Source: an uncultured Eubacteriales bacterium
GTDB lineage: Bacteria > Bacillota > Clostridia > Oscillospirales > QAMX01
Assembly (NCBI GenBank): GCA_959600635.1
Contig: CAUGMN010000003.1
Location: forward strand, 6,527-70,526
DNA: 64,000 bases
Direction: 5' to 3'
In this document: positions 1-64,000 of the stretch, piece after piece
How the letters are laid out: each line of letters starts with the position of its first letter
Numbering within the stretch: the first letter of the stretch is position 1
Translations under genes and position numbers: made by a program
The notes under the pieces: model-generated
The model's database searches: none
Seen by the model: only the letters and a program-made list of their open reading frames with translations
Told to the model about the DNA's origin: nothing

Positions 1-1052
1 TCGGCGTGGCCGGCTGTACGGCGCTGATGCTCACCGCGCTCGGCATCCGCGATTCCATCAGCGTCATGTCGGACCGGCAGTTCGCGGAGATCCTGCGCTA
101 TGACGCCGTCGTCAACCTCAACGGAGCCGGCTACGACGAGACGCTGGACGCTTTTCTCTCCGACAAAGCTCCGCTCTCCGTCCAAACGGAAGCGGTGACC
201 CTGCATGCCGGCGGCGAATCGGTGACGCTTACCGCCCTCGTCCCCGAGGACGCGGCGCGTTTTTCCGAATTTGTCGGCCTCTTCGACCGCAAAAGCGGCG
301 ACACGCTCGGTTTTGACGACGCTTCGGTTCTCCTGACTGAAAAAGCCGCCGAGGAGCTCGGCGTCGCGGCGGGCGATACGGTGACGCTGAAAACGGGCGA
401 TCTGAATACCGCGGTTTTCACGGTGACCGGCGTGTGTGAAAACTACGTCGGCTCCTATCTCTACATCGGCCGCGGCTGCTACGAGGCGAGCCTCGGCGTT
501 CCCGCCGATAACGCCCTGCTGCTGCGGACAGGGCTTGCCGGCGCCGCCGAGCAGAACGAGGCGTCGGAGCGGCTTTTGGAAAGCGGGGCTGTGGCCTCGG
601 TGGAATGGCTGTCGCAGACGCGCGCGACCTACGACCGGCTGCTGGAAAGCCTTGATTTCGTCGTCCTGCTGCTGGTCGGCTGCGCGGGCGGGCTGGCCGT
701 GATCGTGCTCTACAACATCACCAACGTCAACATCAGCGAGCGCACCAAGGAGCTGGCGACGCTGCGCGTGCTCGGCTACCGCCACGGCGAGGTGGCGCGC
801 TATATCTTCCGCGAGATCGCTGTTCTGACCGTGTTCGGCCTCTGCATCGGGCTGCCGCTCGGCGTTTTGCTGCACCGCTACGTCGTCGCCGTCGCCGACA
901 GCGTCGATCTCATGCTCGGCCGGCAGATCTTCACCGCCAGCTTCCTGATCGCCGCGGCTGTGACGCTGGCGTTCTCCTTCATCGTCGACCTGCTCATGCT
1001 CATCAAGCTGCGCCGCATCAAAATGGCGGAGTCGCTGAAAGCGGCGGACTGA
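1..1052 (+). CDS. ABC transporter permease, FtsX/MacB type (C-terminal part; 5' end outside window)
   Basis: Frame is open to the window edge (ORF track 6..1052). A long extracytoplasmic stretch is followed by C-terminal TM helices (LDFVVLLLVGCAGGLAVIVLYN, AVLTVFGLCIGLPLGVLL, FLIAAAVTLAFSFIVDLLML), the typical FtsX-family layout. Confidence 0.75.
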   Translation, partial: GVAGCTALMLTALGIRDSISVMSDRQFAEILRYDAVVNLNGAGYDETLDAFLSDKAPLSVQTEAVTLHAGGESVTLTALVPEDAARFSEFVGLFDRKSGDTLGFDDASVLLTEKAAEELGVAAGDTVTLKTGDLNTAVFTVTGVCENYVGSYLYIGRGCYEASLGVPADNALLLRTGLAGAAEQNEASERLLESGAVASVEWLSQTRATYDRLLESLDFVVLLLVGCAGGLAVIVLYNITNVNISERTKELATLRVLGYRHGEVARYIFREIAVLTVFGLCIGLPLGVLLHRYVVAVADSVDLMLGRQIFTASFLIAAAVTLAFSFIVDLLMLIKLRRIKMAESLKAAD

Positions 1053-1057
1053 AAAGG

Positions 1058-1086
1058 TTGCCGCCCGGCAGATTTTGTGCTATACT
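1058..1086 (+). promoter_or_regulatory. sigma-A type promoter candidate for the 1136 gene
   Basis: TTGCCG - 17 nt - TATACT with TGc extended -10, about 50 nt upstream of the ATG. Confidence 0.5.
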
Positions 1087-1135
1087 GTCATGGTGTTCCG
1101 GCGGATTGATACGATGATTCAGAGGAGGAAGCGGC

Positions 1136-1801
1136 ATGAAGCTGTATGTCAAACAGATGTATGACTGGAATTACTACGCATACTACGCGGAGGATGTCGA
1201 CGAGCCATACTGGGGCTTTTTCAAAAACGAGCTGTGGTGGCAGGTGGGAAACAGCTTTATCAAGCCGTATGACAACGTCGAGGGGTTTGAATACTGTGCG
1301 GAGAACTTCGCAAAATACGGGGAAACGGCCGTTTATCAGCTGTTGAAAATTCTCCCCGCGCCATGGGAAAAGGCGCTGGACTTCCTCATTCCCGAGATGA
1401 AAGCGCTGGGCGTCGACTGGTTTGTCCACGGCAGCGCGGCCATGGCGCTCTGGGGCATCGGCGTCGCGCCCAGAGACCTGAACGTCATCATTCCGAACGC
1501 AGCCGACTACGACAAGGTGCGAAGCCGCTTTTTCCGGCTCGCAATCAAGCCCTTTGAGCGCTGCGACAACTGGCTGATGAGCGCGCTCGGCAGCATTTTT
1601 CACGAGGCCGTGATCGGCTTTGCCTTTCAGAACGCAGCGCCCGAGCCGTTTGACATGAACCGGCTGACGCGCCTCGATTATCACGGAGAGGCGGTTTTTG
1701 TGCCGGGGTTGGAATCGCTGCGGCAGGATAACGCGGCGATGAACCGGCCGGACAGAGTTTCCATGATCGAAAAGAGAATGCGTGAAGCCGCCCGCGCCTG
1801 A
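1136..1801 (+). CDS. hypothetical protein, possibly a degenerate minimal nucleotidyltransferase fold
   Basis: ATG preceded by AGGAGGA at 6 nt. The segment VHGSAAMALWGIGVAPRDLNVII resembles the hG[GS]..D.[DE] NTase motif, but the second acidic residue is Asn. Confidence 0.6.
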   Translation: MKLYVKQMYDWNYYAYYAEDVDEPYWGFFKNELWWQVGNSFIKPYDNVEGFEYCAENFAKYGETAVYQLLKILPAPWEKALDFLIPEMKALGVDWFVHGSAAMALWGIGVAPRDLNVIIPNAADYDKVRSRFFRLAIKPFERCDNWLMSALGSIFHEAVIGFAFQNAAPEPFDMNRLTRLDYHGEAVFVPGLESLRQDNAAMNRPDRVSMIEKRMREAARA

Positions 1802-1835
1802 GCGTGCGTGCGGCTTCACAGCCAAGCGGCGGTCA

Positions 1836-3257
1836 TCATCCGATGACCGCCGCTTCGTCTTTTAAGGGTTCAGGGCTTTGCTCCGGCGCCGTTTCGGGCG
1901 GCAGCGGCTCATTTTCGGCCGGCAGGCGGCGGCGGGCGATCCAGTAGCAGAGCAGGTGCGCCGCAAAGGTGATCGCCCAAGAGACGGGATAGGAGAGATA
2001 CAGCGTCGTCAGCGTGCGGTGGTTGGCAAAGATCGTATAAATCCACAGCACGCGCAGGCCGCACGCGCCGGTCAGCGAGACGATCATCGGCAGAACGGAA
2101 TAGCCCAGCCCGCGCATCATCCCCGAGCAGACGTCCATGAGCCCGCACAAAAAATACGTCGTGACGATGACGTTCATGCGCAGCATCCCGAACTCCACAA
2201 CCGGCTCCTGATCGGTGTAGATGTGCAGAAGCGGCTTTTGCAGCAGCATTGCGATCAGGCCCAGCGCCAGCCCGACCGCCGTGACCAGAATCATACAGAC
2301 GCCGAAGACCCGGTTGATGCGCCGGTACTGCTTTGCGCCGAGGTTCTGGCTGGTAAAGCTGAGCGCGGCCTGATAGACCGAGTTCATCGCCGTGTAGATA
2401 AAGCCCTCGATGTTTCCGGCGGCGGTGTTTCCCGCCATCGCCAGCGAGTCAAACGAATTGATGGACGACTGGATTAACACGTTTGAAATCGAAAAAACGC
2501 AGCCTTGCAGGCCCGCCGGCAAGCCGATCCTCATGATTTCCCAAGCCGTTTCCCGATGAATGCGGAGCCGGCGCAGCTCCACCCGACAGGGTCCGTCCAT
2601 GCGCATCAGGCAAATCATGATCAGCGCCGCTGAAACGGCCTGTGAGATCACCGTCGCCAGCGCCACGCCGTCCACGTCCATTTTGAAAACGATGACGAAA
2701 AAGAGATTTAAAATTACGTTCAGCACGCCGGCGGCGACGAGAAAGTAGAGCGGCCGCTTTGTGTCGCCCATCGAACGCAGAATCGCCGCGCCGAAATTGT
2801 AGAGCATCGAAACCGGCATCCCGCAGAAAATGATGCGCATATAGACCACCGACAGATCGATGACGTCCGCCGGCGTATCCATCCATTCCAGCAGCGGCCG
2901 GGCCAGGATGACGCCCACGACCACCAAAATGCAGCCGCACACGAGGCTCAGCGAAACCGCCGTATGCACGGCTCTGCCGATTTTTTCCCGCTCGCCGGCG
3001 CCGTACAGCCGCGCGACGAGGACGTTGGCGCCGATCGACAGCCCGATGAAGGCGTTGACGATCAGATTCGTCAGCGCGCCGGTCGAGCCGACCGCCGCCA
3101 GCGCCTGATCTCCGGCATACCGCCCGACGACCGCGAGGTCGGCGGCGTTGAAAAGCAACTGTAAAACGCCGGAGAGCATCAGCGGCAGGGAAAACATCAG
3201 AATTTTCCCCGCCAGCGGCCCCCGGCACATATCCATCTCATACCTCTGTTTTGCCAT
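1836..3257 (-). CDS. MATE family efflux transporter
   Basis: 473 aa with 12 predicted TM helices. The N-terminus MDMCRGPLAGKILMFSLPLMLSGVLQLLFNAADLAVVGR is the classic MATE/NorM opening; the C-terminal tail is Pro/Glu-rich. Confidence 0.9.
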   Translation of the reverse strand: MAKQRYEMDMCRGPLAGKILMFSLPLMLSGVLQLLFNAADLAVVGRYAGDQALAAVGSTGALTNLIVNAFIGLSIGANVLVARLYGAGEREKIGRAVHTAVSLSLVCGCILVVVGVILARPLLEWMDTPADVIDLSVVYMRIIFCGMPVSMLYNFGAAILRSMGDTKRPLYFLVAAGVLNVILNLFFVIVFKMDVDGVALATVISQAVSAALIMICLMRMDGPCRVELRRLRIHRETAWEIMRIGLPAGLQGCVFSISNVLIQSSINSFDSLAMAGNTAAGNIEGFIYTAMNSVYQAALSFTSQNLGAKQYRRINRVFGVCMILVTAVGLALGLIAMLLQKPLLHIYTDQEPVVEFGMLRMNVIVTTYFLCGLMDVCSGMMRGLGYSVLPMIVSLTGACGLRVLWIYTIFANHRTLTTLYLSYPVSWAITFAAHLLCYWIARRRLPAENEPLPPETAPEQSPEPLKDEAAVIG

Positions 3258-3323
3258 ATCCGGCTGTTTCTCCCCGTCTGCCCGCGTTTTCTTTGGCTTT
3301 CAGCCGCTTTGCTAAGCGTATAC

Positions 3324-3352
3324 ATTATAGCATAAGCGCCGTACCGGAGCAA
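3324..3352 (-). promoter_or_regulatory. promoter candidate for the MATE gene
   Basis: Minus strand reads TTGCTC - 17 nt - TATAAT with TGc extended -10, about 65 nt upstream of the ATG at 3257. Confidence 0.55.
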
Positions 3353-3577
3353 GCCCGTTTTTGAGAATCGCCGACGCTTCCCGCCGTCACAGCCGTCGGT
3401 TTCAGGCTGGAAATCCCGCCGAACCGTGCGGTTGGGCGGCACGTTTTGTAAAATTCAAAAACGCTTTGTCGTGCCCGCATGGGCGGCCGGCACGTTTTAT
3501 GAAATTCCAAAAACGTTTCATTGTGCCCGTTCGGGCGACCGGTACGTTTCATGAAATTCAAAAAACGATCCGTTCTA

Positions 3578-3615
3578 CCCGTAGGGGCGCACCTATGTGT
3601 GCGCCCGCCCCGCCG
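3578..3615. repeat. REP-like GC-rich palindromic element (copy 1)
   Basis: CCCGTAGGGGCGCACCTATGTGTGCGCCCGCCCCGCCG; the hairpin arms are GGGCGCAC/GTGCGCCC. A degenerate inverted copy lies at 3636-3665. Confidence 0.8.
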
Positions 3616-3862
3616 CCGCGCCGAACCCTTTTCGCGGGCGGACACGCAGGTCCGCCCCTACGGATGATGGGAACGTCATATAAAACCCCAAAAACGTTTG
3701 ATTCCGCCGTACGGGTGGTTGGCGCGTTTCACGGAATGCCAAAAAAACGTTCCATTGTGCCCGTGCAAATGACCGACACGTTTCGAAAAATCCCAAAAAC
3801 GTTCCATTGTGCCCGTGCGGGTGGTTGGAACGTTTCATAGAATCAGAAAACGATCCGTTCTA

Positions 3863-3900
3863 CCCGTAGGGGCGCACCTGTGTGTGCGCCCGCCCCGCCG
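3863..3900. repeat. REP-like GC-rich palindromic element (copy 2)
   Basis: CCCGTAGGGGCGCACCTGTGTGTGCGCCCGCCCCGCCG, nearly identical to copy 1. Confidence 0.8.
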
Positions 3901-3996
3901 TGCGGGCTTCCGCACAGAACAGCGGCGGCGAAAAGCGCGGCCAAGCAAAGCGCCGCAGCTTTTCGCCGCCGTCCTGACCGCCCTGCAAGGCGGCTG

Positions 3997-5409
3997 TCAG
4001 AGCGTTTCAAGCTTAATGAGGTTGGTATTGCCCGATCTTCCGTTCGGCAAACCGCCGGTGATGACAATGTTGTCGCCCTTCTCGGCCATGCCGGAGTTTT
4101 TGGCGGCGATGATCGCGTGGTAAAAAAGCACGTCGGTGGACTGAAACTCCTCGCTCATCACCGGCTGGACGCCCCATGACAGCGCCAGCTTGCGCCATAC
4201 CTTCTCCTCGGTCGTCATGCCGATGATCGGCTTGGGCGAGCGGAAGCGGGAGACCATGCGCGCCGTCGCGCCGCTGCGCGTGCAGACGACGATGAGACGC
4301 GCGTCGATATCAATCGAGAGCGCGGCCGTCGAATGCGAAACCGCGTCGATGGTGTTGCGGATTTTGAAATTGGAGTTTCGGAACCGCTTGGCATAGTCGA
4401 TATCCTTCTCCGTTTCTTCGGCAATTCGGCTCATCGCCTCGACCGCCGCGACCGGATAACGCCCCATGGCCGTCTCGCCGGAGAGCATAATCGCGCTGGT
4501 TCCGTCGTAGACGGCGTTGGCCACGTCGGAGATCTCGGCGCGCGTCGGGCGCGGCTTCTCGATCATCGATTCGAGCATCTCCGTCGCCGTGATGACGCGC
4601 TTGCCGCGGAAGCGGCAGGCGGTAATCAGATGCTTCTGGATCGCCGGCAGCTCTTCAAAGGGGATCTCCACGCCCATGTCGCCGCGCGCGACCATGATCC
4701 CGTCGCTGTGCTCAATGATCTCCTCGATGTTGTCGACGCCCGAGCGGTTTTCGATCTTGGCGATGAGATCGATGTGTTTGCCGCCGTTAGAGTCCAGGAA
4801 TTCACGGACGTTCACCAGATCCTGCTTGCAGGACACAAACGAGCAGGCGATGAAATCCACGTCCTGCTGAATGCCGAACAGCAGATCGGCCTTGTCCTGC
4901 TCGCTCAGGTAATCCTGTTTGAGCACCTTGTTTGGAAAGCTCATGCTCTTGCGGTCGGACAGCTCGCCGCCGATCAGCACGCGGCAGACCACGTCCGCTC
5001 CCGCCAGCTCCGTGACCTCGAAGATCACAAGGCCGTTATTGAGCAGAATCCTGTCGCCCGGCCGCAGCTCTTCGGCCAAATGCTTATACGACACCGACAC
5101 GCGCCGCTCGTCGCCCTCGATCTCGTCGGCGGTAAAGGCAAACGTGTCGCCGTCGTTGAGCGTCACCTTATGCTCCCGAAACGTCTTGATCCGGTACTCC
5201 GGCCCTTTTGTATCCAGCATCAGCGCGATCGGCGCGTTCAGCTTTTCCCGCACCTTCCGCACCAGCGCCATGCGCCCGGCGTGCTCCTCGTGCGTCCCGT
5301 GAGAAAAATTGAACCGCGCCACGTTCATCCCCGCGCGCACCATTTTCGTCAGCGTCTCCTCATCAGAGCAGGCGGGACCCATCGTACAGATGATTTTGGT
5401 TTTTTTCAT
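3997..5409 (-). CDS. pyk: pyruvate kinase
   Basis: MKKTKIICTMGPACSDEETLTKMVRAGMNVARFNFSHG, MVARGDMGVEIP and other canonical PK motifs. The start is trimmed from the ORF-track 5532 to the ATG at 5409, which gives the conserved N-terminus. Confidence 0.95.
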   Translation of the reverse strand: MKKTKIICTMGPACSDEETLTKMVRAGMNVARFNFSHGTHEEHAGRMALVRKVREKLNAPIALMLDTKGPEYRIKTFREHKVTLNDGDTFAFTADEIEGDERRVSVSYKHLAEELRPGDRILLNNGLVIFEVTELAGADVVCRVLIGGELSDRKSMSFPNKVLKQDYLSEQDKADLLFGIQQDVDFIACSFVSCKQDLVNVREFLDSNGGKHIDLIAKIENRSGVDNIEEIIEHSDGIMVARGDMGVEIPFEELPAIQKHLITACRFRGKRVITATEMLESMIEKPRPTRAEISDVANAVYDGTSAIMLSGETAMGRYPVAAVEAMSRIAEETEKDIDYAKRFRNSNFKIRNTIDAVSHSTAALSIDIDARLIVVCTRSGATARMVSRFRSPKPIIGMTTEEKVWRKLALSWGVQPVMSEEFQSTDVLFYHAIIAAKNSGMAEKGDNIVITGGLPNGRSGNTNLIKLETL

Positions 5410-5522
5410 ATTTTTTCGACACTCCATGTTATTTCCCCATTTTTGCTGTCGAATCGTAAAGAATCTCACGCCGTTCTCATCGCAAAAACGCCAAATCGGC
5501 CATATTAAAATCAATCGAGTAC

Positions 5523-5551
5523 ATAATACCACACTTTATTGTTTTTTTCAA
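5523..5551 (-). promoter_or_regulatory. promoter candidate for pyk
   Basis: Minus strand reads TTGAAA - 17 nt - TATTAT, about 110 nt upstream of the pyk ATG. Confidence 0.5.
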
Positions 5552-5571
5552 GAGGCAGAGGGGCATTCAGC

Positions 5572-5614
5572 AAAAGAAACCGGCGCGCTCCTCAGAGGCG
5601 CGCCGGTTTCTTTG
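5572..5614 (-). terminator. rho-independent terminator after the SLH protein gene
   Basis: GAAACCGGCGCGC / GCGCGCCGGTTTC stem followed by a T-run on the minus strand, about 35 nt after the stop at 5648. Confidence 0.8.
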
Positions 5615-5647
5615 CTCTCCGCGCCGTTCTTCACGGCGCCGGACGGG

Positions 5648-8600
5648 TTATTTCAGAATTTTTTCCGCATAGCGGCGGATCAGCGCCGCCGCTTCGGAGC
5701 GCATCGCTTCGCCTTTCGGTTCCAGCGCCATGCTGCCGCGGCCCTCGATTAAGCCCGAGGCGACCGCCCACTCCATCGCGTCTTCGGCGTAGGGGGCGAT
5801 TTCATCCGCATCCTTGTATGCCGCGAGATCGGTCCGGGCCGATGTATCGCACTGCCTCAGCGCGGCGTAGCGGCAGAAAATCAGCACCATCTGCTCGCGC
5901 GTGATCAGATCATCCGGCCCGAAACGGCCGCTGCCGTCGCCGTAACCGAGGACGATGCCCTCGGCGGCCGCCCAATCGACCGCGTCTGTATACCACGCGC
6001 CGGACGCGAGATCGGTAAAGCACGCCTTGGGGGAGCCCGCCGGGTTTCCTTCCATATTCCAGAGCATCTGAACGATCATCGCGCGCGTCAGCAGCAGGTC
6101 GGGCTCGAACCGGTCTCCGCCCGTGCCCTCCATCACGCCGCTGCGGAAGACGTACATCACGTCGTCATAGAACCAGTCGTCCTTGTCCACGTCGCTGAAC
6201 GGATTGGTCGCAAACGCCGCGTCTATCGCAACCGCCCCGGCAGGCATGACAAACCGATATTTGCCGTCGGCTTCGGTCGCTTCGATCGCCTTGCCGTCGG
6301 CTCCGGTCACGGTGATTTCGCTCAGCCAGTAGTTCTCCAAGGGTATGGCGGTGATCTCCACCAGCGTCCCCGCCGCGGCCCTGTTGACCGAAACGGTCAC
6401 GGAACCGTTTTGCATCTCTTGAATGGATATGGGGTAAGTGACGACGATTCCGCCCGGTGTATTGGCGCTCCATTGGGCGGTCAGGACGGCGTCGGCATCC
6501 CCTACGGTATAAGCCGCTCCGCCGCTGTAAATCTGGCCGTCGCCGTCTTGCCAGCCTTTAAAGGAGTATCCGGCACGGCTGGGGACAGGCAGGTCAAAGC
6601 TGTCGCCTGCGGCCCGCTGTTCATATACGATATCGGCGGAATATCCCGTTTTCAACGTGACCGTAAGCGTACCGGTTCCCACCGGCACCTTCAAATCGCG
6701 CACGACGCCGCCGGCTCCGGCCGCCGCAACGGCCTCTTGCAGGGTGTCATAGAAAGCCATGTTCCACTGGTCGATTACGACGGCGGCCGCCGGGGCCAAA
6801 TCATCCTCGTCGATGTCCGCCTGGCTTCTGGCGGGGAAGATCATGTCGGTTGCGTTGACCGTATCTCCCAACGGGCCGAGCGCAATGCTGGCGTAATTGG
6901 GGTCGCTCAGGTAATTGCCGGTGAAATCCAGCTCCTCATCGTCTTTTTCAAGGTAATAGATCCCCATGGCGGCGTTATTCAGATTGTCGGTGTCCATCAC
7001 GTTGTCTGTGACCGTCACGGAGACGTTTTCGCTGTAATACGCTCCGCCGTTGTTTTTCGGCGCCTCTATGTGGATAAAGCGCTGCTGCCGAACGGCGGGG
7101 TCGGAATCCCGGAAGCTGTTGCCGCGAATGACAATCCGGCTGCCTGCCTCCGGCGTGATCTGAATGGCGTCCCAGTCCACGTTGTCAAAGGTACAGCCGG
7201 TGACGCTGATCTCGCCGGTCAGGCGGGAGGCATAGATCGCGGAGAGCTTGTTCTGGATGTTGTTGATATCTTGAAAGACGACGTTCTGAACCGTCCCGCC
7301 GCTTTTGTCGAAATGGACGGTGATGTTGCCGCTGAGAATGTGGTTTTCACCCGTCTCCGGGTCTTTGCCGTCCAGAACCGCGCCCGCGGGCAGCTTCACA
7401 TCCAATACATTCGAGCGGTCTGCGTTGTGAACGTCGGCCAGCAGAAGAATGGTTTCTCCCGGCTGCACGGCGTTGACGGCGGCGAGCAGCGTTTTGTATT
7501 CCTGATCGTTGATCTTTGCGACAGCGGGCGCGCTCTCAGCGACAACGCCGTAGCTGCCGCTGCCGTTATCGACCGGTTCAAAACCCTCGGCGCAGAGCGA
7601 TTCCTCCACCGCGGCGGCAAAAATACCGCCGGAGACCTTCACCGGCGTGCCGGTCGCGGCAGACAGCTTATCCTTGAAATTGCCGCCTGAAATTTCGACC
7701 GGGCCGCTGAGATCCGCGGAAATATCCGTCTTCCCGCCGCTGGTCACCTTGTTTTCAAACGTGCCGCCTTCGATCTGAATCGTACCCGTACCGCCGTTTC
7801 CAAAAAACGCGTTGTTGTTCGGCACATTCCGCGTAAAGACGCCGCCGCGAATGACGACAGAGCCTTCTCCCGAGGTATAAACCATGCGATAGGAGGTGCC
7901 TGCGCCGCCGTTCCCCAGTGTGTATGTGCCGCCGTTGACGGTCAGAACGCCGCCGTCGGAAGCGATCGCGCCGTTCATCCTGCCGTATACGGTGGCGTTG
8001 TTGATCGTCATAACGGCTTCGCCCGAACCGCCGCCGTTGGCGATGGCGTAAGCATAGCCGCCATTCACATAGTTATCGCAGGCCGTAAAGAAGCCTCCGT
8101 TGATGGTCGCCGTGCCGAAGTTGCGCAGGGCGTTGCCGCGCTGCACCAAGTTAGCGTCCGTGCGGTCGGTATTTTCATCGCCGAAGGTTCCGCCGTTAAT
8201 GGTCAGGACGCCGTAGTTTTCAACGGCATGACGGCCCTGATCCTCGACATTGGTGGTATAAATGGCGCCGGTTTTCGCCGCGCTGCTGTCGTTGATCGTC
8301 AGATCGCCCTGGTTTTTGATAAAGGCGTCTTGATTGACGCCGATCAGCCGGCAGCCGTTCAGATCCAGCGTGACCGTCATGCCCTCGGGAATTCCAATGT
8401 ACTGGCCCTCGGTGCCCGTAACATCCGCCAAAAGGACGAGCTCCACCGTCCGGCCGGCCTCAGCCTCCCGAACCGCGGCTTCCAGCGCGCCTGTCAGCGA
8501 CGCATAGCGCGTTCCGTTCACTTCGGCCAGGAACAGATCGACAATGGCGTCAAAGATCTCTTCCTCACTTTTCGCCTCTCCGCCTACCGTCCATGTGTTG

Positions 8601-9562
8601 CCCTGGACGGAAACCGCGGCGTCGGCCGCCAGACCGCCGGCTTTGATCAGCTCGCCGCCGTCGTCTTCAACGTCCGTAAAGCTGTTGCCGGAAATCGTGA
8701 CAACGCTGCCCTCCCCGATGTGGCCGAACCGGATCGCGCGGTCGTTTCCGTTAGCGATATCGTTGTTCTCGATGACAATTTGACCCTTGCTGGGGCAGGG
8801 GGTTCCGCCTAAGGAGCCGTCCTGTACGGCGATGGCGTTATGCCCCAGTCCGTCGAAGGAGCTTTCCCGCACCGTTATGCCGTCGACCGCCTGCACATAG
8901 ACGCCCTGGAAGGCCGTCTGCACCGCGCAGTTTTCAATGACGAAATTTTTCAGCGGGTTGGTCGTGTTGCCCACATGGAGCAGCTTGTTGCGCAGGTTGT
9001 TGACCGACGAGTCGTTCCCCGTATAGCTGCAATTTCTGATGGTAAATCCGTCGATCTCGCAGAAAGGCGCGGAATCGGCGCCGATATAGACAGACTTTGT
9101 AAAGTGGATGTTTTCCAGCGTGAGATTGCTGATCTCCCAGTAGCTGTAATAGCTGTTGGCCGTGCCGTTGAGCGGCTGTCCGTTCACAGGATGGGTGCCC
9201 TCGCCGTAAATATGGCCCGTAGCGATATCCAGACCGTCTATCACCGTCTTTTCCGAGCCCTCGGCGCCTCTGATGGTGACGTCCGTTAAGCTCCGGTGCA
9301 AATGCATCGGACCGCTTTCCGCGCTGTTGCTGCTTTTCTCGGTCTGCCGCAGCGCGCCGGCTCCCAGCTCGCCGGCGGCCAGCTGAATGACATCGCCGTC
9401 GCGCGCCGCGTCCAGAGCCTCTTGGAGAGTCTCATACGGTGTCTGCACGCCGCCGCGCGTAATGGTGGCCGCGACGGGGCCGTCCGACGCCAGCGCAGCG
9501 ACGGGCAGCACGCACAGCAGCGCCGTCAGCACGGCCAAAACCGATAGTATACGCCTTTTCAT
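5648..9562 (-). CDS. cell-wall-anchored (3x SLH) protein with parallel beta-helix repeats and a Listeria-Bacteroides type repeat
   Basis: Signal peptide MKRRILSVLAVLTALLCVLPVAALA, preceded by an AGGAGGAAGGAA RBS. Many G/N/T-rich beta-helix-like repeats. GYSFKGWQDGDGQIYSGGAAYTV repeat. C-terminal SLH-type segments (FSDVDKDDWFYDDVMYVFRSGVMEG, FTDLASGAWYTDAVDWAAAEGIVLGY, YKDADEIAPYAEDAMEWAVASGLIEG). Confidence 0.9.
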   Translation of the reverse strand: MKRRILSVLAVLTALLCVLPVAALASDGPVAATITRGGVQTPYETLQEALDAARDGDVIQLAAGELGAGALRQTEKSSNSAESGPMHLHRSLTDVTIRGAEGSEKTVIDGLDIATGHIYGEGTHPVNGQPLNGTANSYYSYWEISNLTLENIHFTKSVYIGADSAPFCEIDGFTIRNCSYTGNDSSVNNLRNKLLHVGNTTNPLKNFVIENCAVQTAFQGVYVQAVDGITVRESSFDGLGHNAIAVQDGSLGGTPCPSKGQIVIENNDIANGNDRAIRFGHIGEGSVVTISGNSFTDVEDDGGELIKAGGLAADAAVSVQGNTWTVGGEAKSEEEIFDAIVDLFLAEVNGTRYASLTGALEAAVREAEAGRTVELVLLADVTGTEGQYIGIPEGMTVTLDLNGCRLIGVNQDAFIKNQGDLTINDSSAAKTGAIYTTNVEDQGRHAVENYGVLTINGGTFGDENTDRTDANLVQRGNALRNFGTATINGGFFTACDNYVNGGYAYAIANGGGSGEAVMTINNATVYGRMNGAIASDGGVLTVNGGTYTLGNGGAGTSYRMVYTSGEGSVVIRGGVFTRNVPNNNAFFGNGGTGTIQIEGGTFENKVTSGGKTDISADLSGPVEISGGNFKDKLSAATGTPVKVSGGIFAAAVEESLCAEGFEPVDNGSGSYGVVAESAPAVAKINDQEYKTLLAAVNAVQPGETILLLADVHNADRSNVLDVKLPAGAVLDGKDPETGENHILSGNITVHFDKSGGTVQNVVFQDINNIQNKLSAIYASRLTGEISVTGCTFDNVDWDAIQITPEAGSRIVIRGNSFRDSDPAVRQQRFIHIEAPKNNGGAYYSENVSVTVTDNVMDTDNLNNAAMGIYYLEKDDEELDFTGNYLSDPNYASIALGPLGDTVNATDMIFPARSQADIDEDDLAPAAAVVIDQWNMAFYDTLQEAVAAAGAGGVVRDLKVPVGTGTLTVTLKTGYSADIVYEQRAAGDSFDLPVPSRAGYSFKGWQDGDGQIYSGGAAYTVGDADAVLTAQWSANTPGGIVVTYPISIQEMQNGSVTVSVNRAAAGTLVEITAIPLENYWLSEITVTGADGKAIEATEADGKYRFVMPAGAVAIDAAFATNPFSDVDKDDWFYDDVMYVFRSGVMEGTGGDRFEPDLLLTRAMIVQMLWNMEGNPAGSPKACFTDLASGAWYTDAVDWAAAEGIVLGYGDGSGRFGPDDLITREQMVLIFCRYAALRQCDTSARTDLAAYKDADEIAPYAEDAMEWAVASGLIEGRGSMALEPKGEAMRSEAAALIRRYAEKILK

Positions 9563-9837
9563 ATTCCTTCCTCCTGATATTTGGATATTCAGATCCTCTT
9601 TTGCGGATCGGTATCGCCTTAAAACGACATGGGCCGCTTCGCTGCGGCGTCCGGTTTTCAGCATAGACATGCTCCGGTTTTTGGGTTTTTCCACCCGTTC
9701 AGCCGCCGAATGCGCGCGTTACACATTTCAGTGTTATTTGGTGTTAAAATGAAACATGAAATATTTTTAGCGACGCTTCATCGGTAAATAATAATTTTTT
9801 ATTATGCCACAGTTCAAGGTCCAAAAGCTTTTTATTT

Positions 9838-9866
9838 ATTATAATCGCGCCCATCTTCCGTGTCAA
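9838..9866 (-). promoter_or_regulatory. consensus promoter for the SLH protein gene
   Basis: Minus strand reads TTGACA - 17 nt - TATAAT (a perfect consensus); it implies a ~270-nt leader. Confidence 0.65.
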
Positions 9867-9927
9867 ATCCCGTATGTCGCGAAAAAAGTTGATTTTTTCG
9901 TCGCTTTTTGCAATAAATGAAAGTTTA

Positions 9928-9938
9928 CCCCCCCCCCC
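9928..9938. repeat. C11/G11 homopolymer tract
   Basis: 11 consecutive C on the plus strand, about 60-70 bp upstream of the -35 at 9861-9866, followed by a phased A/T-rich tract. Confidence 0.95.
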
Positions 9939-10117
9939 GTATTTTTATATTTTTTTATATTTTTTTGTTCATCTCTATTTGTCGTTTTTATTCTTTATTC
10001 GTCGTACGGGCGGGGGTTTTTATGCGGGCGGGCAATCGTTGGCGCCGTGCTGCGGCATACTGCCCGCCCGCAGATCATATAGTGGATATAGCGCCCGGTC
10101 CGCCGATACAAAATCCG

Positions 10118-10145
10118 TGCAAACGGCCGGTGGATGTGGTATAAT
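10118..10145 (+). promoter_or_regulatory. promoter candidate for the flavoprotein gene
   Basis: TGCAAA - 16 nt - TATAAT with TGg extended -10, about 100 nt upstream of the ATG at 10247. Confidence 0.45.
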
Positions 10146-10246
10146 ATTTTTGACTGTAACCCTGTGTCCCGCTCCGCCTTAGCCGTTCCCGGCAGGGAAC
10201 GGAGCGGCGGCCGGAATCCAGACAAATCGATTGGAGGAACGAAACG

Positions 10247-10870
10247 ATGAAGGTTTTGCTGATTAACGGCAGTCCGCACGAGCGGGGCTGTACCTATACC
10301 GCGCTGTCCGAGGTCGCCGCCGCGCTTGAACGCGAGGGAGTCGGAACGGAAATCGTCCACATCGGCGGCGGCGCCATCGCCGGCTGTTCCGGCTGCGGCG
10401 GCTGCCGAAAGGGCGGCGGCTGTATTCACCAAAACGACAGCGTCAACCGGATTTCGCAGAAAGCCATGGAGAGCGACGGCTTCGTCATCGGCTCGCCCGT
10501 CCACTATGCGGCCGCCTCCGGCGCGCTTACCGCGCTGCTCGACCGCTGCTTCTATTCCAACAGCGCGGCCTTTGCGTATAAGCCCGCGGCCTGCGTGCTC
10601 TCGTGCCGCCGCGCCGGGGCGACGGCGGCGTTTGAACAGCTCAACAAGTATTTTACGATCTCAAATATGCCCGTGGTTTCCTCTAATTATTGGAACATGG
10701 TGCACGGCAACACGCCCGAAGAGGTCCGTCAGGATCTCGAAGGCATGCAGATCATGCGCATCCTCGGCAGAAACATGGCGTGGCTGCTCAAATGTATCGA
10801 CGCGGGCAAGCAAAACGGCGTCGGCCGCCCGGAGAGCGAGCCGAAAATCAGGACGAATTTCATCCGCTGA
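10247..10870 (+). CDS. flavodoxin-like fold NAD(P)H-dependent FMN reductase / iron-sulfur flavoprotein-like
   Basis: MKVLLINGSPHERGCTYTAL opening, Cys cluster CSGCGGCRKGGGC, GSPVHYAAASG motif, GGAGG RBS. Confidence 0.85.
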   Translation: MKVLLINGSPHERGCTYTALSEVAAALEREGVGTEIVHIGGGAIAGCSGCGGCRKGGGCIHQNDSVNRISQKAMESDGFVIGSPVHYAAASGALTALLDRCFYSNSAAFAYKPAACVLSCRRAGATAAFEQLNKYFTISNMPVVSSNYWNMVHGNTPEEVRQDLEGMQIMRILGRNMAWLLKCIDAGKQNGVGRPESEPKIRTNFIR

Positions 10871-10957
10871 GCCGCGCCGTCCGGCGCGCCGGAGCGGAGC
10901 GGCGGGACGGAGACGGCCGCCGCGGCAGCTTCACGCCATCTGCCTAAAATAGAAAGC

Positions 10958-10999
10958 AAAAACGCGCCGGGGAAAGCGCTTTTCCCCGGCGCGTTTTCT
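10958..10999. terminator. bidirectional terminator between convergent genes
   Basis: Perfect 17-bp palindrome AACGCGCCGGGGAAAGC/GCTTTCCCCGGCGCGTT, flanked by an A-run and a T-run. Confidence 0.8.
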
Positions 11000-11049
11000 G
11001 ATTTTATTGTTATCTGCCGCCGCCAACGAGACGACGCCCGCAGAACCGC

Positions 11050-11478
11050 TCAGGCATTCAGGATTGCTAACGCCGACCGGTATTTTTCAGCGCGTTTCAA
11101 GTCTTTTTCGGTGATGCGGTCCAGCCTTGTCAGATCCAAATTGTGCGTCAGATCGGCAATCTTCACTCTTCTGGCAAGGTCGTTTTCCCTGATTTTCCGG
11201 ACGTAATCAAGGTACGGAACGCTTTTGTCATGCGTCATCAGCGCAACTGCGGCCACGACCTCATCCGGAAAGCCCATCGCCCTTAAAGCCTGAAAGGTGA
11301 CGTCCGTATCTTCAACGATGTCATGGAGCAGCGCGACGCAGGCGGAAGCTTCATCCGTCATGGACTCCGCGACATGGAAGGGATGAAAGGGATACGGTAT
11401 ACCGCACTGATCCGATTGACCCTTATGCTTCTCAAAGCACAGCTTCATCGCCTTCTTCGTCAATTCCGTATAAATCAT
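11050..11478 (-). CDS. HD-domain protein, small alarmone ((p)ppGpp) hydrolase-like
   Basis: 142 aa with KHKGQ..., HPFHVAE and LLHDIVEDT motifs, as in the RelA/SpoT hydrolase domain. Confidence 0.75.
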   Translation of the reverse strand: MIYTELTKKAMKLCFEKHKGQSDQCGIPYPFHPFHVAESMTDEASACVALLHDIVEDTDVTFQALRAMGFPDEVVAAVALMTHDKSVPYLDYVRKIRENDLARRVKIADLTHNLDLTRLDRITEKDLKRAEKYRSALAILNA

Positions 11479-11700
11479 CGTTCCGATTCCCCCAGTCGTC
11501 TGCCGCTCCCTTTACAGATTGATTATATCGGTCTGTTTCAGCGATGTCAACAGCCTTCATCCGGTTTCTGTGAAAAAATTCGTTTCCGGCAGAATACCTC
11601 GCAGAGTTTCCCGGAGAGATATAAGCGGCGCGCGGCTCTTAGCCGCGCGCCGAAAAAATTCGCATAAGCCTTACGGGCAGAAATCCGCCTCTTTCAACGC

Positions 11701-11913
11701 TCAATGAAAAAAGAACAGATATCCGACGCCGGCCATAGCCAGCAGGATCAACAGCACCACGGGGACAATGACCAGCAGCGCCGACAGAATCATCGCCAGA
11801 AGATCGCCCTTTTCCATGCTGTCTTTCAGCGGCGGCTGCTCCGTTTCGCCGTTTTTCCGCTTTTTGTCGCGCAGCGCGTTGAGCTGACCCTCAAATTTTC
11901 TGCGGAAAAGCAT
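11701..11913 (-). CDS. small membrane protein (70 aa) trailing the ABC operon
   Basis: GAGAGGAAGGGA RBS, 27 nt after the ATPase stop; one clear TM helix (LLAMILSALLVIVPVVLLILLAMAGVGYLFFF). Confidence 0.5.
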   Translation of the reverse strand: MLFRRKFEGQLNALRDKKRKNGETEQPPLKDSMEKGDLLAMILSALLVIVPVVLLILLAMAGVGYLFFFH

Positions 11914-11940
11914 CGCGTCCGTCCCTTCCTCTCCCGCCGC

Positions 11941-13470
11941 TCACGCTTCGCCGCGCTTGATTTCCTCGGCGCGGTGGCATGCGACGAAATGCTCCGGTTT
12001 CAGCTCGCGCCATTCGGGCGCGACGTGCCGGCAGATCTCGGCGCAGTAGGCACAGCGCGTGTGGAATTTGCAGCCCTGCGGCGGATTGACAGGGCTGGGG
12101 ATGTCGCCTTCCAGAATGACGAGATCCTTGCCGCCGTCCGCGTCTGTGGTCGGGATCGCCGCCAGCAGCGCCTGCGTATACGGGTGAAGCGGGTCGGCAA
12201 AGATCTCCCCCGAGGCCGCCAGCTCGACCATATTCCCCAGATACATCACGCCGATACGGTCGCTGATGTATTTGACGACCGAGAGGTCATGCGTGATAAA
12301 GAGATAGGTCAGGTTTTGCTGCTCGCGCAGATCCTGCAAAAGGTTGATAATCTGCGACTGAATCGAAACGTCGAGCGCGGAGACCGCCTCGTCGCAGACG
12401 ATGAATTTCGGCCGCACCGCGAGGCTGCGCGCGATGCCGATGCGCTGGCGCTGTCCGCCCGAAAACTGGTGCGGATAGCGGTGCAGAAAGTACGGCTGCA
12501 AGCCGCACTCGTCCATGACCCGCAGCACCTCCTCCTGCATCCGCTCGTCGTTTTTTCTGAAATAGCCGTGCGCGAGCATTCCCTCGCCAACGATCTGTCC
12601 GACCGTCATGCGCGGGTTCAGCGACGAATACGGGTCTTGGAAAATCAGCTGCAAGTCGCAGCGCAGCGCGCGCATCTCCTCGGTCGTGAGCCGCGCCAGA
12701 TCGATGCCGTCGTCGAGATAAGCTTCGTACCGTGCAAACTCGGCGTTGCCCGCATAGGCGGCGCGCATGGAATCAATCTTCGCCTCAGCCGCGCCCAGCT
12801 CCGCGTCGATTGCGCCGAGCGCTTTGTCGGCCGCGGCGAGCGCGGCGTCAAGGCGTTTCAGCTTTTCTCCGCCCTTTCCGCTCTTCTGACACCGGTAGGC
12901 GCAGTCGTCATGATCGAGCTGGAGTTTCTTTTTCCGGTTCAGCGCGTCGCGCCGTTTGAGGCTGAGGCGGTAAACGGCCATGAACGCCTCCTCCACCGGC
13001 CGGTAGTCCTCGGCAATCAGGAAACCGCCGATGAGATTGGCGAGATCGAGCAGAGCGTCGTGCGCCTCCTTGACGGCGCGGTCGTATGCATCGTGCAGCT
13101 TGAAGCGGCCCTGTTCGTCGGCCTCGTCATAGAGCTTTTTCATCGCGTCGCGCTTGGATTCGCAGATTTGCAGCTGTCTGCGCTTTTTCGTCAGGCTTTT
13201 CAGCGTTTTTTTCACATACTTCGGCGCGATGTCTTTCAGGGAGCGGCCGTAATACATGGTGCGCCCGTCGGTCTGGCGGTAGAGCTGCAAAAGCGTCCGG
13301 CCGAGCGTCGACTTTCCGCAGCCCGACTCGCCGACCAGCCCGAAGACCTCGCCCTCGTAGATATCGACGGATATCCCGTCGTTGGCCTTGACATAGAGGC
13401 CGCGCTTTTTCAGCGGAAAATACTGTTTCAGTCCGCTGATGCGCAGCAGAACCTTTTTATCGTTCGCCAT
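11941..13470 (-). CDS. Opp/Dpp-type ABC ATP-binding protein (OppF-like) with a ~185-aa helical insert
   Basis: Walker A GESGCGKST, FQDPYSSLNP, LSGGQRQR signature, Walker B FIVCDEAVSALD and the C-terminal oligopeptide-type Cys/His tail. 509 aa, versus about 320 aa typical. Confidence 0.9.
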   Translation of the reverse strand: MANDKKVLLRISGLKQYFPLKKRGLYVKANDGISVDIYEGEVFGLVGESGCGKSTLGRTLLQLYRQTDGRTMYYGRSLKDIAPKYVKKTLKSLTKKRRQLQICESKRDAMKKLYDEADEQGRFKLHDAYDRAVKEAHDALLDLANLIGGFLIAEDYRPVEEAFMAVYRLSLKRRDALNRKKKLQLDHDDCAYRCQKSGKGGEKLKRLDAALAAADKALGAIDAELGAAEAKIDSMRAAYAGNAEFARYEAYLDDGIDLARLTTEEMRALRCDLQLIFQDPYSSLNPRMTVGQIVGEGMLAHGYFRKNDERMQEEVLRVMDECGLQPYFLHRYPHQFSGGQRQRIGIARSLAVRPKFIVCDEAVSALDVSIQSQIINLLQDLREQQNLTYLFITHDLSVVKYISDRIGVMYLGNMVELAASGEIFADPLHPYTQALLAAIPTTDADGGKDLVILEGDIPSPVNPPQGCKFHTRCAYCAEICRHVAPEWRELKPEHFVACHRAEEIKRGEA

Positions 13471-14455
13471 GCCTGTCCTCCTCCCTCGGATAGAAGCAGC
13501 GGATCTGCTGAACGTCGGAAACCTTCGTCAGTTCCGGCTCCTCCTCGCGGCACCGCTCGGTCGCAAACTTGCAGCGAGGCGCGAATTTACAGCCTTTCGG
13601 CAGGTCGAGCGGATGCGGCACGGCGCCCGGAATCGCTTCCAGCCGGACGTTCATGGGCGTATCCAGCCGCGGGACCGACATCATCAGGTCGTGCGTATAG
13701 GGGTGCGAGTATTCCGGCTTGGAAAACAGCACGCGCGCGGGCGACATCTCGACGACCTGCCCGCAGTACATGACCGCCACGTCGTCGGCCATCTGGTTGA
13801 TCACGCCCAAATCGTGGGTGATAAACAGAATCGACGTGCCGTGCTCCTTTTTGAGGTCGTTCATCAGTTTTAAAATCTGCGCCTGAATCGTGACGTCAAG
13901 GGCGGTCGTCGGCTCGTCCGCGATCAGCAGCTTGGGGCGGCATGCGAGCGCCATGGCGATCATCACGCGCTGCCGCATTCCGCCGGAGAGCTGATGCGGA
14001 TACTGCCTGGCGACGATTTCGGGGTTGGGAATTTTGACGTCGGCGAGCATCTCGACAACGCGCTTCTCCGCCTCTTTTTTGGAAAGCCCCTGATGGATCA
14101 GAAACGGCTCCTGCATCTGGCGCATGATTGTAAAGACCGGATTCAGGCTCGTCATCGGCTCCTGAAAGATCACAGAGATATCGTTGCCGCGGATCTTGTA
14201 CATCTGCTCGATGCTCAGCTTTGTGAGGTCGGTGCCGTTGAAGAGGATTTCGCCGCTGTCGATATAGCCGTTGCCGTCGAGCAGGCGCAGAATGCTCATC
14301 GCTGAGACGCTCTTGCCCGAGCCGGATTCGCCGACGACGCCGAGCGTTTTCCCCGCCTCGACGCTGTACGAGACGTCGTTGACCGCCTTAACGGTGCCGC
14401 GCCGCGTTTTGAAGAAGGTTTTCAGATGTTTTAATTCCAAAAGCGCCATATCCAA
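13457..14455 (-). CDS. Opp/Dpp-type ABC ATP-binding protein (OppD-like)
   Basis: [16 protein letters not shown] and [12 protein letters not shown] motifs; 332 aa; overlaps the downstream ATPase gene by 14 nt. Confidence 0.92.
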
Positions 14456-14463
14456 ACTCCTCC

Positions 14464-16305
14464 CTACCGTTCACGCGACTTTGGATCGATGGCGTCCCGC
14501 AGGCCGTCGCCGATGGTGTTGATACAGATCGTACAGATGCCGAAGATCAGCGCCGTAAACACCCACTGCCACCAGTACTGCTGGATGACGATGGAGTTGT
14601 TCGCGCCTTTGAGCATGTTGCCCCAGGTCGGCTGCGGCGGCGAAACGCCGAAGCCGAGATAGGAGAGCGAGGATTCCGTCAGCATGCTCGTGGCAAAGTC
14701 GAGCGTGGCGCTGACGACGACGATTGAAATCACGTTGGGCAGAATGTGCCGGAAGAGAATCTTGCGCTCGCGCACGCCCATGGCCTTTGCAGCGGTCACA
14801 TATTCGCTCTCTCTCGCTGAGAAAATCTGCGCGCGCACCAGGCGGCAGATGCTCGTCCATGACAGCACGCCGAGAATCACCATAATCAGATAAATCCGCT
14901 GCGATTCGCTCATCAGCGAGCCGACCACCGCCGACATAATCATCGCAAACGGCAGGAACGGCAGACCGCCGACAATCTCGGCGACGCGCATGATCACCGT
15001 GTCGACCTTTCCGCCGAAGTAACCGGCCAGAGAGCCGAGCAGAACGCCGATAATCGTCGAGATAATCACCGCGACGGCGCCGACCGTCATCGTCATACGG
15101 CCGCCGTTAATCAGGCGTGTCAAAACGTCGCGGCCGAGCCCGTCGGTGCCGAGAATATAGCCCTTCAAGCCCCATTTATACAGCTCGCCGCTCTCGGTAA
15201 CCGCGTAATTCTGGTAATAGTCGGTATAAAAAGCGGCGGTCGTTTCCTTTGCAAGCCCGGACGGTACGCTCGCCTGGCCGAAGCTGTCGTCGCCCCAGCA
15301 GTAGAGCTTACCGGTATCGGTCAGAGCCGTATAGTGGTATTTCCCGCCCTGAATTTTCACAAATTTCCCGTCGGTCTGCTGGGGAATCTGCTGTTCGCCG
15401 TGCATGGTGTTGCCCCAGACCACAATCGACCCGTCTTTCAGGAGCGCGGCGCAGCTCGAATCGCCGGCCGCGATGTCGACGACGTTGCCGCCGCTGGCAA
15501 TCGCTTCCGGAATCGTCGAAATCGAGCTGCTCTTCATGCCCGTAAAGGCGACGTTTCCGTCGTTGAGCAGCGAGATATAGCCAAACGAGGTCAGCGCTAC
15601 CTTATCGATGCGGCCCTGAAATTCCTCCTTGACCTTGGCATCCACGTTCAGCATGTTGCCCCACATATAGAGATAGCCGTCATGGGTGACGACCGCCGAG
15701 ATCTGGTTTCCGGCTTCGAGCTGCTTGACGTCCTCCGCTTTCAATTTGCCGAGGGAGTTGGGCATGACGTCCTGCCCGTTCATCGTGGAGCCCCAGACGT
15801 AGAAGTCGCCTCTGTCGTCCATGGCGACGACATGGTCGACGCCCGCCGCGACGCGGATAATTTTGGCGTTCTTCACCGCCGTTGGAATTTTGGCGACGTT
15901 GCGCGTGCGGCTCATCTTCGTCTTGCCCCATGTATAGACCGTGCCCTCGCTGTCTATGCCTACACCGAAGCGCGCGGACGCGGACAGCTGTACGATGTCC
16001 TTTTCCAGCGCCGACGGCACGCTCATCATGTTCTTTCCGGGCGCGATGTTGCTCTGCGAGTTGTCGCTGTATCCCAGATCAAGAGGAAAAAAGAGCGGTC
16101 CGATCATGACGAACAGGAAAATCAGCAAAAAGACCACGAGCGCTGTCATCGCCAGCTTGTTGTGCAGAAAGTGCTTGATAATGGTTCGGATCGGGCTTTG
16201 AACCTGTTCTTCCTCAAAGACGTTCATCTCATTCTGAGCGCCGAAAAACAGACGTCTGAACCACCCGAAACGCTTCGGATTCTTTTTCTTCTCGGATTTT
16301 TCCAT
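14464..16305 (-). CDS. Opp/Dpp-type ABC permease (OppC-like) with a ~300-aa RCC1-like beta-propeller inserted after TM1
   Basis: TM1, then repeated G.vY.WG.n..GQ...P blades (TVYTWGKT, DFYVWGSTMNGQDVMP, YLYMWGN, SIVVWGNTMHGEQQIP, KLYCWGDDSFGQASVP, ELYKWG), then the canonical GTDGLGRDVLTRL motif and permease core. ATG at 16305 with a GAGGGGA RBS is preferred; a GTG at 16320 is possible. Confidence 0.88.
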   Translation of the reverse strand: MEKSEKKKNPKRFGWFRRLFFGAQNEMNVFEEEQVQSPIRTIIKHFLHNKLAMTALVVFLLIFLFVMIGPLFFPLDLGYSDNSQSNIAPGKNMMSVPSALEKDIVQLSASARFGVGIDSEGTVYTWGKTKMSRTRNVAKIPTAVKNAKIIRVAAGVDHVVAMDDRGDFYVWGSTMNGQDVMPNSLGKLKAEDVKQLEAGNQISAVVTHDGYLYMWGNMLNVDAKVKEEFQGRIDKVALTSFGYISLLNDGNVAFTGMKSSSISTIPEAIASGGNVVDIAAGDSSCAALLKDGSIVVWGNTMHGEQQIPQQTDGKFVKIQGGKYHYTALTDTGKLYCWGDDSFGQASVPSGLAKETTAAFYTDYYQNYAVTESGELYKWGLKGYILGTDGLGRDVLTRLINGGRMTMTVGAVAVIISTIIGVLLGSLAGYFGGKVDTVIMRVAEIVGGLPFLPFAMIMSAVVGSLMSESQRIYLIMVILGVLSWTSICRLVRAQIFSARESEYVTAAKAMGVRERKILFRHILPNVISIVVVSATLDFATSMLTESSLSYLGFGVSPPQPTWGNMLKGANNSIVIQQYWWQWVFTALIFGICTICINTIGDGLRDAIDPKSRER

Positions 16306-16316
16306 AGCTTTTCCCC

Positions 16317-17306
16317 TCACTTGTCAACCCGGACGCGCGGGTCGACGAGTCCGTAGCTGAGATCCGTCAGCAGGATTCCGACAAGGCTGACGACCGTGTA
16401 AAACATCTGCATGGCAAGCACGAGCTCATAGTCCTGATTGGTCAGCCCGTTATAATACAAAACGCCCATGCCGTTGAGGGCAAACGTCGTCTCGATGATG
16501 ATGGAACCGCTGAAAATGCTCAGGAACCATCCGATCACCAGCGTGATAACCGGCAGCAGCGCGTTCCGCCACGCGTGGGAGTAAATCACGACCTTTTCGC
16601 GCAGGCCCTTGGCCCGCGCCGTGCGCACATAGTCCATGCTGAGCGCCTCGATCATGGAAGCGCGGACGTAGCGCGTCATGCCGCCCAGCGAAGCCATGGT
16701 CATAACGATCAGCGGCAGCGCGATGTAGTAGAGCTTATCGACGAAAGCGCGCAGCCCCGTATAGGAGGAGCCGGGCGTTTTGATGCCGCTGACCGGAAAA
16801 ATCTGGATCAGCACGCAGAAGAGATAGATCATAATCAGCGCGATAATATAAATCGGGATACTGTATCCGACGATCGAGCTGACCTGCACGGCGTTGTCGA
16901 ACTTCGAGCCCCGTTTGACCGCGCAGCGGATCCCGAGCGGAATCGTAATCGCCAGCGCCAGAATCGTTGAGAAAATGTTGATGAAAATCGTCGTCTTCAT
17001 CGGTTCCTTAATGACGTTGACGACCTCCGTCTTATAAAAGCTGGATGTGCCGAAATCTCCGGTAATCAGGTTTCCAAACCATTTCCCGAAGCGGGCGATC
17101 ATCGGATCGTTGAGGCCGAGCCGTTCCCTTGCGGCCTGATATTCCTGCTCATAGGTGCCCGATTTAATCAGCTCCTGCCGGCGGCTTTCCAGTTCCGCGC
17201 GCGCCGGGTCGCCGGGGATCAGGTTGTACAGATAAAACATCAGAAAGCCGATCACCGTAAAAACTATGGCGATGTACAACAGCCGTTTTAAAATGTATTT
17301 CGTCAT
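16317..17306 (-). CDS. Opp/Dpp-type ABC permease (OppB-like)
   Basis: MTKYILKRLLYIAIVF opening, 6 TM helices, and an EAA-like loop (YVRTARAKGLREKVVIYSHAWRNALLP). Confidence 0.92.
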   Translation of the reverse strand: MTKYILKRLLYIAIVFTVIGFLMFYLYNLIPGDPARAELESRRQELIKSGTYEQEYQAARERLGLNDPMIARFGKWFGNLITGDFGTSSFYKTEVVNVIKEPMKTTIFINIFSTILALAITIPLGIRCAVKRGSKFDNAVQVSSIVGYSIPIYIIALIMIYLFCVLIQIFPVSGIKTPGSSYTGLRAFVDKLYYIALPLIVMTMASLGGMTRYVRASMIEALSMDYVRTARAKGLREKVVIYSHAWRNALLPVITLVIGWFLSIFSGSIIIETTFALNGMGVLYYNGLTNQDYELVLAMQMFYTVVSLVGILLTDLSYGLVDPRVRVDK

Positions 17307-17375
17307 CCGATCACCAAATTTCTAAAAATAATCCTGTTATATGGGGCAGGCAGCGGAGCCATTTCTTTGCCGGCG

Positions 17376-17431
17376 CCGTTCCTTTTGCTTTCGAAGCCGC
17401 GCTCTGCCGGCTCCGAAAGCAAAAGGAACGG
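17376..17431 (-). promoter_or_regulatory. intercistronic stem-loop after the binding-protein gene
   Basis: 18-bp arms CCGTTCCTTTTGCTTTCG / CGAAAGCAAAAGGAACGG with no clean U-tract. Its position between the SBP and permease genes is typical of differential mRNA stability or attenuation elements. Confidence 0.5.
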
Positions 17432-17507
17432 GGAAGGACGGCTCGTTTGATCGTCCCTCCCCGTCGAATTGCGTCAGCAGGTTATGCCAATTTGATCTGA
17501 TTGCTGT

Positions 17508-19430
17508 TTATTCTTCGACCCATGCGTAGAGCAGGCCGTAGGAGAGATCCCAGAATCCGTCGACGTCCCAGTTCTGGAGCTTGTCGTTGTAGACGTCGTG
17601 ATAAATATTGGAGTACAGCGGAATCTCCGGGAGCAGCTCGTTCCAGTGGACGATGAAATCGAACCAATACTGGGCGTAGCTTTCCTTATCGCCTGGCTCA
17701 ACCGCGTAAACCATATCCATGGAGAGCTGGTCGAGCTTTTCGTCGAAGATGTAGTTGGTGTTGTAGCCGGCCGCGACGAGGTCGGGATCCAGCGTAAAGT
17801 TGTACGACTGGTCATAGGCCGGATAGAAGCCGGTCGCCAGGTTGTACATGCCGTAGGTCGGAACGCCGTATGCCTCGCCCTGGGAGGAGTCGCGGTACAT
17901 CCAGTTCAGCAGCTCGGTAAACGTCATGATCTGCTGCTTGATCTGCATACCGGCGTTTTTGACGTTGTCGCTGTTGGCGAGCATGACGCTGAGCAGGTCG
18001 GAGACAGGGTTGCCCTCCGTAGACGCCCACTCGACGATCAGCGGCATCAGGATCGTGCCGTCGGCCAGCGTGACATTGTGCTTGTAGGTGCCGGCTTCCT
18101 CGGCCGTGACCTTCTTATAACGGATGCCGGATTCATAGGCGCCGCCCTCGGCGTTCAGCGTCCAGCCGTCCTCTTCAAGGAGCTTGGTCGCCTCGTCCAT
18201 GCTGAAAGCGTATGTATCGAGCGTCGTGTTGAGCTGGTCTTCCTTTTCCTTATACATCCACATGGCAAAGCCGTAGGGGCCGTGGACAACGGTGCCGAAG
18301 CCGCCGCAGAAGGTGTCGGCAAAGGCGTTGCGGTCAAAGAGATGCGCGATGGCCTTGCGGACGTTGACAAACTGCGTCGGGCCAAAGTCGCACTGGAACT
18401 GGATCTTGCCGTAGCCGTTGCGCTCGTATTTCGTAAAGTCGAAGCCGCCGTTGTCGACGAGCGCGAGCGCCTCCTTGATTTCATCGCCTTCGGAGAGCTG
18501 AACCAGGAAGTCGACCTGACCCGTTTTCAGCTCGTCGATCATCGTCTCAGAGGTGACCTTTTTATAGACCAGCTTCTCGATATTCGGCTTCTGGCCGGTG
18601 TAGTCGCCCTTGTAGTTGTCGTTGATCACAAGCACGGCTTCCAGCGCGGTCTTGTCAAAGCTTTGCAGCGTGTAGGGACCGCAGGAGAGACGGTTTTCAT
18701 TCGCATAGCGGGCGTTTTCAATTGTCTCCGAGCAGTGCTCAAACGTAAATTTGTCGTTGAAGTGCGCGCCTTCGCCCTCGTCGGAGAGATCGACGTCGGC
18801 CGGCAGCCACAGAGCGCGCGGGATCGGCGTGATATCGACGTAGGTGATTTCAAAATAGTACGGCAGGTAATCCGTGGAAACGGTCACGGAGAATTCATAG
18901 TTCCCGAGCAGACGGACGCCGGAGAAAACCCGCGTCGGCTCTTCTTCACCGATATAATTGCCGTCCGCATCCTTTTCTCTGGACGCGGAGTACTCCTGCC
19001 AACCGACAAACGACATGCCATAGGTGCCGCGGGCGCCCATATCCTTAATGATCGGCGAGGAGAACAGCAGGATCTTAGCGACATAGTCCTTGGCGGTGAT
19101 CGGCGTTCCGTCGTTCCATTTCAGGTCTTCCACGAGCTTGACGGTAAACGTCTTGGTGCCGTCTTCGTTGGTCTCCTGGGTAACGGTGGCGACCTTGTCA
19201 TTGTAGACATACTCGGCCTGGCGCGTCAGAGCCACCGGCGAATAACCGTTGATCAGCTCGCGGATATCCGCGTCCGCCGCGTTGTTCTGCCACTGAGCCT
19301 CGCCGAAGTCGCCGGCAAGCTCGGTCGTGTTGCCGATGATCAGCTGGCCGCCGCGGTGATTGGTGCAGCCGGTCAGACCCATTGGGATGATCATGGCAAT
19401 TACGAGCAGGATCAGAATTGCCTTTTTCAT
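17508..19430 (-). CDS. ABC substrate-binding lipoprotein, family 5 (OppA/DppA-like)
   Basis: Lipobox MKKAILILLVIAMIIPMGLTGC; 640 aa; it is the first gene of the operon. Confidence 0.9.
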   Translation of the reverse strand: MKKAILILLVIAMIIPMGLTGCTNHRGGQLIIGNTTELAGDFGEAQWQNNAADADIRELINGYSPVALTRQAEYVYNDKVATVTQETNEDGTKTFTVKLVEDLKWNDGTPITAKDYVAKILLFSSPIIKDMGARGTYGMSFVGWQEYSASREKDADGNYIGEEEPTRVFSGVRLLGNYEFSVTVSTDYLPYYFEITYVDITPIPRALWLPADVDLSDEGEGAHFNDKFTFEHCSETIENARYANENRLSCGPYTLQSFDKTALEAVLVINDNYKGDYTGQKPNIEKLVYKKVTSETMIDELKTGQVDFLVQLSEGDEIKEALALVDNGGFDFTKYERNGYGKIQFQCDFGPTQFVNVRKAIAHLFDRNAFADTFCGGFGTVVHGPYGFAMWMYKEKEDQLNTTLDTYAFSMDEATKLLEEDGWTLNAEGGAYESGIRYKKVTAEEAGTYKHNVTLADGTILMPLIVEWASTEGNPVSDLLSVMLANSDNVKNAGMQIKQQIMTFTELLNWMYRDSSQGEAYGVPTYGMYNLATGFYPAYDQSYNFTLDPDLVAAGYNTNYIFDEKLDQLSMDMVYAVEPGDKESYAQYWFDFIVHWNELLPEIPLYSNIYHDVYNDKLQNWDVDGFWDLSYGLLYAWVEE

Positions 19431-19513
19431 GGTTTTTCCTCCCTTGAACCGTTCGCGCTTTTCGCCGTTCCGTTCCTCCCGTCAAAAAAACACGCCGGTT
19501 TCTGTTTTCAGTC

Positions 19514-19542
19514 ATTATATCACACTCACAACCAAATTACAA
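19514..19542 (-). promoter_or_regulatory. promoter candidate for the Opp-type operon
   Basis: Minus strand reads TTGTAA - 17 nt - TATAAT with TGa extended -10, about 85 nt upstream of the ATG at 19430. Confidence 0.55.
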
Positions 19543-19812
19543 TCAAAAATCCCGCATTTTGTCGATATCTATCACAAAAATTTTTTTTAGTTACACACTG
19601 TTCATCTGTATTTTGAGGCTTTGTGCAACAAATAACGATATGAGGTATTTTGAATCCGGCACAAAACATCATTCGGAGGATATTTTTTATCTCTCTACTG
19701 CTGTAAAGCGTTCCATCCCGCTGTTTCGGCGGCGGGAACGGGCTTTTCCTCCGAAATGGATTTCCCGGCGGCGCCGAACCGCCGGGCCTGCCGCAGAGCT
19801 CCTGATTTTCCG

Positions 19813-19856
19813 CAAAAAATGTGCCGGAGCGGGTGGGCAAAGCCCCCGCTCCGGCA
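19813..19856 (-). terminator. rho-independent terminator after the nitroreductase gene
   Basis: GTGCCGGAGCGGG / CCCGCTCCGGCAC stem followed by TTTTTT on the minus strand. Confidence 0.8.
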
Positions 19857-19919
19857 CGGTGCGCAAGCCGGTCAGAGCCGGCTTTCCTGTTGATTTTCTT
19901 TTCTCAAAGCCGGCGCATG

Positions 19920-20438
19920 TTACAGCCAGGCGACGGCGTCGTCCTTTCGCTGTGCGGCGGCGTTTTTCTGCGCCGCATAGCCGAGCGCGGCGCAGCCCCA
20001 GACGCTGTGATCGTCGGGCAGGCCGAGCGCGCGCAGCGCCGCGCGGACGGCGGGCCGGCCGCACAGCCCCTTGAACTGGTTGATCCAGACCGAGCCGATC
20101 CCCAGCGCGTTGGCCGCTAAAAAGAGATTTTCCAGCGCGCAGGCGCAGTCCTCGACGGCCAGCGGATTGGCGTCGGTGTCGGAGACGAGAATCAGCGCGT
20201 CGGGGCTGTAAAAATCATACGACGCGCCCGCGCCCGTCTCCTCGCCGAGCACGGCGGCGAGGCTGCGAAGCCGCGTTTTGTCCTGCACGACCGTAAAACG
20301 CCGCGTATGCCGGTTGCGGCCGCTCGGCGCGCGCATTCCGGCGAGGACGATCTCTTCCAGTTCGGCGCGCGCGATCGGCTTTTGCTGAAACGCGCGGTCG
20401 CTTTTCCTACTGACGATGCTTGCGATGATCTCGTTCAT
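19920..20438 (-). CDS. nitroreductase family protein
   Basis: MNEIIASIVSRKSDRAFQQKPI...APSGRNRHTRRFTVV. The start is trimmed to the ATG at 20438, which has an AAGGAGGA RBS. Confidence 0.88.
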   Translation of the reverse strand: MNEIIASIVSRKSDRAFQQKPIARAELEEIVLAGMRAPSGRNRHTRRFTVVQDKTRLRSLAAVLGEETGAGASYDFYSPDALILVSDTDANPLAVEDCACALENLFLAANALGIGSVWINQFKGLCGRPAVRAALRALGLPDDHSVWGCAALGYAAQKNAAAQRKDDAVAWL

Positions 20439-20492
20439 TTTATCCTCCTTTTGATATGGGTGGGGGGGGAGATAGGCAGGCGCCCCGGCACA

Positions 20493-20523
20493 GCGGGCGC
20501 GCACACAGGTGCGCCCCTACGGC
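20493..20523. repeat. REP-like GC-rich palindromic element (copy 3, inverted)
   Basis: The reverse complement reads CCGTAGGGGCGCACCTGTGTGCGCGCCCGC, matching the elements at 3578 and 3863. The adjacent CTACGGCATCAAACGGTTTT resembles part of the 52-bp unit. Confidence 0.75.
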
Positions 20524-20698
20524 CGCCGGCGCGCTCCCGCTACGGCATCAAACGGTTTTACCTCCCCGTCGGGGGGGGCGAGTCTATGCGGCCGCCCGAT
20601 CATCCCGCGCCCGACTCTTTGGCGTACCGATTTACGCGCTTGCCGGAACATACGCGCCCCATTCGGCAGGCCGGTTCACGCGCCCGCCGCCGCGTCCC

Positions 20699-22009
20699 CT
20701 ACGGTTTCAGAAACAGCTCGACGACGGGGACGATCACCTCCGGCTTGACGACCGGCAGGTTCAGCACCGTCACGTCCGGATCGCCCGCGGCCGCGTCGCG
20801 CAGCCGCTTATCCTCGAAGAGGATCTCGCTGGCGTCGTGCAAAAACTGCGCGTACCGGACTCTCCCCGTCATGCCTCTGAGGATCAGCGCCTTGAACGGG
20901 TACGCATAGATGTGGACGTAGAGGCGGCTGCCGTCCTCGCTCTGGGTCAAGCGGCAGTCGGCGGGCGCGGTAAATTCCGGCTCGGCCATCGTGCAGCCGT
21001 AAATCGAGCGGCTGTGATACTTCATCCAGCCGGCGTAGACGTTCAGCGCCGCCTCGGCGCGGTGGTCGAAATAGCCGCGCGCCGTCGGGCCGACGTTCAT
21101 CAGCAGGTTTCCGCCGCAGGAGACGGTGTTGATCAGCATTTGAATCAGCATCTCCGGCGACTTCCACGTCGTCTCGTCGCGGTAATAGCCCCACGAGCCG
21201 GAAAAGGTCTGGCACGCCTCCCATGTGACGAGCTCGTTTGTCCGCTCATGGCGGATCCACTGGGTCGGCTGATACTGCTCGGGCGTCCAGAGATCCTGCT
21301 CGATCTCGGTGCGGTTGTCGATGATGATGCCGGGTTGCAGCTCGCGCGCCAGCGCGATCAGCTTTTCAGCCTCCCAGTCGTCCTTGCCCTTGCCCTTCAT
21401 CCAGGCTTTGTCGCCCTCTCCCTTGGCGCCGCTGTAAGAAAAATCAAACCAGAGGATGTCGATTTTGCCGTAGTTTGTCAGCAGCTCGCGCACCTGATTG
21501 CGCATGTACTCGGCGTATTTTTTGATGTCGCGGCCCTTGCTCTGCTCAAAGGCGTCCGGGTCGTCGCGGCGCGGGTGGAGCATGTCGATGGGAAATTCCG
21601 GATGATGCCAGTCAATGAGCGAATAGTAAAAGCCGACGCGCAGCCCCTCGGCCCGGAACGCCTCGACGTATTCGCGCACGAGGTCGCGCCCGGCCGGCGT
21701 GTTCGTGGCCTTATAGTCGGTATATTGGCTGTCGAACAGGCAAAAGCCCTCGTGGTGCTTGGTGGTCAGCACCGCGTATTTCATGCCCGCGGCCTTGGCC
21801 TGCCGCGCCCACTCCTTTGCGTCGTAAAGGTCGGGGTTAAAATGCTCAAAATAGAGCTCATAGTGCTCCTCCGGCGTCTTTTCATGGTTCTTGACCCATT
21901 CGTGCCGCGCCGCCTGCGCGTACAGCCCCCAGTGGATGAACATCCCGAAGCGGTCGTGGGTAAACCATGCGGTGTCTCCCGGCGTCTTTTTCGCCACATA
22001 GCTCGACAT
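20699..22009 (-). CDS. alpha-L-fucosidase (GH29)
   Basis: WFTHDRFGMFIHWGLYA signature, YAVLTTKHHEGF, 436 aa. Confidence 0.9.
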   Translation of the reverse strand: MSSYVAKKTPGDTAWFTHDRFGMFIHWGLYAQAARHEWVKNHEKTPEEHYELYFEHFNPDLYDAKEWARQAKAAGMKYAVLTTKHHEGFCLFDSQYTDYKATNTPAGRDLVREYVEAFRAEGLRVGFYYSLIDWHHPEFPIDMLHPRRDDPDAFEQSKGRDIKKYAEYMRNQVRELLTNYGKIDILWFDFSYSGAKGEGDKAWMKGKGKDDWEAEKLIALARELQPGIIIDNRTEIEQDLWTPEQYQPTQWIRHERTNELVTWEACQTFSGSWGYYRDETTWKSPEMLIQMLINTVSCGGNLLMNVGPTARGYFDHRAEAALNVYAGWMKYHSRSIYGCTMAEPEFTAPADCRLTQSEDGSRLYVHIYAYPFKALILRGMTGRVRYAQFLHDASEILFEDKRLRDAAAGDPDVTVLNLPVVKPEVIVPVVELFLKP

Positions 22010-22044
22010 TTTTCCGCATCCTCCTTATAAAATAAAAAGATTCG

Positions 22045-22073
22045 TCGATTGTAAAACGCAGTTTTACAATCGA
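22045..22073. promoter_or_regulatory. 13-bp-arm perfect palindrome upstream of the fucosidase gene (operator candidate, possibly also a terminator)
   Basis: TCGATTGTAAAAC-GCA-GTTTTACAATCGA, 36 nt upstream of the ATG at 22009. The core TGTAAAAC..GTTTTACA resembles LacI/CcpA-type sites. Confidence 0.5.
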
Positions 22074-22307
22074 GAGACTCGCGCTGATCGCCCTCGCTGC
22101 GCTCGTTTGGCCGGCGCGAGGGCTCGAATTTGAATGGGAAAGCGAGAGTTTTCCAATCGCCTAAAATCAAAAGATCAAAATAAATCGCTCAGTCGTTTCT
22201 GTGGTTTTCCGCCCTGCGCCGACCGCGCGGCGCTGCGGACTATCCGAACCGTCATGAGGCAAACGCGGCGTTTTTTCTTCGCCGCAGGGGATTCGGCGTC
22301 TTTCTTT

Positions 22308-23891
22308 TCAGAACATCATCTGCTCGACGTAATGATCCATAAAACGCGGATCGGCCGACAGCTCGATATACTCCATGCGGTCTCTGAGCCGCGTGAGCGC
22401 CGCGCGCGCCGACGCAGAGCAGAGCGCCGCCGCCGCGCCCGCGCCCGCGCCGTTGCCGACGGAGACGGCGCGCGCCGCCAGCTCCGCCGGATAGAGGCCG
22501 ATTTTCCCGGCGTTAACCGGATCGATCTTGTTGCCGAAGCCGCCGGCCAGATACAGCGTCGTGACCGCTTCGGCGCCGAGGCCCGCCTCGTCCAACAGCG
22601 TCTCGATGCCGCCGGCGATGGCCGCCTTGGCGAGCTGGAGCTGGCGCACGTCGCGGCCGCTGACGAACACATCCTCCGCCACGTAAAACGCCGCTTCTCC
22701 GTCCTCCTGCTCCCGTATGTAGGGCAGCGCCGCCTCCGGCGCTTCGTCCGGCGGCAGCAGCCTGCCGGTCTCGTCGACCGCGCCGAGGTCAAGCATCGCC
22801 GCCAGCAGGTCGATCAGCCCCGAGCCGCAGATGCCGCGCGCTTTTCCGCCGCCGATGACCTCGCAGGCCAGCGCCCCGTTTTGAAGCGCCGCGCGCGCCA
22901 TGGCCCCGTCCGTCCCGCCCATGCCGCAGGCGATGCCCGCGCCCTCGAAGGCCGGTCCGGCCGCTGTGGCGCAGCAAAAAATCCGCCCGCCGGCGGCGAG
23001 GGCCATCTCCCCGTTGGTGCCGATGTCCAGAAGCAGAACCGGCGCGCCGGCGCGGTCCAGCCCCGCCGCCAGCGCCGCGGCGACGATATCGCCGCCGACG
23101 TAACCGGAAACGGCGGGAACGATCAGCATTTCCGCATCCTCCGCAAGCCCCAGCTCCGCGCCGAAGTCCGCCGCAAAGCCCTCGCCGAACAGGCTCTCCG
23201 GCGTAAACGGCAGCTTTGACAGCCGCGCCGGAGAAAGCCCTGTGAAGAGGTGCGCCATCACGGTGTTGCCCGCCACGGTCACGGCGCGGATCTCCGCGGC
23301 GGAGCGCCCCGCATCCGCGGCAGCCGCGGCGAACAGATCGCGGAGCTGGCTGCGGATAAAGCCGGTCAGCCGCAAAAGCCCGTCCGGCTCGGTCATCGAA
23401 TAGGAGATCCGCGAGATCACGTCGGCCCCGCAGCTCCTCTGCCGGTTCGCCGCGCCGCGCACGGCCAGCCGCGCGCCGGTATCGAGATCGTAGAGATAGA
23501 CGACGACCGTCGTCGTCCCGATGTCGACGGCCGCGCCCAAGCCGCCCGCCGCCCAAGGCCGAAACGGGAACGCCGCCGCCGCGCCCTCAGTCAGCACGGC
23601 ATAGCCGGCCGAACGTTTCCCTTCGTCGAGCCGCACCGTGCAGTCGCCCTCGACGCGGGCGCGGCAGGCGAGCCGCCTCCCCGACGGCAGCCCCTGTTCC
23701 TCGGGCGTCGCGGCCGACAGCGCGCCCTCGGCCGCAACCTCGCACTTGCCGCATGTGCCGTTGCCGCCGCAGGGCGCCTCGACCGCATAGCCCGCTTCGG
23801 TCAGCACCGCGTGCAGCGTTTTGCCCTTCGGCGCATGCAGCGCCGTCCTGCTGCCGTCGGCTTCGATGATCGTGATCACTGCTTCCGTCAT
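22308..23891 (-). CDS. RACo-like ASKHA ATPase with an N-terminal 2Fe-2S ferredoxin domain (corrinoid reductive activase family)
   Basis: N-terminal plant-type ferredoxin motif APCGGNGTCGKCEV, a second Cys region, then an actin-like ATPase region (VDIGTTTVVVYL, LLLDIGTNGEMAL). Confidence 0.75.
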   Translation of the reverse strand: MTEAVITIIEADGSRTALHAPKGKTLHAVLTEAGYAVEAPCGGNGTCGKCEVAAEGALSAATPEEQGLPSGRRLACRARVEGDCTVRLDEGKRSAGYAVLTEGAAAAFPFRPWAAGGLGAAVDIGTTTVVVYLYDLDTGARLAVRGAANRQRSCGADVISRISYSMTEPDGLLRLTGFIRSQLRDLFAAAAADAGRSAAEIRAVTVAGNTVMAHLFTGLSPARLSKLPFTPESLFGEGFAADFGAELGLAEDAEMLIVPAVSGYVGGDIVAAALAAGLDRAGAPVLLLDIGTNGEMALAAGGRIFCCATAAGPAFEGAGIACGMGGTDGAMARAALQNGALACEVIGGGKARGICGSGLIDLLAAMLDLGAVDETGRLLPPDEAPEAALPYIREQEDGEAAFYVAEDVFVSGRDVRQLQLAKAAIAGGIETLLDEAGLGAEAVTTLYLAGGFGNKIDPVNAGKIGLYPAELAARAVSVGNGAGAGAAAALCSASARAALTRLRDRMEYIELSADPRFMDHYVEQMMF

Positions 23892-24062
23892 AGTTCGTCT
23901 CCTCCGCGCGGTTCGCGCCGGACAGGGCGCGGGAATTTGTATCCCGCGCTTTTCGCCGCGCAGGCCGCCGCCTCATGCTTTTTCCGGATGACGGGCTCAA
24001 AACCCCTTGCATCCGCGCCAAAAACGTTTGCCCCCATTTTTCAGAGCCCCGTTCTTTTCCAC

Positions 24063-24091
24063 ATTATAGCAACATCGGCCCGCAAACGCAA
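24063..24091 (-). promoter_or_regulatory. promoter candidate for the RACo-like gene
   Basis: Minus strand reads TTGCGT - 17 nt - TATAAT; the leader would be about 165 nt. Confidence 0.5.
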
Positions 24092-24252
24092 GCCTTTTCT
24101 GTTGGCGGATGCAGATCCCGCCGGAGCCGGCTGGCCGTGCCTCTCTCCGGCCGGGCTCCGCCAAATGCCCGCGCGGCTGCGCGGCTCTCTCGCCGGTCTT
24201 TGCCGGCCGTTTTTTTGTTTTCCAACTGAAATTCTTTTCAGAACAGCCCGCG

Positions 24253-26796
24253 TCATCTCTGTCCAAACGCGATAAAATCGATCTGCGGTTCAAACGCGGG
24301 CGTATCCGCATATTCGTCGAAGCCGTAGCGGAATTTGGGATACGCGGTCACCGAAACCTCGCGGGCTTCGCCGGGGAAAAGGGTGAAATACCCCGCGTCG
24401 GCGAGGATGTTGGCGCAGTCGTTCCGCTCCTCCGCGCGGACGTGCAGAGCGGCCTCCGCGCCCGTGTTGGTCACCCGGTAACGCGCCGTATTGCCCTCGC
24501 GGCCGAGCTCTTTGACCTGAATCCGCGGGGAAAGCCGGCGCGCCGGCGCGTACAGGTGATCGCGGTCCGTCGAGAAGAAGTAGCAGCCCGTGGCTTCGCT
24601 CTCCCCCGCCCGCACCGTGACCCGCACGCAGAAAAGCGCAGCCTCCTGTTCGGGGATCCGGAAGCAGACGTCTCCGCACCGAACGGAGCGGTTGGGCAGA
24701 ATCTCCGCCGCCGTCTCCTCCCGGCCGAGCACGGTTCCGCGCATGTCCAGCAGCTCGCAGCAGACGGCCGCCGCCTGCCGCGGCAGACACCCGTCCGCGC
24801 TGACCCAGACGGAGCCGTTCAGCGTCCCGCCCGGGCATACATACAGATTCTCATAGGCAAAGCTGGGGTGCAGCGCGGAAAAGGCGTCCCGCGCCCAGTA
24901 ATACGCCATTTTCGGCTGGTCGAAATAAGTATACAGGTTTGTGCAGGAGACGTTCGGCCACGGCTCGTTGAACTGCCAGATCATGCTGCCGCTGTTGTGA
25001 AACTGCCGCCGGCGGTTGGCTTCCAGAATGAAGCGGAGCCCCTCCGCCTGCATCCACTGGCTGGCCGCGACAAACTCTTCAATCTCCGTCAGCGCGCCGA
25101 AGATCTCCGTGTCTCTCTGCCAGGTGCACCACCAGTCGCCGTGAAAGCGCCAGCTGTCGTTTTCATCCATGGAGACCGGCTTCTGGTTTTCCGCAGCGAA
25201 AATTTTCGGGATCGTCCGCAGCCCGCTCATGCCGTCGCAGCCGAATTCGCTGTGAAAGAGGTTGTCGCTCTGCGCATAGCTCTGATAATGGCGCGGATTG
25301 CCCCGGTATTTCCAGTCGCCGTGGATATCGTGGCTCTTCCCCGGTTCCGAAAGCTGCCATTCGCTGGGGCCGGAGGCCGACGTGGGCAGGAACATGCGCG
25401 CCGGGTCAAGCTCCTCCACAATCGATTTGAGCAGGGCGATATTGGCGTCGTCATAGGTCGCCGGAACCCCGTCCGCATCCGTCAGCTCGTTGCCGCCGCT
25501 CCAAACGGTCAGGCAGGTGTGATTCCGGCGCTCTTTCACGGCGCAGCGGGCCGTTTTCTCCAAAAGCGCCAGAAATTCCGGCCGTTTCGAGGGGATATTA
25601 TCTATGCCGGAGCTGGACTGGATAAATTCCTGCCAGACCATAATGCCGTATCGGTCGCAGAGGCGGTAGAATTCCTCTGTTTCGATGATGCCGCCGCCCC
25701 ATACGCGGATACAGTTGACATGCATATGCGCCGCCGCGCGCAGCGTCGCCTCATACCGCTCCGGCGTCACGTCGCTGTACATCAGATCCAGCGGGACCAT
25801 GTTGACGCCCTTGACATAGATTTTGCGGCCGTTCACCTCAAACGTATAGGGAAACGCGCCCTCCGGCGCGTCTTCGTTCTGCACATAGCGCAGGCGGCGG
25901 ATTCCCTGTTGGTATTCTCTTTCTTCATATATGTACCCGTCCCCGTCCTGCAAGGTCAGGCGGACGTCATACAGCGGCTGCGCGCCCGCGCCGTTCGGAT
26001 ACCAGAGCTGCGGGTCGGCGACGGAGAGGCTGCCCCGCCAGCCAGACGCCTGAACCGGAAAAACCGCCGAAGCCGCGGCTTTCCCGCCCAGAGAGGCCGC
26101 CATTTTGACAAACAGCCGCTCCGGCGTCTCCGGCAGGGAAAAGACGGTTCCGCTTCCGTGCAGAAGGCCGGTGCCGCCGCTGTCCACGTCGCTTGTCAGA
26201 GCGACGTCTTCAAAGCCATACGCCTCGTCCGCTATAATCTCCGCCTTCTGCCAGATGCCGAGGTGAACCAGCCGGGTTGAAAAATCCCATTTATAGTTAA
26301 AGCGGCTCTTCTGCGTGTGCGTCTGCGAGGTCATTCCGATCTGCCCCATCTCGTCCGGCGCATTCCTCAGCAGCACGCGCAGGGTGAGCTGTTCGTTTTC
26401 CTCAAACAGCCGGGTGATATCGAACGAAAAGCGCTCGTACATGCCGGTATGCTCGCCCAGCAGAACCCCGTTCAGATACACCGCGGCCTCATAGTCCACG
26501 CCGTGGAACACCAGCCGGTACCGTTTGCCCCGAATGGCCGGGCGCGCAAACGCGGCCTGACAGACCCACCATTTGTTTTCCAGCCACTCGCAGCGGAGGC
26601 TGTTCTTTTCATAATACGGATACTCGATCCATCCGGCGCGGTACATGGCGAGCGCCACGCTGCCGGGCACGGTATAATCCACCCACGGCGTGATGCCGCG
26701 CAGCTCCTGCCCCGTCTCCATGCTGTTTCCCATCAGCGGGACATACGGATCCATCGCTTTCAGCTGCCACTTTGCGTTCGACAGATCAAAATTCAT
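24253..26796 (-). CDS. glycoside hydrolase family 2 (beta-mannosidase / exo-beta-glucosaminidase-like)
   Basis: 847 aa; GH2 sugar-binding N-terminus, TIM-barrel segment with VWSGGNE acid/base motif. The start is trimmed to the ATG at 26796, which has an AGGAGG RBS. Confidence 0.85.
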   Translation of the reverse strand: MNFDLSNAKWQLKAMDPYVPLMGNSMETGQELRGITPWVDYTVPGSVALAMYRAGWIEYPYYEKNSLRCEWLENKWWVCQAAFARPAIRGKRYRLVFHGVDYEAAVYLNGVLLGEHTGMYERFSFDITRLFEENEQLTLRVLLRNAPDEMGQIGMTSQTHTQKSRFNYKWDFSTRLVHLGIWQKAEIIADEAYGFEDVALTSDVDSGGTGLLHGSGTVFSLPETPERLFVKMAASLGGKAAASAVFPVQASGWRGSLSVADPQLWYPNGAGAQPLYDVRLTLQDGDGYIYEEREYQQGIRRLRYVQNEDAPEGAFPYTFEVNGRKIYVKGVNMVPLDLMYSDVTPERYEATLRAAAHMHVNCIRVWGGGIIETEEFYRLCDRYGIMVWQEFIQSSSGIDNIPSKRPEFLALLEKTARCAVKERRNHTCLTVWSGGNELTDADGVPATYDDANIALLKSIVEELDPARMFLPTSASGPSEWQLSEPGKSHDIHGDWKYRGNPRHYQSYAQSDNLFHSEFGCDGMSGLRTIPKIFAAENQKPVSMDENDSWRFHGDWWCTWQRDTEIFGALTEIEEFVAASQWMQAEGLRFILEANRRRQFHNSGSMIWQFNEPWPNVSCTNLYTYFDQPKMAYYWARDAFSALHPSFAYENLYVCPGGTLNGSVWVSADGCLPRQAAAVCCELLDMRGTVLGREETAAEILPNRSVRCGDVCFRIPEQEAALFCVRVTVRAGESEATGCYFFSTDRDHLYAPARRLSPRIQVKELGREGNTARYRVTNTGAEAALHVRAEERNDCANILADAGYFTLFPGEAREVSVTAYPKFRYGFDEYADTPAFEPQIDFIAFGQR

Positions 26797-26979
26797 ACGC
26801 CTGACCCCTCCTGCGGCTTTTCCGTTAGTATAGCACATTCCCGCGCCGATTCCAAGCCTTTCCGGCAAAACCGGATTCGCCTGACCGCCTTTCGGAATCT
26901 TCCATGCGCCTGTTTGGTTTTCTTGACCCGTATGGTCCGCCGCAGACGCGGCGAAAAAACCGCCCCTTTTCCCCGCTCT

Positions 26980-27348
26980 CTATTTTTTCCCCTTCGATTT
27001 TTTAAAAATCTGCGCCAGTCCCGCGGCGATGAGCAGCACGCCGAAGAGCTTGCGCAGCACGCCTGTCTCCAAAACGTTGGCGAGCAGACTGCCGCCGATC
27101 GCCGCGGCGACGCCGGAGACCGAGCAGATGACGAATACGCGCAGGCGGATCAGCTTGTTTTTGATATGCGAGATCAGGCTCGACGCCGCCACGGGCAAAA
27201 AATAGAGCAGGTTAATGCCCTGCGCGGAGATCTGCTCCACATGGGCGAAATTCACCATATAAATTACCAAAAGCGTTCCGCCGCCGATCCCCATACCGCT
27301 CAAAACCCCTGTGACCGCGCCGACCGCCACGGCGAGCACCTCCGCCAT
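26980..27348 (-). CDS. half-size TSUP (TauE/SafE) family permease, second half
   Basis: 122 aa, 4 TM helices, GMGIGGGTLLVIYM motif, own RBS (GGGGGTGAGG). Confidence 0.8.
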   Translation of the reverse strand: MAEVLAVAVGAVTGVLSGMGIGGGTLLVIYMVNFAHVEQISAQGINLLYFLPVAASSLISHIKNKLIRLRVFVICSVSGVAAAIGGSLLANVLETGVLRKLFGVLLIAAGLAQIFKKSKGKK

Positions 27349-27363
27349 CCGCCCTCACCCCCC

Positions 27364-27738
27364 TCAAAAAAACATGCGCACGCCCGCGACGACCATGATC
27401 GCCCCGAACAGCTTGATAATCCACTTCGACGGCACCTTGCCGAGCAGCCATCCGCCGGCCGTGCCGCCGACAAGGCCGCCGAGGCAATACCACAGCGTAT
27501 GCTCCGGAAACGGGTTGCCCGCGCAGAAATAGATGACGGCCGAGACCACGCAGAACGGCGCGATCACCGCCACCGAGGTCGCGCAGGTCTCGCGTTCCGG
27601 AAGCCTGCACCAGAACAGCAGCAGCGGCACGAGCACCATGCCGCCGCCCGCGCCGAGCAGACCGTTGACGAGCCCCGTGGCCAGACCGGTCAGAATCAAT
27701 TTATAATCGTCTTTTTTGAGCTGAATACAACACTTCAT
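27364..27738 (-). CDS. half-size TSUP (TauE/SafE) family permease, first half
   Basis: 124 aa, 4 TM helices, GLLGAGGGMVLVPLL motif; the stop lies 15 nt before the next start. Confidence 0.8.
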   Translation of the reverse strand: MKCCIQLKKDDYKLILTGLATGLVNGLLGAGGGMVLVPLLLFWCRLPERETCATSVAVIAPFCVVSAVIYFCAGNPFPEHTLWYCLGGLVGGTAGGWLLGKVPSKWIIKLFGAIMVVAGVRMFF

Positions 27739-27784
27739 ACAAGCTATTTTTCCTGAAAGCGCGATAAGTTATACTGGATTTGCG

Positions 27785-27813
27785 TTGACAAAAGCGTGTT
27801 TTTTCGTTAAAAT
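27785..27813 (+). promoter_or_regulatory. promoter candidate for purL
   Basis: TTGACA - 17 nt - TAAAAT, about 150 nt upstream of the ATG at 27963. Confidence 0.55.
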
Positions 27814-27962
27814 AATAAGCGAGTCAAAATACGATCGGCCGCCTGGCCTCAGGTCGAATTTTATAAAAGGAACCGCAGCGCGCAGGCTTCGCTTTTCTGC
27901 CGTGCCCTTTGTCTCCCGTCGGAGTCTGCAAAAAAACAAACGAAAGATTGGGTATCGTAAAA

Positions 27963-30900
27963 ATGGCTGTTTACAGATGCTATGTCACCAAGAAAACCGG
28001 CTTTGACTCGGAGAGAACCGCGCTTTTCCGCGATCTGTCGGAGCTTTTGGCGCTCAAATCGCTCCAAAGCGTCGATATTGTTAACCGCTACGACGTCGAA
28101 GGCGTCACGCCGGAAAGCTTTGAAAGCGCCTGCCAAAGCGTTTTCGCCGAGCCGCAGTGCGACGACTGTTTCCCCGAAACGCTGCCCGCAGAGCTGCTGC
28201 GGCAGCCCTGCCGCGTGCTCGCGGTGGAATCGCTGCCCGGCCAGTACGACCAGCGCGCGGACTCCTGCGCCGCGTGCATCCAGCTTTTGTCCGGCGGCGA
28301 GCGCCCGCGCGCGGCCTACGCGCGCATCTACATCCTGCGCGGCGAGCTGAGCGACGCGGATTTTGACCAGTGCAAAAACTGGCTGATTAACCCCGTGGAA
28401 TGCCGCGAGGCGTCGATGGAAAAGCCCGAAACGCTTGCGGCGGCCTACGGCGCGCCCGCGCCGGTCGAAACGCTCGCAGGCTTTACGCAGCTTCACGAGA
28501 CAGAGCTTGCCGCCTGCGTCGCCGAATACGGCCTCGCCATGGACGCGGCCGACCTCGCCTTTTTACAGGCCTATTTCCGCGACGCCGAGCGCCGCGACCC
28601 GACGATCACCGAGCTGCGCGTTCTCGACACCTATTGGTCCGACCACTGCCGCCACACGACGTTTTTGACCCGCCTCTCCGTCGACGGCATCGAGGACGAG
28701 GTCGTCGCCGAGGCGTTCGACCAGTATCTGGCGCTGCGGCGCGAGGTCTTCGGCGACAAGGCCGAGCACCGGCCCGTCACCCTGATGGATATCGCCACCA
28801 TCGGCGCAAAGGCGCTGAAAAAGCGCGGCGTTCTCAAAAACCTCGACGAATCCGACGAGATCAACGCCTGCACCGTCAAGGTCAAGGCCGTCGTCGACGG
28901 CGAGGAGCAGGACTGGCTTCTTCTTTTCAAAAACGAGACCCATAACCATCCAACGGAAATCGAGCCGTTCGGCGGCGCGGCGACCTGCCTCGGCGGCGCG
29001 ATCCGCGACCCGCTCTCCGGCCGCGCCTATGTCTATCAGGCCATGCGCGTCACCGGCAGCGGCGACCCGCGCACGCCGCTGGCCGAGACGCTGCCCGGCA
29101 AGCTCCCGCAGCGGCGGCTGACGAAAACCGCCGCGCGCGGCTATTCCTCCTACGGTAACCAGATCGGCCTCGCCACCGGCTTTGTCGACGAGATCTATCA
29201 CCCCGGCTACGTCGCCAAGCGGCTGGAAATCGGCGCCGTCGTCGGCGCGGCTCCGGCCGAAAACGTGCGGCGCGAGGAGCCCGCGGCAGGCGACGTCGTC
29301 GTCGTGCTCGGCGGGCGCACGGGGCGCGACGGCTGCGGCGGCGCGACCGGCTCCTCCAAGAGCCACAGTGCGGCCTCTCTCTCCGTCTGCGGCGCCGAGG
29401 TTCAGAAGGGCAACCCCCCTGAGGAGCGCAAGCTTCAGCGGCTTTTCCGCAGCCCCGACGTTTCCAAACGCATCAAGCGCTGCAACGATTTCGGCGCCGG
29501 CGGCGTCTCCGTCGCCATCGGCGAGCTGGCCGACGGCCTGAAAATCAACCTCAACGCCCTGCCGAAAAAATACGAGGGCCTGTCCGGCACGGAGCTTGCG
29601 ATCTCCGAATCGCAGGAGCGCATGGCCGTCGTCGTCGCACCAGAGGACGTCGAGGCGATTCTGCGCGCCGCCGCGGCCGAAAACGTCGAGGCGAGCCTTG
29701 TCGCCGTCGTCACCGCCGAGCCGCGGCTGGTGATGGAGCTGAACGGCGAAAAGATCGTCAACCTGTCGCGCGAATTTGTCAACTCCAACGGCGCGCCCAA
29801 AAACGCGGCCTTCGCCGTCCCCGATCTTCCGGAACCGGCCGCCGAGTTCCCGCATGTCTGCGGCGGGCCGGCGCGGCGGCTGGAAGCGCTGCTCGCCGAC
29901 CTCAATATCTGCTCCAAGCGCGGCCTCGTCGAGATGTTCGACTCGTCGATCGGCGCTTCGTCGGTGCTCGCGCCGTTCGGCGGCAAAAACCAGCTCACGC
30001 CGGCGCAGGTCATGGCCGCTCTGCTGCCCGTTCAGAACGGGGAGACGACGACGTGCTCGGTCATGAGCTACGGCTTCAACCCCAATATTTCCGAGCAAAA
30101 CCCGTTTGCCGGCGCCGTTCTGGCCGTGACCGAATCGCTGGCCAAGCTCGCCGCCGCAGGCTGCGACATCGGCAGCGCCTATATGACCTTTCAGGAATAC
30201 TTCGAGCGCCTCCGCGACGAGCCGGCCCGCTGGGGAAAGCCGGTCTCCGCGCTGCTCGGCGCGCTGAGCGCCCAGCTCGGCTACGGCGTCGCCTCCATCG
30301 GCGGCAAGGACTCGATGTCCGGCTCGTTTGAAGACCTCGACGTGCCGCCGACGCTCGTCTCCTTTGCCGTCGCCACCGCCGACGCCTCCGCGCTCGTAAC
30401 CCCCGAATTCAAGGCCGCAGGCAGCACGGTCTGCCTCTTCGCCGCGCCGGTCGACGCAAACGGCCTGCCGGTTTACGCATCTGTGCGCAGTATGTGGGCG
30501 CGCTTCCATGAATACGTCAGAGCCGGCCGGATCAAGGCCGCGTTCGCGCTCACCGCGGGCGGCCTCGGCGAGGCCGTCGCCAAGATGGGCTTCGGCAACG
30601 ACATCGGCTTTGCGCTCGACGAATCGATCGATATTTTCGAGATCTGCCGTTTAAATTACGGCGCGATCCTCGCCGAAACGGACGGGGCGCTCGAAGGCGC
30701 GGTCGTTGTCGGCAAAACGACGGCGGAGCCGGTCATTTCCATGCCGCGCTGCCCCGACGTTTCGCTCGAAACGCTCAAAACGCGCTGGGAGTCTACCCTT
30801 TCCGGCGTCTTCCCCGTCTCCGAGCCGGTCGGGGGCACGGCCGAGCCGGTCGGCTATGCCGAGCGCAACACGGCGCGGCCGCTCGTCAAATGCGCGCGGC

Positions 30901-31694
30901 CGACCGCGGTCATCCCCGTCTTCCCGGGCACCAACTGTGAATTTGACACCGCGCGCGCCGTCGAGCGCGCCGGCGGCATCGCCGAGACGGTCCTCGTCCG
31001 CAACCTGAACCCCGCGCTGCTCCACGAATCGGCCGAGGCGCTTCTCAGCGCCGTCAAGCGCGCCCAGATGCTGATCTTCCCCGGCGGCTTCTCCGGCGGC
31101 GACGAGCCGGAGGGCAGCGGCAAGTTCATCGCCTCGTTTTTCAGAAATCCCGCCCTGCGCGAGGCGACAAACGACCTGATATTAAACCGCGGCGGGCTGA
31201 TTTTAGGCATCTGCAACGGCTTCCAGGCGCTGATCAAGCTCGGCCTCGTGCCGTTCGGCGAGATCCGCGATTTGGACGGCACCTGCCCGACGCTGACCTA
31301 CAACGCCATCGGCGCGCACCGCTCGCGCTATGTGCGCACGCGCGTGGCCTCGGTCAAGTCGCCGTGGCTGGCCAAGTGCTCGCTCGGCGAGGAACACGTC
31401 ATCCCCATTTCGCACGGCGAGGGCCGCTTCGCCGCCGATGATGAGACGCTGGAGCGCCTCATCGCAAACGGCCAGGTCGCCTTCCAGTACGTTGACGCGG
31501 CCGGAAATCCGTCGATGGAGACCGGCGCGAACCCGCCGGGCAGCCTCTTTGCCATCGAGGGCATCACCAGCCCCGACGGCCGCGTGCTCGGCAAGATGGG
31601 ACACACCGAGCGCCGTGGCGCGCTCGTCGGCCGCAACATCCCGGGCAACAAGTTCCAGCCCCTCTTTGAGGCGGGCGTGGAGTATTTCAGGTAA
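27963..31694 (+). CDS. purL: phosphoribosylformylglycinamidine synthase, single-chain (large PurL)
   Basis: 1243 aa. FGAM synthase motifs (HNHPTEIEPFGGAATCLGGAIRD, DFGAGGVSVAIGE) and a C-terminal glutamine amidotransferase domain (LILGICNGFQALIKLG, HGEGRF). Confidence 0.95.
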   Translation: MAVYRCYVTKKTGFDSERTALFRDLSELLALKSLQSVDIVNRYDVEGVTPESFESACQSVFAEPQCDDCFPETLPAELLRQPCRVLAVESLPGQYDQRADSCAACIQLLSGGERPRAAYARIYILRGELSDADFDQCKNWLINPVECREASMEKPETLAAAYGAPAPVETLAGFTQLHETELAACVAEYGLAMDAADLAFLQAYFRDAERRDPTITELRVLDTYWSDHCRHTTFLTRLSVDGIEDEVVAEAFDQYLALRREVFGDKAEHRPVTLMDIATIGAKALKKRGVLKNLDESDEINACTVKVKAVVDGEEQDWLLLFKNETHNHPTEIEPFGGAATCLGGAIRDPLSGRAYVYQAMRVTGSGDPRTPLAETLPGKLPQRRLTKTAARGYSSYGNQIGLATGFVDEIYHPGYVAKRLEIGAVVGAAPAENVRREEPAAGDVVVVLGGRTGRDGCGGATGSSKSHSAASLSVCGAEVQKGNPPEERKLQRLFRSPDVSKRIKRCNDFGAGGVSVAIGELADGLKINLNALPKKYEGLSGTELAISESQERMAVVVAPEDVEAILRAAAAENVEASLVAVVTAEPRLVMELNGEKIVNLSREFVNSNGAPKNAAFAVPDLPEPAAEFPHVCGGPARRLEALLADLNICSKRGLVEMFDSSIGASSVLAPFGGKNQLTPAQVMAALLPVQNGETTTCSVMSYGFNPNISEQNPFAGAVLAVTESLAKLAAAGCDIGSAYMTFQEYFERLRDEPARWGKPVSALLGALSAQLGYGVASIGGKDSMSGSFEDLDVPPTLVSFAVATADASALVTPEFKAAGSTVCLFAAPVDANGLPVYASVRSMWARFHEYVRAGRIKAAFALTAGGLGEAVAKMGFGNDIGFALDESIDIFEICRLNYGAILAETDGALEGAVVVGKTTAEPVISMPRCPDVSLETLKTRWESTLSGVFPVSEPVGGTAEPVGYAERNTARPLVKCARPTAVIPVFPGTNCEFDTARAVERAGGIAETVLVRNLNPALLHESAEALLSAVKRAQMLIFPGGFSGGDEPEGSGKFIASFFRNPALREATNDLILNRGGLILGICNGFQALIKLGLVPFGEIRDLDGTCPTLTYNAIGAHRSRYVRTRVASVKSPWLAKCSLGEEHVIPISHGEGRFAADDETLERLIANGQVAFQYVDAAGNPSMETGANPPGSLFAIEGITSPDGRVLGKMGHTERRGALVGRNIPGNKFQPLFEAGVEYFR

Positions 31695-31703
31695 CGCTTT
31701 CCG

Positions 31704-31745
31704 AAAAACAGAGCCGCTGATAGAATCAGCGGCTCTGTTTTGTTT
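31704..31745 (+). terminator. rho-independent terminator of purL
   Basis: ACAGAGCCGCTGAT / ATCAGCGGCTCTGT stem followed by TTTTGTTT. Confidence 0.85.
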
Positions 31746-31790
31746 GCGGCGGCAAAACGGGCCGGCAAAGGCGCGGAAGCGTTTGACAAC

Positions 31791-31839
31791 AAAAAAACAA
31801 ACCGCTGCGCTCTCCGTATCGATGCGGAGAGCGCAGCGG
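31791..31839 (-). terminator. rho-independent terminator closing the XRE array (minus strand)
   Basis: CCGCTGCGCTCTCCG / CGGAGAGCGCAGCGG stem followed by TTTGTTTTTTT on the minus strand. Confidence 0.75.
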
Positions 31840-31965
31840 TTCAGCGCCAGCTGGTTCGCTTTAAGGGTGATTTCGGACGCGCCTGCGCGAGCTCGCTTCC
31901 ATTCATCTCATCCGCCAGAGCGAAAACGCTCCGCAGACCGTTCTTTCAGAAAACCGTTGCCCCGC

Positions 31966-32334
31966 TCATGCTTTCCCGGCTAAGCCTCGCAGCATATCGA
32001 GTACGACTGCTCTCTGTTCCGGCGACAGCTCTGCAATCAGGGCGTAAATCTCCGCGGCCTCGCCGTCTCCGGACGGTTCCCCTTTTCCGGCCTCCGGCGG
32101 TCTTTGCGCTTGGTCTGTCTGGCCGGTCAGGTATTCAACCGTCGTGTTGAGCTTGTCGGCAATGATAGAGAGTTCGTTGGCGTCGATGTGATCTTTGCCC
32201 AGCCTGACATCCGCTAAAAAAGTAGCTCGTTTGCCAATCAGAGAACATAAATATGTCATCGTCAACCCTTGCGTCTTAGCCAATGTCTTTATTCTATTCA
32301 CGTCTATATTGTGCACTGTGCCCAAAATAATCAC
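31966..32334 (-). CDS. XRE-family HTH protein, paralog A (weak RBS, GTG start; possibly decaying)
   Basis: The HTH_3-like N-terminus (IKTLAKTQGLTMTYLCSLIGKRATFLADVRLG) diverges from copies B and C; the C-terminal ~75 aa are nearly identical to them. The RBS is degenerated relative to copy C. Confidence 0.65.
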   Translation of the reverse strand: MIILGTVHNIDVNRIKTLAKTQGLTMTYLCSLIGKRATFLADVRLGKDHIDANELSIIADKLNTTVEYLTGQTDQAQRPPEAGKGEPSGDGEAAEIYALIAELSPEQRAVVLDMLRGLAGKA

Positions 32335-32360
32335 GTCCGATTTGTATATAATACCAAATC

Positions 32361-32402
32361 CGATAAAATTATCGAATTGCTATTGACATTCGATAATTTT
32401 AT
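32361..32402 (+). promoter_or_regulatory. operator/promoter A: inverted repeat around a TTGACA box; -10 and downstream gene deleted
   Basis: CGATAAAATTATCGAA - 12 nt including TTGACA - TTCGATAATTTTAT (14/14 complementary). Confidence 0.6.
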
Positions 32403-32435
32403 TAGAAAACGGCCATAGCCGAAGCCGCACCCCGC

Positions 32436-32804
32436 TCATGCTTTTCCGGCTAAGCCCCGCAGCATGTCGAGCACGACCGCTCTCTGCTCCGGCGACAGCT
32501 CTGCAATCAGGGCGCAGATCTCCGCGGCCTCGCCGTCTTCGGCCGGTTCCCCTTTTCCGGCCTCCGGCGGTCTTTGCGCTTGATCTGTCTGGTCGGTCAG
32601 GTATTCAACCGTCGTGTTAAGCTTGTCGGCAATGATAGAGAGCTCGTTGGCGTCGATGTGATCTTTGCCAAATCGCACTTCGTTTAAAAAGCCACTTCTT
32701 TTCCCAATACAATCACACAAAAATTTCAATGTAATTCCTTGACTTTTCGCCAACATCCTTATCTTGTCAATATTGACATTAGTAATATTGCACAATTCAA
32801 CCAC
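32436..32804 (-). CDS. XRE-family HTH protein, paralog B
   Basis: IRMLAKSQGITLKFLCDCIGKRSGFLNEVRFG plus the conserved C-terminus. AAGGAG RBS; the true start is probably the TTG a few codons inside the ORF-track GTG. Confidence 0.75.
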   Translation of the reverse strand: MVELCNITNVNIDKIRMLAKSQGITLKFLCDCIGKRSGFLNEVRFGKDHIDANELSIIADKLNTTVEYLTDQTDQAQRPPEAGKGEPAEDGEAAEICALIAELSPEQRAVVLDMLRGLAGKA

Positions 32805-32828
32805 TCCTTATTTGTGCAAAACGTATAA

Positions 32829-32881
32829 CCACTTAATTCTGTGGAAATTTCATTGACTTCCATAAAATTCAGTGGTATATT
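32829..32881 (+). promoter_or_regulatory. operator/promoter B: inverted repeat embracing TTGACT - 17 nt - TATATT
   Basis: Arms CCACTTAATTCTGTGG and CCATAAAATTCAGTGG (13/16 complementary). The second arm fills the promoter spacer. Confidence 0.6.
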
Positions 32882-33161
32882 ATTGTCGCGTCGAGAGACA
32901 AACGCAGCAGTTTCGGCACGGATGCCGCGTGCGGCGCGCCTATGCAGGCGCGGAAAACGCCTTCCAAATAAAACGGTTCGTTGAAAGCGGCTCGCTTCGC
33001 TCAGCCGCGCCCGTTTCGGCCGCATTTCAAAATTAAGCGGTCCGCAGCGGCAGTTCCGTCCGGCCGCGCCGGAAAAATGCGCAAAACTGCCCATATTATA
33101 GTCAGTATACCTGATCGCCTAATCCCTGTCAAGCGTCAAGCGCTTTCCCCCTCCTTTTGAA

Positions 33162-33335
33162 GAGGAGCGTTTTAAGGACAAGCTCCCCGAAGAGCTGCGC
33201 AAAGAGCTGGCCGAGCTCGAAGACTGCTGCGGCGCCGTACACAGCGCGGATCTCGCGCCGGCCTTTTCCGACGGCTTCCGGTTCGGCGCGAGACTCGCCA
33301 CCGAGATTTTTGGCGGCGAGAGCCTCATGGATTAG
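33162..33335 (+). pseudogene. 5'-truncated copy of the small helical protein gene (lacks start and first ~35 codons)
   Basis: In frame it reads EERFKDKLPEELRKELAELEDCCGAVHSADLAPAFSDGFRFGARLATEIFGGESLMD*, nearly identical to 34121..34294. The upstream ~130 bp with the RBS and ATG is deleted. Confidence 0.8.
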
Positions 33336-33363
33336 AAAACGTCCCCCGCCATTTGCACCCCGC

Positions 33364-33756
33364 TCATGCTTTCCCGGCTAAGCCCCGCAGCATATCGAGC
33401 ACGACCGCTCTCTGTTCCGGCGACAGCTCTGCAATCAGGGCGTAAATCTCCGCGGTCTCGCCGTCTCCGGCCGGTTCCCCTTTTCCGGCCTCCGGCGGTC
33501 TTTGCGCTTGGTCTGTCTGGCCGGTCAGGTATTCAACCGTCGTGTTAAGCTTGTCGGCAATGATAGAGAGTTCATTGGTGTCGATGTGATCATAGCCAAG
33601 CCTGACCTGTGATAAAAAGGCACTCCGCTTTCCAATACAATCGCATAAATATTTCATCGTTATTCCACGCAATTTGGCAACTTCTTTTATTCTATCTACG
33701 TTTACATTTTTTACATTGTAAAACTTGCCCAAAAATGACACCTCCTTTTTGTGCAA
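33364..33756 (-). CDS. XRE-family HTH protein, paralog C
   Basis: IKEVAKLRGITMKYLCDCIGKRSAFLSQVRLG plus the conserved C-terminus. Strong AAGGAGGTG RBS; the likely start is the TTG 8 nt downstream of it (protein begins GKFYNVKNVNV). Confidence 0.8.
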   Translation of the reverse strand: MHKKEVSFLGKFYNVKNVNVDRIKEVAKLRGITMKYLCDCIGKRSAFLSQVRLGYDHIDTNELSIIADKLNTTVEYLTGQTDQAQRPPEAGKGEPAGDGETAEIYALIAELSPEQRAVVLDMLRGLAGKA

Positions 33757-33766
33757 AATAGAGATT

Positions 33767-33819
33767 CGGTAAAATTCTTCCGAAAGCCCATTGACTTCGA
33801 AAGAATTTTACCGTATACT
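33767..33819 (+). promoter_or_regulatory. operator/promoter C: inverted repeat embracing TTGACT - 17 nt - TATACT
   Basis: Arms CGGTAAAATTCTTCCG and CGAAAGAATTTTACCG (15/16 complementary). The second arm fills the spacer. Confidence 0.65.
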
Positions 33820-34015
33820 ATTGTCGTGCCGAGAGACAAACGCCGTGGTTTCGGCAGCGTTTCAAAATCAAGCGGTCCGCGGCGGCAGTTCCGTCCGGCC
33901 GCGCCGAAAAATGCGCAAAACTGCCCATATTATATTTAGTATACCTGATTGTCTAACCTCTGTCAAGCATTCGGCGCTTTTCCCCTCATTTTGATTAAAA
34001 AAGGATGGGTCTGTT

Positions 34016-34294
34016 ATGACAACACTCGAAGAGCTCTACTACGGAAATATCGTCCCCCACGATATGCGGCACCGCCCGACGCCCCAGCAGAGACGCCGGG
34101 AAAAGGAGCTGTTCGCGGCGGAGGAGCGTTTTAAGGACAAGCTCCCCGAAGAGCTGCACAAAGAGCTGGCCGAGCTCGAAGACTGCTGCGGCGCCGTACA
34201 CAGCGCGGATCTCGCGCTGGCCTTTTCCGACGGCTTCCGGCTCGGCGCGAGACTCGCCGCCGAGATTTTTGGCGGCGAGAGCCTCGCGGATTAG
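34016..34294 (+). CDS. small helical protein of unknown function (LYYGNI-P family seen beside XRE regulators in Clostridia)
   Basis: 92 aa: MTTLEELYYGNIVPHDMRH...EERFKDKLPEELHKELAELEDCC...FSDGFRLGARLAAEIF. It is the only intact copy of three and is followed by a terminator. Confidence 0.7.
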   Translation: MTTLEELYYGNIVPHDMRHRPTPQQRRREKELFAAEERFKDKLPEELHKELAELEDCCGAVHSADLALAFSDGFRLGARLAAEIFGGESLAD

Positions 34295-34307
34295 ATTACA
34301 GCCACAG

Positions 34308-34353
34308 CCGAAGCCGCGCCCCGTCAAAAGCGCGGGGCGCGGCTTCGGTTTTA
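34308..34353 (+). terminator. rho-independent terminator of the small helical protein gene
   Basis: CCGAAGCCGCGCCCCG / CGGGGCGCGGCTTCGG stem followed by TTTT. Confidence 0.8.
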
Positions 34354-35250
34354 TTTCCGGTTCAGCTTGGGCTTGCGCGTCCGTTTTTGTTCGTAGATCT
34401 CGCCGGTTTCGAGATAGATTGCGCTTTCAAAGTCCGCGCCGCCGCCGATATCGATGATGCGCGCGCCCTTGGCGTAGCCCTCCAAGCCGTAGCACTGGTA
34501 GCCCGACCCTCTGCCGTAGCAGAGCCGGATGCCGTGCAGCGTGCCCTCGTAGTCGTTGATGTGATCGTGTCCGACAAAGACGCCGCGCATCGCCCCGCCC
34601 CGCACCATGGCGGCGAAGAGCCCGTCGTTGCAGTCGGTGGCGCAGACGCGCTCCTGATTAAAGCCCTTGCACGGCTCATAGTCCCAAACTTCGATGTATT
34701 CAGGCACCGGCACGTGGAAAAACGCCAGCTCTCTGTGCCCCTCGCCCAGCGCCGCCGACGTTTCGGCATACCAGAGAATCTGATTGAGCGCGAAGTGTCC
34801 GCGGTGCGAATCGATCATATAGAGCGCCCAGTCGGGCTTTTCGGCCGTGCCTCCGACGGTGACAAGATAGTTTCCCCAGCCGTCCGCCGATTCCGGCCCC
34901 ATCTCAAACAGGCTGTTTTTGCGCCCGAGCAGCATTTCCGCAAACAGGCGCCGCCCGCCCTCGGCGCGGTCGCCGAGGCGCTCTCCGTCGTGATTGCCGA
35001 GCACCGGCGCCCACGGAATCCCGAAGGCGTCCAGTTCGTCGACCAGCCGGTCGACGGCCTCGCGGTCGCCCGTTCCCCATGCGATATCGCCGGTGATCAC
35101 GATCAGATCCGGCGACGTGTCGCGCAGCGTCTGGCGAATGAGCGCGAAGGTCTGCTCATACTCTTCAAAGCGTTCGGTCGAGTCGAGGTGAATATCGGTC
35201 AGCTGGCAGATACGGAACCGGCCTCCGGCCGGAATTGAAAAATGTGTCAT
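34351..35250 (-). CDS. calcineurin-like metallophosphoesterase
   Basis: ICQLTDIHLD, VITGDIAWG, VLGNHD and VGHDHINDY motifs. The start is trimmed to the ATG at 35250, which has a GGGAGGAAA RBS. Confidence 0.88.
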   Translation of the reverse strand: MTHFSIPAGGRFRICQLTDIHLDSTERFEEYEQTFALIRQTLRDTSPDLIVITGDIAWGTGDREAVDRLVDELDAFGIPWAPVLGNHDGERLGDRAEGGRRLFAEMLLGRKNSLFEMGPESADGWGNYLVTVGGTAEKPDWALYMIDSHRGHFALNQILWYAETSAALGEGHRELAFFHVPVPEYIEVWDYEPCKGFNQERVCATDCNDGLFAAMVRGGAMRGVFVGHDHINDYEGTLHGIRLCYGRGSGYQCYGLEGYAKGARIIDIGGGADFESAIYLETGEIYEQKRTRKPKLNRK

Positions 35251-35566
35251 AGCGTTTCCTCCCGATGGATGAAGATGGATGAAATGGATAAAAAAATCCG
35301 CGCGGATTCTATACCGTCTGCTGCGCCTTCGCCCTGCGGCAAACGCAGAACAGACGGCGAACCCGGCCTTGCGGTTCCGCAAATATTATACCATAAACCG
35401 GCGGCGCTGTCCCGCCGGTTTTTGATTTTTTTCGATCGGTTCCGCGTTTTTTTCGTCCGGCCGAACCGCTGCGCGCCGGTCGCAAAGCGCGAAAGGCGCG
35501 CAGCGCCGTTTTTGGGAGGCCCGCTCCGCAATCCCGCCGTTTCTTTTATAAATTCCGGCGTTTGAT

Positions 35567-35595
35567 TTGCCAAACGCCAACATTTGTGCTATAAT
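35567..35595 (+). promoter_or_regulatory. promoter candidate for the ThyX-like/PHP/galET gene string
   Basis: TTGCCA - 17 nt - TATAAT with TGc extended -10, about 90 nt upstream of the ATG at 35683. Confidence 0.6.
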
Positions 35596-35682
35596 ATAGA
35601 AAATCAGCCGCCCGCCTCTGCCGGACGGCGTTTGTTCGGCTGAAAAAACAGCTCCTTCCAATTTGAAAACAGGAGAATCATT

Positions 35683-36312
35683 ATGCTCAAAACCGACAAA
35701 ACCTGCGTTATGAATCTGGACAACGCCATCCGCGGGGCGCGAAACCCCATGAACTCATGGGCGAAATCCGACAGCGGCTACGACAGCAGGGGCAACTTCG
35801 TCCTCGGCGATGCGGATCTCGCCCTCGCCGTCAAGCTCTGCACGGCGGGCAGCGACCACCGCAAATTCATCCGGCAAATCTTTGTCTCCGTCGATATCAC
35901 CGCGCCGCTGTACTGGTGGAAAGAGTTCGACACCTATAAGGTCGGCACCGTCGCCAACTCCACGAGCACGATGCACCGTATCCACGCCAAGCCCATCGAG
36001 CTGTCGGATTTCAGCACCGATCAGATGACCGGAGAAAGCCTGACGCGCTTCGAGGGCTATATCGCCTACCTCGAACAGCTTCGCCGCCGCTATACCGAGA
36101 GCGGCGACCGCATCTGGTGGGACGATCTGATTCAGCTGCTGCCGTCGAGCTACAACCAGCTCCGCACGGTGACGATGAACTATGAAAACCTGCGCAATAT
36201 GTACCATTCGAGAAGCCGCCACAAGCTCGCCGAGTGGCATGTGCTCTGTGACTGGATCGCCTCGCTGCCCTATGCGGCCGAGCTGATCATCGGCGCGGCC
36301 CGGCCTCAGTAG
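35683..36312 (+). CDS. ThyX-fold (flavin-dependent thymidylate synthase-like) protein lacking the RHR motif
   Basis: Aligns by eye to ThyX: GSDHRKFIRQIFVSVDITAPLYWWKEF vs [26 protein letters not shown], and LLPSSYNQLRTVTMNYENLRNMYHSRSRHKLAEW vs [33 protein letters not shown]. RHRxxxxxxxS is replaced by DTYKVGTVANS. Confidence 0.6.
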   Translation: MLKTDKTCVMNLDNAIRGARNPMNSWAKSDSGYDSRGNFVLGDADLALAVKLCTAGSDHRKFIRQIFVSVDITAPLYWWKEFDTYKVGTVANSTSTMHRIHAKPIELSDFSTDQMTGESLTRFEGYIAYLEQLRRRYTESGDRIWWDDLIQLLPSSYNQLRTVTMNYENLRNMYHSRSRHKLAEWHVLCDWIASLPYAAELIIGAARPQ

Positions 36313-36414
36313 ACATGCAGGCAGCCGCCGCATGAGCCGGCGATCTTTCAAACTATATTCCATCTATATCCCGTGGGAAAATTCTGACAGACAGACAAGA
36401 AGGCTTATACAACC

Positions 36415-37095
36415 ATGTATCTTTTCGACGTACACACGCATACCTCCGAGGTCAGCCCCTGCGGCGTCCTCACCGCCGAAGAAACCGTAGAGGTCTACTG
36501 CGGGCTGGGCTACGACGGCATCTGCGTCACCGACCATTTTAACGCTCATTCGCTGGCTCGGCTCGGCAAATCCACCTGGGAGGAAACGGTCGAGGCTTTC
36601 GTCTCCGGCTACCGGCTGGCCGAGGCGGCGGGCCGCAGGAAGGGACTCACCGTGCTCTTCGGCGCGGAGATGAAGGTCTGCGACTACGCCAACAACGAAT
36701 ATCTGGTTTACGGCATCACGCCGGAGTTTCTGGCCGCGCACCCGCGCCTCTACGAGCGGACGCTGGCCGAGCTCTCCGCGCTCGTCCGCGCGGCCGGCGG
36801 CATGATCTTTCAGGCGCACCCGTTCCGCTCCGGCATGGAGCTTTCGCCCGCCGCGCTGCTCGACGGGATCGAGGCCTATAACGGCAACCCGCGCCACAAT
36901 TCCGTCAACGACGTCGCCATCGCCGCCGCCAAAAGGGAGGGCTATTTCATGCTCTCCGGCTCCGACTCGCATCAGACCGGCGACGCCGGCCACGGCGGCA
37001 TGGCGCTGTATACGCTGCCGCGCACGGCAGACGAGCTGCTCTCTGCCATCCGCTCCAACCGCTACGCGATCCTCGCCTCGCCGGACAAGATGTGA
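36415..37095 (+). CDS. PHP-domain phosphoesterase
   Basis: MYLFDVHTHTSEVSPCG, ICVTDHFN, QAHPFR and SGSDSH metal-ligand motifs. Confidence 0.8.
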   Translation: MYLFDVHTHTSEVSPCGVLTAEETVEVYCGLGYDGICVTDHFNAHSLARLGKSTWEETVEAFVSGYRLAEAAGRRKGLTVLFGAEMKVCDYANNEYLVYGITPEFLAAHPRLYERTLAELSALVRAAGGMIFQAHPFRSGMELSPAALLDGIEAYNGNPRHNSVNDVAIAAAKREGYFMLSGSDSHQTGDAGHGGMALYTLPRTADELLSAIRSNRYAILASPDKM

Positions 37096-37179
37096 GGCGG
37101 GTTTTGATTCTGAAAACCGCGCCCGCGTTTTTTTCGGCGGGCGATATTTGTTCACCAAACAAAAAGGAGGCAATCCTTT

Positions 37180-38178
37180 ATGATTCTCGTTACCGGAGGG
37201 GCCGGCTACATCGGCAGCCACTGCGTGAGAGAGCTGCTTGCGCAGGGCTTTGAGGTCGCCGTCGTCGATAACCTTCAAACCGGCCACCGCGCCGCCGTGG
37301 ATCCGCGGGCGCGCTTTTTCGAGGGCGATATCCGCGACAAAGCGTTTTTGGACGAGGCGTTCGCCGCCGTCAAACCCGAGGCCGTGATTCATTTTGCCGC
37401 GTTTTCACTCGTCGGCGTTTCCATGCAGCAGCCGCTGGCCTATTACAACAACAACGTCCACGGTTCGGAGACGCTGCTGACCGCCATGCAGGAGCACGGC
37501 GTCAAAAAAATCGTCTTTTCCTCGACTGCGGCCGTCTACGGAGAGGCGAAAAGCGAGAAAATCTCCGAAACCTGTCCGACCGAGCCGACCAACACCTACG
37601 GCGAGACAAAGCTCGCCATCGAAAAAATGATGAAATGGTGCGATTTGGCCTACGGGATCAAATATATCGCCCTGCGCTATTTCAACGTCGCCGGCGCCGA
37701 CGCTTCCGGCGAAATCGGCGAGGATCACAGCCCCGAAACGCATCTGATCCCGATTATTTTGCAGGTTCCGCTCGGCCGCCGGCCGCAGCTCTCCGTCTTC
37801 GGCGACGACTACGACACGCCCGACGGCACCTGTATCCGCGACTATATCCACGTCTCCGACCTCGCCCGCGCCCATGTTCTGGCGCTGCGCCGTCTGCTCG
37901 GCGGCGCGGAGAGCGACGTATACAACCTCGGCAACGGCAGCGGCTTTTCCGTATTTGAAATGCTCGAAGCGGCGCGGCGCGTCACCGGACACCCGATTCC
38001 GGCCGTTGTCGAGAGCCGCCGCGCCGGAGATCCGGCCCGGCTCGTCGCCTCGTCGGACAAGGCGCGCGCCGTCCTCGGCTGGGCGCCGGAGTACGCTTCG
38101 GTCGAGCAGATCATCGCCGACGCATGGCGCTGGCACAAGGCTCACCCGCAGGGCTACGGCGGAGGCGCGCGGCAATGA
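37180..38178 (+). CDS. galE: UDP-glucose 4-epimerase
   Basis: MILVTGGAGYIGSH Rossmann motif, YGETK catalytic motif, 332 aa. Confidence 0.93.
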   Translation: MILVTGGAGYIGSHCVRELLAQGFEVAVVDNLQTGHRAAVDPRARFFEGDIRDKAFLDEAFAAVKPEAVIHFAAFSLVGVSMQQPLAYYNNNVHGSETLLTAMQEHGVKKIVFSSTAAVYGEAKSEKISETCPTEPTNTYGETKLAIEKMMKWCDLAYGIKYIALRYFNVAGADASGEIGEDHSPETHLIPIILQVPLGRRPQLSVFGDDYDTPDGTCIRDYIHVSDLARAHVLALRRLLGGAESDVYNLGNGSGFSVFEMLEAARRVTGHPIPAVVESRRAGDPARLVASSDKARAVLGWAPEYASVEQIIADAWRWHKAHPQGYGGGARQ

Positions 38179-39689
38179 ACGACCAGAAGATCAATTTAAG
38201 CCTCGAAATCGGCCGCCTCGTGCAGTTCGCGCTGCAAAACGGGCTGATCGAAGCCGCGGACGTCCCGTATGCGAAAAACCGCCTGCTGGCGCTGCTGCAC
38301 GTTGACGTTCTCGACCCGTGCGACGTGCCGGAAGAGCGCCTCGACTCGCCCGCTCCGATTCTGGAACGGCTGCTCTCTTTCGCCTATCAAAACGGCACGC
38401 TCGAATCCAACGCCGCTTACAGCCGCGACATCTTCGACACCGAGCTGATGGCGGCGCTGACGCCGCGCCCCAGCGAGGTCATCCGCCGCTTTCATGAGCT
38501 TTACGCCGTCTCCCCCGAGGCGGCGACGGACTGGTATTATCATTTTTCCCGCGCCACCAACTATATCCGCACCGACCGCGTCGCGCGCGATTTGAAATGG
38601 CGCTACCGCTCGCAGTACGGCGATCTCGTCATCACCATCAACCTCTCCAAGCCGGAAAAGGATCCGACGCTCATCGCGCTTCTCAAAAAACAGAAAGACG
38701 CGGTCTATCCGCGCTGCGCGCTCTGCTTTGAAAACGAGGGCTACCGCGGCACGGCGCAGAACGCCGCGCGCGGCAACCACCGCATCATCCCCATCGCCCT
38801 GAACGGCGAGGACTGGTATATGCAGTATTCGCCCTACGTCTACTACAACGAGCACTGTATCGCGCTCAATAAGCGTCACGTTCCCATGAAGATCGACGGC
38901 GCGACTTTCCGGCGTCTGCTCGATTTTACCGACCGGTTTCCGCATTATTTCTTAGGCTCCAACTCCGACCTGCCCATTGTCGGCGGCTCGATCATGGCGC
39001 ACGACCATTTTCAGGGCGGCCGCTTCACCTTTCCCATGGAGCTCGCGCCCGACGATTTTCGTTTTACCGTCGCGGGCTTTCCCGGCATCGCCTGCTCGGC
39101 TATCAAATGGCCGCTGTCGGTCATCCGCATCCGCGGCGGCGACCGCGAGCGGCTCGCGGAGCTTGCGGAGCACATCCTTGCCGCGTGGCGCGCGTATTCC
39201 GATGAAAGCGTCGGCGTGCTCGCCGAAAGCGGCGGAGAGCCGCACAATACCATCACGCCGATCGCGCGGCGGCGCGGCGCGGAATACGAGCTCGACCTCG
39301 CGCTGCGCAACAACCGCACCAGCGAGGAGCACCCGTTCGGGATTTTCCACCCGCACATTGAGCACCACCATATCAAAAAAGAAAACATCGGCCTGATCGA
39401 GGTCATGGGGCTGGCGGTTCTGCCGCCGCGCCTCAAAGACGAGCTCGGCGTCATCCGCGCCTGCCTGCTCGGCGACCGCGAGGCGTTTTACGCGGACGAA
39501 ACCATGGACAAGCACTGCGACTGGTACCGCGCGCTCTGCGAGCGCACCGACGTCACCGAGGAAAACGTGGACGAGATCCTGCGCGGCGAGGTCGGGCGGA
39601 TTTTCACCTGTGTGCTCGAAAACGCCGGAGTGTTCAAGCGCGACGCGGACGGCCGCGCCGCCTTCCGCCGTTTTGCGGAGTCGCTGTAA
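38175..39689 (+). CDS. galT: UDP-glucose--hexose-1-phosphate uridylyltransferase (Firmicutes long type)
   Basis: ~504 aa. ATGA overlap with the galE stop. YPRCALCFENEGY and GGSIMAHDHFQGG motifs typical of type-2 GalT. Confidence 0.88.
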   Translation: MNDQKINLSLEIGRLVQFALQNGLIEAADVPYAKNRLLALLHVDVLDPCDVPEERLDSPAPILERLLSFAYQNGTLESNAAYSRDIFDTELMAALTPRPSEVIRRFHELYAVSPEAATDWYYHFSRATNYIRTDRVARDLKWRYRSQYGDLVITINLSKPEKDPTLIALLKKQKDAVYPRCALCFENEGYRGTAQNAARGNHRIIPIALNGEDWYMQYSPYVYYNEHCIALNKRHVPMKIDGATFRRLLDFTDRFPHYFLGSNSDLPIVGGSIMAHDHFQGGRFTFPMELAPDDFRFTVAGFPGIACSAIKWPLSVIRIRGGDRERLAELAEHILAAWRAYSDESVGVLAESGGEPHNTITPIARRRGAEYELDLALRNNRTSEEHPFGIFHPHIEHHHIKKENIGLIEVMGLAVLPPRLKDELGVIRACLLGDREAFYADETMDKHCDWYRALCERTDVTEENVDEILRGEVGRIFTCVLENAGVFKRDADGRAAFRRFAESL

Positions 39690-39706
39690 AATTTTATCGT
39701 TATCAT

Positions 39707-39740
39707 AACAGGTTCGGATTTAAAAATCCGAACCTGTTTC
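39707..39740 (+). terminator. stem-loop after galT (weak terminator)
   Basis: AACAGGTTCGGATTT / AAATCCGAACCTGTT, followed by only a short T-run. Confidence 0.45.
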
Positions 39741-39817
39741 GGCAGAGGCAGGCGGCGAAAGCGCGCTGCGCGCATCTGCGCAAAGAGATATAAGACGTAT
39801 AAAAGGAGGAAGTTCCC

Positions 39818-41836
39818 ATGAGCGTTTCCCAGCCCCGCCCGTTTCGGGGCAGCCGGTGGTTCAAGGGCAACCTGCACGCGCATACCGAGCTGTCCGACGG
39901 CGCTTTGAGCCCTGCCCGCGTCGTGGAAATCTACAAAAAGCACAACTATGACTTTCTCGCCGTCACCGACCACGATCTGTACGACGCCTGTCCCGAGCTG
40001 TCGGATGAGGACTTTCTGATTCTCCCCGGCGGCGAATTCGCCATCAACAATCTGCGCGGCGAACGGACGCCGCAGCGGCCCGAGCACAGCTTTGACATCG
40101 TCTTCTATCTCAAAGACCCCGATTTTCCCAATCGCCTGCCGGCAGGCTATCGTTTCCGCGACCCGCGCGGCTCCGAGGGCTTTGACGCGCGCCTGCGGGA
40201 GCACCGGCGCTTTGCCGATGAGACCGGCAATTTCTGCGTCCTCGCGCACCCGTCCGGCAGCGGTCACTTTGAGGTCACGCCGTCGTATGCGCCCGTGTTC
40301 GGCGCCATCGAGGTCTATAACCACTCCGCCGAGGTGAGCGGCGGCCGCGGCAGCAGCGAGCACCAGTGGGATTATCTGCTGCGGCAGGGACACAGAATCT
40401 GGGGAATCGCCTCCGACGACGCGCATTTTAAAGACGCGGACGGCTGCGGCGGATGGATTATGGTCTCATGCGACCGGCTGGATACCAAAAGCGTGATGTC
40501 GGCCATTGAGGCGGGCAGCTTTTACGCCACGACCGGGCCGCAGATCTTTGAGCTGTACGAGGAAAACGGCGAGATCGTCGTCAAATGCTCGCCTTGCAGC
40601 GAGATCCGCTTTGTCCAGTTTGAACACCGCGGCAAAGCCTTTCACAGCGGCGGCGGAGAAGAGCTGACCGAGGCGCGCTTCGCCTATGACGAGGGCGCCA
40701 AATACGTCCGCGTCGAGTGTATCCGCGCCGACGGCCGCAAGGCATGGTCGAACCCGTTTTTCGTCTGCGGCGAGGCGGCGGCCGACCCGCAGTTCACAGA
40801 ACGCACCGACCCCGCGCGCGAGGCGCCCGCCGCGCTCTGCTCAGGCGTCGCCGTGCGGACGGCGGGCGGGGCATACCTTGGGAACCCAACGCCGCTTCAT
40901 AACGGCGGCAAGCGCTTCAAGGGCAACCTCCACGCGCACACGACAAATTCCGACGGCGACACGCCGCCGGATCAGCTTGCCGAGCTCTACCGCAAAAACG
41001 GCTACGCGTTTTTGGCCATCACCGACCACCAGCGCTATACTAACACCACAGCCTTTAACCGCGACGGCTTTATCACCCTGCCGGGCGCGGAGCTGAGCTT
41101 CGGCTGCGGCAGCTTTGACCGCGCGGCGGATGAGACGGCGCGGCAGTACACCTACCACATCAACGGCGTCGCCTATACCGACAGCGGCCTTTTGCCCGAC
41201 GGCTATCTCTTTGAACGGCCGGGCTGGTCGCCGGAGTGGCTGGAAAAGCCGCTGCGCGGCCGTGTGCAGGAGGCGATTGACTTTTTGGCGGCGCACGGGA
41301 ACCTCGTGATGTTCAACCATCCGAACTGGTCGCGCAACCGCGAGAGCGACGTCTTCGGTTACGAGGGCCTGTTCGCCATGGAAATCTACAACCACCTCTG
41401 CGAACACAGCCGCGGCAACGGCTATTCGCAGCATTTTTACAGCTTCTGCCTCCGGAACCATATGCCGCTGTTCTGCACGGCCACCGACGACACGCATAAG
41501 CGCGCCGCCGCCTGCGGCGGCTGGGTCGTCGTCGACGCCGATTCGCTCTCGCGCGCATCCATCGGCGACGCGCTGCGCCGCGGCTGCTTCTACGCCTCAA
41601 ACGGCCCCGAGATCCACGACTGGCGTTTGGATCCCGACGGCTTTGTCCGTCTCGAATGCAGCGGCGCGCGCAGCATTCGTTTTTGGTCAAACGGCCTCGG
41701 CTGCGCGCGCTTTGCCGACGACGACATCCCCCTCACCGGCGCGAAGCTGCGGGCCGAGCCGGGCGCGCTCGTCTGCGCCGAGGTCGCCGGCTTTGATAAC
41801 ACCTTCGCGTGGACCAATCCCATCCGCGTTCGCTGA
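39818..41836 (+). CDS. tandem double PHP-domain metallohydrolase (CehA/McbA-like)
   Basis: Two homologous halves, each opening with FKGNLHAHTxxSDG...(Y)DFLAVTDHD / YAFLAITDHQ; AGGAGGAAG RBS. Confidence 0.8.
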   Translation: MSVSQPRPFRGSRWFKGNLHAHTELSDGALSPARVVEIYKKHNYDFLAVTDHDLYDACPELSDEDFLILPGGEFAINNLRGERTPQRPEHSFDIVFYLKDPDFPNRLPAGYRFRDPRGSEGFDARLREHRRFADETGNFCVLAHPSGSGHFEVTPSYAPVFGAIEVYNHSAEVSGGRGSSEHQWDYLLRQGHRIWGIASDDAHFKDADGCGGWIMVSCDRLDTKSVMSAIEAGSFYATTGPQIFELYEENGEIVVKCSPCSEIRFVQFEHRGKAFHSGGGEELTEARFAYDEGAKYVRVECIRADGRKAWSNPFFVCGEAAADPQFTERTDPAREAPAALCSGVAVRTAGGAYLGNPTPLHNGGKRFKGNLHAHTTNSDGDTPPDQLAELYRKNGYAFLAITDHQRYTNTTAFNRDGFITLPGAELSFGCGSFDRAADETARQYTYHINGVAYTDSGLLPDGYLFERPGWSPEWLEKPLRGRVQEAIDFLAAHGNLVMFNHPNWSRNRESDVFGYEGLFAMEIYNHLCEHSRGNGYSQHFYSFCLRNHMPLFCTATDDTHKRAAACGGWVVVDADSLSRASIGDALRRGCFYASNGPEIHDWRLDPDGFVRLECSGARSIRFWSNGLGCARFADDDIPLTGAKLRAEPGALVCAEVAGFDNTFAWTNPIRVR

Positions 41837-42074
41837 GCGGCGCGCTCCGGTTGTTTGAATCCGTCAGGCGGCCAATCAATCCGGCGGAGCAGGCGGCGCA
41901 TGAAACGCTCCGAAGCCGTAAAGCGGTTTCGTGACGGCGGCATGCGGCCTGTTTTCCATGCAACTCCGCGCTTCGAATGATCGTATTCGCTTGTTATCAA
42001 TAAAATAGTTTTACAAAATAACTTATCAAAAAGATTGAAGGGCGCACTTCTATACACCCTTCGGCGTATCGTGC

Positions 42075-42265
42075 GGTGTGCTGTTTGGCAGCGCACCAAA
42101 GCCTCCCTCTGATGAGGGAGGTGGCAAAAATCTTTGATTTTTGACGGAGGGAGAGAAAATAAAGGACTACCACAAAGCGAATATTCCGCTTGCAAAAACG
42201 TTGCGGTGCAGGAATCTCTCCCTCAGTCAGCTTCGCTGACAGCTCCCTCATCAGAGGGAGCCGCG
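42075..42265. repeat. highly structured intergenic element (nested palindromes), probably a member of a dispersed repeat family
   Basis: CCTCCCTCTGATGAGGGAGG at 42102 and its inverse GCTCCCTCATCAGAGGGAGC at 42242, plus GTCAGC-TTCG-GCTGAC and GGTGTGCTG/CAGCGCACC hairpins. Confidence 0.4.
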
Positions 42266-42289
42266 GTAGATTCCTATCAGCACAAATAA

Positions 42290-42325
42290 CAAACCCTCCC
42301 TATGGCCGAAACCATAGGGAGGGTT
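42290..42325 (-). terminator. terminator-like hairpin downstream of the binding-protein gene
   Basis: AAACCCTCCCTATGG / CCATAGGGAGGGTTT stem followed by GTTATTTGTG on the minus strand. A second hairpin lies at 42388-42417. Confidence 0.55.
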
Positions 42326-42459
42326 TACTGTCTTACGAACACCCGGCTAAATGGCGGGGCAATTTGAAACGCCGCCGAACAGATTATACGGCGCGGCAGT
42401 TTTTACTGCCGCGCCGTATTTTTAAAAACCGGTCTGCGAAACGTTTTCTATCGCGCCGT

Positions 42460-43902
42460 TTACTTGTTAAATGTGCCGTCGAGGATACTCTGCACCTGCG
42501 TCGAGACCGCCTCGGCCGCCTGCGCCGGCGTCAGCTCGCCCGCCTGAACCTTCCAGTAAACCTCGTTTTCGATCAGCGTTTCCATCTCGGCGCTCAGCTT
42601 ATAGGTCGCCAGACGGAGGTTGGGGAGGATATACTCGGTGAGCATTTCCATGTCCTCGTCGCTGCCGCGGAAGAAGTCTTCTTTCACCGGCTCGACCCAG
42701 TTGTCCTCGCTGTTCATGACCGCGCACCAGAGGCTTAAAATCGGGATGTTGACGTCGTAGTCGGCCTTGCCTGCGAAGATGATCATCTCGCTCGGCGAGG
42801 AGATCGCGTCGACGTAGCCCTCAACGTCGTCGCCCTTCGGCATCGGGATCAGGCCGTATTCAAATTCGCAGCCCTTGATGGTGTCGTTTTGGAGATAGAA
42901 ACCGGCCGCCCAGAGCATACCGACCTGTTCCTGCGCAAAGGCCGTTCTCGAATCGCCGGCGCCGCCGATCAGACGGTGGCCGGAATTAAAGACGTCGTAC
43001 ATAAATTGAAGGCCCTGAATGGAATTCGCCTCGTTGAGCGTATAGACCCATTTGCCGTCGCGCTCCTCAATCGCCGAGCCGCCCGCCAGCAAAACCTCCG
43101 AGCCGTACGGGTTCTTGCCGCCGCCGGCGGAGTAGACGTCCCACTGGCCGTCGCCGTCGTTGTCCTTGGCGATCTTGTCGGCGAGGTCTTTATAGGCCGT
43201 GAAGTTCCACTCGCCGTCGCGCACCATCTGGTACAGCGTTTCGGCCGGATAACCGGCGTTGGCGACCATATCTTTGTTAAAGAGGATGCCGTAGCCGAAT
43301 TCGGGGAGATCATACTTCGAGCAGCAGCGGATGCCCCACTGTTTGCCGGCGATGACCGACAGTCTCGACAGCGGGATGTTGACCAGCGCCGGATCGTCGA
43401 CGTCGAGACCGGCGGCCTTCATCTCCTCGGAATCGTAGTTGACAAGGTAATTCTGCACCGCGAGCGGGAAAAACTGCGCCGTCTTCATCTCAAAGACATC
43501 CCACGGCACGTCGCCGCCCATGACAACGGGCATGACGTTCTCAATCAGGTTGTCGGCCTGAACCACGTTGATGGTAAAGCCGTACTGCTCTTCGAGCGCG
43601 GCGTATTCGTCGAGCAGCTCGTCGTCGAGCGTGTTGACGCCCGCCGCTGGCATCCACTTCTCAACCCATTCCGCCGAAGCGCCCATGGTGAACTCATAGC
43701 CGTTGAAATTCAGCTCCGTGGTTTCCGGCGCGGGCGTTGTCTCCGCCGGCGTCGAATCCGCGGGGGCGGAACCCGTCCCGGAGGCGTCGGGCGTCGAATT
43801 CGACGTGCTCTGCGGGTCTTTCCCGTCGGAACAGCCTGCAAAAATCGCTGCCAAGAGGCAGAGAACGAGCAGGAAGCCAACCATGCGTTTTTTCTGCAAC
43901 AT
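42460..43902 (-). CDS. orphan ABC sugar-binding lipoprotein (family 1 SBP)
   Basis: Lipobox MLQKKRMVGFLLVLCLLAAIFAGC, S/T/P-rich linker, AAGGAG RBS. No permease or ATPase genes are adjacent. Confidence 0.85.
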   Translation of the reverse strand: MLQKKRMVGFLLVLCLLAAIFAGCSDGKDPQSTSNSTPDASGTGSAPADSTPAETTPAPETTELNFNGYEFTMGASAEWVEKWMPAAGVNTLDDELLDEYAALEEQYGFTINVVQADNLIENVMPVVMGGDVPWDVFEMKTAQFFPLAVQNYLVNYDSEEMKAAGLDVDDPALVNIPLSRLSVIAGKQWGIRCCSKYDLPEFGYGILFNKDMVANAGYPAETLYQMVRDGEWNFTAYKDLADKIAKDNDGDGQWDVYSAGGGKNPYGSEVLLAGGSAIEERDGKWVYTLNEANSIQGLQFMYDVFNSGHRLIGGAGDSRTAFAQEQVGMLWAAGFYLQNDTIKGCEFEYGLIPMPKGDDVEGYVDAISSPSEMIIFAGKADYDVNIPILSLWCAVMNSEDNWVEPVKEDFFRGSDEDMEMLTEYILPNLRLATYKLSAEMETLIENEVYWKVQAGELTPAQAAEAVSTQVQSILDGTFNK

Positions 43903-44446
43903 TTTGTCACACTCCTTTTTCTTTGTGGGCAGGCCATCTATATAGACGGAAACGCTCGTGAGGGACAAGGATTTCCGAATCTATCTGGAAGCCTCCGCGC
44001 TCGGAAAGCGGAAGCGCTTTCGTCGGATTCAACAAATACGGCAGCGCAACGGCAAAATATATTTTATATTATTATATAGCAATACCGCTGTTTGTCAAGG
44101 CCGATTTCATATAATTTATCAGCCGCCCAGATATGGCCTTCTTCGGGCATTCAGCGCATGTGCCAAGCCGGTTTTTGCCGCATGCAGCGGTCTTTTTGAG
44201 GCGGTTAAAGTTCTGCTCACCGTGTGCAGTAAGCCTTTGATTTCTATTAATCACCGTTTTTTTGAATCCATTCGATTTTTCTGAAAACATTTCTGTTTTC
44301 AAAACTCCTCAATGATAAAGGGCGTCTGCGGTCGCTTCGACCGTTTTTGGGGATTTCGTGTCCCGCTATTTCTTTTTTTCGGGCCTTTTTTCCGGTTTTT
44401 GTCCCTATCCGCCGCGGTTGATATATGAACGCCGCCGGATTCGGCG

Positions 44447-44491
44447 CAAAAGAAAGGGTATCCGCATATTTCCCATCAAAATGCGGATACC
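44447..44491 (-). terminator. rho-independent terminator after the Asp-box propeller gene
   Basis: GGTATCCGCAT / ATGCGGATACC stem followed by CTTTCTTTTG on the minus strand. Confidence 0.7.
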
Positions 44492-44586
44492 TTTCCAATT
44501 GATAGTATTATTTTTACAAGAACATATTTTTGATCAAGCCGATATCAGAGGCCGCCCCTTGTCCGGCTGGCCGCGTTCTCCGCGTG

Positions 44587-45645
44587 TCATTTCAGCTCGT
44601 CAAAACCGATTTTTGTGATCTTGACGCCGCTGAGCGGCACGCCGGTATCGCCGCCGTGACAGTACGCGAGCAGCACGCCGTCGGCCCGCGGCAGAATGGC
44701 GGTATAGCAGCAGCCCGCCGACGGATCGTCTTCGATCGCCAGAGGCGGCCCAAAGGAAGCGCCGTTATCCGGCGAAAGCGCGCAGACGAGCGGCGTGCGC
44801 CCCCATGTGCGGGCCGTGTCGCGCCCCGTAAACTCGGGGATCGGGTTAAACACCGCCAACAGCCGCCCGTCGGTCAGACGCTTGACCGACATCGGCGCGC
44901 ACGGCGAGGTAAAAAACCGAGACGGCTGCGGCGGCGACCAGGTTTCGCCGCGGTCGCGGGAGAAAAAGACGAACTGGCAGCCGTGCCCCGTGCGGCCCCA
45001 GCCCCAGAGCGTCTCGCCGTCCAGCGCGCAGGCGCCCGACTCCTGCAAGCCCGTCCAGCTCTTTTCAAACGGCAGGCGGAGAATGGAGCGCGATTCGCGC
45101 CATGTCGCGCCGTCGTCGTCGGAGAGCAAAAAATGCCCTTCTCCGACCGCCGACACCGAATCCAATTCGCCGGCCGCGTGCAGGTTGGCGGGCATGACCA
45201 GCCGCCCGCACGCCAGCCGCACGACCCGGTCGTTGTTGACGACATAATAGCCGCCGCCCTCGATACAGCGGGCCGGCTCGCTCCACGTCTCCCCCTCGTC
45301 GCGCGAGCGCGCCAGCTCCGGGATACAGTCGGCGGGCGGCGTTTTGCGCAGAAAAACCATGCCGAGGTCGCCGTTTTGCAGCCGCAGCAGCGAAACGCTC
45401 ATGATGTTGGCGTCGCCGGAGCGCTTTTTCAGCAGCGTGCGCGGGCTGCCGAAATGCTCTCCGCCGTCTTCGGAGACGATCGCGGCAATCTCAGCCTCGC
45501 AGTGGTCGCCCCAGCCGCCGCCGGTGTAGCGCGTGTAGGCGAATAAAATCCGCCCGTCGCGCAGCTCGATAAACGCGCCCTCGCTGTTGCGCGGGTTGCC
45601 CGCCTGCGGGCGCAGAAAACAAATCTCGCGGCCGACCTTACGCAT
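44587..45645 (-). CDS. BNR/Asp-box beta-propeller, sialidase-like glycosidase
   Basis: Four Asp boxes (SRDEGETW, SDDDGATW, SRDRGETW, SPDNGASF). The start is trimmed to the ATG at 45645, which has an AAGGAG RBS. No signal peptide. Confidence 0.82.
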   Translation of the reverse strand: MRKVGREICFLRPQAGNPRNSEGAFIELRDGRILFAYTRYTGGGWGDHCEAEIAAIVSEDGGEHFGSPRTLLKKRSGDANIMSVSLLRLQNGDLGMVFLRKTPPADCIPELARSRDEGETWSEPARCIEGGGYYVVNNDRVVRLACGRLVMPANLHAAGELDSVSAVGEGHFLLSDDDGATWRESRSILRLPFEKSWTGLQESGACALDGETLWGWGRTGHGCQFVFFSRDRGETWSPPQPSRFFTSPCAPMSVKRLTDGRLLAVFNPIPEFTGRDTARTWGRTPLVCALSPDNGASFGPPLAIEDDPSAGCCYTAILPRADGVLLAYCHGGDTGVPLSGVKITKIGFDELK

Positions 45646-45931
45646 AAAAACGCTCCTTTTGTGCCCAATTTCGGATTTTTTCAACTTTTTTAACGCCAAA
45701 TGCGCAGAACGTCCCGCAGGGTTCTGCGCATTTGGGCTGTTGAATCGCGTATGGAAATCTAATCCCCCGCTGAAAAAAACGCTATGATAACCGCACAATG
45801 CCCCGTTCTCCGGCGGCCGCAAGCGCCCCATCTTTCCGGCTGAGAGCCTCGACAGCGCCAAGATGCGCTGAAAATGCGGTTTCTTTCGGGCGCGGCCGCG
45901 GCCCCTGTGCGCGGGGCTTTTCCCGGCCGGC

Positions 45932-47209
45932 TCAATAGACGTATTTTGAGGTATAGGTATATTTGCTGGAAAAATCGCCGATGTCCGGGTTGCCGGCGGC
46001 GTAGGTCGGATCCATGTGGTTCCACTTGGATCCGTCGAAGTAAATGACGCTGTTGACCCATCCCTGCCCCTCGACGTAAACGTTGATCCACGCGTGGTAC
46101 GCCGTGCCGCAGTAACCGACGACGAGCTTGGTCGGTATACCGAGGCTGCGGAGCATCGCCGACATCACTGCGGCATAGTCAAAGCAGATCCCCTTCTTTT
46201 TGACCAGAACGTCGTCGATGTTCGGCAGATAGCCGCTCTGCACCGTCGCGGCGCGGTCATAGTCATACGCGATGTTCTTGATGACATACTCGTAGACCGC
46301 GTCGACTTTTTCGAGCGTTCCGGATTTTCCCGCGGTCAGCTGCGCGGCGAGCTTGACGGCCTGACTGTTCGAGGTAAAATTGACGTATTGGTTGGCGTGC
46401 AGGAAAGCGGCGAAGGCGTTTTTCATTTTCACCGAGACCGTGGCCTTATACGCGGTCGAATACTTCGTCCCCGCTGTGTTCTGATACACGCCGATGGTAT
46501 AGCTCCCGTCGCCGTCCGAGAACGGGAAGACCTCGTAATTGCCCTTGTTGTTGAGATTATAGTTATAAGTCGTCCCGCTCGGGCCGGTGATCAGCACCTT
46601 GATGCGCGTATCGACGCCGCCGGTGTATTTGACCATCACATACCCCTCGGCCTTGTTCGATGCGTCTACGACCGCTTTCTCGTTGGAGTACACCTCGCTT
46701 CCGCCCGCCGTGCCGTCGCCGGGATCGATCGGCGTGTTGCCGAGAAACGGCGTCTCCATCGACATCGCCGCAGTCGTCGCAGGCGCGGCGGTGGTCTGCG
46801 GCGGCGCGGTCGTCGCGGGCGCAGCGGTGGTTCGCGGCGGCGCGGTCGTCGCGGGCGCGGCAGTGGTCGGCGGCGGCGTGGTCGCCGCGAGCGGCGTCGA
46901 GGTTTCATCCGTGATCTGCACCGGCGGCTCGGTCGTCACAGCCGTTTCGGCGGGCGACGTCTCTTCCGGGGTCGTCAGCGGCGGTTCTTCGGTCTGCGAG
47001 CCGGCCGTTTCGTCCGGCTTTCCGTCGTTGGGCGTCGTCGCCGGATCGCCCGCAGCGGGCGAGGAAACCGTCGTCTGCGCCGTGGTTTCCGGCTTATCTC
47101 CGGAAAAAGAGCAGGCCGCAAGCAGCGCGGCGGCCAAAGCCGCGAGCGCCGTCAAAGCGATCCGATTCCACGAAAGCGTTCTGCGTTTGGAAATTTCCTG
47201 GTTTTTCAT
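45932..47209 (-). CDS. transglutaminase-like (Cys-His-Asp) lipoprotein with a T/P/A-rich linker
   Basis: Lipobox LAALAAALLAAC; core KKGICFDYAAVMSAMLRSLGIP...GTAYHAWINVY...HMDPT. Confidence 0.85.
   Translation of the reverse strand: MKNQEISKRRTLSWNRIALTALAALAAALLAACSFSGDKPETTAQTTVSSPAAGDPATTPNDGKPDETAGSQTEEPPLTTPEETSPAETAVTTEPPVQITDETSTPLAATTPPPTTAAPATTAPPRTTAAPATTAPPQTTAAPATTAAMSMETPFLGNTPIDPGDGTAGGSEVYSNEKAVVDASNKAEGYVMVKYTGGVDTRIKVLITGPSGTTYNYNLNNKGNYEVFPFSDGDGSYTIGVYQNTAGTKYSTAYKATVSVKMKNAFAAFLHANQYVNFTSNSQAVKLAAQLTAGKSGTLEKVDAVYEYVIKNIAYDYDRAATVQSGYLPNIDDVLVKKKGICFDYAAVMSAMLRSLGIPTKLVVGYCGTAYHAWINVYVEGQGWVNSVIYFDGSKWNHMDPTYAAGNPDIGDFSSKYTYTSKYVY
46765..46875. repeat. 36-bp in-frame tandem repeat (about 3 copies) encoding TTAAPATTAPPx
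   Basis: GCGGCGGCGCGGTCGTCGCGGGCGC recurs at 46798 and 46834 (period 36 nt) inside the linker of the transglutaminase-like gene. Confidence 0.8.
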
Positions 47210-47254
47210 GGGTTCCTCCCTCCGCCCGCTTCAAAGCCACGGCGGGCGGATATT

Positions 47255-48319
47255 TTACGATATGCGGATTTTTTTCTGCAACAGTTCGAGGTTCACAGCG
47301 TGACGCAGCGCGGCGCTTTCGCTGATGATTCCGTTTTTATACAGCGCCAGAAGGCTCGCGTCCATCGTCGCCATGCCCTCCGCCGCCGAAGAGGCGATCA
47401 GCGTGTCGAGCTGGTGGATTTTGGCGTCGCGGATCATATTCCGCACGGCGTTGTTGGCGTGGAGAATCTCAAAAGCCGGATAAACCGCGCCGTCAAGCGT
47501 CGGGATCAGCTGCTGGGAAAACACCGATTGCAGCAGCATGGAGAGCTGAATGCGGATCTGCGGCTGCTGATTGGGCGGAAACACGTCGATGATGCGGTCG
47601 ATGGTGCTGGCCGCGCCGACAGTGTGCAGCGTCGAGATGACGAGATGCCCCGTCTCCGCCGCCGTCATCGCGGTCCTGATCGTCTCATAGTCGCGCATCT
47701 CGCCGACGAAGATGACGTCGGGCGCCTGCCGCAGCGCCGCCCGCAGCGCCGAGACGTAATTCTCGGTGTCCAGCTCGATCTCGCGCTGGCTGACAATGCT
47801 TTTTTTGTTGCGGTGCAGGTATTCAATCGGGTCTTCGAGCGTGATGATGTGGCCGCTGCGCGTCTCGTTAATGCGGTCGATGAGACAGGCGAGCGTCGTC
47901 GATTTGCCGCTTCCGGCCGAGCCGGTGACGAGGATCAGGCCCTTGGTGCGCTCGGCCGCGTCCATGACCGTTTCGGGGATATGCAGGGCGCGGTAATCGG
48001 GGATGCCGAACGAGACGACGCGGATGACCGCCGCCAGCGAGCTGCGCTGCTTATAGGCGCTGACGCGGAAACGCGAGAGCTTCGGGATCGAAAAGGAAAA
48101 ATCGTCGTCTCCTGTGCGCAGAAAGCGCTCCATATCGCGGCCGGCAAGCTGGTAGAGCTTTGTAATCAGCGCCTCCGAGCGGTCGGGCAGGATGCGCTCC
48201 TCCCCCTGCGGGGAAATCCGTCCGTTCTGCTTGAACGCCACGGGAAAACCGGCGACGATGAAAATATCCGACGCGCCGCTCCGGACGGCGCCGTCCAGCA
48301 TGGTCTGAATCTCGGTCAT
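47255..48319 (-). CDS. pilT: PilT-family type IV pilus (retraction-type) ATPase
   Basis: Walker A GSAGSGKSTT, Walker B DVIFVGEMRD, His box TGHLVISTLHT, and the PilT-specific AIRNLIRE-like motif AVRNMIRDAKIHQL; 354 aa. Confidence 0.88.
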   Translation of the reverse strand: MTEIQTMLDGAVRSGASDIFIVAGFPVAFKQNGRISPQGEERILPDRSEALITKLYQLAGRDMERFLRTGDDDFSFSIPKLSRFRVSAYKQRSSLAAVIRVVSFGIPDYRALHIPETVMDAAERTKGLILVTGSAGSGKSTTLACLIDRINETRSGHIITLEDPIEYLHRNKKSIVSQREIELDTENYVSALRAALRQAPDVIFVGEMRDYETIRTAMTAAETGHLVISTLHTVGAASTIDRIIDVFPPNQQPQIRIQLSMLLQSVFSQQLIPTLDGAVYPAFEILHANNAVRNMIRDAKIHQLDTLIASSAAEGMATMDASLLALYKNGIISESAALRHAVNLELLQKKIRIS

Positions 48320-48416
48320 AAAATGGTAACTCCTCTCTGAGCGCCGCGCCCGCCGTTTCGCCGGCGCACGCGCAGATCGATTTTTCTGCGGGGAACCGTA
48401 TCGCTTCGCCGTTTTT

Positions 48417-48854
48417 TCATTCGCCGTCCCAGAGCTTGATATCCGTATCCGGCGACCATGTGCCCGCGTCCGTCACGCGCAGGGCATCCACGGCAATCGC
48501 CCCGCCGCGCATGACGGCGCGGACGGAGAGCAGGCGTTTTTCGTCGATTGGCTCCGCCCATGTCATCACAACCGCGCCGTCCCGCTCCTCTGAGACCACG
48601 GCCTCGGGCAGCAATCTGCGAAACGTCTCCGGCTCGCGCGGTTGGATCGCCGCGACCGCGGCGAGCGTTTCATAGGCGCGCGCCTCGGCGGCGTAATACG
48701 CGGCCGTCGAATCGGCGGCGGCCTGCGCCAGCTTTTTCTCAGAATTCGCCGAAAGCAGCGTCAGGACCGCGAAGATCGTCATACACAGCACGGCGAACAC
48801 CGTCACAATCGTCGCGCTGCCGACATGCAGCTTCATCTCCCGTTTTTCCGTCAT
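48417..48854 (-). CDS. small N-terminally anchored protein (PilX/ComGG-like minor pseudopilin candidate)
   Basis: ATGA overlap with the upstream gene. MTEKREMKLHVGSATIVTVFAVLCMTIFAVLTLL gives a single N-terminal TM helix. The start is trimmed from the ORF-track 49028. Confidence 0.6.
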   Translation of the reverse strand: MTEKREMKLHVGSATIVTVFAVLCMTIFAVLTLLSANSEKKLAQAAADSTAAYYAAEARAYETLAAVAAIQPREPETFRRLLPEAVVSEERDGAVVMTWAEPIDEKRLLSVRAVMRGGAIAVDALRVTDAGTWSPDTDIKLWDGE

Positions 48855-49321
48855 CGCGCCGCCTCCCCCGTATAGCCGGACGCGGTGATCTCCATCAGCG
48901 GCCGCTCTTCGCCGCAGGCCGTCACGGAAACCGCCGCCGTCCGAACCGGAGACGCCGCCGCGCCGGCCGAGGGCCGCGCCGACAGCGTCAGCACATAGGC
49001 CGCTTCGGCCGCGCCGGTTATCCGCCACTGTTCGTCATAATAAATCCGCAGCGCAGCGCCGTTTTCATCCATTTCCGCGCCGAGCACAGCGGCGCAGCGC
49101 GCCAGATCGCCCGACTCGGCCTTAAAGCATTCGGCCGCCGACTGCGCCGACAGCGCAGCGCCGTTCAGCGCCGTACTCTCCGCCGTCATGCGCTTTGCCG
49201 ACGCAAACAGGCTCAGACACACGGCGGCGCAAAGCGAAAACACGCCGACGGCGACAATCAGCTCGATTAAAAACAGCGTCGTTTTGGAGCGTCCCGATCT
49301 CCTCATACTATGTCCTCTCAT
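48851..49321 (-). CDS. pseudopilin-like protein with a near-canonical prepilin N-terminus
   Basis: RSKTT/LFLIELIVAVGVFSL has Glu at +5 and a hydrophobic helix but Thr instead of Gly at -1. An alternative ATG lies at 49306. Confidence 0.65.
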   Translation of the reverse strand: MRGHSMRRSGRSKTTLFLIELIVAVGVFSLCAAVCLSLFASAKRMTAESTALNGAALSAQSAAECFKAESGDLARCAAVLGAEMDENGAALRIYYDEQWRITGAAEAAYVLTLSARPSAGAAASPVRTAAVSVTACGEERPLMEITASGYTGEAAR

Positions 49322-49799
49322 CCTGCGCGCCGACCGTTGCGACGAGCGCGGCCGCGCGGCCGCCGTTGCCCGTTACCGAAATCTCCAACAGGCCGTCGCC
49401 CGCCATTTGAAACGAAAGCCCCTCCGCAGGCGCGACGGCCTCGCCGTCCTCCGGCGAAAAGCGCAGCCCCGCCTCGGCGTACAGCTCGCAGAGGCTGCCG
49501 TCATGGCAGTAGATCGTCGTGACAAAGTCGATCCCGTCCAGCGTTTCGGTCATTTCCAGCGCCGCGCCGTCGCCGAACTGCGTGATACGGATCATGCCGC
49601 TGCCGTTATAGGCGCGCACGCGCGCCGTCAGATAGGCCAGCGTCGTCCGCTCTCCGAAGCGCGCGTCGATCTCGTCTACGGTGCGGCGGTAGACGTTGGC
49701 GCCCATCATCAGGCACAGCAGCACGCAGCCGGCGTAGACGCAGAAAAGGATCAGCGCCGCCGCCAAATCGACTGACGCCGTGTTTTGCGTTTTTCTCAC
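49308..49799 (-). CDS. small N-terminally anchored membrane protein of the pilus-like cluster
   Basis: GTG at 49799 with a GAAGGGGG RBS is preferred (ORF track: TTG at 49823, no RBS). Contains the TM helix VDLAAALILFCVYAGCVLLCLMMG. Confidence 0.55.
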   Translation of the reverse strand: MRKTQNTASVDLAAALILFCVYAGCVLLCLMMGANVYRRTVDEIDARFGERTTLAYLTARVRAYNGSGMIRITQFGDGAALEMTETLDGIDFVTTIYCHDGSLCELYAEAGLRFSPEDGEAVAPAEGLSFQMAGDGLLEISVTGNGGRAAALVATVGAQDERT

Positions 49800-49856
49800 T
49801 GCCGCCGCGCCCCCTTCACACAATGTCGACTGCCGCTGTACATGCCCCGCCGCTTG

Positions 49857-50165
49857 TCACCGTTTTAAAATCGTCACGTCCGGCATAATGTTGGAGGCAA
49901 ATACGCTGTACATCACGGCGTATTTTTCCTCGTCGACGCGCACGCCGTAATGCCGCTTCAAATATTCATAGCTCTCCGGATAGCTGCCCTCGACGGCGTA
50001 GCAAGTGACGACGGCGCGCCGGATGCTGTCATAGGCGGCGTTCAGCTCCGCCTCGGCGTTTTTCTCCGCCGCGTTCGACACGCCGACCAGCACGCAGGCC
50101 GCGACGACGGCAAACAGCAGCAGCGAGAGCAGGTTCTGCCAAAAGGTTCCGAATGCCTTTTTCAT
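49857..50165 (-). CDS. small N-terminally anchored protein, possible pilin-like subunit
   Basis: MKKAFG/TFWQNLLSLLLFAVVAACVLVGV has a basic N-terminus, then Gly, then a hydrophobic helix (class III signal-like, no Glu+5). GGAGGCGGAG RBS; starts 22 nt after the GspF-like stop. Confidence 0.6.
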   Translation of the reverse strand: MKKAFGTFWQNLLSLLLFAVVAACVLVGVSNAAEKNAEAELNAAYDSIRRAVVTCYAVEGSYPESYEYLKRHYGVRVDEEKYAVMYSVFASNIMPDVTILKR

Positions 50166-50187
50166 AGCCCTTTTCTCCGCCTCCGCC

Positions 50188-51213
50188 TCAAATCGCCGAC
50201 ATGATCGACATCAGCGGAATCATCACCGAAATCAAAATCGCCGCGACGAGCACGGTCATCACAATCACGATCGCCGGCTCAACGCGGGAGAGCGCCGCCT
50301 CGGTCTCCTCGGCGACCTCCTGCTCGCTGCGCCGCGCGATTTCCTCCATCACCGTATCGCCGCTGCCGGCGCGGATCCCGACGGCCAGCATCTGCGCGTT
50401 GAGCGGCGACAGCACGCCGCTCTTCGTCACCGCGTCGCCGAAGCTTTGCCCTTCGCCGCACAGGGACCGGCAGCGCCGGATCCTCGCGCGCATTTTCGCG
50501 TTGGCGGTCACGCGTTCGGCCATTTCCAGCGATTCCTCCATGTCGAGCCCGCCCGCCATCGTCATCGCCATTGCCGAGGCGAACTGCGCCGAGGCGACCG
50601 TCTTGCCGAGGTGGAAGGAAAACGTCAGGGAGCCGAATTTCCCGCGCACGGCCGGGACGCGTGCCAGAACCAGACCTGCGGCGAGCAGCCCCGCGAAGAT
50701 CAGCGCCGGGATTTCCCAGTTTCGGCTCAGCCCCTCGCCGAAGCGCAGAATCGAAACCGCCACCGGCGACATCGAGCCGCCGAGCTGCGCGAACACGTCC
50801 GCAAAGATCGGCATGACCTTTGTCACCAGCACGACGACGACAAACAGCATCATCACCAAAAGGATCGCCGGATAGACCACGGCGTTCCTCACCGTTTTGG
50901 AAATGCTCTCGCGGCGGTCATAGTAGCCGGAAAGCGCGAGCGTCACCGCTTCGAGCTTGCCGGTCTTTTCGCCGATATCGATCATGTCGAGCATATATTT
51001 CGGAAAAATCCCCGCGGCCGCGGCCGCGTCGGAAAAGCGCTCGCCCAGTTCAAGCTGCCCGCAGACGCCGGTCAGCGCGGCTTTGACCCGTTTGTCCCGC
51101 TCGTTTTCGGCGATCAGCGAAACGCCCTCGGCCAGCGGGATGCCCGCTTTTAAAATCAGCGAAAGCTCGTAGCAAAAGCCGGAGATATACGCCGGCGAGA
51201 GTGTCTTTTTCAT
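50188..51213 (-). CDS. type II secretion system F family platform protein (PilC/GspF/ComGB-like)
   Basis: 341 aa with two T2SSF-type repeats (KYMLDMIDIGEKTGKLE / PLNAQMLAVGIRAGSGD) and 3 TM segments. Confidence 0.85.
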   Translation of the reverse strand: MKKTLSPAYISGFCYELSLILKAGIPLAEGVSLIAENERDKRVKAALTGVCGQLELGERFSDAAAAAGIFPKYMLDMIDIGEKTGKLEAVTLALSGYYDRRESISKTVRNAVVYPAILLVMMLFVVVVLVTKVMPIFADVFAQLGGSMSPVAVSILRFGEGLSRNWEIPALIFAGLLAAGLVLARVPAVRGKFGSLTFSFHLGKTVASAQFASAMAMTMAGGLDMEESLEMAERVTANAKMRARIRRCRSLCGEGQSFGDAVTKSGVLSPLNAQMLAVGIRAGSGDTVMEEIARRSEQEVAEETEAALSRVEPAIVIVMTVLVAAILISVMIPLMSIMSAI

Positions 51214-51302
51214 AACGCGCTCCCTTTATCTTTCGGTTTCACGGGTTTAGGATCCCCTTTTCCAACCCTGACGGCCGCTTTGATTCCGCTCTCCCAGCCG
51301 GT

Positions 51303-52175
51303 CTATCCTTCGATCCGCTTGGCGTGAACGACAAAGCGGATCTGTTTGCCGGTATTGGTGCAGGTCGAAAGGGTGACGATCTCGTCGCCCGCGCCGACCG
51401 TTACGCCGGTATTGTAGGCGCTGCGCATGAGGATTTTGCTCAGATACGCCTCATACGCCGCATCGTCCTCAAAGGCGAACGTATAGGTGTCGCTGTCAGT
51501 CGTGACCTGATAGGCCGCAAAGATCTGGTATTTCTTCGTGCCCGCTTCGGTCATGATATAAAAATACGGGTTTGCGTCGTAATAGGCGCGGCTTTTGTAT
51601 TTGACGAGCGTGGCGAACATCTTGCCGTTTCCGGCGTTGTGCCCGTAGATGACGGCGTTGCGCCCGCCAAGCTCCGAGCGGTAGTCGAGAAAAATGCTGC
51701 CGAGCTTGCTGGATTTGTGGTTGTAGGTGGTTCGGAGGTATTCTTCGTTATCCTCGCCTTTTAAAAGCGGGTAGTTGATCGTCGTGCCCGACTGCCAGAT
51801 CCAGCCGCCGATGTCGGGGTTGACCGCTCGGAGCGCCGCCCAGTCCGGCGCAAAATCCGGCGCGGCCGGCGGCGGCGCGCTCGTCTCCGGCGGCGTCTCA
51901 GCCGTCTCCGGCTCCGATACCGTCCCGGACGGCGCGGTTCCGCCGCTTTCGTCTGTCTCCGTTTGCGGCGGCGCGGCAGTCGTATCCGGAGGCGAAGGTT
52001 CCTCACCGCTACCGGCGGGGGTGGTATAGATCAGAAACTGCTCCGCCGCGTCGTCGTAAATTTTTTCGTTTTCGCTGTATGTCGTCCAAATGCCGATCAG
52101 CTTCACCGCCGAGTAGCAAAATACCGCGGCGAACAGCGTCATCAGCGTCAGCCGAATGATTTTTCCCTTGTCCAT
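51303..52175 (-). CDS. class B sortase
   Basis: N-terminal TM anchor, P/T/E-rich linker, NPDIGGWIW...INYPLLKG, VIYGHN and TLSTC catalytic motifs typical of SrtB. Confidence 0.85.
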   Translation of the reverse strand: MDKGKIIRLTLMTLFAAVFCYSAVKLIGIWTTYSENEKIYDDAAEQFLIYTTPAGSGEEPSPPDTTAAPPQTETDESGGTAPSGTVSEPETAETPPETSAPPPAAPDFAPDWAALRAVNPDIGGWIWQSGTTINYPLLKGEDNEEYLRTTYNHKSSKLGSIFLDYRSELGGRNAVIYGHNAGNGKMFATLVKYKSRAYYDANPYFYIMTEAGTKKYQIFAAYQVTTDSDTYTFAFEDDAAYEAYLSKILMRSAYNTGVTVGAGDEIVTLSTCTNTGKQIRFVVHAKRIEG

Positions 52176-52339
52176 GCTTCTCCAATCAAATCCGCTGCAA
52201 GTCGGGCCGACCTGCCGGAAAAAGCCGTTTCTGTCGTTCCGCGTCCACGAGGGTTCGCAGGCTTGATCAACTCTATTATAGCATATTCAGCCCCAAAATG
52301 CTATCCGCCGCATTGAACCGTTTCCGAACTTTTCCACAG

Positions 52340-52378
52340 AAAAAACGAATCGGCGGGGAACATTTCGCTTCCCCGCCG
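52340..52378 (-). terminator. rho-independent terminator after the adhesin gene
   Basis: CGGCGGGGAA / TTCCCCGCCG stem followed by ATTCGTTTTTT on the minus strand. Confidence 0.75.
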
Positions 52379-52406
52379 GTTCGTTTATCTCAGCGCTTCG
52401 CGCAGA

Positions 52407-55400
52407 TTACTTTTTGCCTTTCTTTCTGCCGCGGAAGGTCAGAACCACAAGACCCATGGCAGAGAGAACCGCGGTCGCCGCAAACAGCGCGATGTTGGAA
52501 GAATCGCTCGTGTCGGGGATATCTCCGCCCGGATCGAGCGGAACGTCGGGATCGTCGATGTCGATCTCCGGTTCCGTCGTCGTCTCGGCCGGCTCGGTCA
52601 TCGGAGGCTCAGTCGTCGTTTCCGGCGGATCGAGCGGCACCGAGGGCTCGGTGATCTCGATCTCCGGCTCGGTCGTCTCCGGCGGCTCGGTGGTTTCCGG
52701 CTCCGTCACCGGCGGCGTGGTCACCGGCGGATCCAGTCTCAGCTCGAAGTAGATGTCCAGAACATGGAGCGCGTTCGCGTTCGTCAGCTTCATCTCGGTT
52801 GCGCCGCCGACAAACGCATAGGTTTCGCCGTTATAATCGGTGTGGTTATCCGGATTGGCGGAAACGATCTGGTTCTTGTATCCGTTATACGGGCCGACGC
52901 TCTTGCTGCCGGAATCGATTACGGTGTCGCCCATATACTTGGTGTAGTGGTAAACGATCTTGTAGAAGTAGTCGTCCTCATCCACCGGCGGGGGCGTCGG
53001 CGTCTCGGTCAAACGCTCGTAGCGGAGCGTGATCGTGTAGCTGCCGTTCTCTTCGCTCAGGGTGATGCTTGCCGGGTCAGCGGAAACATAGGCGTAGGTA
53101 TTGTCGCCGTAGGTCAGCTGCTTGGCAATATCGGAGCCTGTAATCGTCGTGCCGAGCGGCGCGCTTCCGTTGCCGCTCGTCTCGCCGTCCTTCACAGGTT
53201 CACCGCCGTCGGTGGACGTGTAGTACTCGTGAATGATCGTGTAGGAGACGCTCGGAATCGTCTTCGTCGCGTAGTACACCTTGATAACCGTGTTGTTGTC
53301 GTGAATCGTCGCCGGCAGGCCGTTGACGCTCGTTCTCACATAGCCCGCTTTCAGCGCGTCGGAATCCGCAACGTTTTCGACCTCCGTGCCGTAGGCGATG
53401 TTGGTGAAGGAATCCGTATCAAACGGGGTATTTTCTCCGACGTAGTAGTGCTCAACCGTGTAGCTCAGGTCGCCGCGCAGGTCGTAGTAGACCTCAATGA
53501 CCGTGCTGTTGTCGTGAATCGTCGCCGGCAGGCCGTTGACGTTCGTTCTCACATAGCCCGCTTTCAGCGCGTCGGAATCCGCAACGTTTTCGACCTTCGT
53601 GCCGTAGCTGATGTTAGCGAAAGAATCCGTATCAAACGGGGTATTTTCTCCAACATAGTAGTGCTTAACCGTGTAGCTCAGGTCGCCGCGCAGGTCGTAG
53701 TAGACCTCAATGACCGTGCTGTTGTCTTGAATCGTCGCCGGCAGGCCGTTGACGTCCGTTCTCACATAACCCGCTTTCAGCGCGTCGGAATCCGCAACCT
53801 CGTTTACCGGCGTGTCGTAGGCGATGTTGGTGAAGGAATCCGTATCAAACGGGGTCTCTTCTCCGACGTAGTAGTGCTTAACCGTGTAGCTCAGGTCGCC
53901 GCGCAGGTTGTAGTACACCTTGATAACCGTGCTGTTGTCGTGAATCGTCGCCGGCAGACCGTTGACGCTCGTTCTCACATAGCCCGCTTTCAGCGCGTCG
54001 GAATCCGCAACCTCTTTTACCTTCGTGTCGTAGGCGATGTTGGTGAAGGAATCCGTATCAAACGGGGTCTCTTCTCCAACGTAGTAGTGTTCAACCGTGT
54101 AGCTCAAATTGGTCGGCTGATTGGCCCGGTAGTACAGTTTCAGCGTCAGGCTGGCGCTGTCAAACGCAATCTCCGTCACGCTGCCCGCAACCGACGCATC
54201 ATAGGCAAAGCCTTCAACCGTTTTCACATATGGGGCGGCAAGCTTCGTCTCGCCGTATTTGATGACGCCGCCCTCGTCGGGATAGCTCGTCAGGTTCTGT
54301 TCATACGCTCCGGTGTTGTAGCCCGTCTCAAACCAGTGCTCGACTGTGAAATTCTTGTCCGCAGGCTGATTGGCCCGGTAGTACAGTTTCAACGTCAGGC
54401 TCGCGCTGTCAAACGCAATCTCCGTCACGCTGCCCGCAACCGACGCGTCATAGGCAAAGCCTTCAACCGTTTTCACATACGAGGCGGCAAGCTTCGTCTC
54501 GCCGTATTTGATGACGCCGCCCTCGTCGGGATAGCTCGTCAGGTTCTGTTCATACGCTCCGGTGTTGTAGCCCGTCTCAAACCAGTGCTCGACTGTGAAA
54601 TTCTTTTGCAGCAGCTTGTTTTCCACGCCGTTGGCCGGAACCGTAGAGTTCTTGACTTCGCCGTAAACGACGTCGAAGGTGTAGGAAGCCGCCTGGCTCT
54701 GATCGTAACCCGCGGCGACCGTTTCCGTCAGCGTGAAGCTGTGGCCGCTCGGGATCCCCGTGAAGCTGACCTGCGTTTCGCCGCCGCTGAGCGTCACGGT
54801 TTTCGACCAGCTGCCGCTCGTCAGCGTGAACGCCGTCCCGTCGAGAGAAACGCTGTTTTCGCCGAGTTTGGCAAAGCTGAGGCTGCCGAGGTAGCCCTTA
54901 ACGGTCGGGACTTTGAGGTTTGTCGAATACAGCGTCGGCTGCAACTGGCCGTTCACGGTCAGCATATAAGTCAGCGATGTGGTCTTGTTGGCGGCGTAAG
55001 CCGTTTCCGCCGTAAAGCCCTCCGCCTTGGTATCCAGCGTGACCGAGTAGGTCATCGTATAGGTGTACCAGCCGTCGACCGGGCCGGTGCGGGAGATATC
55101 ATTTTTCAAATCCCAAATCAGGGTATCGGTATCGGTATTGAACTTGCGGACCGCGTCGCTGTCGGCCGCCGTGGCGTTGGTCACTCTGGCAACCGATGCG
55201 TTGGCGCCGAAATCGATATAATCGCCCATCGGATCGGTAAGGATCCACGCCTGCGCCTGGTTGACGATGATCTGCGCGATGCTCTGCAAGCCGCTGAAAA
55301 TATCGTCGCCCGCGGCGATGCTCTGCGTCGCAAAGGAGCTCAGCCACGCGTCGATGCTCTGGCCGTTGACGGTTTTGCCGTTGATATCGCTGCTTTTATA

Positions 55401-56471
55401 GGAAACGGTGTACAGCTTGGCGCCCTTGTCCTTGATCTGCTTGGGGAGGTTGTCGCCGTGCCGGACATGATTATTGCCTACGTTTCTTGTTTGGGTGCAG
55501 TAGATGTCATGGTAATCGTCGTGCTCAGCTTCGTTGCCGCCGCCCCGGCTGCCGGAGATAAAATTAACGTCGCTGGGCTGTCCGTCTACATGGTACGTCG
55601 GTACGCCGTCGGTCATCATGACGACATACTTGTTCCCGATCGCAGAGACGAGCGTCTCGCTCAGGAGGTTGTTGGCGAGGCGGAGGCCGGCCTCGATATT
55701 CGTGCCGCCGCCGTCCGTCGTTCTCTCACCGCCGTGCGGGCCGGTATAGGTGTTTATCGTCGTCCCCGTCTGGTGATTATGTCTCTTGGCCTGCTTGTCA
55801 TCTTGCGTCGTATAATCGCAACCCTCATAAGTGCATTGATAATGGCCGCCCAAATAACCGTCGCCGAGATAGCCGTCTGTCCACTCCATGAAATTCTCAT
55901 AGACGGCTTCCTCATGCGTATGTGTGCCGGTCGTGTTGCAGGCGCCGTTGCCGGAACGGTAGGCAAAACCATTTTGAACCGCGTCAATTCCGTTGTTGAC
56001 GGCAGTCAAGTTGCCGTTTGCATCCGTCCAGTAGAGGGTGGTTTTGCCGTTAGAGCCAAACTCGACGACCGCGACATAGCGCAGCCCGTCGCCCGCCTCC
56101 TTGACGAACTCCGCGACAAAGTTTTTCGCCGCCGTCTTGGCGTTCGCCATATCGGTGCTGCTCATGCTGTTCGAAGCGTCCAGCACAAGAACGACCGCCG
56201 CGTCCTTGGACACGACCTGCGTCTGGACGTCCTCCTTGGTTTTTGCTGTGAGAGTAATCTCAAAGGTATTCTCTCCGGTCTGCTCGATCGTCTTGGCGTG
56301 CTGGACCTTTCCGTCAGCGGTGGTCTGCCATTCGCCGTTGGAGACGATCTGGTTTTTCCCCGTCGGTTCTCCTGCCGCAATGATGCCGCCGGTCAAAACC
56401 GGGGTCAGCACCATAACGACCGCGAGGAAAAACGAAAGCGTACGCTTCCAGGGGGTGTTCAAATTCTTCAT
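52407..56471 (-). CDS. 1354-aa surface adhesin: signal peptide, vWA domain, repeat modules, P/T/E stalk, C-terminal sorting-signal-like anchor
   Basis: MKNLNTPWKRTLSFFLAVVMVLTPVLTG signal; MIDAS VLVLDASNSMS; 2x83-aa and 4-5x71-aa (MucBP-like YTVxHYY...VYY) repeats. The C-terminus is IPDTSDSSN + hydrophobic helix + RGRKKGKK. Confidence 0.9.
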   Translation of the reverse strand: MKNLNTPWKRTLSFFLAVVMVLTPVLTGGIIAAGEPTGKNQIVSNGEWQTTADGKVQHAKTIEQTGENTFEITLTAKTKEDVQTQVVSKDAAVVLVLDASNSMSSTDMANAKTAAKNFVAEFVKEAGDGLRYVAVVEFGSNGKTTLYWTDANGNLTAVNNGIDAVQNGFAYRSGNGACNTTGTHTHEEAVYENFMEWTDGYLGDGYLGGHYQCTYEGCDYTTQDDKQAKRHNHQTGTTINTYTGPHGGERTTDGGGTNIEAGLRLANNLLSETLVSAIGNKYVVMMTDGVPTYHVDGQPSDVNFISGSRGGGNEAEHDDYHDIYCTQTRNVGNNHVRHGDNLPKQIKDKGAKLYTVSYKSSDINGKTVNGQSIDAWLSSFATQSIAAGDDIFSGLQSIAQIIVNQAQAWILTDPMGDYIDFGANASVARVTNATAADSDAVRKFNTDTDTLIWDLKNDISRTGPVDGWYTYTMTYSVTLDTKAEGFTAETAYAANKTTSLTYMLTVNGQLQPTLYSTNLKVPTVKGYLGSLSFAKLGENSVSLDGTAFTLTSGSWSKTVTLSGGETQVSFTGIPSGHSFTLTETVAAGYDQSQAASYTFDVVYGEVKNSTVPANGVENKLLQKNFTVEHWFETGYNTGAYEQNLTSYPDEGGVIKYGETKLAASYVKTVEGFAYDASVAGSVTEIAFDSASLTLKLYYRANQPADKNFTVEHWFETGYNTGAYEQNLTSYPDEGGVIKYGETKLAAPYVKTVEGFAYDASVAGSVTEIAFDSASLTLKLYYRANQPTNLSYTVEHYYVGEETPFDTDSFTNIAYDTKVKEVADSDALKAGYVRTSVNGLPATIHDNSTVIKVYYNLRGDLSYTVKHYYVGEETPFDTDSFTNIAYDTPVNEVADSDALKAGYVRTDVNGLPATIQDNSTVIEVYYDLRGDLSYTVKHYYVGENTPFDTDSFANISYGTKVENVADSDALKAGYVRTNVNGLPATIHDNSTVIEVYYDLRGDLSYTVEHYYVGENTPFDTDSFTNIAYGTEVENVADSDALKAGYVRTSVNGLPATIHDNNTVIKVYYATKTIPSVSYTIIHEYYTSTDGGEPVKDGETSGNGSAPLGTTITGSDIAKQLTYGDNTYAYVSADPASITLSEENGSYTITLRYERLTETPTPPPVDEDDYFYKIVYHYTKYMGDTVIDSGSKSVGPYNGYKNQIVSANPDNHTDYNGETYAFVGGATEMKLTNANALHVLDIYFELRLDPPVTTPPVTEPETTEPPETTEPEIEITEPSVPLDPPETTTEPPMTEPAETTTEPEIDIDDPDVPLDPGGDIPDTSDSSNIALFAATAVLSAMGLVVLTFRGRKKGKK
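53264..54115. repeat. four tandem 213-bp (71-aa) repeats inside the adhesin gene, plus a fifth divergent copy downstream
   Basis: CGTAGTAGTGCT(C/T)AACCGTG recurs at 53441, 53654, 53867 and 54080 (period exactly 213 nt). Confidence 0.9.
54117..54614. repeat. two near-identical tandem 249-bp (83-aa) repeats inside the adhesin gene
   Basis: CTGATTGGCCCGGTAGTACAGTTTCA starts at 54117 and 54366; the two copies differ at only a few positions. Confidence 0.9.
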
Positions 56472-56655
56472 TGCCAACGTCCTTTCTTTTCGCTTTGCTT
56501 GATATCGCTCTGACAAAGGACGAATTTTGGCTGCCGGACTGCCGTCGCCTTTCGGCCTTAGGCTCCTGAGCTTTGCGTCCCGCAGTTTCCCGCGGTTTGC
56601 CGTTTCAGTATTCGACTGTCATTGAAACGTTTTGATGTCTGCGGTGTTTTTTTTG

Positions 56656-57147
56656 CTACTCTTCCTTGATACTGCTTTCGTCGAGCGCGCTGTCGATCAG
56701 TTTCAGCAGCTCCAGCGCGCTTCGGAACCGCTGCGTCTTGTTTTTCTCCGCCCAGACGACGGAGCCCTGCCACGTTGCGTTTTGCCGGTACTGTACATGA
56801 ACCACAAAAGTAGCCTTGTCGCCCCGCTGGCTTGTGACCTCGTTTTCGCTCATAAGCTTTGTTCTCTCCCTTACGGCCGGCCGCGGCGTTTTTTCCTCCT
56901 GCTTTCTGCCGAACGTCCTACTCTCTGTGGATGCCTGCGGATACCGCGTCTCGTCAAAGATTCCGTCCGCTCTGAGCAGCAGCTCTCCAATCTCCGAAAA
57001 ACAGACCGGCTCGCCCGCGTAACAGTGATACAGTCTGTAACTCACGCCGTTTTCCGCGCCGTCAACACAGATACAAAGGATATTCGGTGCAACCCTTCCT
57101 ATCCTTCTCTGTATCAAGCTCTCATCACCTCTCACGCGCCGTTTCAT
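56656..57147 (-). CDS. conserved hypothetical protein (Clostridia family with C-terminal F(V/A)V.V.YRQNATWQG...RSALELLKLIDSAL)
   Basis: 163-aa ORF. The ATG at 57147 lies only ~14 nt from the -10 box, so the mRNA would be near-leaderless; alternatively, translation starts at the TTG at 57117, which follows an AGAGGTGA RBS. Confidence 0.65.
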   Translation of the reverse strand: MKRRVRGDESLIQRRIGRVAPNILCICVDGAENGVSYRLYHCYAGEPVCFSEIGELLLRADGIFDETRYPQASTESRTFGRKQEEKTPRPAVRERTKLMSENEVTSQRGDKATFVVHVQYRQNATWQGSVVWAEKNKTQRFRSALELLKLIDSALDESSIKEE

Positions 57148-57160
57148 ATCGTATGATACA

Positions 57161-57207
57161 ATTATACTACGCGCGCCGTTACACGAGCGTTACATAAACG
57201 CATTACA
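57161..57207 (-). promoter_or_regulatory. TATAAT -10 box preceded by three direct TGTAA(T/C)G heptamers (SARP-type activator site candidate)
   Basis: Minus strand reads TGTAATG-N6-TGTAACG-N4-TGTAACG-N10-TATAAT, with repeat starts 13 and 11 nt apart and no -35 hexamer. Confidence 0.5.
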
Positions 57208-57255
57208 ACACGAGAAACATATGCCAATTTTGACCTTTTGATGTAATTTATTCCA

Positions 57256-58491
57256 TCACCATCTGACGGTCCCGATCGTCTTGCCCTCGCTGGGGCCGGA
57301 CGCTGAAATCATCTTAAAGCGCATACGCACGCCGCGCGGACGGCAGTTTTCCCGGAAAATCCGCTCGACGCGCGTCGAAACGATCGAGCAGTTCTCCTGG
57401 CTGATGCCGATCAGCAGCACCAGAAAACGCCCCGGCGACAGGCAGGTGTACATGTCGCCGCGGCGCAGCGCGCCTTTGAGCGAAGCGGAAGCCGCGTCCG
57501 AAGCGGCGCGGAGCTTGTCTCCCTCCTCCAGCGGCCGGCCGGAAAGGTCGGTCAGCGTACAGAGCATCAGGTAGACCGACTGCCCGCTCCGCTCGACGAT
57601 GCGGATCACATAGCGGTAGCTCTCGGTAAACGTCAGGTAGTCGCAGAAAAACGCGCCGCGGGTTTCGCCCTCTTCGTCGAGGAGCTTTTTGACGCTGTCG
57701 ATCGAGACGTCGTGATCCGGGATCTGCTCGGCGATTCTGGCGTGCAGCGCGATCATCTGGTCGCTGGGCTTTAAGCCCAGCTCCGTGTAATACGTATCCG
57801 TCACCGATTCAAACGCCGCGAGCGCCTCTCTTGGGCGGCGCAGATCGATCAGGGCGGCAATGCGCATCAGGTGCAGGCTCTCGTCATACGGATAGATCGC
57901 GCTCGCCGTCGTGGAGATCGCATAGATCTTTTCCAAATCGCCGGCCGTTCGCAGAGCCGCCGCCGCGTCTTCGATACAGCCGAGATAGAGGTTTTTCAGG
58001 CGCGCCGACTCGACCGCAACCCAATCCTCGGCGAGAAAATTGGGCAAAAGCTCGCCCTTATAGAGTTCCAGCGCGTCGAGGCGGTGATTCAGCGCCGTCT
58101 CCGCGTCGCCCGCGGCCGCGGCCGCCGCGGCTTCATCGAGCAGCGCCTCAAAACGGCGGACGTCCGTATCGACCGGGATCTCCCCGTTCCAGCCGCACAT
58201 GCCGTTTTTGCTGGTGATATACGTCTCATCCGGCAGCCCCGACGAAACCAGCAGTTTCCGGAGCCGGTGCAGCGTTACTCGGAACGTGTTCGACGGATCC
58301 CCGCATTCGTCGTCGCTGTACAGCATGTCGTACAGCTCTTCCTTATGAAAAGATTTTCCCTGATAAAAAATTAAAAATTGCAGCAGGCCGACCACGCGGC
58401 TGCCCCGATTTTGCCACAGCATCAACGGTTTTCCGTTCATCTGCATGGAAAAACCGCCGAACATCGCGGCCGCCAGCGCCGTATCCTCCAT
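57256..58491 (-). CDS. SARP-type winged-helix + BTAD regulator with a degenerate GGDEF-like C-terminal domain
   Basis: FGGFSMQMNGKPLMLWQNRGSRVVGLLQFLIF...TFRVTLHRLRKLL (OmpR/SARP wHTH), then TPR-like BTAD, then a C-terminal RRGDMYTCLSPGRFLVLLIG where GGDEF would sit. ATG at 58491 with a GGGAGAG RBS is preferred over the ORF-track 58521. Confidence 0.8.
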   Translation of the reverse strand: MEDTALAAAMFGGFSMQMNGKPLMLWQNRGSRVVGLLQFLIFYQGKSFHKEELYDMLYSDDECGDPSNTFRVTLHRLRKLLVSSGLPDETYITSKNGMCGWNGEIPVDTDVRRFEALLDEAAAAAAAGDAETALNHRLDALELYKGELLPNFLAEDWVAVESARLKNLYLGCIEDAAAALRTAGDLEKIYAISTTASAIYPYDESLHLMRIAALIDLRRPREALAAFESVTDTYYTELGLKPSDQMIALHARIAEQIPDHDVSIDSVKKLLDEEGETRGAFFCDYLTFTESYRYVIRIVERSGQSVYLMLCTLTDLSGRPLEEGDKLRAASDAASASLKGALRRGDMYTCLSPGRFLVLLIGISQENCSIVSTRVERIFRENCRPRGVRMRFKMISASGPSEGKTIGTVRW

Positions 58492-58535
58492 AAAAATCTC
58501 TCCCGTCATGGAAACATTCAAATTATCTCATTTAT

Positions 58536-58564
58536 ATTATACAAGATGAAATTTATAAACGCAA
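58536..58564 (-). promoter_or_regulatory. promoter candidate for the SARP-like regulator
   Basis: Minus strand reads TTGCGT - 17 nt - TATAAT. Confidence 0.55.
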
Positions 58565-58667
58565 CCCTCCTTTTCTGTCTTTTTTGAAAATTCTATCCTC
58601 TCCGGCGCAGCCGCCGGTAAACGCTTTTTTTCGCCTTGCCGGGCGAATGCCCATGGCGTCAAAACGC

Positions 58668-58708
58668 AAAAAAAGCGCCTCCGAAAAACGTCGTTTCCCG
58701 GAAGCGCC
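58668..58708 (-). terminator. rho-independent terminator of the infC-rpmI-rplT operon
   Basis: GCGCUUCCG / CGGAGGCGC stem (one G-U pair) followed by TTTTTTT on the minus strand, about 40 nt after the rplT stop. Confidence 0.8.
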
Positions 58709-58746
58709 TTCTGTTGTGTTTGCCAAAGCCACGCGCGCGACGCGCC

Positions 58747-59100
58747 TTACAGCGCCGCTTTCGCCGCGGCGACCAGCTGGGCGAAGCCCGCCGGATCGCT
58801 GTGCGCCATGTCCGCGAGGACCTTGCGGTTCAGCGTGATGCCGGCTTTTTTCAGGCCGTTGATAAAGCGGGAGTAGTTGATATCGTTGGCCTTGCAGCCC
58901 GCGGAAATCCGCGTGATCCAGAGGCGGCGGAAGTCGCGCTTTTTCAGGCGGCGGCTGATGTAAGCGTATTTCAGCGATTTCATGACCGCCTGGTTCGCCA
59001 TCTTGAAATGCTTGGATTTGGCGCCCCAGTAGCCCTTCGCGAGTCTCAGGGTCTTGTTTCTTCTCTTGCGGGTCATCATCGCGCCCTTAATTCTTGCCAT
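58747..59100 (-). CDS. rplT: 50S ribosomal protein L20
   Basis: [47 protein letters not shown]; 117 aa. Confidence 0.97.
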
Positions 59101-59144
59101 ATCTGTTCAATCCTTTCAATAACCTCAAATTGTGCCGCCGGTTC

Positions 59145-59342
59145 TTACGCGTAGGGGAGCATTTTCTTGACGGCGGGCGCGTTGGACTCCGACGCATACG
59201 CCTGCTTGCGCAGCGATCTCTTTTTCTTGGTGCTCTTATGGGTGAGGATATGGTTTCTGAGCGCCTGCTTGCGCTTCACCTTACCGGTCTTTGTAAACGA
59301 AAACCGTTTTTTCGCGCTGGAACGAGATTTTAACTTGGGCAT
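59145..59342 (-). CDS. rpmI: 50S ribosomal protein L35
   Basis: [42 protein letters not shown]; 65 aa. Confidence 0.97.
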
Positions 59343-59450
59343 AATTGTTGACTCCTTTCATATGTCAAGCAAGGTTCGGACAAAAAATCGCCTGCGCCCG
59401 ACGCTGAAACGCAGCGGGCGGCATTTTTGTTCTGTTTGCCTTTTCAGCCG

Positions 59451-59969
59451 TTATTTCCCGGATTTGGAATTGATGATCAGGCTCATCTGCCGCCCTTCGA
59501 GCTTCGGGGGCTTTTCGACGCTGCCGAATTCCTCGCAGTCGGCGGCAAAGCGTTTGAGCAGCGCGGCGCCGAGATCCGTATGCGTCATCTCGCGGCCGCG
59601 GAAGCGAATCGAGGCCTTGACCTTGTCGCCGTCGCTTAAAAACTTCTGCGCGCCGCGCAGCTTGAAATCATAGTCGTGCGCGCCGATGCCGACGGACAGC
59701 TTAACCTCTTTGATCTCGACGATGTTCTGGTTTTTCCTCGTCTCGCGCAGCTTTTTCGACTGCTCGAACTTGAACTTGCCGTAATCCATAATCTTGCACA
59801 CCGGCGGAACCGCCCCCGGCGCAATCTTGACGAGGTCCAGCCCGGCGTTACGAGCCGCCGCCTGCGCCACAGCGTTGGTGACGACGCCCTTCTGCTCTCC
59901 GTTTTCGTCGATGAGACGGACGGACGGGTCGCGGATCTCCGCGTTGATCATATGCTCGTTTTTCGGGAT
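59451..59969 (-). CDS. infC: translation initiation factor IF-3, probably with a non-AUG (ATC) start
   Basis: INAEIRDPSVRLIDENGEQKGVV...PPVCKIMDYGKFKFE...IRFRGREMTH. GGAGGTG lies 8 nt before an in-frame ATC at 59969. The first ATG is at 59951; the ORF-track start at 60017 has no RBS. Confidence 0.9.
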   Translation of the reverse strand: MPKNEHMINAEIRDPSVRLIDENGEQKGVVTNAVAQAAARNAGLDLVKIAPGAVPPVCKIMDYGKFKFEQSKKLRETRKNQNIVEIKEVKLSVGIGAHDYDFKLRGAQKFLSDGDKVKASIRFRGREMTHTDLGAALLKRFAADCEEFGSVEKPPKLEGRQMSLIINSKSGK

Positions 59970-60022
59970 ATGAAACACCTCCAAAAATTTTCCCGCTCCC
60001 CGCCGGCCCCATGACAAAGGCG

Positions 60023-60175
60023 AAAAAACGGCGGGGCATACGCGCGCCCCGCCAAAGAAAACGACTCAAAATACAAAGGAGGTCTGAAACATCCTGTTCA
60101 AGCGTTTATCGTATCGACCGCCGTCGCGCTGAGCTCCGGGGTGAGGGCGGGAAGCACCTACTTTATTGCTTAAAC
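60023..60175 (-). promoter_or_regulatory. infC operon leader with an intrinsic attenuator hairpin (L20-leader-like)
   Basis: About 200 nt between the predicted TSS and infC. GGCGGGGCGCGCGTATGCCCCGCC followed by TTTTTT lies at 60023-60053 on the minus strand, upstream of the RBS. Confidence 0.45.
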
Positions 60176-60204
60176 AGTATAACACAATCGGCCAACGTTG
60201 TCAA
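60176..60204 (-). promoter_or_regulatory. promoter candidate for infC-rpmI-rplT
   Basis: Minus strand reads TTGACA - 17 nt - TATACT. Confidence 0.6.
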
Positions 60205-60308
60205 GCGTTTTTGCGCCGATTTTTTTGCCGTCCTGCCGGGCGCTATGGGAAACAGGCTTGTGCGCGCGCCCATTCCGCGCCGGAAGGCAAAGCATCCGTT
60301 AACGCTCC

Positions 60309-63300
60309 TCACAGCTCAAACAGCGAGAACTGGCTGCTCGCAGGGATATCGCCGAAGGCGCCGGCCATGCGCAGCGCGTCGACCACGGCGAGAGAACAGT
60401 GCCGGCAGCGCGCCATAAACTCCTCGACGGAGGAAAACGGCTCTTTTTTTCGCTCCTCGGCGATCTCGGCGGCGGCGATGTCGCCGAGGCCGGGCACCGC
60501 GCGGAACGGCAGCCGCAGCGCGTTTTCTTCCTTATATATTTTGAAATACGCCGGCTCCGAGTCGTAGATATCGACGGGCAGGAAGTGGAAGCCGCGCAGA
60601 TAGTATTCGTGCACGATTTCCAGCGTGCGCCGCAGCTCCTTGTCGTTCTGCGTCATTTTAAACGACGGGATCTGGTTGATCTCGGCGAGCTTGCGTTTGA
60701 CGGCCTCGTCGCCGCCGAGCATGGCCTCGCCGTCGAGCGCGACGGCCTTGATCGAGAAAAACGACCCGTAGTAGGCGAGCGGATGATAGACCTTGTACCA
60801 GGCGATGCGGATCGCCATGAGCACGTAGGCCGTCGCGTGCGCCTTGGGAAACAGGTAGCTGATCAGGTTACAGGAATCCAGATACCACTGCGGGACGCCG
60901 TGGGCGAGCATTTCCTTTTCCCATTCGGCGGTGAGCTTTTTGCCGTCGGGCTGGCGCTTGGGCTTTCTGACCTTTTCCATGATCGTAAACGCCAGCTTCG
61001 GCTCCATGCCGACGCTGATGAGGTAGTTCATGATATCGTCGCGGCAGCAGATGCACTCGGAGAGCTTCATGCCCTTTTCCTTGATGAGCATTTCGGCGTT
61101 GCCGAGCCAGACGTCGGTGCCGTGCGAGATGCCGGAAATGCGGATCAGGTCGGCGACGTTTCTCGGCTGCGTGTCGTCGAGCATGGCGCGGACGAAGCCG
61201 GTGCCGAATTCCGGGATGCCCAGAGCGCCGTTCTTGCCGGTGATCTCGTCGCCCTCGATGCCGAGCGGCTCTGGGGTCGTAAAGATGTCGAGCGCGCCGC
61301 GGTCGTCGAGCGGAATCTCGGTAAACGGGACGCCGGTGTTGTCTTCCAGATAGCGCAGCACAGTCGGGTCGTCCTTGCCCAGAAGGTCGAATTTGAGCAG
61401 GTTGGTGTCGATGGAATGGTAATCGACATGGGTGATGACCGTGTCGGCGTCGGTTTTGTCGGCCGGATGACAGACCGGACAGAATTCATAGATCTCCTTG
61501 CCCTTGGGCACGACGATCAGGCCGCCGGGGTGCTGGCCGGTCGTGCGCTTGACGCCGACGCAGCCGGCGGCGAGGCGCGCTTCGTCGGTTTTGGTAAACT
61601 GTTTTCCGGTCTTTTCCTCATAGCTCTTGACATAGCCGTAGGCCGTGGCCTGCGCGACGGTCGAAATCGTCCCGGCGCGGAAAACGTTCTGCTCGCCGAA
61701 GAGCTCGATGGTGTGTTTATGCGCCATCGCCTGATATTCGCTGGAAAAGTTCAAATCGATATCCGGGTCCTTGTCGCCGTCGAAGCCCAGAAAGGTCGCA
61801 AACGGGATCGCGTAGCCGTCCTTGACCATGCGCGTCCCGCATTTGGGACAGTCCTTGTCCTCCATATCCACGCCGCAGTCGTCGTATTCGGGGTGAAACT
61901 CCGAAAAGCGGCAGGATGGGCAGCGGTAGTGCGGCGGCAGCGCGTTGACCTCGGTGATGCCGGAGAAAAAGGCGACGATGCTCGAGCCGACCGAGCCCCG
62001 CGAGCCGACGACATAGCCGTTTTCCTCGCTGCGCGCAATCAGCTTCTGCGCGAACATGTACATGACGTCGAAGCCGTGGCCGATAATGGCGTCGAGCTCG
62101 CGCTGAACCAGGCTCTCGACGATCTCCGGCAGCTCGTCGCCGTACATGGCGTGCGCGCGCGTCCACGTCAGATTGCGCAGCTCGTCGGCCGAGCCGGGCA
62201 GCTCGGGCGGGAAGAGCCCGTCGGGAAACGGCTTGATCGGCTCGCACTGGTCGGCGATCAGGTTGGTATTCTCAACGACGACCTCATAGGCCTTCTTCGG
62301 CCCCAGATAGTCGAACTCCGCGAGCATCTCGTCGGTCGTCCGCAGATAGAGCGGCGCCTGATCGTCGGCGTCGGGAAAGCCCTCGTTGGTCATGATGACG
62401 GCGCGGTAAACCGCGTCTTCTGCGTCGAGAAAATGCACGTCGCCGGTGGCGACGACGGGGATATGCAGCTCGTCGCCGAGCCTGACGATGGTGCGGTTAA
62501 AATTGATCAGGTCCTCATGGGTATATTTGACGACCTCGGTCTTTGATTTTTTATAGCCGCTCTTGGTGAGAAATTCGTTGTTTCCCAGCGGCTGAATTTC
62601 GAGAAAATCATAGTATTTGGCGATCTTTTTCAGTTCCTGATACGATTTTCCGTCCAGCATGGCGCGGAACAGCTCGCCCGCCTCGCAGGCGCTGCCGACG
62701 ATCAGACCCTCGCGGTACTTGTCCAGCTCGTGCCGCGGCACAACCGGCTGCTTGCGGCGGTTCATGTATTTCAGGTGTCCGTAGGAGACGAGGCGGTAGA
62801 GGTTGACAAGCCCCGTCCTGTTTTTGGCCAGCAGGATGATGTGGCGCACCGGCAGCGTGCCGAGCCCCGAGCCGCCGTAAACGTTTTCGCGCCGCAGATC
62901 CGACATGCGCGCGTTGATTTCCGAGACGCGCTCCACGCCGAGCGCGCGCATGCGGCGGACAAATTCAATGAAGATCAGCGCCAGCACTCTGGTGTCCTCG
63001 GAGGCGCTGTGGTGCCGGAATTTCGGCAGCTTCAAGCCCTCGGCGACGACGTTCAGCTTGTGGCGCGACAGCTCCGGCATCAGCGTCCTCGCCAGCTCCA
63101 GCGTGTCGATCGAGGTCATCTCCCACGGATTTCCGCTGTCGGCGCTGACCTTTTCGATAAACGAGGTATCGAACTGGGCGTTGTGCGCGACGACGACGCG
63201 GTCGCCGCAGAATTCGCGGAACCTCGCCACGCCCTCGGCCTGCGAGACGGCGTCGGCCACGGTCGCGTCGGAAATGCCGGTCAGCTCGGTGATAAAGGCC

Positions 63301-64000
63301 GGGATGGGGCGGCCGGGGTTGGTATAGGTCTGAAACGTCTCGCAGATCTCGCCGTCGCGGACGAGCACGGCGGCGATCTCGGTGATGCCGTCGGTCTGCG
63401 GGTTTGTCCCCGTCGATTCGATGTCAAAGCAGACGAACTCGCCGCTCAACGCCTCGTCCGCCGTTCCGCGCACAAAGGTGATGTCGTGCATGTCGTTGAC
63501 GAAATAGCCCTCCATGCCGTAGAGAACCTTGATGCCCTTGGCGGTGTGCAGCGCTTCGGGGTAGCCCTGCGTGACGCCGTGGTCGGTGACGGCGACGGCG
63601 GTATGCCCCCACGCCATCGCGCGGGAGATCAGGTCATGGGCCGTGGAAACGCCGTCCATGCGGCTCATCGACGTGTGCATGTGCAGCTCGACGCGCTTTT
63701 TCTCGGCGTTGTCGGGGCGGATCTTCTTCTTGGATATGTAGAGGTCGATGGGCTTCATCGTATAGTCTTCGTAAAACCGGTCGTATTCCATGTCGCCGCG
63801 CACGCGCAGATACGTTCCCACGTCGACCTTTTGCAGCAGCAGCTCGGCGTCGGCCTTGGGCAGGATGCGCTTGATGCGCACCGCGCCCTTTTTGTCGGTG
63901 ATGTCGAGGTTGATCACCACCGAGCGCCCCTCCTGGATTTCGCGCGTGTCGACGGCGAAGACTGCGCCCTCGGCGGCGATGCGGCCGTTCTGGTTCTGGA
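60309..64000 (-). CDS. polC: DNA polymerase III PolC-type (C-terminal ~1230 aa; N-terminus beyond window end)
   Basis: OB-fold segment, PHP domain (VELHMHTSMSRMDG), inserted DEDD exonuclease (FVCFDIESTG), Zn finger (CPSCRF...CPKCG) and polymerase core. The frame stays open from 63920 to position 64000. Confidence 0.95.
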   Translation of the reverse strand, partial: QNQNGRIAAEGAVFAVDTREIQEGRSVVINLDITDKKGAVRIKRILPKADAELLLQKVDVGTYLRVRGDMEYDRFYEDYTMKPIDLYISKKKIRPDNAEKKRVELHMHTSMSRMDGVSTAHDLISRAMAWGHTAVAVTDHGVTQGYPEALHTAKGIKVLYGMEGYFVNDMHDITFVRGTADEALSGEFVCFDIESTGTNPQTDGITEIAAVLVRDGEICETFQTYTNPGRPIPAFITELTGISDATVADAVSQAEGVARFREFCGDRVVVAHNAQFDTSFIEKVSADSGNPWEMTSIDTLELARTLMPELSRHKLNVVAEGLKLPKFRHHSASEDTRVLALIFIEFVRRMRALGVERVSEINARMSDLRRENVYGGSGLGTLPVRHIILLAKNRTGLVNLYRLVSYGHLKYMNRRKQPVVPRHELDKYREGLIVGSACEAGELFRAMLDGKSYQELKKIAKYYDFLEIQPLGNNEFLTKSGYKKSKTEVVKYTHEDLINFNRTIVRLGDELHIPVVATGDVHFLDAEDAVYRAVIMTNEGFPDADDQAPLYLRTTDEMLAEFDYLGPKKAYEVVVENTNLIADQCEPIKPFPDGLFPPELPGSADELRNLTWTRAHAMYGDELPEIVESLVQRELDAIIGHGFDVMYMFAQKLIARSEENGYVVGSRGSVGSSIVAFFSGITEVNALPPHYRCPSCRFSEFHPEYDDCGVDMEDKDCPKCGTRMVKDGYAIPFATFLGFDGDKDPDIDLNFSSEYQAMAHKHTIELFGEQNVFRAGTISTVAQATAYGYVKSYEEKTGKQFTKTDEARLAAGCVGVKRTTGQHPGGLIVVPKGKEIYEFCPVCHPADKTDADTVITHVDYHSIDTNLLKFDLLGKDDPTVLRYLEDNTGVPFTEIPLDDRGALDIFTTPEPLGIEGDEITGKNGALGIPEFGTGFVRAMLDDTQPRNVADLIRISGISHGTDVWLGNAEMLIKEKGMKLSECICCRDDIMNYLISVGMEPKLAFTIMEKVRKPKRQPDGKKLTAEWEKEMLAHGVPQWYLDSCNLISYLFPKAHATAYVLMAIRIAWYKVYHPLAYYGSFFSIKAVALDGEAMLGGDEAVKRKLAEINQIPSFKMTQNDKELRRTLEIVHEYYLRGFHFLPVDIYDSEPAYFKIYKEENALRLPFRAVPGLGDIAAAEIAEERKKEPFSSVEEFMARCRHCSLAVVDALRMAGAFGDIPASSQFSLFEL

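Follow-up and report, generated by a model that had tools for sequence, protein, structure and literature searches.

A minimal type IV filament-like gene block of gut Clostridia with an obligatory transglutaminase-like lipoprotein and recurrently adjoining sortases

Do two Gram-positive surface-assembly routes, sortase-dependent display and type IV filament (T4F) assembly, work together at a single bacterial locus, or are their genes simply neighbors? The question is raised by eleven consecutive minus-strand genes in the 64,000-nucleotide stretch of clostridial DNA analyzed here (the window), which an earlier sequence-only reading had interpreted as a hybrid surface-assembly locus. ORF and domain searches of the window recovered all eleven genes, each with the domains named for it; start positions were corrected against the gene calls of a 99%-identical contig, placing the likely true starts of the regulator, the DUF4860 protein, small protein 3, and small protein 4 at 58509, 49799, 49306, and 48854, respectively. 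For comparison, we used 82 non-redundant related loci with 916 kb of flanking DNA (sortase linkage) and 86 loci (gene-content counts).

The filament-type part of the locus contains a platform protein and an ATPase, both of the kinds initially assigned. The GspF/PilC/ComGB-type platform (50188..51213, minus strand, as are all features given below; 341 aa) has two T2SSF domains (Pfam T2SSF, 147.6 bits over two stretches), falls under the equivalog cut-offs of GspF, PilC, and ComGB, and has at least 568 relatives among GTDB species genomes. The PilT-family hexameric ATPase (47255..48319) scores 418 bits against TIGR01420 (cut-off 319), is a full-length homolog of Aquifex PilT (PDB 2gsz, E 2e-94), and reads AVRNMIRD where AIRNLIRE is expected. 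It is the only T2SSE-family ATPase of the locus, and all relatives likewise have one per locus; the V. cholerae MSHA pilus, in which PilT drives extension as well as retraction (PMC9815625), offers a precedent for a PilT that does both. Neither the window nor any related locus was found to contain a PilB-type ATPase or a prepilin peptidase, so that filament assembly stays a prediction, a point against the explanation that we favor below. Alongside this machinery stands a transglutaminase-like (Cys-His-Asp) lipoprotein (45932..47209; Pfam Transglut_core, 89.7 bits) with a lipobox-like LLAAC|S sequence and a Pro/Thr-rich repeat linker, as had been recognized from the sequence; its triad (C342, H372, D400) is 100% conserved in 79 homologs, and its gene is present in 81 of 86 loci, mostly directly upstream of the platform gene.

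Four small proteins had all been called pseudopilin-like, a description that held for the N-terminus of small protein 3 and that, for the other three, comes down to predicted shape or weak, sub-threshold matches. Small protein 3 (48851..49306, 151 aa) begins with the type IV pilin-like sequence SKTT|LFLIELIV, with the Glu present in 80 of 80 relatives and a −1 residue that is S, G, A, or T, not strictly G; its profile matches T4 pilin N-termini in the PDB (E 0.007-0.07), and Pfam N_methyl at E 0.43 only. Small protein 1 (49857..50165, 102 aa; family of 1288 clusters at 50% identity) is modeled as a long N-terminal helix (residues 2-59) with a small head (AF2 pLDDT 91.5) and has the invariant pattern CYAxEGxYP...Y...N..P; it lacks a class III signal motif, and a Foldseek search with it returned nothing significant, T4 pilins being among the weak matches. 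Small protein 2 (49308..49799, 163 aa; Pfam DUF4860, 84.3 bits) is modeled as an N-terminal helix plus an 8-stranded sheet (AF2 pLDDT 81.8), and its highest-probability Foldseek matches, the T4-like pilin TTHA1219 and the minor pseudopilins XcpW and EpsJ, are not significant (E >= 0.1). Small protein 4 (48417..48854, 145 aa) bears a weak likeness to TadE/G and to the PilX N-terminus (PilX_N, E 0.24; Pfam Tad, 22.3 bits, equal to the cut-off, for the 203-aa ORF and 20.9 bits, below it, for the shorter product), has a Gly ahead of its hydrophobic segment in 79 of 79 cases and no Glu5, and is without a sequence relative in the PDB. Judged by these features, small protein 3 is the sole one of the four with a recognizable type IV pilin N-terminus and likely the polymerizing subunit, with small proteins 1, 2, and 4 likely tip or priming subunits; the lack of a class III signal motif in three of the four, like the non-significance of the Foldseek matches to pilins, counts against our favored explanation.

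A set this small might represent a competence-type DNA-uptake pilus, with the surface-protein genes as mere neighbors. Platform, ATPase, and few pilins are indeed the minimal composition of the Com pilus of single-membrane bacteria (PMC10790768), one database source labels a homolog of small protein 1 'ComGC', and there are weak matches to ComGA and ComGB. However, these reach only 134 bits (cut-off 300) and 87 bits (cut-off 240), while the PilT family cut-off is passed; the ComC peptidase is absent from the window and related loci, known Com pilins in the PDB are unmatched, and the conserved partners of the machinery (the transglutaminase-like enzyme, sortases, adhesins, and GGDEF or SARP regulators) indicate adhesion. 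We regard a Com-like pilus as very improbable.

The small proteins could instead form a short pseudopilus that serves as a wall-crossing or secretion device. Cycled by PilT and joined by the transglutaminase-fold enzyme as a wall-remodeling hydrolase, it would breach or press across the thick peptidoglycan and help very large sortase substrates or the enzyme itself outward in the manner of a type II piston. Consistent with such a device are the four minor-pilin-like proteins without an obvious abundant major pilin, the resemblance of the DUF4860 protein to the GspJ-type minor pseudopilins XcpW and EpsJ, the obligatory extracytoplasmic Cys-His-Asp enzyme, and the very large size of the associated adhesins (1000-1900 aa). 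Single-membrane bacteria are, however, not known to have type II secretion; sortase substrates normally surface along with nascent wall material and need no such help; and the motor belongs to the PilT family, whose known roles are pilus retraction or extension, not secretion. This possibility seems to us distinctly unlikely.

How far, then, is the arrangement conserved? Seven genes, encoding the transglutaminase-like enzyme, the platform (F), small proteins 1 to 4, and PilT, stand together in the order TGase-F-1-2-3-4-PilT at about 80 of the 86 loci, which represent many clostridial families, and this block is near-invariant in Oscillospiraceae, Acutalibacteraceae, Lachnospiraceae, and others. 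Most Lachnospiraceae loci have neither a sortase nor a vWA adhesin but GGDEF and sigma-factor genes in their stead, and the full sortase-vWA-GspF-minor pilin-PilT-transglutaminase order, whose conservation the earlier reading had named as the point to check, is confined to close relatives of the window. Chance juxtaposition would leave the homologs non-syntenic in relatives; instead, both the block and the adjacency of sortases to it recur, which supports a functional link. The idea of a hybrid locus therefore stands as far as the synteny of the block and the abutting sortases (34 of 82 loci) are concerned, but not in making the sortase and the vWA adhesin constant members. In terms of gene content, the comparison shows a core predicted to be a minimal T4F machine, comprising a platform, a single PilT motor, four pilin-like proteins, and an obligatory transglutaminase-fold lipoprotein; the transglutaminase-like enzyme is thus assigned to the core, and the sortase and vWA adhesin are assigned as accessory parts. 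The core is widespread in gut Clostridia and, as far as the literature could be searched, apparently undescribed.

The sortase of the window (51303..52175) is of class B, in agreement with its first assignment (TIGR03064, 181.1 bits, cut-off 153.75; Pfam Sortase), and has an N-terminal membrane anchor and a Pro/Thr/Glu-rich linker; class B homologs adjoining the core in relatives carry TLSTC. At 34 of the 82 loci, a sortase gene is separated from the core by no more than 175 bp, and none was found elsewhere in their 916 kb of flanking DNA. Of these adjacent enzymes in the non-redundant set, 20 belong to class B and 14 are non-B (D/E/C-like), counts that overstate the number of independent events, as many loci share descent. 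The enzymes come from at least two sortase lineages, and their genes show at least seven arrangements relative to the core that map to different clades, with one more in locus L087; some sit within the core operon or abut it (G-S-F, S-G-F, T-S), including at loci with no substrate gene within 10 kb. At the level of lineage and gene order, these data show repeated, independent recruitment of sortases to the core operon.

The candidate substrate in the window is a secreted vWA adhesin (52407..56471; 1354 aa from the ATG at 56471), with a signal peptide, the Pfam domains VWA_2, VWA (DASNSMS), and a GBS104-like tip-pilin Ig domain, a Pro/Thr/Glu spacer, and repeats of 83 aa (x2) and 71 aa (x4), visible in the DNA as tandem units of 249 nt (x2) and 213 nt (x3.9). 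Its C-terminus runs from ...DIPDTSDSSN through a 20-residue hydrophobic stretch to RGRKKGKK, confirming the suspected sorting signal (motif IPDTS), and a scan of the 64-kb window found no other tail of this kind. Among class-B-type relatives of the window (a group that includes L015, which itself shows no sortase gene), the adhesin motif reads IPDTS, PPYTG, or IPPYNG; adhesins next to non-B sortases have LPKTG or LPKSG. The predicted sorting motif thus covaries with the class of the adjoining sortase, and on that basis we take the adhesin to be the probable substrate of that sortase. At the same time, an intrinsic-terminator-like hairpin (52351..52378; 10-bp stem with 8 G-C pairs, followed by a T tract) confirms the terminator claimed 3' of the adhesin, and a TATAAT-containing spacer separates it from the sortase gene; the adhesin gene is set apart in transcription from the sortase-pilus operon by this predicted terminator, which we count against our favored explanation.

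Upstream of the adhesin lie two further genes with a distinctive control region. The SARP-family regulator (57256..58509; Pfam BTAD, 83.5 bits) has an N-terminal wHTH (Trans_reg_C, 23.8 bits, sub-threshold against a cut-off of 26.2), the BTAD domain, and a C-terminal domain of about 150 aa without a family match; a regulator gene adjoins the core in 32 of 86 loci. Its promoter, read from the sequence (-35 TTGCGT, 58564-58559; -10 TATAAT, 58541-58536), had been called consensus-like, which is apt for the perfect -10 and the 17-nt spacer but not for the -35 (3/6), and it does not appear in the output of a consensus promoter scan. The conserved cytoplasmic 163-aa protein (56656..57147), with the C-terminal motif QNATWQG...FRSALELLKLID, has no Pfam or NCBIfam match; the heptamer repeats reported ahead of its gene are indeed present as a SARP-box-like element (57161..57206), in which GTAATG, GTAACG, and GTAACG at 57206-57177, spaced 13 and 11 nt apart, are followed by TATAAT. 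Paired heptamers at 11-nt spacing also precede the genes of its homologs in L001 (TGTAACA), L029/L035 (GTTACTG), and L050/L063/L072 (GGTGACTG), the architecture being kept across relatives and the sequence not. In all 15 loci with 163-aa homologs, a BTAD gene stands alongside, a large adhesin accompanying it too, and this trio of regulator, 163-aa protein, and large sortase-substrate adhesin recurs beside the core in varying positions and orientations.

With sortases repeatedly beside the core, and adhesin and regulator there too in some relatives, the two surface-assembly routes probably work together at this locus. We propose three modules, a T4F core, a recruited sortase, and a SARP-regulated adhesin cassette, acting jointly, a reading that we give about an even chance of being correct. 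By binding the 11-nt-spaced heptamers, the regulator would activate both the 163-aa gene and that of the vWA adhesin. The latter protein would leave the cytoplasm through Sec and stay attached via its C-terminal anchor, and the neighboring class B sortase would cleave it at IPDTS. The platform, together with the PilT-type ATPase, would extend, and probably retract, a short pilin-like filament across the thick wall, near which the transglutaminase-like enzyme, on its long tether, may remodel or cross-link wall or filament. Sortase activity at the same site would then show processed adhesins on or beside the filament. The acceptor could be a wall precursor, which is the usual sortase acceptor, or a filament subunit; the latter would account for a sortase remaining beside the pilus operon even at loci that lack a substrate gene in the vicinity. 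The earlier proposal that a piston or fiber displays a tip adhesin is not supported as stated: every core protein lacks a sorting signal, and no residue of the small proteins was found to track sortase presence.

The same observations bear on a simpler account, in which co-localized but mechanistically independent systems form a co-regulated or co-transferred adhesion island and a housekeeping sortase merely fixes its substrates, the adhesin among them, to peptidoglycan. Between adhesin and sortase lie a terminator and a distinct promoter-like element, and the SARP box stands exclusively ahead of the 163-aa/adhesin unit. Sortases are missing beside the core in about 59% of loci, and adhesins in a majority, which also weighs against joint action; the missing sorting signals of the core point the same way. 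Yet sortase genes usually neighbor those of their substrates, and the strict adjacency of sortases of different lineages to pilus genes, seen also at loci without any substrate gene inside 10 kb, needs a reason. We consider independent systems unlikely, while taking them seriously.

Joint action of the three modules would involve a machine that resembles several known systems in part. With the Com pilus (ComGA-GG; Streptococcus sanguinis, Bacillus subtilis), the core has in common a single ATPase (about 350 aa), a platform (about 340 aa) built of two T2SSF domains, few small pilins in one operon, and the absence of alignment-complex (PilMNO) genes; it differs in its PilT-family rather than ComGA ATPase, in the unmet ComGA/ComGB equivalog cut-offs, in four small proteins rather than five (one with Glu5, and −1 not strictly Gly), in a locus without prepilin peptidase, and in its obligatory transglutaminase-like lipoprotein plus sortase, adhesin, and SARP or GGDEF regulators. 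Like type IVa pili (PilB/PilT/PilC/PilD/PilMNO), it has a PilT motor with an AIRNLIRE-like motif, a PilC-type platform, and four minor-pilin-like proteins comparable to a priming or tip complex, but PilB, PilD, and PilMNO are missing. The V. cholerae MSHA locus likewise does not encode a prepilin peptidase (Denise et al. 2019, PMC6668835), but MSHA possesses a secretin and a dedicated extension ATPase, belongs to double-membrane bacteria, and has no sortase or transglutaminase-like partner. Two PDB relatives of the transglutaminase-like enzyme, P. aeruginosa TgpA (6g49) and 3isr, are both extracytoplasmic and share its catalytic core and Cys-His-Asp triad; the similarity (22-25 bits only) is confined to that core. 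The present protein, a lipoprotein, differs in having a beta-rich middle domain and a Pro/Thr linker and in the fixed place of its gene within a pilus-like operon. Genetic linkage of a vWA adhesin to a filament is known from type IVa pili (PilY1/PilC; the S. sanguinis modular pilin PilB), but the vWA protein here is neither a pilin fusion nor a PilY1 homolog, being predicted to be Sec-exported and sortase-anchored, with a GBS104-type Ig domain. In its vWA and GBS104-like Ig domains, C-terminal sorting signal, and adjoining sortase, it instead recalls sortase-assembled Gram-positive pili (GBS104, RrgA, SpaC); unlike those, the window has no backbone pilin or class C pilin polymerase, its sortase is of class B, and the neighboring 'pilus' genes are of the type IV kind.

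The eleven consecutive minus-strand genes at 45932-58564 are present as the sequence-only reading had listed them, with matching domain content, and lie between infC-rpmI-rplT/polC on one side and BNR-repeat (sialidase-like) and sugar-binding-protein genes on the other. We traced homologues of the platform protein to their contigs, used their alignment to scan one genome per GTDB species (yielding at least 568 platform relatives), retrieved 80 loci, and searched six-frame ORFs of 86 loci, 82 of them non-redundant, with profiles of all eleven window proteins. A block consisting of the transglutaminase-like lipoprotein (G), the GspF-type platform protein (F), four small proteins (1 to 4) and a PilT-family ATPase (T), which we refer to as the core, recurs in essentially every non-truncated locus (G in 81 of 86 loci, each small protein in 81-84, and T in 79). 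The usual gene order is G-F-1-2-3-4-T, and in the window and its closest relatives G is shifted behind T; what is conserved across relatives is the core block, and the exact order seen in the window is local to its clade. The remaining genes come and go: the SARP regulator lies beside the core in 32 of 86 loci, a 163-aa protein encoded between the regulator and adhesin genes in 15, and a homologue of the vWA adhesin in 10, and depending on the locus these three genes are upstream or downstream of the core, and co-directional or divergent. The earlier proposal needs to be recast, with the sortase and vWA adhesin as accessory parts and the transglutaminase-like enzyme as part of the core.

Carriers of the core include Oscillospiraceae, Acutalibacteraceae, Lachnospiraceae (Blautia producta, B. 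hominis and Dorea), Anaerotruncus, Marasmitruncus, Youxingia, Zongyangia, Defluviitaleaceae and MAGs labelled Peptococcaceae, with cultured representatives in Blautia producta DSM 2950, Anaerotruncus massiliensis AT3, Marasmitruncus massiliensis and Youxingia wuxianensis NSJ-64. The species-level matches likewise include Blautia, Dorea, Anaerotruncus and many uncultured gut Oscillospiraceae and Lachnospiraceae, and small protein 1, taken as a marker, falls into 1288 clusters at 50% identity in a library of 1.84 billion proteins. The module also appears in two MAGs labelled Terriglobales and Candidatus Acidoferrum (Acidobacteriota; L034 and L052), whose closeness to clostridial loci suggests mis-binned contigs. 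As for the surroundings, the BNR-repeat protein (44587-45861, minus strand) and sugar-binding lipoprotein (42460-43968, minus strand) directly downstream of the module are kept in a 99%-identical contig of the same species (L089) and are not found in more distant relatives. In a relative at 52% identity (L001, positions 1-3674), infC-rpmI-rplT is bracketed by two rve-family transposase genes immediately upstream of the module; the window module occupies the same chromosomal position, without these transposases.

The core ATPase matches Pfam T2SSE at 154.7 bits and the PilT-family model TIGR01420 at 418 bits (cut-off 319), and is a full-length homologue of Aquifex PilT (PDB 2gsz, E 2e-94), with AVRNMIRD in place of AIRNLIRE. 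The platform protein carries two T2SSF domains (147.6 bits, Pfam), as in polytopic proteins of the GspF/PilC type. Each locus examined, including the window, has one T2SSE-family gene and no PilB-type extension ATPase, and no PilM/N/O alignment-complex genes occur in the window or among the conserved neighbours of the related loci. Similarly, no multi-pass protein with the GxGD[VIALFM][KR] signature of A24 prepilin peptidases is encoded in the window or in the 86 loci with their flanks, which is the scope of this search within the genomes, and Peptidase_A24 is absent from the Pfam-annotated neighbourhoods of the related loci. Judged from its gene content, the core appears to be a minimal filament machine within the type IV filament superfamily. 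In the MSHA pilus of V. cholerae, PilT promotes extension as well as retraction (PMC9815625), which makes a machine driven by PilT alone conceivable. If this reading holds, type IV filaments would gain a new feature: a PilT-family ATPase as sole motor, in a locus that encodes neither a PilB-type ATPase nor a prepilin peptidase.

The four small proteins all have a hydrophobic N-terminus and resemble pilins to different degrees. The N-terminus of small protein 3 reads [K/R]-S-[S/G/A/T] up to position -1, which is not strictly Gly, and continues L-F-L-M-E-L-I-I, with Glu5 present in 80 of 80 homologues; its profile matches the N-terminal segments of type IV pilins of known structure at E 0.007-0.07, the Glu residues falling in line, and its match to Pfam N_methyl reaches E 0.43 only. 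In small protein 4 an invariant Gly precedes the hydrophobic helix and Glu5 is missing; its matches to TadE/G and PilX_N are borderline. For small proteins 1 and 2 the likeness to pilins lies solely in predicted shape: the former is modelled as a 58-residue helix with a small head (pLDDT 91.5), and the latter, a DUF4860 protein, as a long helix leading into a sheet of eight strands (pLDDT 81.8, from an alignment of only 6 sequences). Foldseek searches with both AF2 models returned nothing significant (E at least 0.03), pilins and pseudopilins being the weak best-probability matches; for small protein 2 these are a Thermus T4-like pilin and the GspJ-type minor pseudopilins XcpW and EpsJ, at E of 0.1 or above. 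Against the PDB, the sequence profiles of small proteins 1 and 4 found no meaningful match. The data are consistent with four pilin-like proteins, one of them a plausible polymerising subunit.

Small protein 1 carries a conserved EGxYP motif of the kind found in GspG/ComGC-type pilins, which we treat as a lead, and one database source names a homologue ComGC. A DNA-uptake pilus of the Com type was weighed as an alternative. The dedicated Com models score far below their cut-offs on the core proteins (NF041000 ComGA, 133.7 bits against 300; NF041012 ComGB, 87 against 240), and we consider a Com-like function scarcely credible. A Tad/Flp pilus, with its TadA/CpaF ATPase, TadB/TadC pair and Flp pilin, was rejected as well, the TadA-family model scoring 43 bits against a cut-off of 373; the only other trace of Tad is the borderline TadE/G N-terminal match noted for small protein 4.

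The transglutaminase-like lipoprotein contains a Transglut_core domain (89.7 bits) in which Cys342, His372 and Asp400 are invariant across 79 homologues. Its presence in nearly all loci, together with this invariant triad, points to a core, probably active component, as opposed to an add-on. At 46769-46896 a 36-nt tandem repeat (3.5 copies) encodes its TTAAPATTAPP(R/Q) linker, and a comparable linker, rich in Pro/Thr/Glu, joins the anchor of the sortase to its catalytic domain, which is unusual for sortases. In three loci (L008, L022 and L087), two or three transglutaminase-like paralogues adjoin the module. An obligatory extracytoplasmic enzyme of the transglutaminase fold would, if the assignment is right, be new, and would bear on how a filament passes through the thick wall of single-membrane bacteria. 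Alternatively, the structure could be a pseudopilus serving as a wall-crossing aid, a role with which the GspJ-type matches of small protein 2 would agree; we regard it as unlikely.

We now turn to the sortase. The window enzyme is class B (TIGR03064, 181.1 bits against a cut-off of 153.75), and its homologues beside the core in relatives carry a TLxTC catalytic motif (TLSTC). Such class B genes adjoin the core in 20 non-redundant loci, and all-against-all clustering of the remaining ORFs revealed a second sortase type in 14 further loci, where it either immediately precedes G or separates G from F; raw sortase counts are inflated by the relatedness of the loci. The second type scores 87-122 bits with the Pfam Sortase model. 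Among NCBIfam models, those of class D, E or C match it best, and the general sortase model is the only one it passes. Across the 82 non-redundant loci, the distance from the sortase gene to a core gene is at most 175 bp in 34 of 34 cases, and the 916 kb of flanking sequence contain no further sortase gene. Mapped onto the platform-protein tree, the sortase-bearing loci fall into at least seven arrangement classes, which, with S for the class B gene and Sx for the second type, are S(-)|G-F..T, ..T-S, G-S-F, S-G-F, adhesin-S-F..T-G, Sx-G-F and G-Sx-F, and L087 adds S(-)|regulator-G-G-F..T. That two sortase lineages are involved, at many different insertion points, favours selection for adjacency over a single inherited accident. 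This genomic pattern supports a functional link between the machine and sortase-mediated display, which had earlier been suggested from the window's gene order. The same clustering gave, as further conserved neighbours, only GGDEF and ECF-sigma genes.

The 1354-aa adhesin combines a vWA domain, a GBS104-like tip-pilin Ig domain and internal repeats of 83 and 71 aa, and ends in IPDTS, 20 hydrophobic residues and RGRKKGKK, the sole sorting-signal-like tail in the window. Beside a class B sortase the sorting motif is IPDTS (window) or PPYTG (L001), beside the second type it is LPKTG (L043) or LPKSG (L024), and in L015, a close relative of the window in which no sortase gene was detected in the locus, it is IPPYNG. 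That the motif follows the class of the neighbouring sortase supports the adhesin as a likely substrate of the adjacent enzyme. Where the 163-aa gene occurs without a vWA-profile match alongside, a surface-protein ORF of 1355 to about 1900 aa is found instead. A classical sortase-assembled pilus locus, with a backbone pilin and a class C polymerising sortase, was considered and rejected: the window has one sorting-signal protein and a class B sortase. Opposite the adhesin gene lies a 1249-aa antisense ORF (52764-56513, plus strand), and in L089 the gene caller split the adhesin and called an antisense ORF of 725 aa in its place; from the Pfam hits, the minus-strand frame is the real one. The adhesin gene contains near-identical tandem repeats at 53270-54605 (213 nt, 3.9 copies; 249 nt, 2 copies), and in the L089 metagenome contig (98.6-99.5% nucleotide identity) the repeat stretch at 6100-6900 is collapsed and frame-shifted, which probably reflects either an error of assembly or a repeat number that varies between strains. 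The terminator 3' of the adhesin gene is real (52378-52351).

In loci lacking a vWA gene, a search near the sortases gave only scattered candidate substrates (for example in L077), and the sortase nevertheless stays with the pilus operon. The simplest explanation would be a partner or acceptor within the core. In its strongest form, the sortase would use a type-IV-like filament subunit as acceptor, instead of or besides the wall precursor, and so attach adhesins, the vWA protein among them, covalently to a filament driven by PilT, with the transglutaminase-fold enzyme adding further covalent cross-links or trimming the assembly. None of the core proteins carries a sorting signal in 82-84 homologues of each, and we found no small-protein residues (candidate acceptor Lys, Gln and so on) that track sortase presence; we hold covalent loading to be improbable. 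Were it true, these abundant gut Clostridia would possess a real hybrid of the sortase-type and type-IV-type paradigms of Gram-positive pili. Another possibility is that filament machine and sortase-displayed adhesin are co-localised but independent adhesion systems. Most Lachnospiraceae loci have neither sortase nor adhesin, and this must be set against the recurrent adjacency of two sortase lineages; on balance we view independence as rather unlikely. The repeated, independent genetic link of a type IV filament machine to sortases and sortase-anchored adhesins would likewise be new if it reflects function, as a bridge between two routes of surface assembly previously regarded as distinct.

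The SARP regulator has a BTAD domain (83.5 bits) and a sub-threshold wHTH match (23.8 bits), and its promoter, described earlier as consensus-like, has a perfect -10 and a weak -35. The 163-aa protein (56656-57147) matches no known family, has a strongly conserved C-terminal motif, QNA[TS]WQG..W......FRS.LE[LM]IKLMD, and is always paired with a SARP gene; Pfam searches at E up to 10 gave nothing credible for it or for the C-terminal domain of the regulator. The heptamer repeats reported ahead of the 163-aa gene are indeed there (57161-57206), reading GTAATG, GTAACG and GTAACG, then TATAAT. Six other loci have paired heptamers with 11-nt spacing and then a -10-like box upstream of this gene: TGTAACA in L001, GTTACTG in L029 and L035, and GGTGACTG in L050, L063 and L072. 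Paired heptamers at 11-nt spacing followed by a -10 box form the classical SARP-box layout, and from this layout the regulator most likely activates the 163-aa/adhesin unit. The conservation of box architecture with heptamers that differ between clades, as TGTAAC[GA], GTTACTG and GGTGACTG, suggests co-evolution of regulator and operator. The pattern alone is not rare (32 of 100 shuffles had at least one match), so the weight lies on the architecture conserved in relatives and not on the window pattern; the window has this one site, with no copies upstream of the adhesin or sortase genes. Many Lachnospiraceae loci instead have, upstream of G, genes for a GGDEF cyclase and for an ECF-type sigma factor, the cyclase being membrane-bound and the pair replacing SARP and sortase in L037, L039, L045, L048, L054, L060, L061, L066, L070 and L082. 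This association, too, suggests a regulated surface or adhesion function.

A family of this size, with many members among gut Oscillospiraceae and Lachnospiraceae, may represent a widespread colonisation device of the gut microbiota. We found no description of the core gene set in the searchable literature. Compared with T4aP, Tad and T2SS, the core is missing the defining parts of each; what sets it apart from the Com pilus is a motor of the PilT family, a different pilin set and an obligatory partner with the transglutaminase fold.

Follow-up and report, generated by a model that had tools for sequence, protein, structure and literature searches.

A conserved gene module of Clostridia with a PilT-clade ATPase and pilin-like small proteins, a candidate stand-alone type IV filament variant

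We identified a seven-gene module, composed of a six-gene core and a gene for a transglutaminase-like lipoprotein, that is widespread in gut and fermenter Clostridia and has no existing name. In the window (the whole 64-kb stretch of DNA analysed here), the six core genes lie at 47255-51213, all in minus orientation and either closely spaced or slightly overlapping, with Shine-Dalgarno-like sequence 5' of the genes, and they encode a GspF/PilC-type platform protein, four small proteins with an N-terminal membrane helix (p1 to p4) and a 354-aa ATPase. The core order, platform-p1-p2 (DUF4860)-p3-p4-ATPase, was the same in all 39 complete metagenomic loci, which came from gut, termite, rumen and fermenter sources, and was also found in genome records of Hungatella, Oscillospiraceae, Acutalibacteraceae, Ruminococcaceae and 'Peptococcaceae'. 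The functional unit is wider than 47255-51213, as it includes the lipoprotein gene, and a class B sortase gene is likely to be a further member. We propose, with a probability of about 0.55, that the module encodes an undescribed stand-alone type IV filament (pseudopilus) variant with a PilT-clade motor. This reading is inferred: there is no experiment, no filament has been seen, and PilB or PilD acting in trans is not excluded. The first-pass annotation, made from the sequence alone, had described a minimal pseudopilus gene set with a PilT-type ATPase as its only motor; this overall observation was confirmed and its interpretation supported, and the reported order with the platform gene first and the ATPase gene last also held. 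It had missed that the genes form a conserved, widespread module and not a local oddity, as well as the lipoprotein partner and the frequent sortase and BTAD regulator.

The ATPase (47255-48319, minus strand) is a member of the PilT family and the sole secretion ATPase of the module. It passed the cut-off of TIGR01420 (PilT/PilU family; 418.1 bits, cut-off 319.1) and stayed under those for ComGA (NF041000; 133.7 bits, cut-off 300), PilB (122.3 bits, cut-off 675.65), GspE (131 bits, cut-off 630.25) and TadA/CpaF (TIGR03819; 43 bits, cut-off 373). The closest PDB entries were PilT proteins (2e-94 to 1e-79), followed by PilU (2e-73), while DotB, GspE and PilB gave weaker matches (7e-35 or worse, with PilB and GspE at about 1e-24). 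Walker A (GSAGSGKST), Asp box, Walker B, His box and an AIRNLIRE-type motif (AVRNMIRDAKIHQL) are all present, and all are kept in 33 homologous cluster ATPases. The protein contains a single Cys and thus lacks the tetracysteine motif of PilB and GspE. A neighbour-joining tree grouped it with Aquifex aeolicus PilT and Escherichia coli YggR, away from GspE and HofB, and placed the ATPases of the module in one group; the window's ATPase shares 57-77% identity with 32 module ATPases, compared with 47% for A. aeolicus PilT, 38% for E. coli YggR and 29-30% for GspE and HofB. Furthermore, six proteins sampled among the 120 closest database matches all lie in the same module, and on the basis of these six the ATPase subclade appears tied to it. 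The first-pass call of a PilT-type ATPase with an AIRNLIRE-like motif and PilT-like Walker and His boxes therefore held (TIGR01420, PDB matches and motifs). A grouping with ComGA or PilB, which had been named as a result that would refute it, was not found by family cut-offs or in the tree.

The platform protein (50188-51213, minus strand; 341 aa) contains two T2SSF domains (PF00482; 2.2e-43) and scored under the cut-offs for GspF (TIGR02120; 178 bits, cut-off 424) and ComGB (87 bits, cut-off 240). A dedicated platform gene is present in every module copy, as the first core gene in each of the 39 complete metagenomic loci. In the 64-kb window, Pfam scans of all called ORFs returned no T2SSE besides the 354-aa ATPase and neither Peptidase_A24 nor PilM, PilN or PilO; secretin and GspC were likewise missing from the locus. 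When E. coli GspE, GspO, GspL and GspM were searched with phmmer against all six-frame ORFs of the window, the only match was the 354-aa ATPase, and the GxGD[..]K aspartyl-peptidase motif was absent. The earlier statement that the window lacks a PilB/GspE-type ATPase, a prepilin peptidase and PilMNO was thus upheld by Pfam, phmmer and motif searches. Across 58 loci (the window and 57 others with flanks of at most 10 kb), exactly one T2SSE ATPase was found per locus (58/58), and no A24 peptidase, GspL/M homologue, second secretion ATPase or PilMNO was detected in the 0.94 Mb around these module instances. An adjacent pilB-pilD-pilA set, the other result named as a refutation, was likewise absent from the window and the 57 loci with these flanks. 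These results show the PilT-clade ATPase to be the only motor of the locus but do not extend to the whole genome, where PilB, ComGA or PilD elsewhere is not excluded.

All four small proteins are pilin-like in architecture, as predicted by model for p1 and p2 and as judged from motifs, without deep-alignment models, for p3 and p4; the single prepilin-like small protein of the first-pass annotation was too few, and the starts of p2, p3 and p4 are corrected here. The most conserved of them, p1 (49857-50165, minus strand; 102 aa), is the module's signature protein. Besides its N-terminal membrane helix it carries the motifs RRAVVxCYAxEGxYP and FAxNxMPD. It matches no family in Pfam or NCBIfam, and belongs to a family of 5499 clusters at 90% identity and 1245 clusters at 50% identity (E<=1e-3), with residues invariant across 116 homologues. 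The AlphaFold2 model of p1 (pLDDT 90.7) is a pilin-like lollipop built from a helix spanning residues 2-59, a second, short helix and a beta-hairpin; Foldseek gave no significant match with this model, and type IV pilins were matched weakly (6xxd, TMq 0.45). The N-terminus MKKAFG/TFW had been read as class III-like, and this held in part: the model is pilin-like, but the Gly is not conserved in 80 homologues, among which there was no conserved cleavage motif. p2 (49308-49799, minus strand; 163 aa, GTG start) matched PF16152 (DUF4860; 84.3 bits, cut-off 25), and its AlphaFold2 model (pLDDT 84) places an eight-stranded beta-sheet after a helix of residues 2-64. By probability, the top Foldseek matches were TTHA1219, a type IV-like pilin (0.92), and XcpW/GspJ, a minor pseudopilin (0.72-0.84), with E-values of 0.07-0.7 that are not significant; p2 is predicted from the model, without this statistical support, to be a GspJ-like minor pilin in fold.

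Only p3 (48851-49306, minus strand; 151 aa) has a pilin-type N-terminus (KTT/LFLIE) among the module proteins, and it is the candidate core subunit. This is the protein for which a near-canonical 'TLFLIE' prepilin N-terminus had been reported, and that claim held, as all 45 homologues have Glu+5. The residue at -1 is Gly in 20, Thr in 19, Ser in 11 and another residue in 12 of 62 homologues. Six of nine matches of the p3 profile to the PDB were type IV pilins in the right register (best, geopilin, E=0.009), and PF07963 (N_methyl) touched one of 45 p3 members. The start of p4 (48417-48854, minus strand; 145 aa) overlaps the stop of p3 by 4 nt. The N-terminus of p4 is pilin-like, its Gly12 (HVG/SAT) is invariant (48/48 homologues), the +5 position is Ile, Val or Leu with no Glu+5, and p4 is inferred to be a candidate tip subunit. 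A PF13400 'Tad' match of p4 was treated as chance, because it was made by the window's copy only (1/48 homologues). For the small proteins, the matches to pilins from Foldseek and profile searches were below significance, and sequence-profile matches of p1 to p4 to E. coli GspG-K were insignificant.

The idea that the locus is a functionless, decaying remnant of a pilus operon can be practically ruled out. It has no positive evidence, and the absence of PilB, PilD and PilMNO at the locus could fit it. Against it, the seven genes are identical in content and order, with intact reading frames, in at least 39 divergent loci, the ATPases keep all catalytic motifs at 57-77% identity, and the invariant p1 residues belong to a family of more than 1200 50%-identity clusters.

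Less likely than our main reading, but possible, is that the module serves as an accessory of a canonical type IVa or Com pilus with genes elsewhere, to which it would give a minor-pilin/tip set, an alternative platform and a retraction ATPase, with PilB/ComGA, PilD and the major pilin acting in trans. In favor of this, the PilT proteins characterised to date drive retraction and work beside PilB (PMC6668835; PMC6916266), which also counts against our main reading; prepilin peptidase and pilin genes are often distant from the machinery (PMC6668835); and the four small proteins resemble minor pilins more than a major pilin. However, every module copy has its own platform, whereas PilC is normally common to PilT and PilB, the ATPase subclade was confined to the module context in the six database matches sampled, and a canonical gene was adjacent in none of the 58 loci. 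In addition, a canonical PilD-type system in trans is argued against because Gly-1 is found in just a third of p3 homologues; unlike minor pilins that need canonical PilD, p3 lacks it in the other two thirds, and p3 and p4 are not recognised by the N_methyl and Tad HMMs.

The lipoprotein (45932-47209, minus strand; 425 aa) has a transglutaminase-like Cys-His-Asp domain (PF01841; 1.9e-25), a lipobox and a Pro/Thr-rich linker, and it accompanies essentially every core copy. Its gene was found in 30 of the 39 complete metagenomic loci, with eight of the nine others ending at or <=136 nt from the platform gene, and in 8/8 loci reached by protein look-ups; 44/45 retain the motifs of the catalytic triad. 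The class B sortase (51303-52175, minus strand; 290 aa; TIGR03064, 181 bits, cut-off 153.75) is encoded 89 nt upstream of the platform gene in the window. It is often, not always, a neighbour, being adjacent in the window, in loci L007, L011, L013, L014 and L095 and in 7/39 metagenomic loci, with varying position and orientation. The roles of both proteins rest solely on gene neighbourhood. No module protein carries a sorting signal. A likely sortase substrate is the 1369-aa VWA and tip-pilin-like surface protein (52407-56516, minus strand; VWA_2, VWA and GBS104-like_Ig), which has tandem repeats and a C-terminal sorting signal (IPDTS, a hydrophobic stretch and KKGKK). This adhesin gene is followed by a terminator-like hairpin (52351-52378, minus strand; 10-pair stem with eight G-C pairs, then a T-rich tail), which is inferred to separate it from the sortase-to-lipoprotein transcription unit. 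No relatives of the adhesin recurred in the flanks of other loci, and it does not belong to the conserved module. The BTAD (SARP-like) transcriptional activator (57256-58521, minus strand; PF03704, 2.5e-23) represents the most recurrent flanking family (nine metagenomic loci) and lies immediately upstream of the module in L014; it is the candidate regulator.

These neighbours bear on a second alternative, which we consider unlikely: a piston or extraction device, T2SS-like in a monoderm, in which motor and platform would cyclically move a very short pilin stub and bring the lipoprotein or sortase substrates (e.g. the VWA adhesin) through the thick wall. For it are the constant link of an extracytoplasmic enzyme to the core and the frequent link of the sortase, the resemblance of the DUF4860 model to the T2SS minor pseudopilin XcpW/GspJ, and the lack of an obvious major pilin in the module. 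Against it, module proteins are without sorting signals, the terminator sets the adhesin apart from the operon, the adhesin is not conserved in other loci, and no secretion substrate was identified. It also overlaps our main explanation and differs in output alone.

We compared the module with known systems. Like ComG of monoderm Bacillota (ComGA-ComGG), it is a single operon with one short ATPase that has no N1 domain, a single platform and a set of four to five small pilin-like proteins; in both, PilMNO is absent and the operon encodes no peptidase, which for ComG lies outside it. However, the module ATPase falls in the PilT clade and not with ComGA, the platform is not ComGB, the gene order is reversed, the small proteins have no relationship to ComGC-GG and go unrecognised by N_methyl, and there is an obligatory lipoprotein partner. 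The ATPase resembles type IVa PilT (A. aeolicus 2GSZ, Pseudomonas aeruginosa 3JVV) in family, size and all motifs including AIRNLIRE, but canonical PilT shares PilC with PilB and is dispensable for assembly, whereas the module has its own platform gene and no PilB-type partner in 58 loci. With the T2SS pseudopilus (GspG-K with GspE/F) it shares a GspF-type platform, a small pilin-like set including the GspJ/XcpW-like fold of DUF4860, a component without Glu+5 (p4, as GspK) and a possible short-piston function; in contrast to the T2SS, it has no GspE and no homologue of GspL or GspM, the locus has no secretin, GspC or A24 peptidase, and the host is monoderm. A single ATPase for extension and retraction, proposed for the module, is found in the Tad pilus (CpaF), but the module ATPase falls outside the TadA/CpaF family, a single platform gene stands in place of TadB plus TadC, no Flp-type pilin is present, and the 'Tad' domain match is not reproducible across the p4 family.

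In our preferred reading of a stand-alone filament, the PilT-clade hexamer would dock on the module's own platform as the working motor and would power assembly of a short filament, and probably its disassembly too. p3, with Glu+5, would be the repeating subunit, and p4, without Glu+5, would form a priming or tip complex with the GspJ-like DUF4860 protein and p1. More speculatively, the lipoprotein enzyme may open peptidoglycan cross-links outside the membrane for the filament or may itself be the surface cargo of the filament, and any processing of the pilin-like proteins may rely on something else than a PilD that strictly requires Gly-1. One motor driving extension and retraction has a precedent in the bifunctional Tad ATPase CpaF (Ellison et al. 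2019, PMC6920026), and PilT of the Vibrio cholerae MSHA pilus provides one for PilT aiding extension (PMC9815625). Whether a PilT-type motor alone can run a filament machine is a question for which this module is a natural test case.

The minus strand carries eight tightly packed genes at 45932-52175, running from a sortase to a lipoprotein. The first of these encodes a class B sortase (51303-52175; TIGR03064, 181.1 bits against a cut-off of 153.75) and is followed by a platform protein of the GspF/PilC type (341 aa, 50188-51213). Four small proteins with N-terminal membrane helices come next, namely p1 (102 aa, 49857-50165), the DUF4860 protein p2 (163 aa, 49308-49799), p3 (151 aa, 48851-49306) and p4 (145 aa, 48417-48854), and the set is completed by an ATPase (354 aa, 47255-48319) and a transglutaminase-like lipoprotein (425 aa, 45932-47209), all on the same strand. 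The intergenic gaps are 0-97 nt, p3 and p4 overlap by 4 nt, and a Shine-Dalgarno-like sequence precedes every start. A T2SSE-family ATPase (PF00437, 3.5e-45) and a T2SSF-family platform (PF00482, 2.2e-43) share this one operon, and the module, by which we mean the core from platform to ATPase together with the lipoprotein, contains both of the core parts that define a type IV filament machine. The surrounding DNA is chromosomal and of Bacillota type (~60% G+C), and encodes PolC, IF3, L20 and L35. Two unrelated features of the window were also recorded. An OppC-type ABC permease (14464-16320, minus strand) has an RCC1-like beta-propeller (residues ~192-387) between OppC_N and the BPD_transp_1 core, an unusual fusion for a peptide-transporter permease. 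In addition, a patch of low G+C content (31900-34300; 0.51 against ~0.60) contains a DUF6809 gene and three ORFs of ~125 aa, two of which match HTH_3 weakly; the patch is possibly foreign DNA.

The ATPase belongs to the PilT/PilU family. It scored 418.1 bits with TIGR01420 (PilT/PilU; cut-off 319.1) over profile positions 2-339 of 343, and fell below the cut-offs for ComGA (133.7 vs 300), PilB (122 vs 676), GspE (131 vs 630.25) and TadA/CpaF (TIGR03819; 43 vs 373). Its top PDB sequence matches were PilT (2e-94 to 1e-79) and then PilU (2e-73); DotB (7e-35) followed, and GspE and PilB matched at ~1e-24 over the core only (residues 117-275). Walker A, the Asp box, Walker B, the His box and an AIRNLIRE-type C-terminal helix (consensus N.AirnmiResK.HQi) all occur in the window protein and are conserved across 33 module ATPases, to the other 32 of which it is 57-77% identical in the alignment. 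Furthermore, it is a short form that has a single Cys and lacks both the N1 domain and the tetracysteine Zn motif found in PilB/GspE. Among the reference proteins, A. aeolicus PilT was closest to it (47% identity), ahead of E. coli YggR (38%) and of GspE and HofB from E. coli (29-30%). In a neighbour-joining tree the module ATPases formed one group beside two PilT-family references and distant from GspE/HofB; no canonical Firmicutes PilT was included, so the grouping relative to those proteins lies outside the scope of the tree. The first-pass annotation had described a pseudopilus gene set with a PilT-type ATPase, and this observation held.

The same arrangement recurs widely. An identical ATPase was found on metagenome-assembled scaffolds with its neighbours unchanged, and a relative with 49% identity in DUF4860 retains the sortase, platform, p1-p4, ATPase and lipoprotein. 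The 120 nearest ATPases listed from the database (64-80% identity) carry Hungatella, Oscillospiraceae, Acutalibacteraceae, Ruminococcaceae and 'Peptococcaceae' names, and all six that were sampled sit in the same gene cluster. The DUF4860 protein as sole query returned six relatives only, and a DUF4860 alignment searched against species-representative genomes returned one locus. With a p1 alignment as query, metagenome contigs yielded at least 545 relatives, from which 80 loci were retained. The p1 family comprises 5499 clusters at 90% identity and 1245 at 50% identity, and has no Pfam model. With home-made HMMs the complete core was detected in 39 loci, in every one of which the order is platform-p1-p2-p3-p4-ATPase. 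The lipoprotein adjoins the core in 30 of these 39, and in eight of the nine complete loci that are without it the contig is cut at, or no more than 136 nt from, the platform gene. Its usual place is directly upstream of the core, with a downstream position in the window and in two other loci (L007 and L011), and its Cys-His-Asp motifs are retained in 44 of 45 proteins. These results demonstrate that the module is conserved as a unit together with the transglutaminase-like lipoprotein. One irregular copy was observed in a Hungatella effluvii locus (L012, 10001-11350; GCA_042848345.1), where the ATPase is called as 449 aa and contains an internal duplication of ~95 residues, in which STLHTVGAANTIDR...MVSMDT occurs twice; the tandem duplication may be genuine or an artefact of assembly.

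We then consider what the loci lack. Pfam scans of all called window ORFs revealed no second T2SSE protein, A24 peptidase or PilM/N/O, and no secretin or GspC domain. With E. coli GspE, GspF, GspG-M and GspO as queries, phmmer was run on every six-frame ORF from the window and from each fetched locus, 0.94 Mb in total. GspE matched exactly one ORF in each of 58 loci (the window and 57 further instances of the module), each time the PilT-like gene, and no homologue of GspO, GspL or GspM was detected in the same 0.94 Mb. Neither the window nor the flanks of the 57 other loci contain a PilB-type extension ATPase, a result that does not cover the genomes beyond these loci. Likewise, no A24 prepilin peptidase was found in the 0.94 Mb around the 58 instances; the gene for this enzyme is often located away from the pilus machinery. 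The GxGD[..]K motif of A24 peptidases is absent from the window, and its two matches in metagenomic loci were rejected as peptidases since both lie in unrelated proteins. PADLOC returned no defence-system match apart from generic P-loop matches. The proposal of the first-pass annotation that the PilT-type ATPase is the only motor is supported, at locus level only.

The four small proteins appear to be subunits of pilin-like build; structure models, however, cover p1 and p2 only, and all fold and profile matches of the small proteins to pilins are below significance. The best conserved of the four, p1, has ten invariant residues across 116 sequences (Y56, A57, E59, G60, Y62, P63, Y86, A90, N92 and P95) and no conserved cleavage motif. 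Its AlphaFold2 model (pLDDT 90.7) has the lollipop form of a small pilin, built from a helix of 58 residues, a second, short helix and a beta-hairpin; Foldseek gave no significant match with this model, type IV pilins appearing only weakly. The C-terminal MPD(V/I)T of p1 was considered as a sortase signal and rejected, given its P-x-x-T spacing and the absence of a hydrophobic tail. The p2 protein matches DUF4860 (PF16152) at 84.3 bits (gathering threshold 25), and its model (pLDDT 84, from a shallow alignment of only eight sequences) predicts a 63-residue helix with an eight-stranded sheet, for which the highest Foldseek probabilities were to TTHA1219, a type IV-like pilin, and to XcpW/GspJ, a minor pseudopilin of the T2SS, at E-values that were not significant. 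The N-terminus of p3 carries the motif [KR]-x-[small]|L-F-L-M-E, with Glu+5 in 45/45 homologues and residue -1 most often Gly (20/62), Thr (19/62) or Ser (11/62); the p3 profile finds type IV pilins in the correct register (best E=0.009). In p4 an invariant Gly is followed by Ser, Gly or Thr, and residue +5 is hydrophobic. The pilin HMMs N_methyl and Tad fail to recognise p3 or p4 across the family, N_methyl touching one of 45 p3 homologues. A relationship of p4 to TadE/G, suggested by a PF13400 'Tad' match, was dropped because only one of 48 homologues matches. Profiles of p1, p2 and p4 had no match among PDB sequences, and hhalign of the small proteins against E. coli GspG-M gave nothing significant. 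As a separate observation, p3 (42/45) and p4 (44/48) each have a conserved Cys within their N-terminal membrane helix, and p1 (43/46) has one on the extracytoplasmic side; such residues are unusual for type IV pilins, and the partner enzyme is of the Cys-His-Asp transglutaminase-like kind.

Other neighbours recur less regularly. A sortase adjoins the module in 7 of the 39 complete loci, and in the window, L007, L011 and three further loci (L013, L014 and L095). The roles of lipoprotein (wall opening or cargo) and sortase can only be suggested, from gene neighbourhood alone. Two divergent loci share a DUF1846 gene after the module-adjacent sortase, in the same arrangement (L013, 3351-5774; L095, 2366-4601), which may make it another recurrent neighbour. 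Upstream of the eight genes lies a 1369-aa surface protein with VWA and tip-pilin-like (GBS104-like) features (52407-56516, minus strand), whose gene is closed by a strong terminator hairpin. Further upstream are a 163-aa protein and then a BTAD regulator, the most recurrent flanking family (9 loci). The 163-aa protein (56656-57147, minus strand), which is cytoplasmic and matches no family, lies between the regulator and the adhesin gene and is conserved in same-species contigs (L001-L006). The surface protein gene contains tandem repeats of 213 nt (x4) and 249 nt (x2), at 53270-54208 and 54086-54583, and the protein varies in length among metagenome contigs (1354, 1369 or 1437 aa). Some metagenome gene calls suggested an invertible segment here; this was rejected, as the contigs are collinear with the window. 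The apparent inversions are artefacts of scaffold gaps, which interrupt the ORF within the tandem repeats, so that an antisense ORF of 1249 aa (52764-56513, plus strand) is called in its place.

At locus level, the module meets the membership tests of none of the type IVa, Com, Tad and T2SS systems. Unlike type IVa systems, the window locus is without a PilB-type ATPase, PilM/N/O and N_methyl-recognised Gly-1/Glu+5 pilins. Like ComG, it is a compact operon of a monoderm and has a short ATPase, but its ATPase and platform miss the ComGA (133.7 vs 300) and ComGB (87 vs 240) equivalog cut-offs. Compared with Tad (type IVc), the TIGR03819 score is low (43 vs 373), there is one platform gene rather than paired TadB/TadC, and TadE/F/G pseudopilins are unsupported (PF13400 in 1/48 p4 homologues). 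The set of minor-pseudopilin-like proteins recalls the T2SS, whereas ATPase and platform fall short of GspE (131 vs 630.25) and GspF (178 vs 424), and GspL/M and a secretin are missing. Reviews and a superfamily survey list type IVa, type IVb, MSH, T2SS, Com, Tad and archaeal systems, and treat PilT as a retraction motor accompanying PilB (PMC6668835; PMC6916266). In the literature searched, which was not exhaustive, no paper on DUF4860 or this gene combination was found, nor anything relevant on PilT in combination with sortase, transglutaminase, Clostridia or the Pfam names. The module is best filed as a variant in the type IV filament superfamily that is widespread, unnamed and experimentally untouched.

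We slightly favour the reading that the module works on its own with its PilT-clade ATPase as motor (probability ~0.55 for the whole reading). This function is inferred, because each copy brings its own platform gene, the ATPase subclade was seen only in this context (six relatives sampled), a canonical partner is never adjacent, and p3, with Gly at -1 in only 20 of 62 homologues, no longer holds to the Gly-1 required of a minor pilin that depends on PilD. The main rival, in which the module serves as accessory to a canonical pilus encoded elsewhere in the genome, is not excluded, as the genomes beyond the loci were not covered. A retraction (disassembly) role beside an extension ATPase would have no partner in the 58 loci. 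On the stand-alone reading, the analogy of the priming complexes of T2SS and type IVa systems would suggest a short stack of p3 with p4 (which has no Glu+5), the GspJ-like DUF4860 protein and p1 as its cap. A bolder reading falls a little short of even odds when its parts are taken jointly: a new type IV filament family, widespread in gut and fermenter Clostridia, in which a PilT-clade ATPase was recruited as sole motor (for assembly or both directions), working on non-canonical pilins that have no need of a prepilin peptidase specific for Gly-1, with the machine as a whole linked to a transglutaminase-like enzyme of the wall or surface.

The chief interest of the module lies in its PilT-only motor and non-canonical pilins. 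As type IV filaments are currently understood, PilB-type ATPases extend them and PilT-type ATPases retract them; the few exceptions are CpaF of the Tad system and the influence of PilT on the extension of MSHA pili. If PilT is the sole motor of a natural, conserved system, the module would put directly to the test whether a PilT architecture can power assembly; if PilT cannot do so, it would show the purpose of a 'retraction-only' machine. Among human-gut Clostridia the module is common; its carriers include the cultured Hungatella hathewayi and H. effluvii, in whose records p1, p3 and p4 are each a 'hypothetical protein' and p2 a 'DUF4860 domain-containing protein'. Surveys relying on pilin HMMs could miss it, because of this annotation and because N_methyl and Tad are blind to p3 and p4. 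Finally, the constant lipoprotein and the frequent partnership with a sortase hint at a link between a filament machine and wall or surface remodelling in monoderms.
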